Shown here piece by piece: positions 1-64,000 of a DNA stretch of 64,000 nucleotides. Each line of letters starts with the position of its first letter. Position 1 is the stretch's first letter. Origin of the DNA: Tubiluchus corallicola (Eukaryota; Animalia; Priapulida); NCBI GenBank assembly GCA_030141605.1, contig JAQGDQ010000626.1:40059-104058 (forward strand), in the 5' to 3' direction. The position numbers were made by a program, and so were the translations under genes. The notes below the pieces were generated by a model, which did not search any database, had not been told where the DNA came from, and worked only from the letters and a program-made list of their open reading frames with translations.

Positions 1-502
1 CACATTTGAGATACCAATGTCACATTTGACTTGACATGTGTCTACATTCTTAAAATAAACAATGTTTCTTAAGAGAAACTAATTCATTAATGCAGTGCTA
101 ATGCATTACTTAAAAACTAATTAGTGATTCACTGTTTATTGGGAAGTGATGCTGCCGATAGCACCATGACCAAAAAATATAATTTTAATTTGGTTTTATC
201 TTTTTCTAATTTGCAATTAAATAACTTAATTACCGATTTATTCAAAGTACCGCATCTACATTTGAATTACCTAAGTCACATTTGTGTTACCAAAACACAT
301 TCGAAATTCCTATGTCTACATTTCACTTACCTAAGTCACATTTGAGTTACCAAAACACATTCGAAATTCCCATGTCTACATTTGACTTACCTAAGTCACA
401 TTTGAGTTACCAAAACACATTCGAAATTCCTATGTCTACATTTGACTTACCTAAGTCACATTTGAACTTTCCTGTGTCTACATTTGACGTGTAAAACCTA
501 TA
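1..502. mobile_element. Right part of a foldback/MITE-type element (family F1) with internal ~60-bp subrepeats
   Basis: Ends in CATTTGACGTGTAAAACCTATA, the reverse complement of the TATAGGTTTTACACGTCAAATG terminus at 4895. 60-bp tandem units at ~255-480. Bases 1-48 are the reverse complement of 4014-4061 and ~44-150 match 4203-4308 directly. Confidence 0.7.
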
Positions 503-879
503 GAATTAGCAGGCCTACATACCTAAACTGTGCACAACGTGTTATAATTATAGTCAGTTAAACTAACTTTTAAGAGTGAGATTTTTTGACACTCATTTCA
601 ATCAATATTGATAAGATCATGTCTTATTTATTTCTGTAATAATTGTGCATCACTGTGTAAACAATTCACATGGCCAAACAATTTCCACAATAAACTAATG
701 TCAACTGGCAGTCAGCATTAAAGTACAGTAAACATGTCATTTTATATTACTCGCCTCCATGAGCGGCTGTAAAAAATTCCCCTAGTTAAATCATGCTTAA
801 GAACGAGCTTTTCCAGAGTAACAATTAAATTATTTGTTTGATTATAAAGACTTCATAATAAACAACTTTTTATTAATAA

Positions 880-1030
880 ACCTTTTCGCGATTTCGTTGT
901 GCGCACGCGCAGTTGTTGTAGGTCAATGGTTAAGTGCACCACAGCAACGCGTCTTAAGTACTACTATCGCGTAACAAGTTGGTAAAGCAAAGTCGTCTAC
1001 CACATCGGTTCAGCATTAAATCTACTTTAA
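880..1030 (+). mobile_element. Fragment of a dispersed repeat (family Z, unclassified, probably DNA-transposon-derived)
   Basis: TTTCGTTGTGCGCA...GGTTAAGTGCACCACAG...AAAGCAAAG matches 58620-58750 directly and ~28190-28320 in reverse. Confidence 0.5.
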
Positions 1031-1828
1031 GATCTACAATCATTAATCAATTTCTGCTTAATTTTAACACTAACAAAATTCTAACAAGACAAAAAAATCA
1101 CATTTATACACACAAAAAAGCAGTGTAACATCTACGACTATTGATTAAAGTGCTGTTATAATACTAATATGCCATGTCATAATCATTATAAGTTGACCAC
1201 AGTGACGTTATGTAATCATTATTAATTCCGAATAATATTAATTTCGTAAATCTACCCGAAAACACCACGTGCAGCTAAATCTTACCCTCCCGCCGCGCTA
1301 ACTTCCTAAAACTAATAAATACTTTTCGTCAAAAACCCCCAAGAAAGTGCAAGTATGTTTATATAAGACGCGGAACACTTTACGAATAGCGAGACGAACA
1401 AATAATTTCATTATCCCGAATCAGGGGCTACGTATAGAAGTGTTTTGTCTTCACCTTAATCCAGAACATTTAGTATCTATGCGTTCCTTCACCTCTCCTT
1501 TAATGTTTCTACTTTCACAGAGCGTTTTAGTAACAATAGGATACAAAATACTTCCGTCTTTTAAGGGACACTTCCATTTCAACAGCCATTTGGGTAATGA
1601 ATGTATGGGGCGTTTATTTAGGTGATACGACTTTGCGTTCTGCCATGTTTTTGTAGCTGTCAGTACGAATGACCACTAATTCCTACTAAACCGCCATTTA
1701 ACAAAAAGAAACTCGTTTTGCGATGTTTTTATTTCAGACAGCGGTACCCATTCCAGACCAATTTGCTTGTCGTTAAATTGGCGCTTTGGTGTCATAAAAT
1801 GTTCTGAATGTGTGACAGCCGCTTTTAA

Positions 1829-2287
1829 CCCTTTCATACCTGTTGTATCCCGTGGGATACGAGAATATTTTCTGCCTTTAAAATTAATAAAATTTTAAAA
1901 CTGACAGTTATTAGATCTGTTAATAGTTATTTTGATTTAAGCCAATACCAATAGACTAAAAATGGTGATAAAATGGCAAACTAGAAAATCTACGTAGCAT
2001 AAAAAACTGCGCAAGGTACAGTACTTTAGAGATGACTTTGTACAGATCAGCATAGCATGCATACTAAATGTCTTAAATACTTTAAAAAATATCAGCAGTT
2101 GCAAAATGAAGCAGATTTTATGCTTCCATTGAATCCCAATGTATCCCGTGGGATACAGGCTATATTTAGCACGCGGGCACAGGTAGAAAAAAATAATTAT
2201 CATGTGCAAACAAGATGGACATACTGAACAAAAGTACCAAGCCAAAAAAAATTTTCTTATTAAAAATATAATTTGGGACTGAAAGGG
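1829..2287. mobile_element. piggyBac-type MITE, copy 1
   Basis: TTAA TSD at 1825-1828 and 2288-2291. CCCTTT...AAAGGG termini. Palindrome GTATCCCGTGGGATAC present twice. Near-identical to 5687-6148. Confidence 0.85.
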
Positions 2288-3034
2288 TTAAAGCAAATTT
2301 GAAAAAAGTTACTTTATAAAAAAGCATCATGATGTTAATGCAATACACGATGCTGATAAATACTTGATTAGTGTCATAGTGTCGCAGCGCAATGGCTACT
2401 AAAACAACCTATAATGTAATTAATGTCATAATTGTGGCTTATTGTACCGAGTACACGATTGTGGTATTATGTGATCCATTTAATTGTCAGTCTACCTCAC
2501 TAAAGTACTGAATTAGTCTGTGCTGCCATCTACAGTCGTTGTTTTACTCTAATTGTACAAAGTTTGTCAGAGATTGATTTTTGTTTCTAAATATTATTTC
2601 CTTTTGCTTTTATAGATATTCATTAATCAGAGTAATTAGATTGTTAATTTCATGCTTTAATTCTGGTTCTAACTCTCTTATTCAAGTTTAAATAGAGAAA
2701 CATTATAACACAGCTAAGATATCAATATGAGAGCTTTCTCCTCCTACGAGGTAACAGTAACAATATCACCACTGTCATCGTCGTCGTCATCGTCATTGTC
2801 GGCATGATAACTTATCTTTAACTTATTAAAACTATCTTATTAAAATTCGTTTTTTTCTATTATATCTATACTACATTGTTGTGGGTGGCAGTAGTTGACA
2901 GTGCAAGTCATTACTTGACTATGATATCGTCACCATTGCTGTTGTCGTCATTGTCATCATCATTATTATCGCTGACGGATTATTACCATTACCAAATAAT
3001 CACGATTTGCCCCCCTCTACTATCTCTCCGCCAT

Positions 3035-3319
3035 CATCACTGCTGCTGACACTTGTCATTGTCGTCATCACTGCTGCTGACACTTGTCATTGTCGTCATC
3101 ACTGCTGCTGACACTTGTCACTGTCGTCATCACTGCTGCTGACACTTGTCATTGTCGTCATCACTGCTGCTGACACTTGTCATTGTCATCATCACTGCTG
3201 CTGACACTTGTCATTGTCATCATCACTGCTGCTGACACTTGTCATTGTCATCATCACTGCTGCTGACACTTGTCATTGTCGTCATCACTGCTGCTGACAC
3301 TTGTCATTGTCGTCATCAC
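3035..3319. repeat. 31-bp minisatellite, ~9 copies
   Basis: Unit CATCACTGCTGCTGACACTTGTCATTGTCGT. Confidence 0.95.
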
Positions 3320-3702
3320 CATTAAAAGCGTGCCGTGTGCAAACTAGCTGACCACATAATCATAATTTGATTTATAATATTCCCCATTCCATAATTACAT
3401 ATCATGACTTTAATGAAAAATACAACGTTATTGTAACATTGAATATTAATGATTAAAATTCGCTGTTATTCTTATCTTATTCCTAATTAATTTTTACTTC
3501 CCAATAATTTAGATAATTTTCACGTTTCCAAAGTAGATAATTACGATAAATTTGTTATCAATAACTAATTAACAAAGATAGTTTATCCAATAACTTGCTT
3601 GACGAGAACCGCGCAAAATAATGTTGATTCTGGTAGTAATGTACGTAGTTCTGCACCACGCAGTGTGTGGAAGAATTTTTTGCTTCAGTGATAATTTACT
3701 TT

Positions 3703-4310
3703 TATAGGTTTTACATGTCAAATGTAGACTTACGTTAACTCAAATGTAGATTTAGGTAATTCAAATGTGTCTTGGTAACTCAAATGTAGACTTAGGTAGT
3801 TCAAATGTGTCTTGGTAACTCAAATGTAGACTTATGTAGTGCAAATGTGTCTTGGTAACTCAAATGTAGACTTAGGTAATTCAAACGTGTCTTGGTAACT
3901 CAAATGTAGATGTAGGTAATTCAAACGTGTCTTGGTAACTCAAATGTAGACTTAGGTAGTTCAAATGTGTTAACAATGGTTTTCAAGAAATCTTAAGCGT
4001 TTTTGGTAAGTCAAATGTAGACACATGTCAAGTCAAATGTGACATTGGTATCTCAAATGTGGATAGGTGGTAAAGTTTAAAAATGTTAAATTTAATCTTC
4101 TTTAATTTCAATTTAATAATTGCTCTTAAATTAAAATAACGTTATAGGTTCACTAATATTCTGCAAACTTTACATACAATTGGAACTGTTAGAGAAAACA
4201 ATACATTCTTAAAATAAACAATGTTTGTTGAGAGAAACTAATTCATTAATACAGTGCTAATGCATTACTTAAAAAACTAATTAGTGATTCACTGTTCATT
4301 GGGAAGTGGG
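3703..4310. mobile_element. Family F1 element, left arm plus internal region, apparently truncated
   Basis: Starts TATAGGTTTTACATGTCAAATG, followed by 40-bp tandem units (CTCAAATGTAGACTTAGGTAGTTCAAATGTGTCTTGGTAA). Shares internal sequence with 1-150. Confidence 0.7.
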
Positions 4311-4894
4311 AACCGATTTATTCTTTTCTGCCGACATTTTTTTTGTAAAACGTTGATAAATAAAATGTAGAATTGGTGTATATATTAATAACTGTATAAT
4401 TGTTAACTTATTTATGGCCAGCAAAGACCAATAAGGCCAGCAAAACTGGGAGTCAATACAGTACCATTTTTTAATGTCTGTTTTCACAAAAAAACATTAT
4501 CTTATATAAGCTAGTATGTAATATGTAGTATGTAATATGTAATATGTAATATAGTATGTATATAAGCTATTTTCGTAGACATTACATTTAAAACAATAAG
4601 ATCTATTAACAAATAATATAACATAAAATACACACATCATACTAAATATTATTAATACATCTTATTGTTTTTCATAATATGTCTGTTTTATTGTACTTAA
4701 TACTGTCCACATAACCAAAATAATGGGTTCCACATAACTTTGTGTCACTTTCAATCTACGGTTTATTTAGTCAAAATAATTTCCCTACGTAAGTTACATT
4801 AATAATTAACCCAGAATAAAGGCTCATATGCCACAGACGTGATGATAGGCTATGCAAGAAAGAGACGAATAATAGTCTGTATATGAAGTTCTAC

Positions 4895-5248
4895 TATAGG
4901 TTTTACACGTCAAATGTAGACACAGGAAAGTTCAAATGTGACTTAGGTAAGTCAAATGTAGACACAGGAAAGTTCAAATGTGACTTAGGTAAGTCAAATG
5001 TAGACACAGAAATTTTGAATGTTTCGGTAACTCAAATGTGACTTAGGTAAGTCAAATGTAGACATGGGATATTTGACTTGACGTGTGTGCCTACATTTGA
5101 CTTACCAAAAACGCTTAAGATTTCTTGAAAACAATTGTTAACACATTTGAACTACCTAAGTCTGCATTTGAGTTACCAAGACACATTTGAACTACCTAAG
5201 TCTACATTTGACTTAACGTAGGTCTACATTTGACGTGTAAAACCTATG
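4895..5248. mobile_element. Family F1 complete short MITE
   Basis: Terminal inverted repeats ATAGGTTTTACACGTCAAATGTAGAC / GTCTACATTTGACGTGTAAAACCTAT. Left arm mirrors 340-502 and right arm mirrors 3703-4020. Confidence 0.8.
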
Positions 5249-5686
5249 AAGTACCAGACCATTCAATGGCAGTGAAGGATACCGTCTTTCTTTCTTTCTT
5301 TCTTTTTGTCCTGTGTAATTCAAAGCAAACGTGCAAATTAAACCAAACAATATTTTGACACGTTCAGAACAAAGCCAACCTTCAAGGATGGAAAAAATTG
5401 ATAGTTACAATGTATGCCAAGCTGTTGGTGGTCACGCAAAACTATAAAAGTACGCCGAGAACAAGTTTCTTAACGTCTTACCGTAGCAGTTAAGCAAAAT
5501 AAGACAATTTCTTTAACGACCGTTCAATGCTGGCGGTAATGAGTATGTAGTTTCCACACCTGAAGTATAACACATTATTATCTAGTGTTATTTGCAAGCC
5601 TCGAGGTGATTTCGTAAACATGTACGTGTTAAAACAAACTCCTGCAGAGTAGCAGACAGCCGGATTTTTATCAATTCCAGCCTTAA

Positions 5687-6148
5687 CCCTTTAATACCCG
5701 TTGTATCCCGTGGGATACGAGAATACTTTCTGCCTTTAAAATTAATAATTTTTTAGGACTGACAGTTATTTGATCTGTTAATAGTTATTTTGATTTAAGC
5801 CAATAACAATAGACTAAAAATGGTGATAAAATAGCAAACTAGAAAATCTACATAGCATAAAAAACTGCGCAAGGTACAGTACTTTAGAGACGACTTTGTA
5901 CAGATCAGCATAGCATGCATACTAAATGTCTTAAATACTTTAAAAAATTATCAGCAGTTGCAAAATGAAGCACATTTTATGCTTCCATTGAATCTCAATG
6001 TATCCCGTGGGATACAGGCTATATTTAGCACGCGGGCACAGGTAGAAAAAAAAATAATTATTATGTGTAAACAAGATGGACATACTGAACAAAAGTACCA
6101 AGCCAAAAAAATTTTTCTTATCAAAAAAATAATTTGGGACTGAAAGGG
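5687..6148. mobile_element. piggyBac-type MITE, copy 2
   Basis: TTAA TSD at 5683-5686 and 6149-6152. CCC...GGG termini. Direct near-identical copy of 1829-2287. Confidence 0.85.
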
Positions 6149-7699
6149 TTAAAGGTGCTAACCATACCAAACTGACGGAAGAAGATATTGTTGTATGAAA
6201 TCAGATAATCATACTTTCATAACTTGGGACAGTAACGGAAGGATGGGCAAATAAGCAAATGGATTATAACTGACAAAGCTGTACCTACAAGACTTTAATA
6301 AACTGTTCACTACTCACTGCAATATATGTACTTGCATTTATCGACTGCTCTACACACAGTGGGCAATGACACCAAACATAAAGCTATCATTGTTTCTACA
6401 GAACAGCCCAAGAGAAGTTGGGCGCTGCGCTATGCAAACATGGGTTTTTTGCGCCCAGTCAGATTCTGCTAATATTCCCGACATTTTTAATTCGTGTTTG
6501 CTTTGTCATGATAACGGAATGAACGCGAGTCGATGTTCATTTAGCGGTTTTGATTGACTTAACGTGCGGTGCACGACCCCGCTAATCCGGCAATATTCTG
6601 CTTTATTGGAACGTAATTACTGTTGATGAATAATCGTATAAATACGGACATGAAAATATCACTGTTTCCATACATATCCACTTCTGATGATAGAAAATAA
6701 AACAAGAGGCTAGTCTTCTACGCGTAATAGTACCTCTGTTACAGTAGCTTTCACGCGTGAGTCATAACAATCAAATTTCTAAGGACGAAGGGATAAGTCG
6801 TGTTGAAGGAAGTGTTTTTTACCTGTTTAAAGAAAAAATTAACCCTCTAAAAGACTTTTTACAAAGTTCAGGCAAATGATCGGGTTAACAGATCGATGAG
6901 ATCGATATTGTCATACAATATTGTTAAACTGGAACAAGTAACTGTTTGCAAATAGGTCTATCTGACTGGAGATTTTAACACTGATTTACTAAATTCGTAG
7001 TCGAGATGTCAACAGTTGTAAACGTTGTCAAATGTTGTGGAACTGTGATTGATTTTTTGACGTGTTTAAATTGTCTGTTTGTCAACTTTTAAAGTCTTGT
7101 ACTACTGTGTTATGTTTATTATAATTCTATAAGGTATTTTAATTTTAGTTTATCGGTTATTTTGCATACACTAACAGTAATTTAGATATTGATAACAAAT
7201 ATGTTTCTTTAGTTACTAACATAATTTCTATTATAAATTTGCAACACTTTTATTTATTAAACATGACTCACAGCAAGCTGCTAACAATGTCACTCGATTA
7301 ACTAAATAAATATTCATGTCGTAGAAATAGGAGTGGTTGCTAGGTGACCTCTTGGTCTTCCGCCACCCCATCTCAATGTTGTGTTTATCATGTTAAAGAA
7401 ACATTGTGTATTATTATATATGTAACTTTAAATAAGAGGAATAAAATCGAATCGAATCGAATCTAAATCTAATCAACGCTCAGCCATAAAATGATCATTC
7501 AGTTAAAAGCTAGGGCAAAATTGAATATTTCTTCTACTTAAATAAATGTTACAAACAGTTAAAAAACGAATAGCGCCACTCATAGACAAGTAACAGAATC
7601 ATGCCAGGCTAGCAGCTCTTTAATGTCCTAACAACATTAGGAGTTTGGCAGAAATCAAAAGCTTAATCCAGCTTTTTTTAATCTAAATATCTTTGCAGG

Positions 7700-8990
7700 A
7701 TGAAGAACAAAGCGCTAGAATATTGGTCAATAAAGAATTCTGCAAGTAGCAGTGGCTCTTCGGGATCAGGTAGTAAACTGATAAATGAACCGGACAATGC
7801 TATGCTAGACTTGGGCATCAAGATTAATCCACTCTTCCAAGATTCTGACCAGGACAGTCAAAGTGGACGCAAGTCTGGAAAACATTCAAGGACGGCAAAA
7901 ATTAAGAGCTCATATTTACCAAAAAAGACTTCAAAGAAAAGCCATCACTTAGCAAATGGTGATGTTAAGAAAACAGAAAAAAATCAAACTCATCAAGAAA
8001 AAGGTAATTCTCACAAAAAGGAAGCTAGTGACAGACATTCACGAAACAGATATTCAGCAAATAACAGATCCAACAAAACAGACGCAAACCAGAGTAGCGC
8101 TGTTTCACCAAAACGGTTTCAGAAGTCGTCACCAAAAAGCAAGTCTCCTAGAAATTACTCCTCCAGCATATCTTGGTTACACTCGCAAGCTAGGATGGGA
8201 GCATATTCTCATTCGCCAGAGAGGAAAAGTCGTCTACAGGCATATAACAGTGTGCTTAGTTCAGCAGCTCACAAGCAAAATGGACTCGCACAGTCTGACG
8301 ATATGGGTTCTCCAAAGAACTACAACAGGGAAACTCTCCATGAGCCAAAAGAAAATGGCACAGCAAGTCCAAACACACATTTGAAGCAACCCAGTACAAG
8401 TCCCGATGCTAGCACCACCCGGTACAATAATGTACTGTACGACATTGACCCCATGTCAAATCACAGTGATGATGGTGACAGTTCTTTTAGTGGAGTTATG
8501 ACAGTTAACCCCAGTAATATCATCCTAAGTGAAGATGATTTTTTGATTTTCAAGAAGAACCACACTGACGATACCCACATCCACGATCAAAGTAAACAGT
8601 TACATAAAAGTAAAAATGTTTCCAAACAAAGACACAATCACGAAAAGCAAACTGAGAAATCAACAGATGATTCAATAAAACAAGGAAAAGGTCAGATCAC
8701 AAGCTCGTCAGTATTCACACCATCTAGTCCAAGACACAATATGCAAGATATGATTATTAGTGAAATACGGAGCCAGGTGAACAGTGAACGTCTAAGTCCA
8801 ATAAAGGAGACTAATGAAACAAAACTAAGTGATTACAGTGAACTAGGAACATCTGACAGACGAAGTCAACTATCGCTGCCTTTATCTGTACAAAACTTGC
8901 AAAACCACGAAGATGATTACCAATTGGTTATAGATTCCGCTTCTGAATGCAATAGTACTGATCAGCTAATATACTGTGAGCCTTATGAAG
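7700..8990 (+). CDS. Gene 1 coding exon 1: uncharacterised Ser/Lys/His-rich, probably disordered protein
   Basis: Acceptor CTTTGCAG ends at 7698, ATG at 7700, 430 open codons, donor AAG|GTAAGA at 8991 (phase 1). Confidence 0.8.
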
Positions 8991-9396
8991 GTAAGAGCAA
9001 TAAACTTTATTGTATTGCAATTAATATAATTAACGGAGCTGTTGAATTGTGTGGTATAAGAACGAGACTTAAGACCTGGTGTCATGGTGATCAACTAACC
9101 CAGATGGGTGTTCTAATTCCAGGGTGCCGAGTTCAAGTCGCGATTAGTTCACGATTTTTTAGCATCTGCTTTCTTCACCTCATTTGTCATAAGGTTAATA
9201 GTTGTTATGAAAAAAATGGTTTATTAACTTCTGGCATTCACGTTCAGGATCATTGTTATGGCACTTTATTGTATTAAATGCAATTGTCCATGAGTATTCA
9301 CAACATTTGTCTAATCTGGTACCACATGATGATGCCACAACCTGGTAAAATGATGATGTCATGTTAGATATTGAAATATTTTTGTTTTATCTGCAG

Positions 9397-10646
9397 CAAT
9401 AAAATTTGATGAACATTTTCCAAAGGCACAGAGAGAGCAGCCAGATGGGCAGCCAAGCACAGAATCAGATGAACAGACACAGTCAAGAGTAACAGAGACA
9501 ACAAGCCTCAAGACTTCCAGCACAAGCGTATACGGTGACGAAGATCTCCTGAACAAAAGTGAGGCACCAGCCCGAGACTCCTACCAACAACAGTACACCC
9601 ATGACCCAAACAAATTATTCACTGAAGAGCAGGAAACCAGGTATGACGGGAGAACAACAGTCAATGCATGTCCTATACACGGATCACAAACTGCACGAAA
9701 TGATCATCCCATTTCTCTCCATGTTGAAAACGAAACTGTAGAGCCGATGTATACGTGTCCCGTGCATGGAAATCAGAAACATCTTAGTGCAATTAATGCA
9801 CTATCCAGTGAAGTAATAGAAAGTTTGAGCTCAACGGGCAAAGCAAATACCAAACACAAAGCACAACTTAATTATCTCAAAGCAAAGAAAAACATGGACA
9901 TCTTGTCTGATATAGAGGAGGTTCCTGAACCTTCTATAGATTATTCTGATTCTAATGCAAGTTCCATAAGCCTGCACAGACCATTCAGAGTTCCAACACC
10001 AGATTACTCCAGTGCAGAGCGATTTTACCATCATCTAAAAAAGAAAATAGGGAGAAGACTCTCTAGTAAAAAAGGAAAAGGACAAAGACCACAGGTTCGA
10101 TGCAGAGTCAACAACGATCCATCGGCAGAGTGGTCAGATGGGGATGGACGTGCCTCCACTCCAACGGTGGATTATTCATCATGCGACTCTCAGACTTCAG
10201 GCGATGAATGCGGTTGGACATACCGTCCAAACAGAAGGGCTAAAAACAAGCCAAATCAGAACCAGATTTGTGCCATCCATGGGAGAGATGGATTCTACAG
10301 GGGTGTGCACTTTGCCGAAACGCCACCAGAAGGCATGGCTCAAAGAACTAGTTGGAAATTTAAGGCAGGCCAAGATAGCAAGCACAAACGATGGCAGCCA
10401 GTCAGCAGCACCGTCTACACAAAGCTTTATTCGAAATTCAACAGCCGCTTTAGCCCAATAGTCGAAACTGCCGAAGAGCGATGTTCACCAGCATCTAAAG
10501 CAAGTACAGCAAAGGGAGAAGCAGGATCTCCGTTGCAGAAAAATCCATTCAAAGTTAACATATACACCATCAATCCTAATGTGTACAGCATGGGTAAAAA
10601 CAACAAAAGACTGACACTTTCATCTATAGCAAGCAGCAAAAACATA
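9397..10646 (+). CDS. Gene 1 coding exon 2
   Basis: Acceptor TTTTATCTGCAG ends at 9396. Phase 1 matches exon 1 and the frame is that of ORF 9747-10676. Donor ATA|GTGAGT at 10647 (phase 0). Confidence 0.8.
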
Positions 10647-11081
10647 GTGAGTTGTGTTCAGTTACATCTCCATTGAGCTAACGCTCATTCATCATTGTCA
10701 TGGTGCCTACCCAGTGGCTCATTAAGCACATATCTTTTCATTATTGTCACTAACTTGCAATTATCACTACATACTTATTGTCATTGACTTGGCGATCTGT
10801 CTGCTAGAATCTGCACAACTTGTACATGATGAGTTCACAATCAGCACAGGTCTGGTTTATAGCTTGTCAAACTTCTACAAATTTGAACTTTTCAAACATT
10901 AAGAAAAGTCTAATTTAAGTTTGACGTAATAGTCACAATTTATAATTAGAATGCATCGTTTCACATGTAAAATCAAACATATACGTTTAATTTGCTGAAT
11001 CTTCAGATTTGCATGATATATTGCTTATTTTACCTATAAAACAGCATTATGGTACTAATGATTAATGCTCTACTTTTACAG

Positions 11082-11276
11082 AAGAGTCGCTCTCCCAATC
11101 ACATGACAAGTTTGGATCCCATCTACAATGCACATGCGCACAAGATTCAGGCCAAAGAAGCCAAAAGACGTATATGCTACATGGGACTGGCATTTTTAGC
11201 TTTGTTCATATGCGTGGGAGTTGCAGTTTGGCTGACCATGCATTTCAGACCGTCCAGGTTAGAACAAGAACCATAG
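11082..11276 (+). CDS. Gene 1 last coding exon with C-terminal transmembrane helix (tail anchor)
   Basis: Acceptor TACTTTTACAG ends at 11081 (phase 0). Encodes KRR-ICYMGLAFLALFICVGVAVWLTM-HFRPSRLEQEP*. Total CDS 2736 nt = 911 aa plus stop. Confidence 0.8.
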   Translation, partial: KSRSPNHMTSLDPIYNAHAHKIQAKEAKRRICYMGLAFLALFICVGVAVWLTMHFRPSRLEQEP

Positions 11277-11523
11277 CAATCTAAATACTTAGCACCAGAA
11301 CCAGTGGAAATTAAGACTATGCTCAGCTGGCCAGGTCTTGCTTAGGTAAAGGCCAGGTTGCAGTTGAAAGAAACTTAGGAATCCTGTTTGTTATCACATC
11401 ATGACTACATCATATCTACTGCATTGCCTACTGTGATGCTTTCGGTTAGAAATCTTCATATTACCTATGCTTAAAGATGCCCACTGCTTGTTACGCAAAT
11501 AAAGCCATACTTATGTGGCACAA

Positions 11524-12069
11524 ATCACGTCGAAAACACCGGTTCACCGAAGTTAAGCAACTTAGAGCCTGGTTAGTACTTGGATGGGTGACCGCCCAGG
11601 AATACCAGGTGCTGTAGGCTTGCGGGATGCCCACACCGTATCTCGACACTAGGCGGAAGAGCTGCACAAGGCAGCCAACTGCTAGAGGGCGGAGGAGGTC
11701 AAGTGACTCAACGGCCATGTGTAGAGGAGTAAACCTTCCAAATCAGAAGTGGAGCCCCTAAGGCGGACCAGTGCAGCATGCTCACTGACTCTGGCAACTC
11801 CTGCAGCCAACCTGGTCCCAAACGTATCGCTCCACTTTCCTTTGGACTACACCAGAGAGGAAGAGAGGGGGTTCCTGTTGTCTGGGCAACTCAGGATCTC
11901 CATACACCTTGCCCAGGTGTGCGCCCTGGAGAGGCCACTCCAGTGGTTCAAGGATCGCAGTGCTCAGCCACAGTCGACGCTGCAGCTCCATCAGTGTGAT
12001 CAATAACTGACTCTCTTGGCGCACACTCCATTGTCTTCCGAGACAGAAGGATGCCAACCGTTTCAACTG
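11524..12069 (+). mobile_element. 5S-rRNA-derived SINE with RTE-type 3' tail, copy 1 (near full length)
   Basis: 11524-11621 is 5S-like with box A AGTTAAGC and box C TGGATGGGTGACC. Ends GTCTTCCGAGACAGAAGGATGCCAAC. 12-bp TSD TATGTGGCACAA at 11512-11523 and 12070-12081. Confidence 0.9.
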
Positions 12070-12744
12070 TATGTGGCACAACAGTCACGTGGAAAATCAA
12101 TGCGAATTCAGTAGAAGGCAATGTTTTGGCCCAAACTAACTTGTTAAGTGACGAAAATTTCACTCAGGGTTCAGATTGTAAAAATCAATAAGCATAATTT
12201 GTAAATGATTATATATTTCGTGTCCATTATTTTTCTTTGCATATGTACTGCACTTTGGAACGACTGAAAGAGAAAAACAGAGGTATTCCCCTATTGTTTG
12301 AAGCTGGCACAATATGCCACGAAGACAGACAGACGTTCTTATTTAAAATTTTCACAGTTCTTTGCAGGAACAGATAGATATTTTATTACAAATAATTAAT
12401 TATTTATTATTATTATTATTATTATTTATAATTAAATATTTCTTCTACTCACTTTGATAACAATGAGACTATTCTTGAATTCTTTTCAAAAAAGGGATCT
12501 TCTAACTTTAAGGAATTTGTAATTACTCTTGTTATGAAAATGCTGTATTATGTATATTTAATGTAACATATAATTTATTTTAATAATTTAACTTGTATTA
12601 CCATTATTGTAAAGTATGAAATAAAACTAATTGGCAGTGGTCCACATTTTAAGAACTAGGACATTTGCTTCCAATCAAATGTCTGTTTGTATTGTTTAGT
12701 AGAAAAACTACAAATATATAAGCACTGTTGAATATGAGCAAACA

Positions 12745-13110
12745 ATTTCTCAACAACTACGCTCTATGGAGAACTTGTGTCTGGAAAGAAAAAGGTTGGA
12801 CGCCCAAAGAAACGCTTCAGAGACAGCCTGAAGGCCTCACTCAAGGAGCTCAGCGTGGCGGAGTGCCGTCGCCACAGGGGCTAAGACAGCAGAGGCGAAA
12901 AGAATTGAGGAGGCAGAGGAGAAGCGCAGGACACTGCCCAACATCAGGTCCAAACACCCAGCCTCACCTGTGCCAAATGCCAAAGAAGTTTCCAGGCCAG
13001 AATTGGTCTAGTCAGTCACCTTCGAGCTCATCAAAGGAATGACAACCCCCCAAACTGACCCTTTATCCCTGTCACTATGGTCATCTTCAATTCGAAGGAC
13101 GAACAACACA
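12745..13110 (+). mobile_element. RTE-clade LINE 3' fragment
   Basis: Translates to LYGELVSGKKKVGRPKKRFRDSLKASLKE and CAKCQRSFQARIGLVSHLRAH, typical of RTE ORF C-termini. 3' end ATGGTCATCTTCAATTCGAAGGACGAACAAC. Confidence 0.8.
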
Positions 13111-13546
13111 CGACATTAACAAAAATTCTCTGTCAAATTTGAGTAAATCGAAAGTTTATTATTTACACAGAATGCTTATAATAAAAACGCATTTGGTTTA
13201 CAAATGCAATGACAATGAAGAAGCATATTATAACGTTGTCACAGCATTTACTTTCATTTTTCATATCTTTTAATGTTCAAAAAAATTCATATTTTCGTAC
13301 AAGTTTAACATCAACGACATTTGCGCAGACATTTTACACGTAGAAAAATTCATAATTATGTACAATTAGCAATTACCAAACTCAATTATTACAAGAGCTG
13401 ATGCTTTCGTAAAATTAACAAAAGATACACATCACACTCACAGTTATTTCTTTGGTAATCAGATTCGCATAACATAATTTTTAACAACAACGTAGTCAGC
13501 ATAGTTCTAAGAAAAGAAGTTGTTCATGGTAGCAACTTCATAGTTT

Positions 13547-13822
13547 ACTAAAGGAAAGAACAGGTAAATTGGTACGTTGGGTTTATTTTACTGTTAACAC
13601 TTAAACTGTTTGTGGTGTGCTAAAGGAAAGAACAAGTCACTCAGGATGTTGGGTCTATTTTACTGTTATCACTTAAACTGTTTGTGGTGTGCTAAAGGAA
13701 AGAACAAGTCACTCAGTATGTTGGGTTTATTTTACTGTTATCACTTAAACTGTTTGTGGTGTGCTAAAGGAAAGGACAAGTCACTCTGTATGGTGAGTTT
13801 ATTTTACTGTTTTCACTTAAAC
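13547..13822. repeat. 72-bp minisatellite, ~4 copies
   Basis: CTAAAGGAAAGAACAAGTCAC...CACTTAAACTGTTTGTGGTGTG recurs at 72-bp spacing. Confidence 0.9.
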
Positions 13823-14518
13823 TTAGAAAAATATAACAAAGAAATTTGCAAAAAACTGCCTATAAAGCATAAATTTAAAGTATACTATCTCTGAGTAAAA
13901 ATTTTGGTTGGCCATCGTTCACTTGAAAATCATGACATAACTGGAAGAGTTCGTGACTTTCCGTAAGCGCCCTGCTTAAACTAATCCAAACTACTTCAGT
14001 TTACTTAGTGTTCACTCAAAAATATTACAAAATTAGCTATCCATTTTGTTTTGTAAAATCTTATTATACTTGATACGTTTCTTCAAGACGAATGACGTCA
14101 TTGGAAAAAGAATGGGCGTTGAAAATGGGAGCGCCCAAGCGCGAAGTGATCATGACTTTAAAGTGATTTCACTAATTACACGAGCCACTTATTGCAATTT
14201 TATTACTAAATCCTTCCAACAGTTTTCGTGAACACTGAAATAAGTCTAACCTCCTAGAAGTGTTGACTTTTCCTTTAACAAACAATTTAAGGAATGAGAA
14301 AAACTCAAGAGAACGATGGTATTTACAAGATAAACAGATGCATTTTTTCACAAACACTTTTAATGATGGTGGCAACAATTCGTATCACAAACAAACACAA
14401 ATATTTAACAATAAACACAAACTAAATGATAGATACATTGACAATTACTAGTATCACATTATTGCTCTTATTATAAACAAAAAACGTCATTTTACCACCT
14501 TATATATACAAACAAAAT

Positions 14519-16174
14519 CAGTAATGCCAGATACCCAAGGCAAACACTCAACTTAATAAGAAGCAGGCAGATGGGGAGGCAGTCCAGTTTCAGTAATGTC
14601 AGACACCCAAGGCAAACACTCAACTTAATAAGAAGCAGGCAGATGGGGAGGCAGTCCAGTTTCAATAATGTCACACACCCAAGGCAAACACTCAACTTAA
14701 TAAGAAGCAGGCAGATGGGGAGGCATTCCAGTTTCAGTAATGTCAGATACCCAAGGCAAACACTCAACTTAATAAGAAGCAGGCAGATGGGGAGGCAGTC
14801 CAGTTTCAGTAATGTCAGATACGCAAGGCAAACACTCAACTTAATAAGAAGCAGGCAGATGGGGAGGCAGTCCAGTTTCAGTAATGTCAGATACCCAAGG
14901 CAAACACTCAACTTAATAAGAAGCAGGCAGATGGGGAGGCAGTCCAGTTTCAGTAATGTCAGATACCCAAGGCAAACACTCAACTTAATAAGAAGCAGGC
15001 AGATGGGGAGGCAGTCCAGTTTCAGTAATGTCACACACCCAAGGCAAACACTCAACTTAATAAGAAGCAGACAGATGGGGAGGCTGTCCAGTTTCAGTAA
15101 TGTCAGACACCCAAGGCAAACACTCAACTTAATAAGAAGCAGACAGATGGGGAGGCAGTCCAGTTTCAGTAATGTCAGATACCCAAGGCAAACACTCAAC
15201 TTAATAAGAAGAAGGCAGATGGGGAGGCAGTCCAGTTTCAGTAATGTCACACACCCAAGGCAAACACTCAACTTAATAAGAAGCAGGCAGATGGGGAGGC
15301 AGTCCAGTTTCAGTAATGTCACACACCAAGGCAAACACTCAACTTAATAAGAAACAGGCAGATGGGGAGGCAGTCAGTTTCAGTAATGTCACACACGCAA
15401 GGCAAACACTCAACTTAATAAGAAACAGGCAGATGGGGAGGCAGTCCAGTTTCAGTAATGTCACACACGCAAGGCAAACACTCAACTTAATAAGAAACAG
15501 GCAGATGGGGAGGCAGTCCAGTTTCAGTAATGTCACACACGCAAGGCAAACACTCAACTTAATAAGAAGCAGGCAGATGGGGAGGCAGTCCAGTTTCAGT
15601 AATGTCACACACGCAAGGCAAACACTCAACTTGATAAGAAACAGGCAGATGGGGGGAGGCAGTCCAGTTTCAGTAATGTCACACACGCAAGGCAAACACT
15701 CAACTTGATAAGAAACAGGCAGATGGGGAGGCAGTCCAGTTTCAGTAATGTCACACACACAAGGCAAACACTCAACTTAATAAGAAACAGGCAGATGGGG
15801 AGGCAGTCCAGTTTCAGTAATGTCACACACGCAAGGCAAACACTCAACTTAATAAGAAACAGGCAGATGGGGTAGCAGTCCAGTTTCAGTAATGTCACAC
15901 ACGCAAGGCAAACACTCAACTTAATAAGAAACAGGCAGATGGGGTAGCAGTCCAGTTTCAGTAATGTCAGACACCCAAGGCAAACACTCAACTTAATAAG
16001 AAACAGGCAGATGGGGTAGCAGTCCAGTTTCAGTAATGTCACACACGCAAGGCAAACACTCAACTTAATAAGAAACAGGCAGATGGGGTAGCAGTCCAGT
16101 TTCAGTAATGTCACACACCCAAGGCAAACACTCAACTTGATAAGAAACAGGCAGATGGGGAGGCAGTCCAGTTT
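14519..16174. repeat. 72-bp tandem array, ~23 copies
   Basis: Unit CAGTAATGTCAGATACCCAAGGCAAACACTCAACTTAATAAGAAGCAGGCAGATGGGGAGGCAGTCCAGTTT. It produces the 24-aa-repeat ORFs on both strands. Confidence 0.95.
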
Positions 16175-16469
16175 TATAATAAACGAGAATAATAATTCTA
16201 ATACGGATTTTTAAACATTTCATATTCACTTTTTTGTCATAGAATTTGTTTGCAATTGTCTCTAATTCTCAATTTTGTCGATTCACATAATAATTAAATG
16301 ATACCAACTAATTAATGCACAAATTTGTGCTAATTGATAACATGAATTTTAAATGAAAATCGGGAACAGTCAAGTCCTGGAACATGCATTAGTGCCACCT
16401 GGTAAAACGGCACTGCAACGCTATCCCAGCGTGCACCACTCACTCACTAAAAATAATTATACCGTGCGA

Positions 16470-16940
16470 AACAGAAAAATATCTTGGCCATATCATCACC
16501 AGTGATAACAAAGACGACATGGATGTTATCAGACAACGAAGTCTGTTTTGTGCTAGAGCGAACCGTATTCTTAGAAAATTTCATCATTGTTCACCTAATG
16601 TCAAAACTCATCTGTTCAACTCTTATTGTAATTCTTTCTACTGTATGGCCACCTGGCGACATTTTCATAACTACAGTCTCAGCAAACTTAAAGTAGCTCA
16701 CAATGTTTCAAAACGAAAACTTTTCAACTACCCATATGATTATAGTTCTAGGACCATTTCAGTAGACCACGATGTTTTATACTTTGATGTAATACATAGG
16801 AAAACTGCATACAGTCTATACAGTAGAGTAATGCAAAGCTCAAATCTTCTTATAAACACATTGAATAACAGTGACACATTTTACACTTCAGACATAAGAG
16901 ACCAATGGAGGAAAGTTTTAGGTAGAAATTATGAGTGACG
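16470..16940 (+). mobile_element. Non-LTR retrotransposon (RTEX-like) ORF 3' fragment
   Basis: KYLGHIITSDNKDDMDVIRQRSLFCARANRILRKFHHCSPNVKTHLFNSYCNSFYCMATW: RT thumb/C-terminal region. Paralogous fragment at 57700-58110. Confidence 0.75.
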
Positions 16941-17412
16941 ATTCAGGCTGGAAGTATGATATTGTATATCATATTAATTAGTTGGTATCATTTAATTATT
17001 ATGTGAATATATTATGTATATATATATATATATATATACTGTTATTTATTTATGTTTGTTTATTTATTTGTTATATATATTTATATGTATATAGTGTTGA
17101 TTTATTTAAAACTTCATTATTAATGACATGAGAATTTTCAAATACTTTTTGTTACACGAACAAAAAACTTTTCCACATTAATTGCAGGTCATTTCACGTT
17201 GCAAGAAGAATGATGATGATAACTGTTCGTATCTTAGTTACATTCCAGCTTCTATCACCAATAACAAACGACTGATCTCATACAGAAACATACAAGAAAT
17301 CAAGTACCATTGCTAAATGTTCCACCGCACTTAATTTTCATACATGAACAATGAGCAAAAATAGCTATTCTCTTAAACAGAATTACCTGACTAGTCTCTG
17401 ACTGACCGGCGG

Positions 17413-17637
17413 TCACAAAGCTCCATACTGCGAAAGCCTCTGGTAGTCGCCTTTCGCTGATGATGACTTCCTCGCCCATACAGCAAAGCCGAACGAGATG
17501 AGGATGAAGATGACGAAAAGTATGCAGAGTATGACAAAAACAGCCGTGCTGACGGACGCAATAGGCTCAGCATCCGGAAATGAAGTTGTGGCATTAATCA
17601 TGAATCCGAGACTCCATCCCAGCTCCGCGTTGTTAAT
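17413..17637 (-). CDS. ENTPD: NTPDase exon 11 (ACR5, C-terminal TM, cytoplasmic tail)
   Basis: Acceptor TTTCAG. INNAELGWSLGFMINAT (ACR5), TM TAVFVILCILFVIFILISFGFAVWA, tail ending DYQRLSQYGAL*. Confidence 0.9.
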   Translation of the reverse strand: MNNAELGWSLGFMINATTSFPDAEPIASVSTAVFVILCILFVIFILISFGFAVWARKSSSAKGDYQRLSQYGAL

Positions 17638-17938
17638 CTGAAATACGACATTATGACTAAAACTCGCAGTTTCTGATAAATGTTGATTTCTAGAATGAAT
17701 TCTTTTAAAATGCAAAGCAGAATGCCATTAATGAGTCTACATACTTTACTTTCAACATGTGTGAACCTGTCATTCTGTCTGAATCACACCTGTCTTTATT
17801 TACTGTCTTATGAACCTTTTGCTCTCTTGTTATATTTACAACAAGAGATAAGTTTCGTTATCAACTTTGTCAAAAGAAAAAGTGATAGATATTTTGTGTT
17901 TCACTTGGAAAGAAAGCTGTTTTGTCAGACAACAACTA

Positions 17939-18631
17939 CCGTATTTTCCCGTGTATAAGAGACCCTTTTTTGCTCAGAATTTTCACTTTAAAAATGGGGC
18001 GTCTCTTATACATGGGAGTAAGTCTTTTCAATAAGATGCATAAATTGTGACACTAATGATTTTAAAGAAATAAGTGCTCTACAACTGTTTTTTTTCGAAT
18101 AATTATAGTTTCCTTTCAATAAATCTTCTCCATGGCTAAATTCTAATGTTAAAATTAATGTACCGGGTAAGTTATTATTTTTTTTAAATGTCTCTTTGGT
18201 ATTGGAGAGAAATCGATTGTTCTGCAGCCAATCAACGCCTCTGCATAAGCTCTCTGCATGCCCGTCGACGTCATTGATACGTCGGCAGAGGTCAACGAGA
18301 TGAGTCAGCCTAAGCAAGGCGTGTCGCTTTCGACTATGAAGCGGTTGTAAGCAATACAAGCATCGTGACACAGGCATTATCTCCTCATTTTCCATGGACG
18401 GCACAGAGGACAATGCCATTTTTGAGCAGAGTGACTCCTCTAATGATGAACTGGCTGGAATTGCTGAAGGTCTGACTCCAGTTGATATTTTTGATGAGAG
18501 TGATGAGGAATTTAATGATTTCTATGATGAATAAAGTTATTCATTACCAAAAAACTTTTTTCCAGAATTTTTGCCTAAAAATTGAAGGGGTCTCTTATAC
18601 ACAAGGGTCTCTTATACATGGGAAAATACGG
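17939..18631. mobile_element. Tc1/mariner-pogo-type MITE in the last NTPDase intron
   Basis: TA TSD. TIR CCGTATTTTCCCGTGTATAAGAGACCC / GGGTCTCTTATACATGGGAAAATACGG. Confidence 0.85.
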
Positions 18632-18684
18632 TATGTTCTACAAAGAAAAGGTAATATGACAGACCTTATTAGTAGAATACTTAC

Positions 18685-18825
18685 AGATTGGATGAACTTA
18701 AGGGTTTCCCACGTTGAATCATTAAATCCGTAGCCTTGAGATAACACAAAATCTATATAAACGGCATCAAAACAATATAATGGCAGGAAGCTTTGCTGTC
18801 CAGGTGGCACGGGTATTTGTGAAAC
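18685..18825 (-). CDS. ENTPD: NTPDase exon 10
   Basis: CAG acceptor, GTAAGT donor, 141 nt, phase 0/0. LYCFDAVYIDFVLSQGYGF matches the CD39-family YCF...GY.F motif. Confidence 0.9.
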
Positions 18826-19148
18826 CTGAAACAAATTGAGACGTCAGAGAGCCTAATGTTCACAGATGATATAAAAATTACAGTTGTTCATAAAGTTTAA
18901 GGCGTTCATAAGAACAAATCACTGTTTATTGAGTGAAATCTACATCTAACCATTGTCTGCGTGAATGGTTGCTTGTATGCATGGCGGACAATGTGTCCAC
19001 TTGAATTCTTGGCAGCTTGAATGATGAGTGATCGCTTGCATATTTTAATGCTGAATAGCTACTTGTCTGCATAACTGCTGGGCTGTTTGAATGATTGTTT
19101 GGGCAACTGAATGAAACTGAGTGCCTTTAATGGTGAAATACCTTGCCT

Positions 19149-19551
19149 TGGCTACTCGACTTGTCTGGTTACTCAACTTGTCTGGCTACTCGACTTGTCT
19201 GGTTACTCAACTTGGCTGGCTACTCGACTTGTCTGGTTACTCAACTTGTCTGGCTACTCGACTTGTCTGGTTACTCAACTTTTCTGGCTACTCGACTTGT
19301 CTGGTTGCTCAACTTGTCTGGCTACTCAACTTGTTTGGTTACTCGACTTGTCTGGTTACTCAACTTGTTTGGGTACTCAACTTGTCTGGTTACTCGACTT
19401 GTTTGGGTACTCAACTTGTCTGGCTACTCAACTTGTCTGGTTACTCGACTTGTCTGGTTACTCAACTTGTTTGGGTACTCAACTTGTCTGGCTACTCAAT
19501 TTGTCTGGTTACTTGACTTGCCTGACTACTCAACCTGTTTGGCTACTCGAC
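19149..19551. repeat. 17-bp minisatellite, ~23 copies, with partly alternating variants
   Basis: Unit CTACTCGACTTGTCTGG / TTACTCAACTTGTCTGG. Confidence 0.95.
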
Positions 19552-20162
19552 ATGACTAATTTACTCTCCGTCCATGTGGTCGTCCTTCTACTATATCTTA
19601 CTAAGTGTTTCAGAATTAATCTTTCAGTGCTCAATGCATTCCTGCCCCTGCATTTATGCCTGTTAGAGAACCACTTACAATTATGGTTTAAAACACTCTC
19701 TCTTCTTGGCAAATGTCCAGTACTTCCACTCAATTGGTTTATGGCATAATTAGCATGATTCATCGCTGACAGGGTAAATTTTTTAGCTATGTTGGATAGT
19801 CCTACCGAAGACAGCACAGCACGGGTTGCAGTAAAGCATAAAAATTTGTAAAAATATTGATGCTAAAGAGACAAACTAGAAGTCTATAAGGATCTAGTAT
19901 CAGATGAATGCAGAAAGAGGTTATGCACAAGACTAAATCAAGTCTGTGCTGCACATCAAAGCAAAACAATAATATGTAACCTCAATGATAAAAAATTTGC
20001 AAAGCTCAAAGCACAAGAAAACATTTCATAAATAAATCTTTAAAAAATAGTCTTGAAATTTTATATCACTTACATGTTCACTTTTTGCACACAAAGCTTG
20101 TGTTAGCGGTAAAGCAGTAATGCTGTATAAAACTTGTAAAATAAAACTTCCACGATTCCACA

Positions 20163-20430
20163 ATAATAATAATAATAATAATAATAATAATCTTTATTTA
20201 AAGTCGGCTTTTGGGTCAACAATTAACATTAGCTCAAAGAGCTATTATCGCCGACTGTAAATAACAACCTACAACTACATAACAGAGACTATTATTACCC
20301 CACTTTTACCCTAAATACCACGCGTCAGGCAGGGCAAAGCAGGTACCATTTTTAACGTCTTTGGTTCGAACTGCTGGTTCGAACTCACGACCTCCCAGAC
20401 GGAAAGCAGACGCATTACAACTAGACAAAA
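20163..20430 (-). mobile_element. tRNA-derived SINE inserted in an older dispersed repeat (~20025-20660; related copy ~52825-53160)
   Basis: The minus strand reads GTCTAGTTGTAATGCG...GGTCGTGAGTTCGAACC (box A/B-like), then CCAAAGACGTTAAAAATGGTACC, ending AATAAAGA(TTA)n. Confidence 0.6.
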
Positions 20431-20737
20431 CCATCTGGTTTGAGGGGAAGTTGTTTGAAATAAGTTTAGATGGCACTGCGTAAAGATTGAAAAAATAATC
20501 AAAGCACGAGCAGCAAACTCGTCGCAAACTAAAAAAAAGTTTAAATGATTTTACATTGTCAATATAATATTAATAATGTGTTTTTTTTTGTGAGCGAGAG
20601 GTGCACGCTGGGATAGCAATGGCAGGGCTGTTTTGCCGGGTGGAGCAAATATTATAAATTATTAAAAATAAATGCAAAGTAATATAACTTTGTGTAGGAA
20701 GTTTTTTGTGACATGGTTTAAAATACCCTTTTTGAAG

Positions 20738-20912
20738 TCAATCAATCAATCAATCAAGCTGGCAATCAATCAATCAATCAATCAATCAATAATCAATCAA
20801 TTAATCAGTCAATCGATAATCAAACAATCAATGAATGAATGAATCAATCAATCAATCAATCAATTTTCCAATCAATAATCAATCAATCAAACAATAATCG
20901 ATCAATCAATCA
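20738..20912. repeat. (ATCA)n microsatellite, possibly the tail of a minus-strand LINE 3' UTR
   Basis: Degenerate ATCA tetramer run. Confidence 0.85.
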
Positions 20913-21481
20913 TTACAATTATTTATCTCAATGGTGACACTGCATTACAGCACATGCGATTATAATACAATATATACACAGAGACGGGGTGGTGAAAAAC
21001 CAAATGGTTGCCGAGTCGAGCCACGCCTAACTTAAATAAATCAACAATAAATTGTAGTGGCAGAAACGCAAGGTCGTGAAATTAAGTAAATTTAATTGAT
21101 ATTCATCGTGAAAAACTTCAGCTCAAATTAAATACAAATTGAAAAAAGGGCAAAGTTATCAATGAAAATATAACACGTGTAATTGAATATACAATCGTTA
21201 TTTAAATCATTACTCATGCTATACTATAATATACTATAATAGCTTGCAGGTGTAAGACTGGAATCATAATGATAACAAGAAATATAATAAGGCATAAAAA
21301 AGCAACTTAACAATAAAGCAAAATATAGCATTATCATAGCCTGTTTTAAAGAGCAAGTCATACAAAACCGTAAACAATTTAGAAATAAAAGCAGCTATAA
21401 TGCTATGTCACAATTATTTATGCTGAATCGTGAATTTTAGTCATTCATGATTCATGATCGTAAATACTAAAAGCGGCTTAC

Positions 21482-21607
21482 CTCGGTCCACGTTTTTCTG
21501 CAATACGATGCGGTTGCATTTAAGAAATCCTCCCGGGGAACTACGCCAGAGCCCTCTTTTGAAGTAAGATTTAAAAAAGCCATGACGTAATAGTAACTTG
21601 CAAAAGC
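21482..21607 (-). CDS. ENTPD: NTPDase exon 9
   Basis: CAG acceptor, GTAAGC donor, 126 nt. AFASYYYVMAFLNLTSK...YCRKTWTE aligns to CD39 AFSAFYFVMKFLNLTS...FCAQPWEE. Not in the ORF track. Confidence 0.9.
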
Positions 21608-21676
21608 CTGTAAAGAAAATGATAAAATCGGTGAAATGGAAAAGAAAGTTACAGCTAATATGTAAACTTACGTGGT

Positions 21677-22043
21677 TGTTGTGGAGATCGCTGGCGTCTA
21701 TTAGAATTAAATAGAACATTGTAGAATGTTCCGTTAGAATAATCGTCCTACCGTGTAGAATGTTCTAGAAAGAAACTTCTAGAAGCTTCTCGGGTGCCCT
21801 ATATAAGGCGAAGCAGGCCGATGAGACACACACAGATTCACATGAACGCCACTTACACATTCTCCTGAATACCTGTATTTTCAGATACACTTAAACATTT
21901 TCCAGATTTTCACATTTACTGCAAACATTTCGTGTTCCTTCATACTTTTGTGTTGTAGAAGTCTCGCTTAATAAACTAGTTTAATTTGACGAAGTGTTTT
22001 CTGGTTTTCTCTACGAGCCTTGCGAAAGAAACAAAACACAACA
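21677..22043 (+). mobile_element. Solo LTR (367 bp)
   Basis: Termini TGTTGTG...CACAACA. 5-bp TSD GTGGT at 21672-21676 and 22044-22048. TATATAA at 21800 and AATAAA at 21970. Confidence 0.85.
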
Positions 22044-22533
22044 GTGGTCACAATTACAAAGTGCTCAAACATTATTCTAGATTAGATGTATACAAATATT
22101 TGTTCGCAAATAGAGTAGTCCCTACGTGGAATGATGTTAATTATGACATGGTTAATGCATCAAACATTGTCTGTTTTAACACTAGACTAACAAGCTGCAA
22201 CTTTTTAAACTGGTGCCATTTTAATCGTTTTATGTAAGTTATTGTTCCTTAACTGTTTGTGGTGTCTCTGCGTTTTAAGTTTCTTTTTGGGTTTCTAAGG
22301 TTATTACTAGAGGATCTCGAAGATTTGAGCAGATGTTTAACATTTAGAACGGTATATTATTTGCAGTTTTACTTTTGTGATTAAAGGAACAATTCTTAAA
22401 TTAGTATAAATTGAAACATTTATATTTGTACTTACGCTCTATGTGGTATGGCAGTATTATATGTAATTATTTTGTTGTCATTATTTCAGCCTGATCATTG
22501 CTGCAATATGATAAATAAACCACTTTGATTGAT
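22044..22533 (+). mobile_element. CR1-like LINE 3' fragment interrupted by the solo LTR
   Basis: Removing the LTR restores LRGHNYKVLKHYSRLDVYKYLFANRVVPTWND (CR1 RGH..K...F..RVV..WN motif). The 3' UTR ends AATAAA...TTGATTGATT. Confidence 0.7.
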
Positions 22534-22904
22534 TCAGCAAAAACTTCCATAGTTATTTACGATCAGGCGTTTTAAATGCTAAACATCTGCTTGACACTGC
22601 ATGGAGTTCTTATTGTTAAATGTGTTAAGAATTGCCTCCTGGCAAACAGCAATATGGGTGCTCTTCATATGCTGAAATCTTTGGGATCCTCTATTTACTC
22701 GTTTAATAATAAAATACTTCTTGTTCAGGTATTTGTTTAATAATTGTAAATTACTTTATATTGTATTATATGGCTAGCATGAGTGCTATATGCCTGCTGC
22801 CATTTTCTTTTATAAAAAAGTATTTCATAAATAAATAATAATAAAATAATTATTTCTTATATAAATAATATATAATATTATTAAATATAATAAAATTAAT
22901 ATAT

Positions 22905-23010
22905 TATAATATAATATAATATAATATAATATAATATAATATAATATAATATAATAAAATATAATATAATATAATATAATATAATATAATATAATATAAT
23001 ATAATAAAAT
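22905..23010. repeat. (ATAAT)n microsatellite in an AT-only tract
   Basis: Direct pentamer run. Confidence 0.9.
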
Positions 23011-23982
23011 ATATATTTTTATAATATTTTTATAATAATAATATATTTTAAAATAAAAATATTTTTAATAATATTATTAAAAAATAAGTAGTTCTTAAAT
23101 AAATAAATAAATAATACTAAAATAATAGAATGATTCCACCATAAGTGTTCAAAGTGCTAATTAAGCATTAAGAAGGGCAGATTATTCTATTCAGCAGTCA
23201 CCTACAGCTAATAATTAATTAAACCCAAAAAGCTCACTGATTAGAATTGCATTTTGCTTTTTAAGAATTACTAGATTTCAGATGACATCATGCGACTGAA
23301 AATAGCGCAATTACAAGTTTCATTGTTGTGCCTGATCAACATGCTGGCCATTGAGAAATTTCACTTTTTACACGACATTCGCTAATTTTGTTACAATGAG
23401 TATCTGCAGGTAAAAACAGCCAATTAAGAGGGTTCTTAAGGTGTCAAGGTCGTTTTGGGGTTTTGTGCCTTTTCAGTAAATTTATTAAGTGTTTTATTCT
23501 ATTTTGTTCAGTAAATGAAGCATTTTTCATTGGGTTACCAGCAGGTTTTTCTCAAATAGTTAAATTATTTGCCTATTTAAACAAAAATAGCCAACATCTT
23601 CAAATAACTAATGAAATATCCAACCGGAATATTTGATTCATGCAAACGCAGGACATAAATTTTTTGCGCGCTAATGACATTTGTAAAAAAAACTGTGTAG
23701 AATTTCATTCACATGTTGGCTGGAGATACGTTGCCATGATGTTTGTGACACGCAGCTGCTATGTTCATTGTCCTGCTGTAACTTCAAACATCACATTACT
23801 GGAATGGACATTGCTAAAGTTGGCATTACTATGGTGAATGAGCCATTATCTGCCTGCCATCTAGAGGCGAGTTAAAAAATCTATGCAATTGCACAACTTG
23901 CAGTCGTATTCAGCATTAAGCGAGGAGTTACAGTATATAAAAACAACAAAAATAAAGGAAAACCATGAGACAGTAATTGTAC

Positions 23983-24120
23983 CAGAAAATCTCCATGCAA
24001 CGCAGGTTGAGCAGACATTGGCTGGAAGGGACAGTCAGTACAATTCACTACCAAGAGTATTTGCAGTTTTAGCTGGCAGGCCATGTAGTCACTGGTTCCT
24101 TGAAACTCATACGTTTTGTT
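23983..24120 (-). CDS. ENTPD: NTPDase exon 8
   Basis: TAG acceptor, GTACAA donor, 138 nt, phase 0/0. NKTYEFQGTSDYMACQ...NCTDCPF...QPALHGDFL. Confidence 0.85.
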
Positions 24121-24140
24121 CTAGAATAAACAATGTCAAA

Positions 24141-24343
24141 TACAATGCTGCAGTACAATGCTGCAGTACAATGCTACAATACAATGCTGCAATACAATGC
24201 TGCAATACAATGCTGCAGTACAATGCTGCAGTACAATGCTGCAGTACAATGCTGCAATACAATGCTGCAGTACAATGCTGCAGTACAATGCTGCAGTACA
24301 ATGCTGCAATACAATGCTGCAGTACAATGCTGCAGTACAATGC
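24141..24343. repeat. 13-bp minisatellite, ~15 copies
   Basis: Unit TACAATGCTGCAG, ending ~20 bp from the exon 8 acceptor. Confidence 0.95.
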
Positions 24344-24934
24344 AAAATATCAATTTGTGATGCATCAACAAGAAAACAGACTAGAATCTCATTGCAGGCA
24401 TGTTGACTATCTTTGTGTGAACAATTTGCAATCAAAGCTTCAGATCTTTCTCTGCATTTCACTCAAACTTTGGTTACGTATGTTTCCAGCAATACAATAT
24501 AAATGTTGACAGGCATATCAAAATTCTGCCAAATTTTTTGAAGATACGAACGTTTTAAACAATAAAAATACATTCCATCTTTAACATCCACTATTGCACA
24601 TGAGGCATCTGCGGCGGATTCAGCCTTTAGAAAAAGGGTGGGCCCAACGAAAATGCAGCTAGGGGGTCTGGGGAACCCCGACTACCAATGCATTTTACTG
24701 CATTTTAAACCATTTTTCTTACTATTTCCTCAAGGAAATCCAATAGTTTAAAACTCATTAAGTCACCTCAAACTTTTGACTCTTAATTACACACCAATAT
24801 ACACACTAGTATAACATATAATTGCGCACAGCGACATCTTTACCAAAAACTTCAATTATTACTTAAAGGGCACAGACATTTTTACACTGAAATCATTAAT
24901 GCAGAATTAATAAAATAAAAATGTAATCAGTTAC

Positions 24935-25090
24935 CTCAGCATGTTGTGGGAGACTTAACAATGAACCCCAAGCAGTTACTGCTTCTTCGTCACCAACACA
25001 CGGTTTCCTGAACAGTTCGGTACCGGTTGAGTACGTTGAGTTGCCTGTCGGTGCGCAAGGATTCTCCACAATTGTAGTAAAATTTGATGC
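24935..25090 (-). CDS. ENTPD: NTPDase exon 7
   Basis: CAG acceptor, GTAACT donor, 156 nt. ENPCAPTG...LFRKPCV carries the conserved cysteines. Confidence 0.85.
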
Positions 25091-25159
25091 CTGTGCAAAA
25101 CAATGGGTACATAAAATGAAAAAACTTGCGCGAATGGAAGTTGAACATGCACAACTTAA

Positions 25160-26049
25160 CCCTTTCACTACAGAAGGTGTGAAGCATTTTTGTTTGTTAT
25201 ATAGCGTTTTACAGTTACAAGTGGCGACATCTGGCTTCAATAATTGCATCCTAGTCAATTTCCGGTCATTCAAGTTTCAATGTGTTCAAGTGATGACGTG
25301 TTTCTGTGTAACTCACGATTTAATGTCAACGATGTATGTAAATTTTATTTAGTTTATTTGCTGTAAGTCTCTCATTAATTTCACTTAATCGTAATCGATC
25401 TTTTGATAAGAAATGAATTAATTTATTAAAGGAATTTATATATCTTGTTTCAGATAAAATGTAATATTTTTGGGTAATGGCGTCTCAGTGTCAGATATGA
25501 AGTAAATGACTAAGGGTCACGAGACGTGAAGATGGTATACAAACAATAAACTGTTATGCTAAGCAAAAATGATGACTTTGTTTGTCACCGTAAAGCCCAA
25601 ACAGAAGGTGGCACACTAACGTCTATGTTTTTCTTGTAAGAGACGGAAGGTGGTAGACTGCCGCCCGAGCTCAGCACTAAGCGCAGTCACCCAGGTCTGT
25701 TTATTTTGCTACTACGGCCATGCATAAACGTTATAGAAAAGCTTAACAGCCGTCGGATTGGGGTTGTTTCGCGACAAGTAATGCTAACCAGCCAATCAGC
25801 ATCTGAAGCCAGGTGCATTCCACAATATTGTACTGTATCGTACGTTCCCAAGCAAAATCACTTGTAGATCATTGATGAAACGTATGTTTAGTTTGACAGT
25901 TCAGCATTCTTATAAAATGATTGCATATTATGGATTAGTATTGTCTTTTGTGAAAACTGTGATTTCTAAATATAAGTACATGCTTATTTATGAGGGTGTG
26001 CAAGTGTGTGTGTGTGTGCGTGTGCGTGTGTGCGTGCGTGCGTGTGTGC

Positions 26050-26098
<49 letters not shown>

Positions 26099-26330
26099 CA
26101 TGTGTGTGTGCATGTGTGTGTGTGCACATGTGTGTGCATGTGTGCTCGTATGTTTGCTCGTATGTGTGTACATGTGTAGAAATAAAACTAATATTTAATA
26201 TTGGCACTCAATAACGAGCAACTATTTGTTTATTTACAAGATTCTGTTCTAGTAACACACCACAAGAAGTTATTGTCACATGCGAGACGTCAATGTGGCC
26301 CAGTTAAAAAGCAACGACATAGTGAAAGGG
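25160..26330. mobile_element. piggyBac-type non-autonomous element containing a (TG)n tract (26004-26176)
   Basis: TTAA at 25156-25159 and 26331-26334. TIR CCCTTTCACTA / TAGTGAAAGGG. Confidence 0.75.
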
Positions 26331-26509
26331 TTAAAAATATTTATCTAGAAGCCAAGAAGGATTTCAGAACACAACTTACAAGCATCAGACGAGTATTTAA
26401 ATGCAACCTCTGTTCTATAACCCTTTGCCATCATCACATTCCACATTGTCCAATCACGAGCAAGCTGCAAAAGTTTGTTAGCATGTCAACCAAAAGTACT
26501 AGCACTTAC

Positions 26510-26725
26510 CACGACTAGCGCCGCCTTGAATCGATTCTCCGCTTCCATCTTGCCGTAACAGAGGTAGCTATGCGTGTACACGGTGTAACTTTCTCCGTAA
26601 AGGAGTAGATCAGCACTATAGTTGGCAGGTATCACAGTACCGGTGCTGGGCTCAAATGTGAGCTGAGTCGATGCCCCACCCATGTCTAATGCACCAACTG
26701 TAGGCTTTCTTGCCACAAGTTTTGG
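26510..26725 (-). CDS. ENTPD: NTPDase exon 6 (ACR4)
   Basis: TVGALDMGGASTQLTF (ACR4) and YTHSYLCYG. CAG acceptor, GTAAGT donor, 216 nt. Confidence 0.95.
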
Positions 26726-26881
26726 CTGCACGAAAAATAAATCAGCAAATGTTTTAAAATGGCATTTACATTAACCTGCAAATTTAATATTGGAGTAGCA
26801 AGTTAGTAAGTAAAGTTAAATTTAAAAAAGAAGTCGTTTAATCGAAAGACAAATTTCAGGCAATTGCCTTAATATGTCAGT

Positions 26882-27377
26882 GCCTGGTTAGTACTTGGAT
26901 GGGTGACCGCCTACGAATACCAAGTGCTGCAGGCTTGCAGGATGCCCACGCTGTATCTCGACACTAGGCAGAGGAGCTGAGCAAGCAGCCAATGGCTAGA
27001 GGGTGGAGGAGGTCAAGTGACCCTACGGCCATGTGTAGAGGAGTAAACCTTCCAAATTAGGAGTGGAGCCCCGAAGACGGACCAGTGCAGCATGCTCACT
27101 GACTCTGGCATCTCCTGCAGCCAACCTGATGCCAAACGTATCGCTCCGCTTTGCTTTGGACTACACCAGGGAGGAAGAGAGGGGGTTCCTGTTGTCTGGG
27201 CAACTCGGGATCTCCATACACCTTGCCCAGGCATGTGCCCTGGAGAGGCCATTCCAGTGGTTCGAGGATCGGACTGCTCAGCCACAGTCGACGCTGCAGC
27301 TCCAACAATGTGATCAATAACTGACTCTCTTGGCGCACACTCCATTGTCTTCCGAGACAGAAGGATGCCAACAACAA
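26882..27377 (+). mobile_element. 5S/RTE SINE copy 2 (5'-truncated)
   Basis: Starts within the 5S head (GCCTGGTTAGTACTTGGATGGGTGACC) and is colinear with copy 1. Ends GATGCCAACAACAA. Confidence 0.9.
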
Positions 27378-27647
27378 TACTTGTTCCAGCTGCTATATTA
27401 TTCCATATTAGTGGCACGACATTTTATTGAAAATTTTCTTAAGTCGATGTTGCAACGTACAAAGTGATAATTAGACTTAGTCCGAGCATTTTCAGAGTTA
27501 AGAGTAAAATATTTTTGAAAAAAGGGAAGGCAGCAATAGTTTATCATGGAATTTATTCATAAATACAGCAGTATGAAAACGGTTAACACACCTAAAGAAA
27601 AAACACTGTTGCTAGTTAACTGTCTAAACAATTCATTGAATACACAC

Positions 27648-27807
27648 CTCATTCAAATCTCCGTTTAAATAGTTTACTGTGACCCATGAAAATGAACCTT
27701 CCTTTTCTCCAGAGATAATGCTGGCATTTTTGTAGTCAAATACAGAGTTCTGCATAGCGGTCCGTACGGCTGACATGATGGCTTTACTTGCTTGTGGATC
27801 AGAGAGG
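27648..27807 (-). CDS. ENTPD: NTPDase exon 5 (ACR3)
   Basis: ASIISGEKEGSFSWVTVNYL (ACR3 with the catalytic Glu). TAG acceptor, GTGTGT donor, 160 nt, phase 2/0. Confidence 0.95.
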
Positions 27808-27964
27808 CTATAAAAAATTTAACTGTTTATGTAACAGAAGATGTAAAGCATCACATAAGAAAAATTTATGCACAGCTCCTTGATGCAACATGAAAAACAT
27901 TATGATGACGCGAATGATAAGTTGAACCAACAAATGTAGTTCAGCAAGATCAAACTCTTATAGG

Positions 27965-28330
27965 ATAAGCCTTTTCACAGTTCCAGCGATTGATGATCGT
28001 GAAAAGGTCAACAGTTAAGTGTACCAGACAACGCCTCGCAGTCCATGCCGTTGTAATTGTAACAGTTTTAACAGCTAGCTAGAACCTTACCTAGTTCATT
28101 TTTCATCGTTCCCAAGCAAAGTCCTGCTAGTAAATCACTCTATGCACAGACTAATGCATAATTAAATAAAATCCACGTAAAACAACTGACGTTACTGATC
28201 TGATGCAGCAGACGGCTTTGCTTTACCCACATGTCACCTAACGGTTATAGTTAAGATGCGTTGCCATGGCACGCTTAACCTTTTCCTACAGCAACTGCGC
28301 GTACGCACAACAAAAAGGCTTATTCGTTGA
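27965..28330 (-). mobile_element. Family Z dispersed repeat
   Basis: Reverse complement of ~58620-58985, e.g. AACAGCTAGCTAGAACCTTACCTAGTTCATTTTT. Confidence 0.65.
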
Positions 28331-28721
28331 CAAAAAGAACATTTTCATGAGCTCAAACTACAGAGTAGCTCATTTAATAATACTTAGATTATCAAGTTGA
28401 TATAATTATTAGTAGATGTTGTACTGCTAATGAATAAAGGTGTTTTTGCAAAATCTTTAAAATTGAATATGAGCGAATTTCGTTTTAAGTAAACTAATAA
28501 AAAATTCTCTAATCCCTAAATTGCAAAAAAAGGGATACCAAGGCAATCCTGCTTTAGAATTGCGGAACCCCGAGAGATGACCAAGTTGAAAAATGAAAAA
28601 CATCACATTTCCAGTCATATCGTATCAGCGGCCAAAACCACTGTACTTTATCGTCAGGTGAAAGAGAAAAGCAAATAGATCAGGTTAAATTAGTAATTCT
28701 CATTTTTGCGGGAATTTTTTA

Positions 28722-29289
28722 TCGTATATATTAATGGCCATTTTTTGGACATTTTTTGCAAAACTTAAACGTCTGAGATCTGAAGAACGGGAACGTGCCG
28801 AGGGGGGTGCTGGCTATGGATAGATAGCCCGTTTAACTGTGGGTGTAGTAGGCGTATTTAGAATTCGCGAGAGGGTCACGGCGTCCCGTAATTTCCCAGA
28901 CCCAACTCCCGATTTTTTCGAAATTTTGACCAAGCAGCCTGCAGAAAAAACGTTCTAGTGGTGCCTGGTGGGACTCTCGGAAGGAGATATATGGCTCTTT
29001 AGAAAGAGAAGAACAGGGCTACACGATGATGTGGGCCATGCTTTAAAACACATCCACCAAAAGGAGTGCCGACGAGTTAATTAGATGTTCTATTTTTAGC
29101 AATTTTCTCTTAGAAAACTGCTGACGCAAAGCCATTGTTCTGACGTCATCCATTATACTCTGCATATAACTTTAATTCAGTAAAAGCTGCTACTGGCTTT
29201 GCGTTATAAATGAGGACTATGTAGCATGTTTGCGTATTTTTGATTATACGTGTATTTATACGCAAAATTTTTTGCAGGGCCTTTGCTAG
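28722..29289 (+). mobile_element. Non-autonomous Helitron
   Basis: A|TCGTATATATT start, CTAG|T end, GCAAAATTTTTTGC hairpin ~10 nt before CTAG, no TSD. Body shared with 45891-46612. Confidence 0.75.
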
Positions 29290-29408
29290 TTTGTATTAAT
29301 AGCACAAAATTATCATGCTAAAAGAATATAAGCATGTAAAAACACAGAAATACAGTAAACAAAAAAAATCAAGTGAGAGAAGTCACGTGTTTTCAAACGT
29401 CTTCCCAC

Positions 29409-29556
29409 CTGAGCAATCTCATTCCTGCCGTAGCACCAAGATAAAGAGGAGTCGTAGCTTGATGATCTTCTGCAATGATTCGTTGAGCGTCGTTCAGTAA
29501 ACCTTCGATTGCCTTTCCGGCGGCATCGGGATTTTTGTCGTAGGTAGAAATTCCAG
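29409..29556 (-). CDS. ENTPD: NTPDase exon 4 (ACR2)
   Basis: GISTY...TPLYLGATAGMRLL (ACR2). CAG acceptor, GTGGGA donor, 148 nt, phase 1/2. Confidence 0.95.
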
Positions 29557-29799
29557 CTGACAAGGCAAAACATAATCAGAACGTTAATCAAATTAGGAAT
29601 TTCCACATACGTACCACATATACACTGTCTTCAAATGTGACGCACCATAATCACTCCACGTATAAAACGAAAGCTAAGACAAAGAGGTAATGAACCACTA
29701 AAGTACAGCAGGCAAAAAAGAAGGGAAAATCGTATATATTAATTTCGCTGGTATATATATATATATATGTAAGAAAGCAGTACATATTCTGTTCTGTTT

Positions 29800-30253
29800 A
29801 TTCTGTTCTAAAAACGCATTAGTAACCTAAACAGCGCAATTATTATAACGCCTTTGCTTCCCGACTGACTACATACTAAATTCAAGCTGTTTGTATCAAG
29901 CGAGATCTATTTGCGGATTTATACAGCTCCAGGCACCCGAGTTTAAACTTTAGGCCACTTTATTTTGTCTGTAACTTGCGGCTATTACAACCAGATTAGT
30001 ACCACCTGAAATTCTACCAAGTCTAGCAAGATATTGATAAGAAAGATAGGTGGTTTCAAACAAACAGAAAGAAATTCATCAGTAGAAATATGAATAAATC
30101 TCGTAAAACATTTAATTTATATGATTAAGCAGCATTGATTTTTTGCTTCTGGGACGTATTTCAATTTTTTTACATTACTTTCCATGAAAATTTTGGTTTC
30201 GCTTAACGACATTTTGCTGGAACACATTAGCGTCGTTAAGCGAGGACTTACTG
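29800..30253 (-). mobile_element. Tigger/pogo-like MITE, partial inverted copy of 32317-33366
   Basis: Ends CGTTAAGCGAGGACTTACTG|TA. Internal ~29800-30010 is the reverse complement of ~32950-33170. Confidence 0.8.
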
Positions 30254-30416
30254 TAGTTTTCTTTTATACGTTTACGTTGTATAAACTATATAAACATTTC
30301 CTACATTTACCAACAAGCAAAAGAGTATTTGGCATAAAGTACTATAGAATTTACCAACACATCACAAACGTACACCTTTTCCACATTCACAAACAAACTT
30401 ATCTAATAATGCATAC

Positions 30417-30534
30417 CATCATGTTGAAAAGACCCGGCCTCCTTGACGATGGCTGTTCCTGCGTTCTTGTGAGGGTCCCATTTGTAAACGAAGAGTTTTG
30501 TATGCGTGGAGCCAGCATCAATTACAATTCCATA
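30417..30534 (-). CDS. ENTPD: NTPDase exon 3 (ACR1)
   Basis: YGIVIDAGSTHTKLFVYKW (ACR1). AAG acceptor after a pyrimidine tract, GTATGC donor, 118 nt, phase 0/1. Confidence 0.95.
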
Positions 30535-32316
30535 CTTAAAAAGAAATAAGGACTTTTGTTCAAGAAAAAAATCCCGGTTTTTCTAGCTGTTTTCAAACAT
30601 TAAAAGACAACATTTAAAATAGTGTCTACATCTAACATTGTAACCTCGCTTATAGCTGATGGAATGTCCTAAACAAAACTTCAAATTCCGCCTTGGCTTG
30701 CTAATGGTCAGTTTATTCTGAGAAAATAAAATAAAAGCATTTTGCAAATTCAGGTGATTATACAAGATTATTATAAAATAGGAACTAAATCAAAATATTA
30801 AATCATTTAGGTATGAATTACACAATTTTTACAAATTACAACAACTGTAAACTAGTAAAATGCTACATGAAATAGAAATTAAACTTCTCTTTTAAGTAAT
30901 CAAAAAAATTAATAATCATCATATTAAACCTACATATATTGGCAGGCTGCGTGAGATTAAGGATATCCATAAAATAAGACCAAAAATCCATAAAATAAAA
31001 TTTAAGGAATTCATAAAATAAGAAATGCATAAAATAAAAAAAATATTTTTTTTGTGATTTTTTGTACAAAGTAACGAGTTGTAAGCATTGGCAACACTGA
31101 AAACGAACGTTAGAAGGAGAGAAAGAGAAAGAAAACAAACCAACAAAAGCGCATTTCCGGATTTGCTATTTTACATTGTTGTTTTCTCATTGTCTTTTTG
31201 TTATCAAGATGGCGAAGTTTCAACCAAAGCATGAGCTGGAGTTCGGTCTGAAACTGGCGAAGTTTCAACCAAAGCATGAGCTGGAGTTCGGTCTGAAACT
31301 AAGTCCTGCGTGTTTAAAAACACGTTTCAAGCACTCCTGTTTTTACTTTTTAATTGATTTCCCCCTGGGCATCTCGTTCCAGATAAAGTCTATTTCTTAT
31401 TTTATTGATATCCATAAAATAAAATTTCAAAAATCTATAAAATAAGCTATTTTATTTATTTTATACATATCCATAATCTTATGCACCCTGTTTATTGGCC
31501 AGCAATGGCATTTAAACTTAAAGGTATCAGAAAACTGTAGAAACAGGTCATAAGCATTTATCAAATCATTGAATTTGGCTAAATTAAGTATAAACAGATA
31601 GCAAACACCAAGACAGCGTAACAGTCTACTGTCCTACTGATATCTGCATAAAACCAGATTCAATCACCTGAGTATATAAGTACATGCTAACAAATTTAAA
31701 GCAAGAAATTCATTCAAGGCCTACAAGGTGGCAGCACATGACAGTATCAGTTTATCCCCAACATCCCTATTATTGCTGTTGCATTACTAGTCGCTGAGAA
31801 ACAGGTGCAATCATCACATTAATGAATCAATGAAATAATCACTCATTGTTCAATAATTTCTTGAATAGTAAGTTAAAATTAATAAATGCAAACGATAATG
31901 ATGTTTAGTATGTTCTCTGTGGGGTCGCAATATGAAACAGGGTCCTGGAAAGGGGTCACCGTCAACAAAATGTTGGGAACTACTGTTCTACCCTATAAAA
32001 TCCCTCCTTGTGTTTTCTACCAGTAAGTAAAAAACGAACAAAGAAAAAACAAAATATTTTACTTATTTTAGAATTTCCTTTTTTCAGTTTTAATAATAGT
32101 TGGTTTTGCAAGAATGTTTCGTTTCGGTATCGGTTTTTAGTGTTTGATAAATTTCGGTTTCGGTAACACCCCTGGTTGCTATAAAATTCAATAGAATTGT
32201 TATTACAACTGGTATCTAGCTATACAAGAATCAAGGCGATGGTTGCAAGCTAATCTTGTACAGATCTAATACTTAGTTTAGCCTTTCTTTGAAAAACGAT
32301 GCGCAACATTAAAATA

Positions 32317-33366
32317 CAGTAAGTCCTCGCTTAATGATGCTAGCGCGTTCCAGCAAAATGCAACATTAAGGGAAACATCGTTAAATGAAGCGAAGACATC
32401 CATAGAAATTAATGTAAAAGAACTGAGATACGTTCCAGAGGCAAAAATCAATATTGATGAAATCATATAAATTAAACGTTTTATGAGTTTTACTCGTGTT
32501 TCTACTGACTAATTTCTTTCTGCTTGCTTGAAACCACCTATGTATCTTACTAATCTAGCTAGTGGTTTCTCTTTAGTTAACGTTTAAGTCTAGACGACAG
32601 TTAAACAATAAACACTGCAGCAAAGTCGAAGTCAAGCCTTGGAAATTTTATCTAGAAACTTAGTCTGGTTGCTAGAACAACAGGTTGCAGGTGAAATTCC
32701 TTCGCATAAAGTTTGCTGCCAGGTCTAGCTTGACACAAACGGCTAAGCATTTAGTGGTCAGTTGGCAAGTAAAAATGCATGTACTTATATAATAATAGCA
32801 GTGTTTACGTTATCAGTGCATTTTTAGAACAAAATAATAAAATATGCACTGTTTTACAGCATCAAATTAAGTGAAAAAGTTGTTAGTCATATAAAAATTT
32901 GCATTGAGTAAATAAAAAAAGTAGAAAAACTGTCATTAAACCGAAACGTGCATGCCAATTTCAGGTAATACTAATCTGGTTGTTATAGCAACAAGTTACA
33001 GACAAAATTCCTTGGCATAAAGTTTAAACTCGGGTGCCTGGAGCCGTATAAATCCGCAAATAGATCTCGCTTGATACAAACAGCTAGAATTTAATACATA
33101 GTCAGTCGGGAAGCAAAGGCGTTATAATAATTGCACTGTTTAGATTACTAATGTGTTTTTAGAACAGAGTAATGCAGCATGTGCCATTTTAATGCTTCAA
33201 GTTAGCTAAAAAAATTGCAGATAAAATGAAATATGGCTGTGAGCAAAGTAAAAAAATCATCGTTAAAATGAAGCAGGCGTCGTTAAGTGCGAAAAATGTG
33301 TCTAACGTTCGGCGTCGTTAAAACGAAACATCACTAAACTGGGAGTCGTTAAGCGAGGACTTACTG
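32317..33366 (+). mobile_element. Tigger/pogo-like MITE, complete
   Basis: TA|CAGTAAGTCCTCGCTTAA...TTAAGCGAGGACTTACTG|TA. Confidence 0.85.
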
Positions 33367-33389
33367 TATTAACGCAAAAGTAAATTTAC

Positions 33390-33520
33390 ATCACTCTCAT
33401 GTCTGAGACTGTTGGCATAAATGACCGAGATTGCTACTAAACCTCCAGCACCAATCAGAAACGAGACTCCTGTTAGAATCCACCAATTGCTGCAGCCAAA
33501 CGTTTTATCATCCTGCATCA
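33390..33520 (-). CDS. ENTPD: NTPDase exon 2 (N-terminal TM helix)
   Basis: TTTTTTGTAG acceptor, GTAAAT donor, 131 nt, phase 1/0. (V)MQDDKTFGCSN-WWILTGVSFLIGAGGLVAISVIYA-NSLRHESD joins YGIVIDAGS in frame. Confidence 0.85.
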
Positions 33521-34189
33521 CTACAAAAAAAGCAGAAAATCAATAATATAAAGATTTACAAGCATTTTTGTAATTCTAGTAAGATCTTTGATACGTTTAT
33601 TGCAGCGTATAACTCATGTGAACATTTGCACCCAAGTTTGATAAAACATAACTACTCTACTGTCATTCTTACATCACACTTGGACAATAAACAGCTTTTA
33701 TATATATATATAATAATCTTTATTTGCCATTAAAATACATTGATAATCACTGATAAAAACTTTACAGAGATGATCAATCCGTGTTAGTTAATAAAAACTT
33801 ACACTGCTAAAGACAAATGCGTCAGTGCAATCTAAACTACTGTGCAGTAATGGAAAGTAACGACGAATAAAATCAAACATATTTACAACTATGCACAAAA
33901 AAATGAAAAAGCTTTTGCATTTTTTACGTATAAACAGCCACACAAAATGGATGAAAATTCGATTGTTTTTCGAAATTGTTTTCATTCTAAACATGTTATT
34001 TGTTTTTACAGACATTTGTAAAAAACGTCTCTACTGTTTAGTGAAGAAGAAGCAAATGACCAAGTGAAAGCCGAGATTGGTGGTCAGTGACTGCCAGGCA
34101 TATGTTCTATAATTGCACTTGGTGGTTCAGTGTCTCATATTAATCCTGTAAGACTCATCATAATCAGACCCATTAAGTAGGCTGTTCTT

Positions 34190-34554
34190 AACACCAGTTC
34201 TCGTCTGATGACCGAAGTTAAGCAACGTAGAGCCTGGTTGCTACTTGGATGGGTGACCGCCTCGGAATACAAGGTCCTGTAGGCTTGCAGGATGCCCACA
34301 CTGTATCTCGACACTAGGCGGAGGAGCTGCACAATCAGCCAACAGCTAGAGGGCGGAGGAGGTCAAGTGACCCAACGGGCATGTATAGAAAAGTAAACCC
34401 TCCAAATCAGGAGTGGAGCCCCGAAGGTGTGCGCCCTCGAAACGTTCAAGGATCGCACTGCTCAGCCACAGTCGACGCTGCAGCTCCATCAATGTGATCA
34501 ATAACTGATTCTCTTGGCGCACACTCCATTGTCTTCCGAGACAGAAGGATGCCA
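34190..34554 (+). mobile_element. 5S/RTE SINE copy 3 (internal deletion)
   Basis: 5S head AACACCAGTTCTCGTCTGATGACCGAAGTTAAGC. Lacks the segment between CCCCGAAGG and TGTGCGCCC. Same 3' tail. Imperfect TSD AAGTAG(G/A)CTGT. Confidence 0.9.
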
Positions 34555-35250
34555 GCCAAAGTAGACTGTACCAGTGAGTGTTAATTCCAGCTAGCTGTGC
34601 TAAACAGTAAGTTTTTTAGACAATATGGCTTGTTTAAAATGAAGTATCACAACATATAATTGTAAAAACATACGACAAATTAGTACAAGCACTCCTATAA
34701 TAAAATAATTGCACATACAGTACCAGTGGCGGCTCGTGGAACTGCAGCACCCCCTATTTTCACTCAATATTCTCGATAATATTCCATGTAATGAGTCTTT
34801 TTTTAGTTCTTTCTTAATACTTGTATGGAACCAGAGCACATGAGGGTAGTACTGTTTGCTTCAAAGCCAAGTACAGTGCACTCCAGCAACATGGTGTTTG
34901 GCTGTTATGTGCATGCACATATTTGAGCCTAGGTAGAGAAAGTACTGTCGCTCACACAGTTTGCTGTCAGTTGTCACGTGCTTACCGTGAATGGATCACG
35001 ACTGAACTGCGACAATTAGGCTATTAGTGATTAAAAAATGTTTTTTCATTTAGGATCTTATCAAGTTTATGTATAAACTTTCATGTGTTTGTTTATTTAA
35101 AATTACAATTGCAAATTACAACATTAAAATTACATATGTTTGTTTCGTTTTACACAATATTAAAACAATGGCTAAAAATTTTTGAAGCAGCACCCCCGCT
35201 AATTTTAGCTACAAGCCACGACTGTACAGTACTATTAAAAACTAACATAC

Positions 35251-35485
35251 CTCGTTTGCCAAAATAAACAACATCATCATCACTGAGGTTGTAGCTGCCG
35301 ACAGTACGGTCACACTCGAGTATTTGGTAAGCTGCATTTCTGATGACGTAACTTGATTTAACGATGCAGCCCTTTTGTATGCAAAATTCAGCAATCAGAC
35401 TGTTTACTTCAGTGCTAGGGTCCACATCAATTTCTATGCTACCAGAAGCTCCACCACTCAGTAAGCTAATCACTTGTAGATGCAT
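35251..35485 (-). CDS. Putative NTPDase coding exon 1: ubiquitin-like (beta-grasp) domain
   Basis: 78 codons + 1 nt: MHLQVISLL...SIEIDVDPSTEVNSLIAEF...ILECDRTVGSYNLSDDDVVYFGKR, which follows the ubiquitin pattern. Donor G|GTATGT is phase 1, matching the exon 2 acceptor. In-frame stop 10 codons upstream of the ATG. Confidence 0.7.
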
Positions 35486-38400
35486 TCTTGGCTGTGGCTT
35501 AATGAAGAAACATTAGGCCTTTGTCAAAGCTTTACTAATAGTAACCTATAATGAGTATGATTATTATGGTGTTTAACACAACTTTGAAATGTAAATGCAA
35601 ATGAAACTATTGTTAAGGCCAACAATAAATATACTTTTTAATAAACTTAATATTGTGGGATTTTTCATAAAAAGAAAGTAGAGGATCTACAGGAGAGCTA
35701 CAAGCTCTAGTCACCAGCTCATTTTACTGCATTTTACGCAGTTTCAGTGATATTCTTCAAGAAGTTTCGCCAGTTTAAAAGTCACTATAATTGTCAATTA
35801 CCAAAAAGTTTTTAAAAAATACATTTAATTACATGCCAGGATGTTGGTATACACTGTACATTACTTTTAATACATTTTTAAAAGCAATAACGTAGTAAGT
35901 GTTTGTGGCGTCAGGGAACAAAAAACTTCTAGCGCCCTACCCTTTTAATGTTTTGATCATGTTCTGTGGTTGAAGCCATAAATTGTGCACATTTTTTGTG
36001 TCCCTCAGCCTGACTCTCCCGTTTCGAAATGATGGGATAAGGGTTAAACAATTTTTTTCTAAAAATCACCCTGAGTTTGATTTGTGATACTGCACCAGAA
36101 TAACTCTTCTATGCATAAGTTGCTCATAACACGACTGTCTTTAAACATTCAGCTTCGCATTAAAACATGCAAAGATTATAAAAGATACAAAACACAATAG
36201 GTTTTCACAATAATACAATCGGCATTTAGAGAAACGCGCATTTTTCTCCCAAAATTATCGATCTGCAAAGCCACGCGACACCCGTTACTTAACAACATTA
36301 GCCTTCTTTCTAGGCTGTATATAGTAATTAAGTCAGCTACGATGATCTCTGACTAGGCAATTTTGTTGCAATTTAAAAACTTTTCACAACTGTTTTGTTA
36401 CTGTTGGATTAGTAATTAATAATTAACAGATAATGAATTCGAGAAGTTTTGTGCCCTCTCATCCTTGCGCCCGGGTGCGATTGCCCCCACTCAAATGTGG
36501 GAGAATCTCAGAAGCATCTACGGACCACACCCTCCCGAAAGATCACGTATTTTAATAAGTAAGTTAGTTCTTTATTTGCCCATCCCTACTTGTGGGCGGA
36601 GGTTTAAAGCCTCAAGCTGTTATGTTTATTGCAAAACCATGAAGAGCATTGAAAAACCATGAAAAAGATGGCACTGCTTTTGTATGGGGCAAAGCAGTAT
36701 GCGGCTCTACAATACACAGTGAAACAATACATGTCCCAATTTTGGGAAACCCTACTCGGCCTATTTTGGAACAAAACTGAGTTACTGATATCATTCTTCG
36801 TACCAGGCTGCATTTGACCAGCAAACTATTTGATGATCTGAAGCTTATTAAACAAGTTATTGCCAATCGATGTTTTCAGCACAGCTGCATTTTGAGTTGC
36901 AACCTAGTAAGTCCATTGATTTAAAAATTACTAAAAAATATTTGCAGAATAATAAACTGCATTTTAATGTGCATTTTGTTCCAAATCTTAAGGTAATCCC
37001 TTAAAACATTGCTTCTCGGCAAACTAAAACTTGGCATACCTGGTATGGTATTGTATGGTAAAACTGTTTTTCGCATTTTCTAAAAAATTGCTGAAGTGGA
37101 CTAATAGGTATTTGAGGGAACGGGAGACACAACAAGGCCATACATGGGAATGCGGAGCAAGCGCGAACGACCTACGTAATGTATACTATAATATATCAAC
37201 TATACTATAGTGGTACAACTAACTTAAAGTAGAACACCTACGGCTTACGCGATCAAGCCTAAAAGTCAGAACTTAGGCGCATCACTTTAACCGAAAAACG
37301 ATTAGTATATAAAGCTATAAATGATTTTTTACAAACTATCATCCCTAAACTCAAAATTTCGTGGATAATGTGGAACGTTACCGAACCGAACCTATTGCTT
37401 GTTTAGTGTTTAACGCAAACGGGGAAACCTTCGACTTGCAATTTCTGTATTGTTTCGCGCATCAGCTATGAGCCCGACACTTGGCTCAATGTATCCACAA
37501 AAAAAGCTGTAGGCTATAATCGTCTAATCGTTTTACACCAATTTTTCTAGCAACGCACAGTTCACAGAAGCATTACAAGCGTGAAAGTGTGCAAAGATAA
37601 TTATGTTCCCATGAAAAATTAGTTAAAATTTTGTTAATTTTATGCTGTTGGGTCACCCTCCAAATTATTTTCATTACCGCTAATCAATGAAATGTGAAAA
37701 TAGTTGTAGGTTGAACACCAATACCCGTTCAGTTTTTTAATTCGATTCGAACTTAAAATCACAGATTTTATATAATTCAGTATTTCATCCACATACGTTC
37801 TTTATTATTAAAACGTTTGAAACATCATGCAATTAGCACAATTTAGTAGCGCTTTTTATGTGCATTTTTTAAACAAGTTATAAGTGGTTTTATTGCAGAA
37901 CAAAATCGAGTAATATGCATTATCTTTGCAACACTGCTTTGCACTGGTGGTTCGAAAACTTGTTCGAAAATGTTTCATACTCAATTCGCATTCGAAATAC
38001 TAAAATTCGGTTTGATTCTAATTCGACAGTCACAAATTCGATTCGGTTTGAAGTCAGTTTCTGGTAGAGAAGCCTACTGTCCATATCACAACAGCATAGT
38101 TTACAAAATATTGAAAAAATTGCATCCCATTGTCTACACAGGATAGTGACAACAATGGTAACAATAGTGATAATGCTTTTATTGCTTTGTAAATGCTTGT
38201 GGTCCAGTAAAAATGTTACTTACTTTTCATATTACAGTGTTACTGAAAAGCACGTATTAGCACAGAAAAATAAAAAATATCCTATGTGATTATGATAGAA
38301 TTACCTTGACTTCGTTGAATTACAACATATCGGTATTTCACTTACATAATACACAGATTTACATAGTACTTTGCTATTTTTTAAATCCCACAATTTAATG

Positions 38401-39808
38401 CCATCGATAACTAGTTATTTTTTATTTATTTTAGATTAAATTATGTGTATATACAAAATTATGTAACGGGCGTTAACTGGCCATACACTTACACTTGCAC
38501 CATACAAATATGTAGCAAAAATACTGCCGACAGTTCAATATTATTAATCTATGTGCTGTTTCGTAAATCGCAAACAAAGTTTACACAATTTACATATTTT
38601 ATAAACATATAGCCAGGCATTTATACTGTAAGACCAAAGTGCAATTTTAGCTGCCAATAATTCTTAATCAGTGAATTGAATTAAGTTGCACTCGCACAGC
38701 ATCTACTGAGAAACTGAAGTAAGACGGCAAATATGACTTCTAGCATGTTTTCATGTCTACCTAAGTAAGCAATTAACGTCAAATTAAAACGCTCTCAATA
38801 TCGTGTTTTAGCTTTAATGGGATGCAGTCACGTGCTGCCATCTGCACACATGATAATGAAGAAAGCATGTGACAGAAACAGTTACGCATGATTGTGTGTT
38901 GAGACCTTAACCTGAGACCAGAAAAGAATTCAAAAACTATTTCTGAAATGATAAAAATACGTTGTTAGATTTAAGTATTGAAAGCCATCTGTTTAATATT
39001 GCTGAAAGTGAAATAATTGTTTTTTTCTGAAACAAAGACTTTTTAGGTCCAAACGGTAGTACGAACACCCCACCCGGAATCATCAAGAGGACCTGACAGG
39101 AGGAGTTCTGTTTCTGCCGCTTTTTCTCACAGCATCAGAAACCCAGCCAGCCGCCGACAGTGCACAGCTTCGATAGAGTGACAACCACACGAAAGCTGAA
39201 TGTTACGTTATATTATATGGCTAGCTTATCGCAAGAACGAAAAAGTTGATGGCGTCACCAAACACAGGCAGTAATCTATTCACTGCCGTTATTTTGCTCG
39301 TACGTTGCACCACATTGCAGCCTAGTGCAGTGTTGCAGTTTTCCGTTCATAAAAATAACTGGAAAGTGTGGTCTTTATTTTTACTTGCTAACTTTAATGA
39401 AGCTACGTGAAACTCTGCATATCCCCAGCCTCTGTTACAGATATTATGAGAATCTACTAAACAGCGATACTTGGATCCGTTCTATTACAACTACTTAACT
39501 ACTAATTTTTAAAGGTCTTCGGAATTTAATTAAAATTACGTTTGTATAAGAAACTGCAAGCGTGACATTCGATCATGCAAATCGGTTTTGCTTGCATTGT
39601 TTTTGCCAGCATTTGCGTTTTCCTGAGTCGATTCCACAGCTGATTACGTGAAAAGAATAAACAATCTACGTTTAGAACTGCGCTGAGTGACTGTGCATAG
39701 CAGCTCTGATCTCAGTGTACTGTGCAAGCAGCGAGCTGTTACAACAAGTATAGCTACACTGCTGTAAGCGTGTTTTCTTGTGCCCTAATTATGTTCCAAC
39801 TTCAGCTA

Positions 39809-40239
39809 AATGGGACCTTCAAAAATTGAGGTGGGTTTAGTTTTGCTTTTAAACCAGCTCAGCTATTAATAAAATTGACAGTAAATTTATGTACATGAAT
39901 TGCTTGAATATTTAATTTAGCTTCGTGTAGCTAAGTGTTACTGTAGTGTTTTAATTATTATAGCATTATAGGATGCTTTTATCGATTTATTGTATTGATC
40001 GTTATAAAGGTGTTGTTGTTATAATGGGACCTTCAAAAATTGAGGGGGGTTTATTTTTGCTTTTAAACCAGCTCAGCTATTAATAAAATTGGCACTAATT
40101 TTATATACATGAATTGCTTGAATATTTAATTTAATTAGCTTCGTGTAGCTAAGTGTTGCTGTAGTGTTTTAATTATTATAGCATTACAGGATGTTTTTAT
40201 TGATTTATTGTATTGATCGTTATAGTGGTGTTGTTGTTA
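39809..40239. repeat. ~214-bp local tandem duplication including the ARID5B micro-exon
   Basis: ATGGGACCTTCAAAAATTGAG at 39810 and 40024, with colinear downstream sequence. Confidence 0.9.
39810..39830 (+). CDS. ARID5B: ARID5B-like gene, first coding micro-exon (MGPSKIE)
   Basis: ATG at 39810, donor GAG|GTGGGT (phase 0), preceded by a TTCAG acceptor. Corresponds to vertebrate MEPNSLQ. Confidence 0.65.
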
Positions 40240-40503
40240 GAACTTATTTTCTTAGTAAGCACAATTTCTTTTGTTAATCTAGAGGCCTAGTATTAATTAT
40301 CGATAATAATTATTAAACATTTTAATAGGGTAAATCAATATTAGAACACACATTGTAGCATTGTAGCAAGTATAGCTGATTTTTAGCAAAAAATATAATA
40401 TTTATAAGGCTTTTGTTCCGACTGTGCACTTGATAAATGAATCTGCAGATTGTACAGTATACACCAATTAAATCATTGATGATTTAAACATTTTCTTGTT
40501 TAG

Positions 40504-40764
40504 TTTCTGGGCAATCCTTGTGGTGAGCACGGAGCGTACGTTTTCTTCAAAAGCCTTCAATACGACGATGCCGTGACAGGCAAGCAAAAAACTTTGACCC
40601 TTGGACAATTTTTCTTCCTGAAGATATCTAATGATTTTCCATTTTGCATCGGAGAAATACAGCTACTTTGGGAGGATCGAAACGCCAAGGAACGCCTGTC
40701 TAGTTCCAGGCTGTACTTCCTGCCGGAGGACACGCCAAATGGAAGACAGAGCAGGGATGGCCAG
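40504..40764 (+). CDS. ARID5B: ARID5B-like gene, exon 2 (N-terminal BAH-like domain)
   Basis: FLGNPCGEHGAYVFFKS...LTLGQFFFLK...CIGEIQLLWEDR...LSSSRLYFLPEDTPNGR closely matches the human ARID5B N-terminus (WVGSPCGLHGPYIFYKA...LSSSKLYFLPEDTPQGR). TTTAG acceptor, GTGAGC donor, 261 nt. Confidence 0.9.
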
Positions 40765-43700
40765 GTGAGCCTAGTGGTAATTTTGTTCCCAAAAAATCAA
40801 TTTGTAAACCCCCATTAATTGTACAATTCAGAGCTGTACTTAATTGCACGCGTAGCTGCTGGCAGTTTCTGTGTGTCTTAAAATTGTGTTTAAAAGAGGA
40901 AGTGAAGATCGTGCTTGCCAGAATTATTGATTATTTATCTGTTGAATTAATTGTGTAATCTCACTGATCCCTATTGAGCTGTTTTCCACGTAGAATGAAA
41001 GTCGAAATGAAAGAAAATTTAATAATGTCGTGCTAATTAGTACTAATGTTTGTAATAAAGCTTCATTAAGCATTAAAGCGTACTGAATCAAATGAACGAA
41101 AATGATATCTACTAATTGACAGAAAAAGTGACAATTATTAATGTCAAGCATTGCTTTTTTGTCTACTGAATAGCATTTTTAGACAAAGCCTTTGATTAGG
41201 TGAGGTTGCTTTGTTCGTTTTATTCTTTCAGTATTTCACACAATAAAATGTCTCGAGTCGCCAACTGGTATCTAATGAATGCCTTAATCAATGATCTCTC
41301 TGCTGTAAAAGCTTTAGCATCTTGCCGTCAACAGGCTGGGCTGTTTATAGAAGCGTAATGTATACAAAGGTCTACCTGCCATGCTTCACCTGTTTCAAAA
41401 ATGTTGGAAGTGATTGAATGGTTGCTGCGTTTATGTACAATTTCTCTGCGTTACAGCCTGCTTACCCAGAGCGACGTTTTACCCACATTAATTAATGAAC
41501 CGCAATTAGGCATAAAATATTAATCACACAGTTACTGTACCGGTTATTTTGATTTTAGTTGAAACTGTGTTGAGTAAAATTGTGGCCCCAGGCATTCGAA
41601 GGTTCATTCGGATGTTGTAATATATAAATGATGAAGAAAAACCCAAGGTACAGTAGGGAACATTTGTGATTTTTGTTGCTGATCGAATATTCAGTTTTGC
41701 TGTTTGATCGAATAACGAAAATTTGTCGCTATTGTAGATTACTTTGAAAGTCTGAAATTGGACATCTTAATTGATTTTTTTCTAAGAAGCTTGCTAGCCA
41801 TTATTAACAGCAAAGAAAAAATGGTGATCAAAATTATATTAGTGACACTTTTGTTATTAATATGCGTCCTGAACACTAAGTAGGAAAGTAATCGAAGCAT
41901 TAAATTTTTAACGCCTAAAAGCTTGCTTCGACCTAATTAATGAACCATCGTCTTTATATTGCAAAGAGAAACAGAAATCAGCGCTTTTAATCACTGCTGC
42001 TGCTACCCGCTGCAAACTGAGCTAAGAAAATGGCTTTAGTTTAGAGAGCGATAGACCGACCTGTTTAGATTGCTGTTCGAAATGCCTGTATGTATAATTA
42101 AGGCGCTAACATTGAAGTGGAAGGGGGTGGGATCAGCACGAATGTGTTGCTGATTTTGATCTGTGTCATCACGATCTGCCATTTTCCAGATTAAACTGGA
42201 TTTGTAAGAAATACACTTTTCTGGTAATCTATGTATAGTGATTAATATACACATAGTATGGTACACATACACATATACATATAACATATACACATACAAT
42301 GGTATGCATTGATTTATATTGATATATTGATATACTGATATATTGATATATTGGTAAACATTGATATATATATATATATATAAATATATATATATACAAC
42401 CACTATACAAAGTTTACTAGAAAAGTGCATTTCTTACAAACCCATTTAATCTGCAAAGTAGCAGATCGTGATGAATGTAATGAAACAGATCAAAATCATA
42501 CAAAGTTATACTACAAAGTTAATTAGAGTTATTTTATATTTTACTTTTTTACGTCACTTGTTTAATCTAGGCTAGGGAGTATGTATGATGTTGATAAAGT
42601 TGGTGTAATCATTATAGTAATTATTATGCTACTAATGATGATTTAAATAATTATTAATTAGTAACGTAATAATATCGATAGGGTAATTAGTTACTAACCA
42701 TGATAATTAAGATGAACTGTTTACAAGTCGCTGAGACACGTAAAAACGTAACAAGATTTTAAGAAAGGGATTTGAGAGGTGAATAATGGAAGATTAGAAG
42801 CACTAGCCAAGTTAAAAGATCCAATGGCGTTATGGGCAAAGCTGTAAATACTAAATCAGTTACCATACACACAGCTACCACCGCCTTAATTACTTTAATT
42901 GGGGACTCGTTCAATTAGTATAATTACACAGTTCAATAATTAACATACGTTGCTCATTCGGTACTTTACAGAACATTCGCCATTAAGTTCCATTATCGCA
43001 TTAAAACCTTATTAATCTTTCCGTTTTTATGAAAAATTGTCAAACAAGAAAATTATTGTAATTATTACAATTGCGTAATCATCACCAGTTGAGTGGCTCA
43101 ACGAAGAAAATTGTTATTGATCGATGAAAGCGGCTGTTTAGTAAGCAGCCCATTCTACCGACCACCCCCGCACGAGATTAAAGCGACCCTGCGGGGTATT
43201 AATGTAGGCTTGTCATATGATGAGCTCTGCGTTGCCAAATTCCAATTTGGGTGCTATTTGCCCGTTCCGAGCCAAATGCTGTATGTGCTGCGAAGCACTG
43301 GGGGTGGCTAGACCTGCCATCAATACTAGCAATAATGTAATCGAGCTGTAACCGTGGTGAATTAGTCATTTTTATGGCCGTCTTTGGAATTTATAATAAT
43401 TACGACGCGGAAAAACATGGATTTTGTCATTTGCTAATGTTGCACGGATTAAATTTAATTTAGTATATTTTGTGCAAACGATGTACACCTAATTACCTAT
43501 AAGGCAATTATCTTTTGTGCCTTACCCAACGAAGGCGATATTATAATCTCTAAGTTAGTTTAGTTTTAGTTTAGTTTATTATTATTACATTCAGTACAAT
43601 ATAATGACATTAAGCACACAGTGACATCAAAATTATTACGTCATACTGTATTAAATTGTTATGTTTCATACACTATCGTTATCATAAAAGAATAATTGTA

Positions 43701-44351
43701 CTGCAGTGGGCTAGAGAAGCAAAGGCTTGTGTAAGCCCACTGTCATGTGAACCCGATAAAAAAGGAATGGATGAGTTATATTTCTTATATTTCTTTCACT
43801 TTAAGAATTTTAAGAAATTATATTTATGGCATGGTCATACCTTACATGATAACATCAGTTTAAGAATTTTGTTTTGTGTTATTTGTAAAGCTTCCAGATT
43901 ACTTTTATATGTTTACTTTATGGAATGAGTAAACACAACATAGCAACATAACACAAACTTTTGCGTGTTTTGACCCGTTCCGCATAGTCCCAGCTGTATA
44001 AACTGCATGACTGCTTTTGTTTTAGAAATTTTGGACCCCACTTTGTAGTTTGAATTAAAGCGTTTTGCCGAATTTCATTTTATTTTATGTTTCTCATCCT
44101 ATTCCATAGTCCATACACAACGGAATGACTGACCGAAGATAACTAAGTGTAACTAAGTGTAACTAGTGCTGCTTACCTTGCCTAGGCTATTTGAAATGAG
44201 CTAAAGTTATCTAAAGTGTTTACGTAATGCACTGGTGAGCTTATGCAATTGTTGATTGAGGGTACAAGTCTACCTGGTCCCTAGTTTTCTCTTCCTTTTG
44301 CTCCTCACTTAGGGTTGTCACCTCTTCACGATCCAAAATCTGGTGTCAAGA

Positions 44352-44490
44352 ACCAGCTAGGGGGTCAGGGTACCAGCTAGGGGGTCAGGGTACCAGCTAG
44401 GGGGTCAGGGTACCAACTAGGGTGTCAGGGTACCAGCTAGGGTGTCAGGGTACCAGCTAGGGTGTCAGGGTACCAGCTAGGGGGTCAGGG
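44352..44490. repeat. 20-bp minisatellite, ~7 copies
   Basis: Unit TACCAGCTAGGGGGTCAGGG. Confidence 0.95.
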
Positions 44491-45231
44491 CAGTATGAAA
44501 ACCGACCCATTTCCTATATCTTTCACGTCTTATGAATCCTTTTTCGGAAACAAAAATCAAGAAATGTAAACCGTAGAGTGTAAATTGCTTGATTTTAAGC
44601 TTTACACAGTCCGTGTACCTTTCACACATTTTCGAGGTTTTTGGAGATGAAATTATTATGAAGTTATGTTAAATTATTATGAAGTTTATGTTACATAAAT
44701 TAAAACAAAACAGAAGAATACTTGATTACTTGCACTGCACTTGTCACTGCAGCAAAAATTGGCAAAAAATGATGCCTTAAAATAGATTAAACTCGTTTTT
44801 TTAAGTTTGCTTTTATCTTAACAGGGATTTCCTTGTTTAGCTTGACCGCATGCAAAGTTTGAATATGCAATGTGCAATTTCAGTTTCTTTCCGTTTACAT
44901 TTGAATACGATAATCAAAATCGGGAGATTTCAGAATTTTTCAAAAATCCGACCGAACTACGAAGCTATGGCTGAATTTCAGGAGACTCCTGGGCAGATCA
45001 GGAGCGGTGGCAACTGGGCTACCTTCATCTCCTCCAGGGGAAGTTTCTATGTTTTGTGAATAATTTGTGATTTCATAACCTTGTTACGGGGTTGGTATAA
45101 CCGAACTTATGCTACTAGGTATAGGGGGAAATTCTAGAAATGTTTTAAAAACTAAGATCACTGGATCCCTCGTGGTGCACACAAACAAGCTATGTAACTC
45201 CACAAATTTTATTTTTGATTGTTACGTGGTA

Positions 45232-45437
45232 TCGTATATATTAATTCTACTGGTATGTTATACATATATATATATGTATATTTATATATATATATAAGAT
45301 TCGAGGCTACAGCTCGGACGACGGCACCATTTGCGGCGATCTATACATCAAACGAAAGGTCTCGATCTAGTGTCGTGCCATTGGGGGGTTTATTTTTCGA
45401 ATCGGGCCCACCGGGAGGAACGGAGGGGGGGGCGAAA
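45232..45437 (+). mobile_element. Helitron 5' fragment
   Basis: A|TCGTATATATTAATTCTACTGG...(TA)n AGATTCGAGGCTACAGC, shared with the 45891 copy. Confidence 0.6.
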
Positions 45438-45890
45438 TTGTTATTAATAAAATTAACATTGCGCTGAGTTATTGCATCGTTTCTCAACTTTTGCGCCACA
45501 TTCACTAAAATTTTAAATCTCGCAGATTCGAGTAAACCTGTTTAGTGTGTAATTCTCATCGCAAAATGGAGACATTTCGTTTACGTGACATTTGTGTACA
45601 TTTGTCTATTCTTGAACGCCATTAATAATGCATGAATGGCGCGGGCACGGGGGATGGTCGTTATATCAATATTAGGAGACATGCTGGCATGATGCAGCAG
45701 CTGTCTTTAATTGCATTAATCACTAAATTTATAATGATTCTGAATGTCCATTCACTAGAATTCACGTTGCAAGAAAACAATGGACTCTGTTCACTAACGA
45801 ATCAACATTAATTCAATATTGAATGATTTCTAAAGGTTTATTCAACAAATATACTGTAGATGTCGAAATTTTCATTGTACCATTTTTAAA

Positions 45891-46612
45891 TCGTATATAT
45901 TAGTTCTACTGGTGTATATATATATATATATATATATATAAGATTCGAGGCTACAGCCACGATCGGTCTCGATCTAGTGTCGTGCCATTGGGGGTTTATT
46001 TTTCGAATCGGGCCCACCGGGACGAACGGTGGGGGGAGGGGGGTGCGAAAAACCTCCATTTTTTGGCCGTTTTTTTTTTTGCAAAAGTTATACGAATGAG
46101 ATCTGGAAGGGGCCATGGGTGGTGCTGCCTATGGATAGATAGCCCGTTCAGCGGTGGGTGTCATAGGCGTATTTAGAATTTGCGAGAGGGCCACGGCGTC
46201 CCGTAACGGGCGTTTTCCCGGAACCAACTCGCGATTTTTTCGAAATTTTGACCAAACAGCATGCGGAAAAAACGTTCTAGCGGCGCCTGGTGGGACTCTC
46301 GGAAGGAGGTATATAGCTCCTTAGAAAGAGAAAGAACAGGGCTACACGACGATGTGGACTATATTTTAGGACACGTCCACCAAAAGGAGTGCCGACGAGT
46401 TAATTAGATGTTCTCTTTTTAGCAATTTTCGCTTGGAAAACTGCTGACGCAAAGCCATTGTTCTGACGTCATCCATTATACTCTGCCTATAGCTTTAATT
46501 CAGTAAAAGTTGCTACTGGCTTAGCATTATAAACGAGGACTATGTATGATGTTCGCGTATTTTTGATTATACGTGTATTTATACGCAAAATTTTTTGTAG
46601 GGCCTTTGCTAG
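45891..46612 (+). mobile_element. Non-autonomous Helitron, complete
   Basis: A|TC...CTAG|T boundaries with a subterminal hairpin. ~500 bp shared with 28722-29289. Confidence 0.75.
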
Positions 46613-47520
46613 TGTATTAATATTTCTAGACTTACACTATCAGCAATTAACTATACCTTACTACTACAGTATATTAAACTAACAGTAACGTATTAAAATA
46701 ACACTATCACTATATTTACTAACACGTTATTTCCTTGCATTAATAAAATCTTCTACCTACCTTTTTATTAAATTAACTACATTGGCATTTGCGTGTTGCA
46801 TTTATTAATCAATGCAGGAGTAGCAGCTGCAGGAGCTGATCGTCAACATTAAGATCTGAGAAGTTTACCTTTTTATTGGCGTGAAAATATTGAAGATCAG
46901 CAAATATCTTACCGTGCAACTTTTTCAAAGTTATATTTTATATATTAAGTGCATATAATATTGTCAGTATATTTTTATATTTTCGTAATAATCTTTGTCT
47001 TTAGTGTACGTCGTGTTTCTTTTACGTTGTTTTTAACGTAATTACGGATCGTTATAACTTTTGTTTTATCCGTTTATTTAGAATACCCTCCAGTTGTAAC
47101 AGAAAGCGAAATCGTTATTTTCTGCTGCAAGTTTGCATCCTCTGACTAATCAATTTTGCATATACAGTAAACTCGGATGTCTTAATAATAACTTTTCTTT
47201 CGCGGAAATTTAATCCTCAATTGTACAAACAGAAATTACGAACCTGCGTTGAGCTGTGTACACATGTGACTGAAATACCACAAATTTGGAATTTGCCAGC
47301 ATTGCGTACTAGCTTCGCTAATTTATGTTCTTGTTATGGTAAAATATTCGAGCTAATAAATTTCAAAGCTTGCCAGTTCTCTATGCAGTTAGCCAGCGAA
47401 AACTGTAGAGTGAGGAGAGATCAAAGCTTTGTTTACAGCACTACCAGAAGGCAGGTGTAGAAAGGGGAGTGAAATACGACCCCTGACACAGCAGTACCTA
47501 AATGTAGATACATACTTACA

Positions 47521-47770
47521 TTATTACACTGCATTACATCGGTACAGTATTACACTGCATTACATCGGTACAGTATTACACTGCATTACATCGGTACAGT
47601 ATTACACTGCACTACATCGGTACAGTATTACACTGCATTACATCGGTACAGTATTACACTGCATTACATCGGTACAGTATTACACTGCATTACATCGGTA
47701 CAGTATTACACTGCATGACATCGGTACAGTATTACACTGCATTACATCGATACAGTAGTACACTGCATTA
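47521..47770. repeat. 26-bp minisatellite, ~9 copies
   Basis: Unit TATTACACTGCATTACATCGGTACAG. Confidence 0.95.
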
Positions 47771-50700
47771 ACATTTTGTATGTTGCACTTCCAAAGTTCT
47801 CTCTTCACTGAGAATTAGATCCTTTTAAAAAATCAAGGCCTATTCCATGCATCTTCGATTAGTGAAAATTGGGATAAATAATGAGCGTACCAAATAATGA
47901 TCCTAAGGCTTGCCATTCCTGTTATTTAAGAGATTTTTACTTGAGCCACTAATCATTGTAGATGATGTTACTAATCCTTGTTGCACATACATGTAATTCA
48001 CTCTCAGGGGAGAGGGGAATAGACCCACCCCCGCAGGCAAGATGAAAAGTCACGTGACTGATTAATTAGCTGTAGAACGGCACTCTAATAGAACAAATTT
48101 AATATGATCTTTAAACTAGAATATTTTCCATGTACTACTTTTCCATTTGTGGCAGTGACTTGAAAGGTACGCGAATCATTAAAATTCAGTCTAGTTAATT
48201 CTGTGCGCACGAGTAAATAGTTAAAGGAAGACAGGATGATTTTTCGTATACTATCTCATTTTCATGTACGATAAAAAGAATACATTTTAACACGATTAAC
48301 ACTGCAAAAGTGTTTCTGATAGTTAAATAATAAATTAAAATCTTAATTGACGGCGGGCGAGCTCATCTATTGATGACCTCACAAACTAACATAATTTTCT
48401 ACAGCAAAACATTCTACGAGGGTGTTGCACGTGTTTGCAGAAGCGAAAATTGAAGTACTGTGCTACTATAAGATATTCAGTGTGTTGTACTAAAACTAGG
48501 CAAGATTTAAGATAAAAATTCAAATTTCAAATTTACCGCTGTGCTCACGCATGAGCTGTCGAACGTGTGAAATTCGTCACAAACTAACACATCCGAACTG
48601 AGAGGTACAGCACTTGTTTTTTGTGCAACGCGTTTTCGAAATGCAGGCGCTAGTGCCCGTCTCACAATCGAACGGCAATATGCATGTAACAGCGAAGAAC
48701 TAGTGACGTGAACGCGATATTGCATTTGTGTGGCAATAATTGTTTCACGTAACTCATTTTTGAAGAAATAGCACGTTTCCTTTCATTATTTTAAAGACTA
48801 GATTGTTTTGACCTGCAGTTTAAGATTGGGTTCGGTTTGCTGATTATGCAGCCTGATTGTGCTTCACCATGTTCACTTACCTGTGCTATAATGTGCTTGT
48901 TTTATATGACAAACTTTACACAACTACATATACTGTGAACACCATGAAGGGGTTTTGGTGAAGTTTGAACCTTATAAAACTATTTATTACGACAGCAGAA
49001 TCATTAAACACGATATTACTGCCGTAGCTGATATATTAGCCGCTAATGACGCTGTAAAGGAATGTATAGATAGACTATGTATAGAAGTATGTATAGACTA
49101 ACCAATTAATCGAGATATTTGGCTATTATTCGCGGAAAATGAATAAACTCTTGAAACTCTTTAAAAAAAAAGAAAAGAAAAGCAAGTCATAATTTCTAAA
49201 TTGTTACTAATATGAACGTAAGGCTCTCTATATCAGACCCTCAAATGCCATGTTTCTTTAAGCTTGTATTCGTATATAATCCATCGCTTTTTTTCAGCCA
49301 ATTTTTGTAAGCGCGTATGTCTCTTCCTAGTGCAGAATTTTCATGCACATAAGTGCCTAAATGTAGAGAAAGTGAAGGCAGCATGTGTTCCTGGTTGAGT
49401 TGTTAACCCTCCAGGGTGCAAACTGGGTACTATTCGCACCCCGGTGAAAACACCACTAATGTTGCTAACATGAGATACGCCCACTGGTTTGCTCTCTAAC
49501 CTCATTTTCTGCAATTCCCTTTCTTCGGCGATAGTAAAATCGATAATAAATTGATTACTAAAATCTTGTCTGCGAAGTTTGATGATACGCTGGAGGGTTA
49601 AATAGACAAACAGCTGCCCAGGGCTGTGAGTGAAACCTGTAGTTCTTGTATTTTGAGTTATGTGTGTTTGTGTGGACACGTAATTATCTAGACATGAATA
49701 TTGATCATTGATTAATGTAATATACTTACACATTAAATATTATGTGCTACACGTAATGTAATAGAAATTACGAAAGATTAGCTGTTCTTACTGGACTAGG
49801 AGCATACTATTATATGTTTATGCTATACCTACATACAGCATAAAAGATGACTTCGCCCACGCTTGTGTTTGTATTACGCAAAAACACATTGTATTAGCTT
49901 ACAGTAGGGGACTGATCACGCAATAATAATTCTACGTTTATACGTTTATGGGCGTTCAGAACCAGAGCGAGATTAATCAGACTTGCTCTCGCCCCCCCCC
50001 CCGAATTTTGTTCCGATACTTTAAATAATATCTTTGCAATGCCAAGGTTTTCCAAAGTAATGCCGCTAGCCTTGTGGTAGAATCACTAGAATGCTTCTAT
50101 CGTGGAAATGTTTTTACTATTTCGATGCAAGAGGTATTGTAAAATGCAATAAAATTTATAAAAAAGATGAAATGTAATAAAAGGCGCTTTTATTACCATT
50201 TCAAAAACAAAATTACGCTTCGTTAGATAGAAATTATCAGTTAATAATTAATCTATCGTTGAGTAGACTTGCACCACAGACATAGCATTAGATTGTATTG
50301 TCCTAATTATTTTTCTTCTGTTACAAGACGCTTACGGTACTATTCAGTGAGTTGTCGTGTGACATAAATGAACATAACAGATTTCTTCTAGTCTCCTGCG
50401 ACGTTCATTGGATTAGCTAAATAATCTTCTCATTTTCTGCCATTGCTGCAACAACAAACTGGATTCTTCCGGCATAATTACTCAGCATGAGAATAATAAA
50501 AGACGACTTGTCTTCTTACCTTACTGAATGATTTTAGTTAGTAAACTACTTGGACCCATCAGGTTTAAATTACTTTTTCTTGTCAGTATTCAGTGGTCTG
50601 ATACGTCAATCGTTTTTTAATTCATTGACACACCGTCAACTTTACTTGTCCCAGGTACAGTTCACTTACTATAGTCGTGACTTATGTCATGGGGTTTTTT

Positions 50701-50908
50701 TGGTTATTTTCCCCACTAATGGGAAGTTTAATCTCTGTTGCAAAAAATTACAGGAAATTCGTTGATGATTTGAGACTTTAGTAAGAGTTCGCTTAACTGC
50801 AGTGGGAGGCGTGCCTTGAATGGCCAAGACGCTGGTTATCGTGAGGTTTCGTGAAGGCTTGTTACTGTTTTTACCTAAGATTTTGCAATCTTCTTGGAAC
50901 TCATGCAG

Positions 50909-50938
50909 TTCTTTCTTTCTTTCTTTCTTTCTTTCTTG

Positions 50939-50973
<35 letters not shown>

Positions 50974-51123
50974 TTTCTTGTCTTTCGTTCTCTCTCTCTC
51001 TCTTTCTCTCTCTCCCTCTCTCTCTCTCCGTCTCTCTCTCTCTGCCTGTCTCTCTCCTCCCTCCCTCCCCCCTCTCTCTCTCTTTCTCTATCTCTCTCTC
51101 TCTCCCTCCCTCTCTCTCCCTCT
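50909..51123. repeat. (CTTT)n/(CT)n polypyrimidine tract
   Basis: Direct reading. Confidence 0.95.
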
Positions 51124-53482
51124 GGTAGCCATGGTGGTGAGGGGCAGTGGGCGTCGTTCTCCTGGACTGAAAAACTACGCGTTTACAGTTCAATATTTTA
51201 TACACGAGTTCCTTCACCAGCTGTGACTATTGTCTACAAACTCTATACAGTGGTAATTTATGTTTTGTTTTGTCAGGTGTTTTTGTGTCTGATCAATACT
51301 CATTAACATGGCACTTGATTTATTGCACTACTGAAATTTAATACAGATCCCATGACGTAACGAGCTTTCTTGCTGGCGCCGGAGTTTCGTCACGAATCCA
51401 GTACACTCGGTGCTGGAATATTTTCTTGTATCCCCGGGATAGGTAGCTCCCTGGGTGAGTGCATTCTGGCAGTGATGCGCTAAAACTAATAGCACAGCAG
51501 ACCAGAAGTACGTGTAGAAAGGTTTAATAAAGAAAGCTGTGGTGGCAGTTTGTATTTTAAAAAGATTTGTTTGCTTTTTGTAGATTGAACTAATTACTGA
51601 GATGTTCGATTGGGAAAGAATGTTAACATTGAAGAGTAAAAATTTGTGCTGAATAGGAACAATATGGGCTATTAATAGTATTGAAAACTAAATCTAGTGT
51701 AAGACCTGAACATTACATCAATTTACGTGGAAAATGCTTCCCGGTAACTCCACACCCAATGCCTGTAAATTCAACACCCATCTTACCCAGAACATTATCC
51801 ACAACTTCAGTACCCAAAATCTCAAAGAGGTGTCATCAAAATTGATGCGCCTTCTTTCTTGTAGTGTTTCTTTCGAGCTGTCCACGTGGTTCTTAGGTTC
51901 ACGCCAGGGATGAGAATGAGGAATTCCGAGTTTTTGGAAGACCAGTAGTGCCATTTTTGTAAATCGTGTAAATTCGTTGAGAAAACTTTTACATACCCAG
52001 TACATTATTTCACAAACTGACCGCTAGTTGGCAGGCCGTCAGTTTGTTTACATCACGTACATCAGTGTAACCACGTGTAGATCTCTATGTATAAAAATAT
52101 AGAATCAATTGTGCGGAGTTATTTGAGTCAATTGCAGACAGTTTTTATATACTTTTGCATAGGAGCAGCCAGTACTTTGACGTTTTTGAGACAATTAGGT
52201 ATCATGTATCCGTGATAGTTGGGTATTTTAAATTATGCATGAAACAAGGTAATTGATATTTTAAGTCCACTTAGAGGCTCTCTATGGTCACAAAATTGCA
52301 ATTTGTTGCTGGCTCCCGTTGAACTCCATTGGAGGGCCTATGCGGCCCCAAAACCCCCGGCCTGTTTCAGAGTTTTTTTTTACAATTTGTCATTCTCATC
52401 CCTGGTTCACGCACACTGGCTGTTTGAAATTGAAAGTAAATCGATTGTTGTACATTCTTCATTTTTCCAAGTCTCTGGCTTCAACACTGCAAGGGATTCG
52501 AATCAAGATGTGTATCACTAATTCCTAAAGCACATTTTCATTCACTGCCTGTATTCGGGGAGATGTTTCCTCATATTCACTTTAACCGCGAGCGTTATTT
52601 TACAAATCACCACTTCTGACTCTGAACGCGCGTACGTTGGATTCTCTTTTGTCTATTGTTCATTCGTTGCGCACGTGTATATGAGAAACATTATAGGGGT
52701 GTAACTAGCTTGATAAGTACATCCATGTTTTACTTGGTCTCCTGTTGCACGGTGGCTGTGACCCGAGGCCTAAAAGCGTGTTATTTGTATGATGACCATT
52801 ACCGTGTTCGCAAAGTGTTGCTTAAAGCACAAGAAAACCCTTCATAAACATGAAGCTTAAAAAATTCGTTTTGAAATTTTATATCACTTACATAAAACAT
52901 GTAAATTTAAACTCCCGCGATGACCGTTAGACGCAGCCATTTTCACGACAAGTCATTTGAAACAAGTTTAGATTACATTTTGTAAAGTTTGAAAAATAAT
53001 CAGAGTATTCGTAGCGCACAAGTCACTAACTAAATAAAATTTAAAATTACTGTATCTTGTCAATAAGATTAAAAATACGTTTTTTGGTTACTGAGTGGTG
53101 CACCCTGGAGGGTTGAGTCAGCGACATTTTACCAACTGGTGAAAATATTTTAAATAATTAATAATTTTCTTTTCTAGTTACATAAGTCTTTCTAGTAGGT
53201 AAGCGAAAATCTAAGTAATATAGATTTGCACGGAAAGTCTTTTGAGACATAATTTAACATTGCCTTTTCTTCCCCTGATTTACGTTTAGTACATGACGTC
53301 ATGTAATGGCGACTTCGGAACAGTATTGGGGGAGATTTAAAATGAACAAACTAAAATTTCTTTCAGCGTGAGTAAGATATACGCATAAAATTGCTATAAA
53401 GTATTATAATTTTTAAGGCGATTTTTCTGAAACCTATTTCAGGTGCCCCTTTTCTTGTCCTTTAAATGAGTAGAGTATTGTG

Positions 53483-54907
53483 TGTAGTAAGTTTGGTAGA
53501 AGTAAATTTGGTCCTGGTCACTTTCGTACGAAGAAATTCTTGTACCGGGAAAATTTCCTGCTAGGAACATTTGGTGCATGGAAATTTTGGCACTGGGAAA
53601 ATTGGGTGCTGGTAAATACAGTAGGTAACGGTAGCTACAATACTGACGAAGTTTTGTCAAGTATTTTTGGTGCAAGTAATCTAGTACAAGGTAAAAATAG
53701 TACGAAAAAAGTAAATACAGTAGGTACTGGTAACTATAATACTGGCGAAGTTTTATCAAGTATTTTTGGTACAAGTAATCTAGTACAAGGTAAAAATAGT
53801 ACGAAAAAAGTAAATACAGTAGGTACTGGTAGCTGCAATACTGACGAAGTTTTGTCAAGTATTTTTGGTACAAGTAATCTAGTACAAGGTAAAAATAGTA
53901 CGAAAAAAGCTTTTAACACTAGAAAAGTTTGCTACCGAGAAAATTTGGCACCATAAAAATAGCTTTTTTATAATCTACTCAACAAAGTTATGGATGTTTA
54001 TATTGTTACATTTTCTTTTTATTTTGTTTTTTTTTGTTCATTCATTTGTTTGTGTTTTTTATTATTTTGTTATTGTTGTTTCTCTGTTTTTTACTCTCTT
54101 TTGTTGTTATCATCATCATAATTGCTGTGGCCATTGTTACTTACGTTGTTTTGTTGCTGTTGTTGTTGCTGACATCGTTGCTGTGCCTGCTGCTGCTGTA
54201 GTTTATTCGTCTCTTGCTTGCTGTTTTTGTTATTATCTTCATCAGCATCATTATTATAATCATCATCATCATCATTGCTGTGGTCATTGTTAGCTTTCTT
54301 TTTTGTTACTGATGCTGTTGCGGTTACCATTGTTGTCCTTCTTTGCTGTTGTTGTTGTTGTCAACATTTTGTCGTCGACGATGCTGCTGCTGTTGTTGTT
54401 GTTATCATTATTATTGTCGTCATCATCAGCATCGTCGTCATTGCTGTTGTCGTTGTTACATTTATTCTTTCCTTGCTGTTATTGTTGCACTTATTTTGTA
54501 AAAGAGGTACAGAGGTGCTCTCTTTTCTGTTTAGTACCATTATTTCCTATACCAAACTTTCCTAGTTCAAGATTTTCCTGATACTTAGTACCAAAACGTT
54601 CCCTATATAATACGTTCTCCTACTACCAAAAATTCCTTGTACCTAAAGATCGTAGTACGAAATTTACCTGTACTGAAATTTCCATGCACTGAAAATTCTT
54701 TGTACCTAAAGATCGTAGCACAAAATTTAGCTGCACCGAAATTTCCATGTACTGAAAATTCTTTGTACCTAAAGATCGTAGTAGGAACTTTACCTGTACA
54801 GAAATTTCCATGTACTGAAAATTCCTTGTACCACATTTCCTTAGTACCAAGCTTTCCTTGTACGAAATTTAGCGGTACCTAACTTACTTGCACCAAACTT
54901 TCCTACC
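53483..54907. mobile_element. Foldback-like element with imperfect long TIRs and internal 99-bp (x3) and 63-bp (x3) repeats
   Basis: Left end GTAGTAAGTTTGGTAGAAGTAAATTTGGTCC approximates the reverse complement of the right end GGTACCTAACTTACTTGCACCAAACTTTCCTACC. Arms are built from ~10-bp AAATTT/GTAC modules around a low-complexity (TGT/CAT)n core. Confidence 0.55.
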
Positions 54908-54964
54908 TTCATAGAGTATTTAGCAAAGGACAATTCTATTGCTATTCAAATAATCACTTGTTTC

Positions 54965-55150
<186 letters not shown>

Positions 55151-55599
55151 ACTATGATAACATTTACCTCTTATGTTCTTACTAATACCCTGTCTTTCAT
55201 TTACGCGCCTACTTGACATACATTAATTTGTGTTTCTTCTGAAGAACCATTTTACATTGATTAAACCATCGTAAAACTCCTTTCTACACTGTATGTAGTA
55301 CAATTTGGAGGTGGCAAATTCACAAATTGCCCATGTTAAACGCCTAGCATAAATGTTGAAAATGTTTTTCTTCATACGCATTCTATGACGTAATGCCAGA
55401 CTCCCGTGGCCGTAAATGATGAAAACAAATTACTTCGATATCTAAAACAAAAACAAATTGATATCTGTGTTCATTGATAAAAATTTGTTTTCTTAAAAAT
55501 TTTAACAACAAAAAGCTTTTTTCATTAATCAGAAACCTACAGTGTAGTCTGTCTTATACACATACTGAATTTTAGAATAAATGGTTAAGCAAACGAGTC

Positions 55600-56990
55600 A
55601 GTGAATTAAAACATTGAATTAATAAATGAGCGAATGAGTAAATCAGTGAATAAATGGATGGACGACTGACTGACCGGCTGACTGACTGGCCGACCGACCG
55701 ACTGACTGACTGACCAACTGACTGAGCGACCGACGGACGAAGGGAGGAAGGAATAAGTGAATGAATGTGTTAATAATGAGCCTGTGAATTAATTAATGAA
55801 TAAAAACATTGAATCAATAAATGAGTGAATGAGTAGATCAGTGAATAAACGGATGGACGACTGACTGACTGACTGACTGAGCGACCGACCGACCGACGGA
55901 CGAAGGGAGGAAGGAATAAGTGAATGAATGTGTTAATAATGAGCCTGTGAATTAATTAATGAATAAAAACATTGAATCAATAAATGAGTGAATGAGTAGA
56001 TCAGTGAATAAACGGATGGACGACTGACTGACTGACTGACTGACCGACCGACCAACCGACGGACGGATGAAGGGAGGAAAGAATAAATGAATGAATGAGT
56101 TAATAATGAGCCTGTGAATTAATTAATGAATAAAAACATTGAATCAATAAATGAGTGAATGAGTAGATCAGTGAATAAACGGATGGACGACTGACTGACT
56201 GACTGACTGACCGACCGACGGACGAAGGGAGGAAGGAATAAGTGAATGAATGTGTAAATAATGAGCCTGTGAATTAATTAATGAATAAAAACATTGAATC
56301 AACAAATGAGTGAATGAGTAGATCAGTGAATAAACGGATGGACGACTGACTGACTGACTGACCGACCGACCAACCGACGGACGGATGAAGGGAGGAAAGA
56401 ATAAATGAATGAATGAGTTAATAATGAGCCTGTGAATTAATTAATGAATAAAAACATTGAATCAATAAATGAGTGAATGAGTAGATCAGTGAATAAACGG
56501 ATGGACGACTGACTGACTGACCGACCGACGGACGAAGGGAGGAAGGAATAAGTGAATGAATGTGTTAATAATGAGCCTGTGAATTAATTAATGAATAAAA
56601 ACATTGAATCAATAAATGAGTGAATGAGTAGATCAGTAAATAAACGGATGGACGACTGACTGACTGACCGACCGACCGAGCAACCGACGGACGGATGAAG
56701 GGAGGAAAGAATAAATGAATGAATGAGTTAATAATGAGCCTGTGAATTAATTAATGAATAAAAACATTGAGTGAATGAGTAGATCAGTGAATAAACGGAT
56801 GGACGACTGACTGACTGACTGACTGACTGACTGACTGACTGACTGACTGACTGACTGACTGACTGACTGACTGACTGACTGACTGACTGACCGACCGACC
56901 GACCGACCGACCGACCGACCGACCGACCGACCGACCGACCGACCGACCGACGGACGGACGGACGAAGGAAGGATGGAATAAATGAATGAC
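55600..56990. repeat. Composite minisatellite, ~150-170-bp units with an embedded variable (GACT)n(GACC)n tract, ~8 copies
   Basis: AATAATGAGCCTGTGAATTAATTAATGAATAAAAACATTG recurs at ~55772, 55935, 56102, 56257, 56420, 56567 and 56730. Confidence 0.9.
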
Positions 56991-57699
56991 ACGTAATATC
57001 ACTTTCACCACAAGCAATAACAGTTCTGCATAAATTTTACTCATGAACTGTTGAGTGTTGAGTTTATACAAAAATGTCATTTTTAGCACCTCTGTTATTA
57101 CGGGTAGGATCGTGAATACCTGCACGCGTGTATTCACACACCAAAAGCATGTTGTCATGGAAATACAGCAAGCATGATTAACGTCTTGTATCTAGACTAA
57201 AATGCTGCGGCGGATGTTGTTATTTTGAGAAAATTAGCTATTTCAGTTTCTGAAGAAAAACGTTGATCGGTTAAATAAGTTCTGTCTTCTCCGTGTCTTC
57301 ATAAAGTTGTTTATAAAGCATCTCACATTGATAAAATCGTAGCCATTGATAAAATAATTAGAATTTGATTCATATTTTGTTTGCCAAATGCTGCTTGAAC
57401 GTCCGTGCATTCAATTTTTAAAAGCTACAGAAGCTTTCATCATTTTAATACACGTGGGGGGAGGGAGGGGAGGTGAAAACAAAATGTTGAAAAAAGGAAC
57501 GCATGCTTCAAAGTCAAGCAGTCCTTTAAGATTTTAAGATTTAATATTTTATTTCAAACTTCACAAAGTTCATATACACATCACAAATTAATACAAATAA
57601 TACAATAAATCATAACACACAACAATAACACAAATAACAATTAACGATATAATAAACTACGCTAATGACGTCTAATTACAGAAGTAAAGTTTGCATCAC

Positions 57700-58110
57700 T
57701 GTTTAAAATGTTCTTGCATATGAAATTTTAAACTCTTATTCAGCCTGACGTGTAAACTGTATGCACATTTTCTGTGAATCACATTAAAATAAATAATATT
57801 TAGTCTAGTAGAAATATATCTAGCGCTCGTATCATATGACAAGTTAAACAGCTTCCGTGTTGATACATTATATGCAACCTTGAGTTTGCTAAGATTGTAA
57901 GAAAAAAATGTCTCCAAGTGGACACACAATAAAAAGTAGTGGAGTAAGCATTAAACAATTGTCTCTTCACGTTAACTGAACAGTGAGTAAATTTCATGAG
58001 TAATTTATTTGCTCTACCATAGTAAATTGAACATTGTCGTAATATATCTAAATCATCTCTATTGTCATCTGATAAAATATGACCCAGGTATTTTTCCTTT
58101 TTACTAGGTA
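57700..58110 (-). mobile_element. RTEX-like LINE 3' fragment (frameshifted)
   Basis: KYLGHILSDDNRDDLDILRQCSIYYGRANKLLMKFTHCSVNVKRQLFNAYSTTFYCVSTW, then LSKLKVAYNVSTRKLF in another frame. Same family as 16470-16940. Confidence 0.75.
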
Positions 58111-58609
58111 AAAAACTTTTACACTGTAAAACAACAGACCCAAAAGTAAACTGCTGCATGTGGGCTGAGCGAAACGTGACAAGTCACACAGTCTGTAGAC
58201 AGCTGTTGGTTCGGTGACTTGTCTTAGAGGCACTGATAATGACATAGGTACCAGTCCTGCCTACAAAGAGAATTTTAAAGTACGTCTCAAAAGCTTTCCA
58301 TGCAAAGTTATATATCACTTACCTGTTTGAAAGGCGTATGTAACCGAAAAAGAAAATTCTTGTAAATTTAAAATGTTTGCGGTAAAACGTTACTGACTCA
58401 TCAAAAAACATATCAATCTTTTTGACAAGATAAAGAAATTTGTATTTTTGCTTAGTTTGTGAAGTGTGCGCAACGAATTTTTTTCGAACTTTACAGAATG
58501 TCACTGCCAGGGAGCACCATTCGCGAGAGTTTATGCAGCGTTGCTGTTAATGCAACCTCTGTATGCAATAAGACAGCTCGTACGTGATACAACAGTTCAA
58601 TGCGAAAAA

Positions 58610-58985
58610 GCCTTTCCACAGTTTTCGTTGTGCGCATGCGCTGATGCTAATAGGTCAAAGGTTAAGTGCACCACAGAAAAAGAGTCTTAGTTACAACCGT
58701 CACGTGACATGTGGATAAAGCAAAGCCAGCTGCCGCGTCAGTTCAGTAACGTCAATTGTTTTACGTTGGATTTTACTTAATTGTGCAGTTAGTCTGTACG
58801 TAGATTGATTTACTAGCAGGATCTTGTTTGGGAACAAGAAAAAATGAACTAGGTAAGATTCTAGCTAGCTGTTAAAATTGTTACTGTTACAACACCTTGG
58901 GCTGCGAGGCGTTGTCAAGTGTACACTTAACCTTTGACCTTTTCACGATCATCATCAATCGCTGAAGCTGTGAATAGGCTTACTT
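58610..58985 (+). mobile_element. Family Z dispersed repeat
   Basis: Matches 880-1030 directly and 27965-28330 in reverse. Confidence 0.65.
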
Positions 58986-59175
58986 TTTGAGTTTTATCTT
59001 TTAAGAATCCGCCTTTTGTTGACCTTTAACGTGGCTAAGACCATAATTATGTGTCAGTTGACTATCATGAATAATGAGCTAGGTTCCAATCCAGCTGCAA
59101 CTAGCAACTTAATGTTTATTAGGCTGGCCTTTGAGTGCTCGATACCCTCTTACAAGTTCCGAACTGTATTAAATT

Positions 59176-59679
59176 CTTCTTCTTCTTCCCAGCTTTTCCC
59201 TACTCGCAGTCGCCGTTGTGAATGAGTCTTCTCCACGCATTCCTGTTGTTGACCATCTCTTTATTTATGTCTTCCCTTCCCACATGATCTTCACCAACTC
59301 TTCTTTTCAGGTGTCCATACCATCGCAATCTTGCGAGGCTTCCACTACTTTTACTGTTCCTCTGATATTATTATTTCTAATTTTATCTCTTCTTGTTATT
59401 CCCACCATCCAACTCAACATCCTCATCTCCACCACATCCATTTTCTTCTCTTCGGTCTTCTTTAGAGAAGCTGCTTCCAGCCCATAGATTAGAGCAGGTT
59501 TGACCACTTCTTTGCGGACTTTCCCTTTAAGTCTCCCCGACTCATTCTAGAAAGTTTTGGCGCAGTTTTTACAGGCGGATGCCCTTCCTGATCATAACCC
59601 TCCCTATTTATCCGGGCTTGGGACCGGCACTGAGTTGGGCTGGCTTGCACCCCCCCCCCCCCCCCAGTGGCTAGGTTTG
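59176..59679 (-). mobile_element. Complete non-autonomous bipartite RTE element (5'-UTR-like head fused to ORF end and 3' tail)
   Basis: 16-bp TSD CGAACTGTATTAAATT at 59160-59175 and 59680-59695. (GAA)n tail. Internal VKPALIYGLEA...MDVVEMRMLSWMVGITRRDKIRN is an RTE C-terminal motif. Confidence 0.85.
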
Positions 59680-60060
59680 CGAACTGTATTAAATTAATAC
59701 AATGAAATACTCAAATGTTTTTCAGTTTAAAATGTCGTCTTCCCCATTCAGCATTATATAGCCGCGGTTTTCCGTTTACTTAAATTCTATAAATGCTCGA
59801 TCAATAAGTACGCCCGTTTATGTGCTTCTCCGTTGTATTGAAATGAGAAGAATTTTGATTTTCCGATAAACTTGCCTAATGTGTTGTGGGGCTGACAGCG
59901 GCAGAGGCCGTCTAATTAAAGAATTTTATTCTCACTCATGTTCACGAAGCTGCAGGCAGCATAGGTGAAAAACCTGTTTTAGCCTAGTTCTTTAATCACA
60001 GTATATTAAGTACCTATACCCGAGCTTTTTCGTGAACGTTGCGTTTACCTGAAAAGGACA

Positions 60061-61560
<1,500 letters not shown>

Positions 61561-62017
61561 TTGATGTATGACTCTCTTTTCACTTTTTGGTACAAAAAGA
61601 AGATGTTGTTTAAAAATGAACAAAAAATTTGTGAGCAGTATAAATTGTACTTCTTTTCGATTTACAACTAAAATGCAATGAAATTGTGATAAAATATTAC
61701 ATTTTTAGGTTGTAGTTTTTAATTTGCAATATTAGAACAGATCGATTTGGAATTACAATAATTATCATTACGAAAAATGCAAAAATTAGCGTCAAATTTA
61801 GTATTGCAGTGGATCATAATAATTTGAAAATTGCAAATTAATCGTCGTCAGTCATCGTAGATGTAGGAAAAGCGTTCAACTACCATATCGCTAGTGCCAT
61901 AAGCTTGGAAGTAAATTCGGTTAGTTTAAACATATTTTATTATAGGATTGGATCAGACAGTTTGAACAACATGATTTAGGATCCTCACCACAACAGACTT
62001 TATACACCATTTACAAA

Positions 62018-62388
62018 AACATTTACAGTAAGAATAGACTATAACTACACAAGCTGACAAGTTTTACTGCAAGACTACATTAGACATTAGTAACATTTAC
62101 AGTAAGAATTGACTATAACTACACAAGCTGGCAAGTTTTACTACAAGATTACATTAGCCATTAGTAACATTTACAGTAAGAATTGACTATAACTACACAA
62201 GCTGACGAGTTTTACTACAAGATTACATTAGACATTAGTAACATTTACAGTAAGAATAGACTATAACTACACAAGCTGACAAGTTTTACTACAAGATTAC
62301 ATTAGACATTAGTAACATTTACAGTAAGAATAGAATATAACTACACAAGCTGACAAGTTTTACTACAAGATTACATTAGACATTAGTA
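62018..62388. repeat. 74-bp minisatellite, ~5 copies
   Basis: Unit AACATTTACAGTAAGAATAGACTATAACTACACAAGCTGACAAGTTTTACTACAAGATTACATTAGACATTAGT. Confidence 0.95.
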
Positions 62389-62453
62389 GAAAATGACGGT
62401 TAGAAAATATTAATGTACGAATATTTAAGACTGATGCATTACATATATAGAAA

Positions 62454-62730
62454 CTACTGGAAGCGTTTAGTACGTAATATAAAGTCATGTATACATTGGA
62501 ATATTTTACAGTAAGTAACATAGTTAAATTCATCTTTACCGAATAATAACAACTTCAACAGAGCATTAGTTCCTAAGGCAGCTATATTAAGGTTTTCAGG
62601 CAGAAGTATTTCATTTAATTTATCAAACATAAAAACCCTAGTTTGTTGATACAATGGGCAGTGCAACAAAAAGTGTTCAACAGACTCAAATTGAAATCCA
62701 CACTTACAATTCGGCAATACTGGATGACCG
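62454..62730 (-). mobile_element. LINE ORF2 C-terminal CCHC zinc-knuckle fragment
   Basis: CKCGFQFESVEHFLLHCPLYQQTR...LLFG...IHDFILRTKRF*. Confidence 0.75.
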
Positions 62731-63391
62731 TTATTAACAGCCTTTAGAGAAAAGGTTAAATGTGGGTTAAATTCGGTTAAAAATAGTCAAATTTAATGAT
62801 CGTCAAATCAGCGCGAGAATCGATAATTAAAAAATTAAACGATTTTGCCGCGATACGCCGTTTCAAATGCATCTGATAAAATTTGTATTAATGTAGGTAT
62901 GAGATTATATTTCTTATTCTGCAGATCTGTCTCTGATAATCTATCTGCCAGTAAAGTGGAAATGCCCGTCGGGGGTGGCGTATCTGATACCATCCATAGT
63001 GATGCCTATAATGCGTTTTCGGGGGTAATAAGTCATAAGTCGTTTATTTCAGTAATTATGAAATGCATGTTGATTACAGCAGAGTTTCGTAAGCTAACAC
63101 GTTTGGCAATCTTTTGAATTGCAGAGAGCGAAACTGACATCCTGCGGAAATGGGTCTTGCGACTTTTTAGCGGTGCATAAATTGACATCTTTTGCTGCAA
63201 ACTTTGCCTTAATTTCAATATTCGTGTTATTGCGCTGCAACCAATTTGACAATGAAAATATGGACGTTTCTCCGTGATAGAGGACAGTGATCGTTTAATG
63301 GTTTTAACTGAACTGACGAAATTTTTTAATATCTGTAACTGTAAGCCAAATCGTAAAAAAAATTATACGTGTTACATTTCTGAATTTTTCA

Positions 63392-63770
63392 TGTGTCTGT
63401 GCGTGCGTGTTTGTTTGTGTGTATCTGTGTGTGTGCGTGCGTGTTTGTTTGTGTGTATCTGTGTGTGTGCGTGCGTGTTTGTTTGTGTGTATCTGTGTGT
63501 GTGTGCGTGCGTGTTTGTTTGTGTGTATCTGTGTGTGTGTGTGCGTGTGTGTGTGTGCGTGTTTGTTTGTGTGTATCTGTGTGTGTGCGTGCGTGTATGT
63601 GTGTGTGTTTGCGTGTATGTGTGTGTGTGTTTGCGTGTATCTGTGTGTGTGCGTGCGTGTGCGTGTGTGCGTGAATGTGTGTGTGTTTGTTTGTGTGTAT
63701 CTGTGCGTGTGCGTGCGTGTGTGCATGTGTGTGCGTGAATGTGTATATGTGGTTGCGCGTGCATGCGTGC
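63392..63770. repeat. Degenerate (TG)-based minisatellite
   Basis: Repeated GTGTTTGTTTGTGTGTATCTGTGTGTGTGCGTGC. Confidence 0.9.
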
Positions 63771-64000
63771 GTTCGCGATCTTTTTTTTAAATTTAGCTTA
63801 GTAACTTAATATTTAGTTTGTGTGATTTTACTAACTTGGTAGTGATTGATAGCTTAAGTTGCGTTCATTTTTTCCCGTTGGATAAAGAGTTTCTGCCCAT
63901 TTATTTTCACACTGTTGCAAGTTTTGACAATTTGTTGTCTTTTCGTTTCAAATAATCAAATCTTCTTTGTTTGTTTTAACTGCGTATAGCCAACAAACGC

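Follow-up and report, generated by a model that had tools for sequence, protein, structure and literature searches.

A CD39-type NTPDase with a predicted N-terminal ubiquitin-like domain in the priapulid Tubiluchus corallicola and its invertebrate relatives

Introduction

Ecto-NTPDases terminate purinergic signalling; on the cytosolic side they are regarded as having short tails only. Ubiquitin-like domains (Ubls) that bind the proteasome (Rad23/Dsk2 type) do so with a hydrophobic patch formed by L8, I44 and V70. According to PMC7859358, RanBPM docks on the N-terminal tail of CD39 and thereby regulates the enzyme.

The stretch of Tubiluchus corallicola DNA considered here has the length of 64,000 nt and is further referred to as the window. 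In a preliminary description, ten exons of this window were assigned to an NTPDase with ACR1-5, two transmembrane (TM) segments and consistent splice phases, and an upstream exon of 78 aa was read as a ubiquitin-like domain lacking a C-terminal diglycine. Our analysis agrees with both assignments and departs from the description in what it proposes for ubiquitin pathways, location and novelty.

Gene structure and the encoded protein

Eleven exons on the minus strand (35485-17413) join to one open frame of 1794 nt, that is, 597 aa and a stop codon. The order in the product is Ubl, TM segment, NTPDase with ACR1-5, TM segment. All ten introns are bounded by GT and AG, and intron 1 is in phase 1. 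These borders and the open frame support the ten NTPDase exons as described earlier. The exons are as follows.

Exon 1, 35251..35485, minus strand: 78-aa domain of predicted ubiquitin (beta-grasp) fold, without diglycine; phase-1 GT donor at the end
Exon 2, 33390..33520, minus strand: TM1, preceded by a short linker and a juxtamembrane Cys88 that may be palmitoylated (motif of C-x-x-W-W type), assigned by hydropathy and relatives
Exon 3, 30417..30534, minus strand: ACR1 (DAGSTH, residue 128); first conserved ectodomain Cys missing
Exon 4, 29409..29556, minus strand: ACR2 (GATAGMR, residue 202); partner Cys of the first pair missing
Exon 5, 27648..27807, minus strand: ACR3 including the conserved Glu (GEKEG...W, residue 244)
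Exon 6, 26510..26725, minus strand: ACR4 (DMGGASTQ, residue 278); Pfam GDA1_CD39 60.9 bits, cut-off 24.9
Exon 7, 24935..25090, minus strand: C-lobe of the ectodomain
Exon 8, 23983..24120, minus strand: C-lobe of the ectodomain
Exon 9, 21482..21607, minus strand: C-lobe of the ectodomain
Exon 10, 18685..18825, minus strand: C-lobe of the ectodomain
Exon 11, 17413..17637, minus strand: ACR5 (WSLG, residue 531), TM2, cytosolic tail (20 aa) carrying two YxxPhi motifs in tandem (YQRL, terminal YGAL), stop

An in-frame stop is located 10 codons 5' of the exon 1 ATG. Hydropathy analysis yields two hydrophobic segments, with 19-residue windows starting at approximately 91-99 and 545-563; the peak equals only 2.1 for TM1 against 3.3 for TM2. 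When eight relatives were compared with the window by tblastn, neither an extra coding exon 5' of 35485 nor another NTPDase within the 64,000 nt was found. A 5' UTR intron might also lie directly before the ATG; the neighbouring AG sites score weakly by weight matrix.

All five ACRs are aligned with those of the relatives, whose full-length sequences score 193-312 bits against Pfam PF01150, and hydrolysis of ATP and ADP by the ectodomain is predicted from them, the reaction typical of the family being Ca/Mg-dependent NTP/NDP hydrolysis. The ectodomain contains 10 N-glycosylation sequons and eight of the ten cysteines present in vertebrate rows, both members of the first pair, kept in most relatives, being replaced. 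About 90 residues, including a folded domain, precede TM1, where NTPDase1/2/3/8 have a short N-terminal tail. Judging by sequence, the protein would work like these vertebrate surface enzymes, yet is not classed among them.

Fold of exon 1

When exon 1 alone was compared with Pfam, Rad60-SLD (E 0.0014) and ubiquitin (E 0.015) were retrieved below the cut-off and no family reached it; NCBIfam profiles gave nothing further above cut-off. Sub-threshold Pfam matches are also obtained for members of the family (ubiquitin 9/13, UN_NPL4 9/13, TUG-UBL1 8/13). The best of these weak E-values among the relatives are 2e-6 for UN_NPL4 and 3e-5 for TUG-UBL1, and the window Ubl itself matches neither. A profile of the Ubl domains of 22 relatives, with the window row left out, scores the exon 1 frame at E 2.5e-22; as a chance control, the runner-up among 1071 stop-free stretches of the window has E 0.36 with the same profile.

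The fold predicted from the single sequence of exon 1 is poor (pLDDT 48). The alignment-based prediction for the 78 aa is a beta-grasp with pLDDT 95.5 and pTM 0.83; hence, the confident Ubl fold is obtained only with an alignment supplied. This model matches ubiquitins in Foldseek with TM-scores of 0.81-0.86, in line with the earlier reading of the exon, and is superimposed on Rad60 SLD2 with Z 13.5 and rmsd 1.1 over 71 residues, ubiquitin giving Z ~12 (VIA). The Atlas model of a Lingula protein, which is independent of the exon 1 model, has the same fold in residues 1-80 (TM-score 0.85), and Atlas structure matches include TUG-UBL1-type clusters. The diglycine of conjugatable modifiers (ubiquitin, SUMO, NEDD8) is absent from the exon 1 domain, and none of the 17 relatives (17/17) has an RGG motif before ACR1. 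The modelled domain thus qualifies as an integral Ubl, part of a larger polypeptide, with the junction in this species deduced as follows.

Probable junction of exons 1 and 2

The preliminary description let the phase-1 donor of exon 1 meet the TM exon (35251>33520), which gave a 597-aa product. The frame, the donor rank and the fused relatives all agree with this. A weight matrix derived from the nine remaining introns places the donor first among 147 GT sites in 35485-33390. By the same crude nine-intron matrix, the exon 2 acceptor ranks only seventh of 121 AG sites; it is supported by homology. Pairwise comparison of the exon 1 Ubl with those of five fused relatives gives 25-43% identity. 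From the phase, the donor strength and the relatives we infer that exon 1 splices to the TM1 exon, and we consider the reality of the Ubl-NTPDase fusion in T. corallicola very probable. One run (X1, presumed RNA) provided 75 contigs, nearly all less than 95% alike; the pieces and variants among the matches listed lie outside the exons, with no joint at exon borders, and they are uninformative on expression.

It is highly improbable that exon 1 is absent from all or part of the enzyme's transcripts and that the main transcript starts from another exon, with the in-frame ATG at 33518 opening an ordinary short-tailed NTPDase. In favour of such an arrangement, the chiton model lacks a Ubl, as do repeats 2 and 3 of Strigamia, and the Mya model P0010 (see below) has a partial one. 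However, exon 1 is intact, its phase matches, and both its donor, the best of 147, and its identity to the Ubls of fused relatives argue for the junction. A minor isoform without the Ubl may exist beside the fusion.

Relatives and origin of the fusion

In total, 17 full-length Ubl-NTPDases were found among bivalves, Lingula, a millipede and a starfish (genera named: Acanthaster, Crassostrea, Ostrea, Mya, Mercenaria, Mactra, Ruditapes, Lingula and Chamberlinius). A combination of Ubl and GDA1_CD39 in related taxa, raised earlier as a check, is therefore present, the Ubl being fused in frame to TM-NTPDase-TM. A model from the centipede Strigamia has the Ubl in its first repeat, and repeats 2 and 3 are without it. 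Eight Ubl-NTPDases of 600-643 aa come from contigs of 1966-3717 nt. On the intron-free contig of one of these relatives (L001), Ubl and NTPDase form one continuous ORF with an in-frame stop upstream. Genomic ORFs P0146, P0147 and P0149 match P0003 throughout the Ubl; they part from it where they read through into G-K, which is what a phase-1 GT donor at that place would produce. The same pattern of Ubl followed by divergence is seen in P0124, P0127, P0134, P0135 and P0142. The chiton model (P0012) has the tail motifs and the Cys-Trp motif and no Ubl, and the second Mya model (P0010) retains just half of the Ubl.

The outcome depended on the search method: a word-based protein search with the 78-aa exon gave 0 of 108 candidates, and full HMMER gave 16, nine of them family members. 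Scans of metagenome DNA confirmed none of 287 stretches with the Ubl query and, with the relative P0017 as a query, its own contig alone (1/61). No Ubl was observed in any of the vertebrate-named matches, mostly ENTPD8, and the cnidarian matches likewise have none.

As judged from these matches, the architecture is recorded in four invertebrate phyla, represented by molluscs, a brachiopod, myriapods and an echinoderm. Given the spread over bivalves, Lingula, myriapods and starfish and the absence from vertebrate and cnidarian matches, the fusion is probably as old as the early bilaterians. For the catalytic part, trees were built from 34 rows and from 16 rows, the latter without the three longest branches and near-duplicates; both leave the deep branches unsettled. 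Three groupings were examined by AU tests and none was rejected: p was 0.17 for Ubl rows with the chiton, 0.058 for Ubl rows alone and 0.10 for starfish with vertebrates. Loss in vertebrates and hidden paralogy therefore fit alike. The fusion had been presented as undescribed. This holds for the literature searched, where no description was found, but the architecture itself is old, widespread in invertebrates and already contained in unnamed RefSeq/UniProt models.

Cytosolic motifs and the Ubl surface

The terminal YG-x-Phi motif is present in 16/17 Ubl-bearing relatives (the exception, P0141, has the Ubl) versus 1/70 non-Ubl full-length matches; these 70 records are mostly of the vertebrate ENTPD8 type, and the counts are not independent, since the sequences that share Ubl and tail are related to one another. 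The juxtamembrane Cys-Trp motif occurs in 14/17 full-length relatives; CD39 is palmitoylated at Cys13, as given in PMC12586806. PMC2133128 reports that YXXPhi signals mediate internalisation and that the signal of TGN38, of which a crystal structure with AP-2 mu2 exists, is YQRL; it also states that a YXXPhi match alone is not predictive. The steady cell-surface location assumed in the preliminary description appears doubtful, as the conserved tyrosine motifs of sorting type in the C-tail suggest cycling. A complex prediction for the Ubl model and the last 30 residues, run without alignments, scored 0.00 and speaks neither for nor against a contact.

In the Ubl alignment, the position of ubiquitin V70 is occupied by G, T or S in 19/23 rows, and that of I44, in the likelier register, by R or K in 15/23; the alternative register (hhalign) has an aliphatic residue there. 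In the window Ubl this residue is R49 or I48, depending on the register. Column 48 is aliphatic in 23/23 rows, which suits a core residue (L43), so that R, K, L, T, S or Y would stand at the I44 position, within the limits of the strands in the model. Lysines equivalent to K48 and K63 are not conserved. In the likelier register, the I44/V70 face looks degenerate. Conservation is highest in columns that are mostly of core type (I31, C35, L56); on a face predicted to be exposed, a hydrophobic residue at L9 is present in 22/22 filled rows and Y74 in 18/23. Among eight closely related rows the median identity of the Ubl is 62%, compared to 65% and 58% for the ectodomain; among all 17 rows it is 32% compared to 50% and 37%, the Ubl being higher in only 25/136 pairs. 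The low conservation over 17 rows, together with few invariant surface residues and a net charge varying from -7 to +3, argues against one tightly conserved partner.

Proposed role and alternatives

We propose, with about an even chance of being right, that the Ubl is a permanent, non-conjugatable cytosolic docking module that, together with the tyrosine tail, controls sorting of the enzyme to the surface or to pools in endosomes or vesicles. Exon 1 would be spliced to the TM1 exon, in keeping with the continuous ORF of one relative. TM1 would serve as a type II anchor, given the missing signal peptide, the folded N-terminal domain and the topology of CD39; by this analogy the Ubl would be cytosolic, as supposed earlier, along with the C-tail, and the glycosylated domain with ACR1-5 would face outside or the lumen, where it is expected to hydrolyse ATP and ADP. 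Cleavage or conjugation of the Ubl is not to be expected, as it lacks a diglycine. YQRL and YG-x-Phi may bind AP mu subunits, leading to internalisation, while the Ubl may recruit a candidate partner via a non-canonical face (candidates L9, R49 and Y74). This partner would tether, release or recycle the enzyme and thereby set when and where extracellular ATP is cleared.

The shared beta-grasp fold alone shows no function, and other roles were weighed. The Ubl could regulate catalysis instead of sorting, if a cytosolic partner or Ubl self-association pulled TM1 and changed activity or the ATP/ADP preference, as RanBPM does on CD39. The Ubl is separated from TM1 by just ~10-20 residues in the aligned rows, and, according to PMC7859358, CD39 activity and specificity need the TM domains and RanBPM on the N-tail lowers activity. 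This explanation leaves the conserved tyrosine tail unaccounted for, and both its partner and its oligomer are hypothetical; we consider it unlikely. Quite improbable, in our estimate, is the role suggested in the preliminary description, coupling to ubiquitin receptors or the proteasome, in which the Ubl is a built-in ubiquitin mimic for UBA/UIM receptors, ESCRT, p97 cofactors or the proteasome and thus a constitutive tag for degradation or multivesicular bodies. Ubiquitin and the Rad23/Dsk2 UBLs are among the top fold matches, the sub-threshold Pfam matches to ubiquitin, UN_NPL4 and TUG-UBL1 point the same way, and the hhalign register places an aliphatic residue at I44. Yet Rad60 SLD2, talin/kindlin F0 and YukD score about equally, so the fold points to no pathway, and the missing diglycine, the residues at V70 and, in the likelier register, at I44, the probable core role of column 48 and the unconserved lysines all speak against coupling through a ubiquitin-like surface.

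A passive aid to folding or topology, as a fast-folding N-terminal domain that holds the weakly hydrophobic TM1 N-in or raises expression and has no specific partner, would agree with the low hydropathy of TM1, with the mostly core-type nature of the best-kept columns and with the vertebrate and cnidarian matches that manage without a Ubl. It would not predict that L9 and Y74 are kept on the presumably exposed face, and we hold it to be very improbable. Returning to the sorting module, a tentative and rather doubtful extension is that the ancestral bilaterian CD39 was Ubl-fused, had the tyrosine-motif tail, bore a sorting tag encoded in its own gene, was stored inside the cell and was exposed on demand via a non-canonical Ubl receptor, vertebrate NTPDase1/2/3/8 having arisen by loss of the Ubl exon and tail.

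Significance

Retention of the Ubl in molluscs, a brachiopod, myriapods and an echinoderm suggests that many animals control ATP/ADP clearance from the cell interior, in a way beyond the reach of vertebrate work; oyster, clam and starfish are tractable animals for this enzyme. A further question is what vertebrate CD39 may have lost. The novelty is limited: both folds are known, the proteins are already present unnamed in databases, and the function is deduced from sequence. New here is the tail with tandem YxxPhi motifs, whose terminal YG-x-Phi recurs in nearly all Ubl-bearing relatives.

Comparison with known systems

The window Ubl resembles the integral (type II) Ubls Rad60 SLD2, Rad23/Dsk2, TUG-UBL1, NPL4-N and talin/kindlin F0 in having a beta-grasp without diglycine, with Z 10.8-13.5 for the solved ones. 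TUG, for instance, tethers GLUT4 vesicles. Unlike these, the window Ubl is fused to an ectoenzyme, a fusion that we did not find in the literature.

Organellar NTPDase4, located in the lysosome/Golgi, belongs to the same GDA1/CD39 family, and an intracellular location would resemble the proposed sorting. Its sequence is much more remote: with P0017 (42% identity to the window protein) as a proxy, the matches to NTPDase2 and NTPDase1 structures have E from 1e-83 to 2e-81, and the match to NTPDase4 (PDB 6wg5) has E 1e-26. The cnidarian NTPDases (Nematostella XP_032240692.2, Stylophora and close relatives) share the catalytic part and two-TM layout at ~40% identity; they have neither the Ubl nor the tyrosine tail, and an acidic dileucine-type motif is present instead at the N-terminus of the five in which this end is intact. 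Vertebrate NTPDase1 (CD39)/2/3/8 are similar in the five ACRs, two terminal TMs, many sequons and a juxtamembrane Cys before TM1, whereas their short tail is replaced here by a folded N-terminal domain of 78 aa, accompanied by a C-tail with tandem tyrosine motifs.

Gene model and enzyme family

The window is repeat-rich eukaryotic DNA with a GC content of 36%. The exon set proposed in the preliminary description was reproduced; it is given below together with the neighbouring features.

17413-35485, minus strand: NTPDase gene, a 597-aa open frame from eleven exons and ten GT-AG introns
7682-9274, plus strand: stop-free frame of 531 aa, Ser/Lys-rich, no Pfam match, likely a large exon of an adjoining gene
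11511-12058, 26879-27372 and 34169-34427: repeat copies starting with a 5S rRNA match
14518-16174: long tandem array, period about 72 nt, identity 92–95%
40504-40764, plus strand: BAH-domain exon (Pfam E 0.02; BAHCC1 BAH E 0.004), putatively ARID5-like

The BAH exon and the NTPDase gene lie on opposite strands, head to head, about 5 kb apart. The 5S-headed repeat, possibly a 5S-derived SINE, extends up to about 500 nt, with copies 88–92% identical; Rfam 5S rRNA scores are 67 bits at 11511 and 41 bits at 34169, and two copies lie in NTPDase introns.

Exon 1 codes for 78 aa, the ubiquitin-like domain (Ubl), and ends with a phase-1 donor; an in-frame stop is located 10 codons upstream of its ATG. 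The predicted protein has two hydrophobic segments and intact apyrase conserved regions ACR1-5; exon 6 by itself scores above the Pfam cut-off for GDA1_CD39. Compared with structures, a close relative (P0017) matches NTPDase2/1 at E 1e-83 to 2e-81 and NTPDase4 at E 1e-26. Judged by sequence, the window protein is a GDA1/CD39 family member nearest the surface clade.

Fold and surface of the ubiquitin-like domain

Searched alone, exon 1 gave sub-threshold matches to Rad60-SLD and ubiquitin, and folded alone it was predicted poorly. With an alignment of 23 relatives, AlphaFold2 produced a model (pLDDT 95.5, pTM 0.83) with the order strand-strand-helix-strand-short helix-strand. This is the beta-grasp anticipated in the preliminary description, and Foldseek matched the model to ubiquitins at TM 0.81–0.86. 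Rad60 SLD2 headed a wide structural search (Z 13.5, rmsd 1.1, 71 aligned), followed at Z 10.8–12.5 by ubiquitin, TINCR, ISG15, talin and kindlin F0, Dsk2 and Rad23. Since these matches spread over many Ubl types, the fold points to no one pathway. Residues 1–80 of the Lingula protein adopt the same fold in its Atlas model.

An RGG motif after the domain was found in 0 of 17 relatives; processing or conjugation is therefore unlikely, in line with the earlier proposal of a non-conjugatable domain. Ubiquitin positions were assigned by mapping 23 rows on a ubiquitin-like repeat of the protein P0136. The hhalign register places I44 at I48 of the Ubl. Column 48 is aliphatic in 23/23 rows and column 49 is mostly R/K; given these residues and the strand limits of the model, we favour a register where I48 would be a core residue and R49 the I44 equivalent. 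Conserved L9 and Y74 are candidates for an alternative binding face. Ubl identity over all 17 rows is 32%, below the 50% and 37% of the ectodomain, and among eight close rows it is comparable (62% vs 65% and 58%).

Distribution of the fusion

The exon 6 protein search passed 229 proteins. Among the best 120 of these, which were listed, 13 carry the Ubl, and it is absent from all vertebrate- and cnidarian-named ones. The vertebrate matches compared were mostly ENTPD8-type; NTPDase1/2/3 have short N-tails. Searches with the Ubl as query brought further members, so that the architecture search in other taxa suggested earlier yielded at least 17 full-length Ubl-TM-NTPDase-TM proteins.

Ubl-NTPDases by organism
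Acanthaster planci: XP_022097702.1
Crassostrea virginica: XP_022286416.2
Ostrea edulis: XP_056006617.1
Mya arenaria: XP_052771373.1
Mercenaria, Mactra, Ruditapes
Lingula anatina: XP_013419262.1
Chamberlinius hualienensis: GAB6025477.1

Database names of these proteins say nothing beyond ENTPD-like or uncharacterised, and precomputed Pfam assigns UN_NPL4 to one and TUG-UBL1 to another. Eight full-length members outside this list come from contigs of 1966–3717 nt, likely cDNA, as a gene of this span would not fit on them. One of them, read as DNA (L001), has an intron-free 600-aa ORF and, 14 codons ahead of it, a stop in the same frame. Genomic ORFs clustering with the protein P0003 align to it through the Ubl and then continue with G-K, which in sequence fits the expected read-through of a phase-1 GT donor; five more Ubl-only ORFs are compatible with this, as inferred from protein letters only.

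The 1697-aa Strigamia model T1IIW9 contains three tandem NTPDase units, probably merged tandem paralogues, with the Ubl on the first and none on the second and third. The chiton model XP_064600092.1 lacks the Ubl, yet retains both the tail and the Cys-Trp motif, and one GenBank Mya model has half of the Ubl only. Annotation gaps, isoforms or genuine loss may account for these cases. A separate exon 6 match (P0120, 540 aa) is an NTPDase with precomputed N-terminal PF00610 (DEP), another cytosolic domain fused to this family.

Occurrence in Mollusca, Brachiopoda, Arthropoda and Echinodermata suggests an origin by the protostome-deuterostome split. In trees the window protein adjoins P0017 without starred support. 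As the trees fix no deep order and AU tests rejected 0 of 3 groupings, loss in vertebrates is proposed as the simplest reading. Full-text searches of mainly open-access literature did not find the fusion, which may appear in supplementary domain tables of genome papers; the parts available of PMC12586806, PMC7887318 and bioRxiv 10.1101/2021.07.30.453759 are silent on it, and that of PMC7943599 names Aplysia ENTPDases without architecture or mention of the fusion. The architecture, carried by a well-known enzyme, is real and old, and apparently undescribed.

C-terminal tail

The last 20 residues of the window protein contain YQRL and then terminal YGAL. Terminal YG-x-Phi occurs in 16/17 Ubl-bearing proteins and in 1/70 full-length Ubl-less matches (the chiton), neither count being phylogenetically independent; in 11 of the 16, a second YxxPhi lies upstream within seven residues. 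In five cnidarian-group rows the N-terminus instead bears a motif of the acidic dileucine type. According to the available part of PMC2133128, TGN38 carries YQRL as its signal, to which AP-2 mu2 binds; motifs of this kind bring about internalisation, though a YxxPhi-type match alone does not predict sorting. Shifting the Lamp1 motif five residues farther from the membrane trapped the protein in a recycling pathway (PMC2199866, part available). The distance from TM2 to the tail motifs here is about 11 residues for one and 17 for the other, so we infer that recycling fits better than lysosomal residence.

Possible function

Membrane insertion would leave both protein ends in the cytosol, and the ectodomain would cleave extracellular or luminal ATP/ADP. 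The most likely proposal, to which we give about an even chance, is that the enzyme is internalised via its tail and the Ubl serves as a fixed docking site, where a candidate partner would tether or release it. Control of catalysis through TM1 is rather unlikely; it would be analogous to RanBPM, whose action at the CD39 N-tail is the model for it (PMC7859358, part available).

A ubiquitin-mimicking degradation tag appears improbable: the K48 and K63 positions hold no conserved lysine in the 23 rows, and 19 of them have G/T/S at the V70 position. We consider a passive aid to topology or folding slightly less probable still. Least probable is that the Tubiluchus corallicola gene has no Ubl fusion. 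Scored with a crude matrix derived from the remaining nine introns, the exon 1 donor ranks 1st of 147 GT sites and the exon 2 acceptor 7th of 121 AG sites. A Ubl profile from which the window row was left out detects exon 1 with E 2.5e-22, the runner-up of 1071 window frames having E 0.36.

Comparison with known NTPDases

Exons 3-4 (30534-29409) encode other residues in place of the two cysteines that make up the first conserved pair of the ectodomain, a paired loss; one cysteine of the same pair is missing from a Mya model (P0011). NTPDase1/2/3/8 are expected to have a short N-tail and a ten-cysteine pattern, whereas the window protein has the long N-terminal extension and 8 of the 10 cysteines, and is therefore not classed with them.
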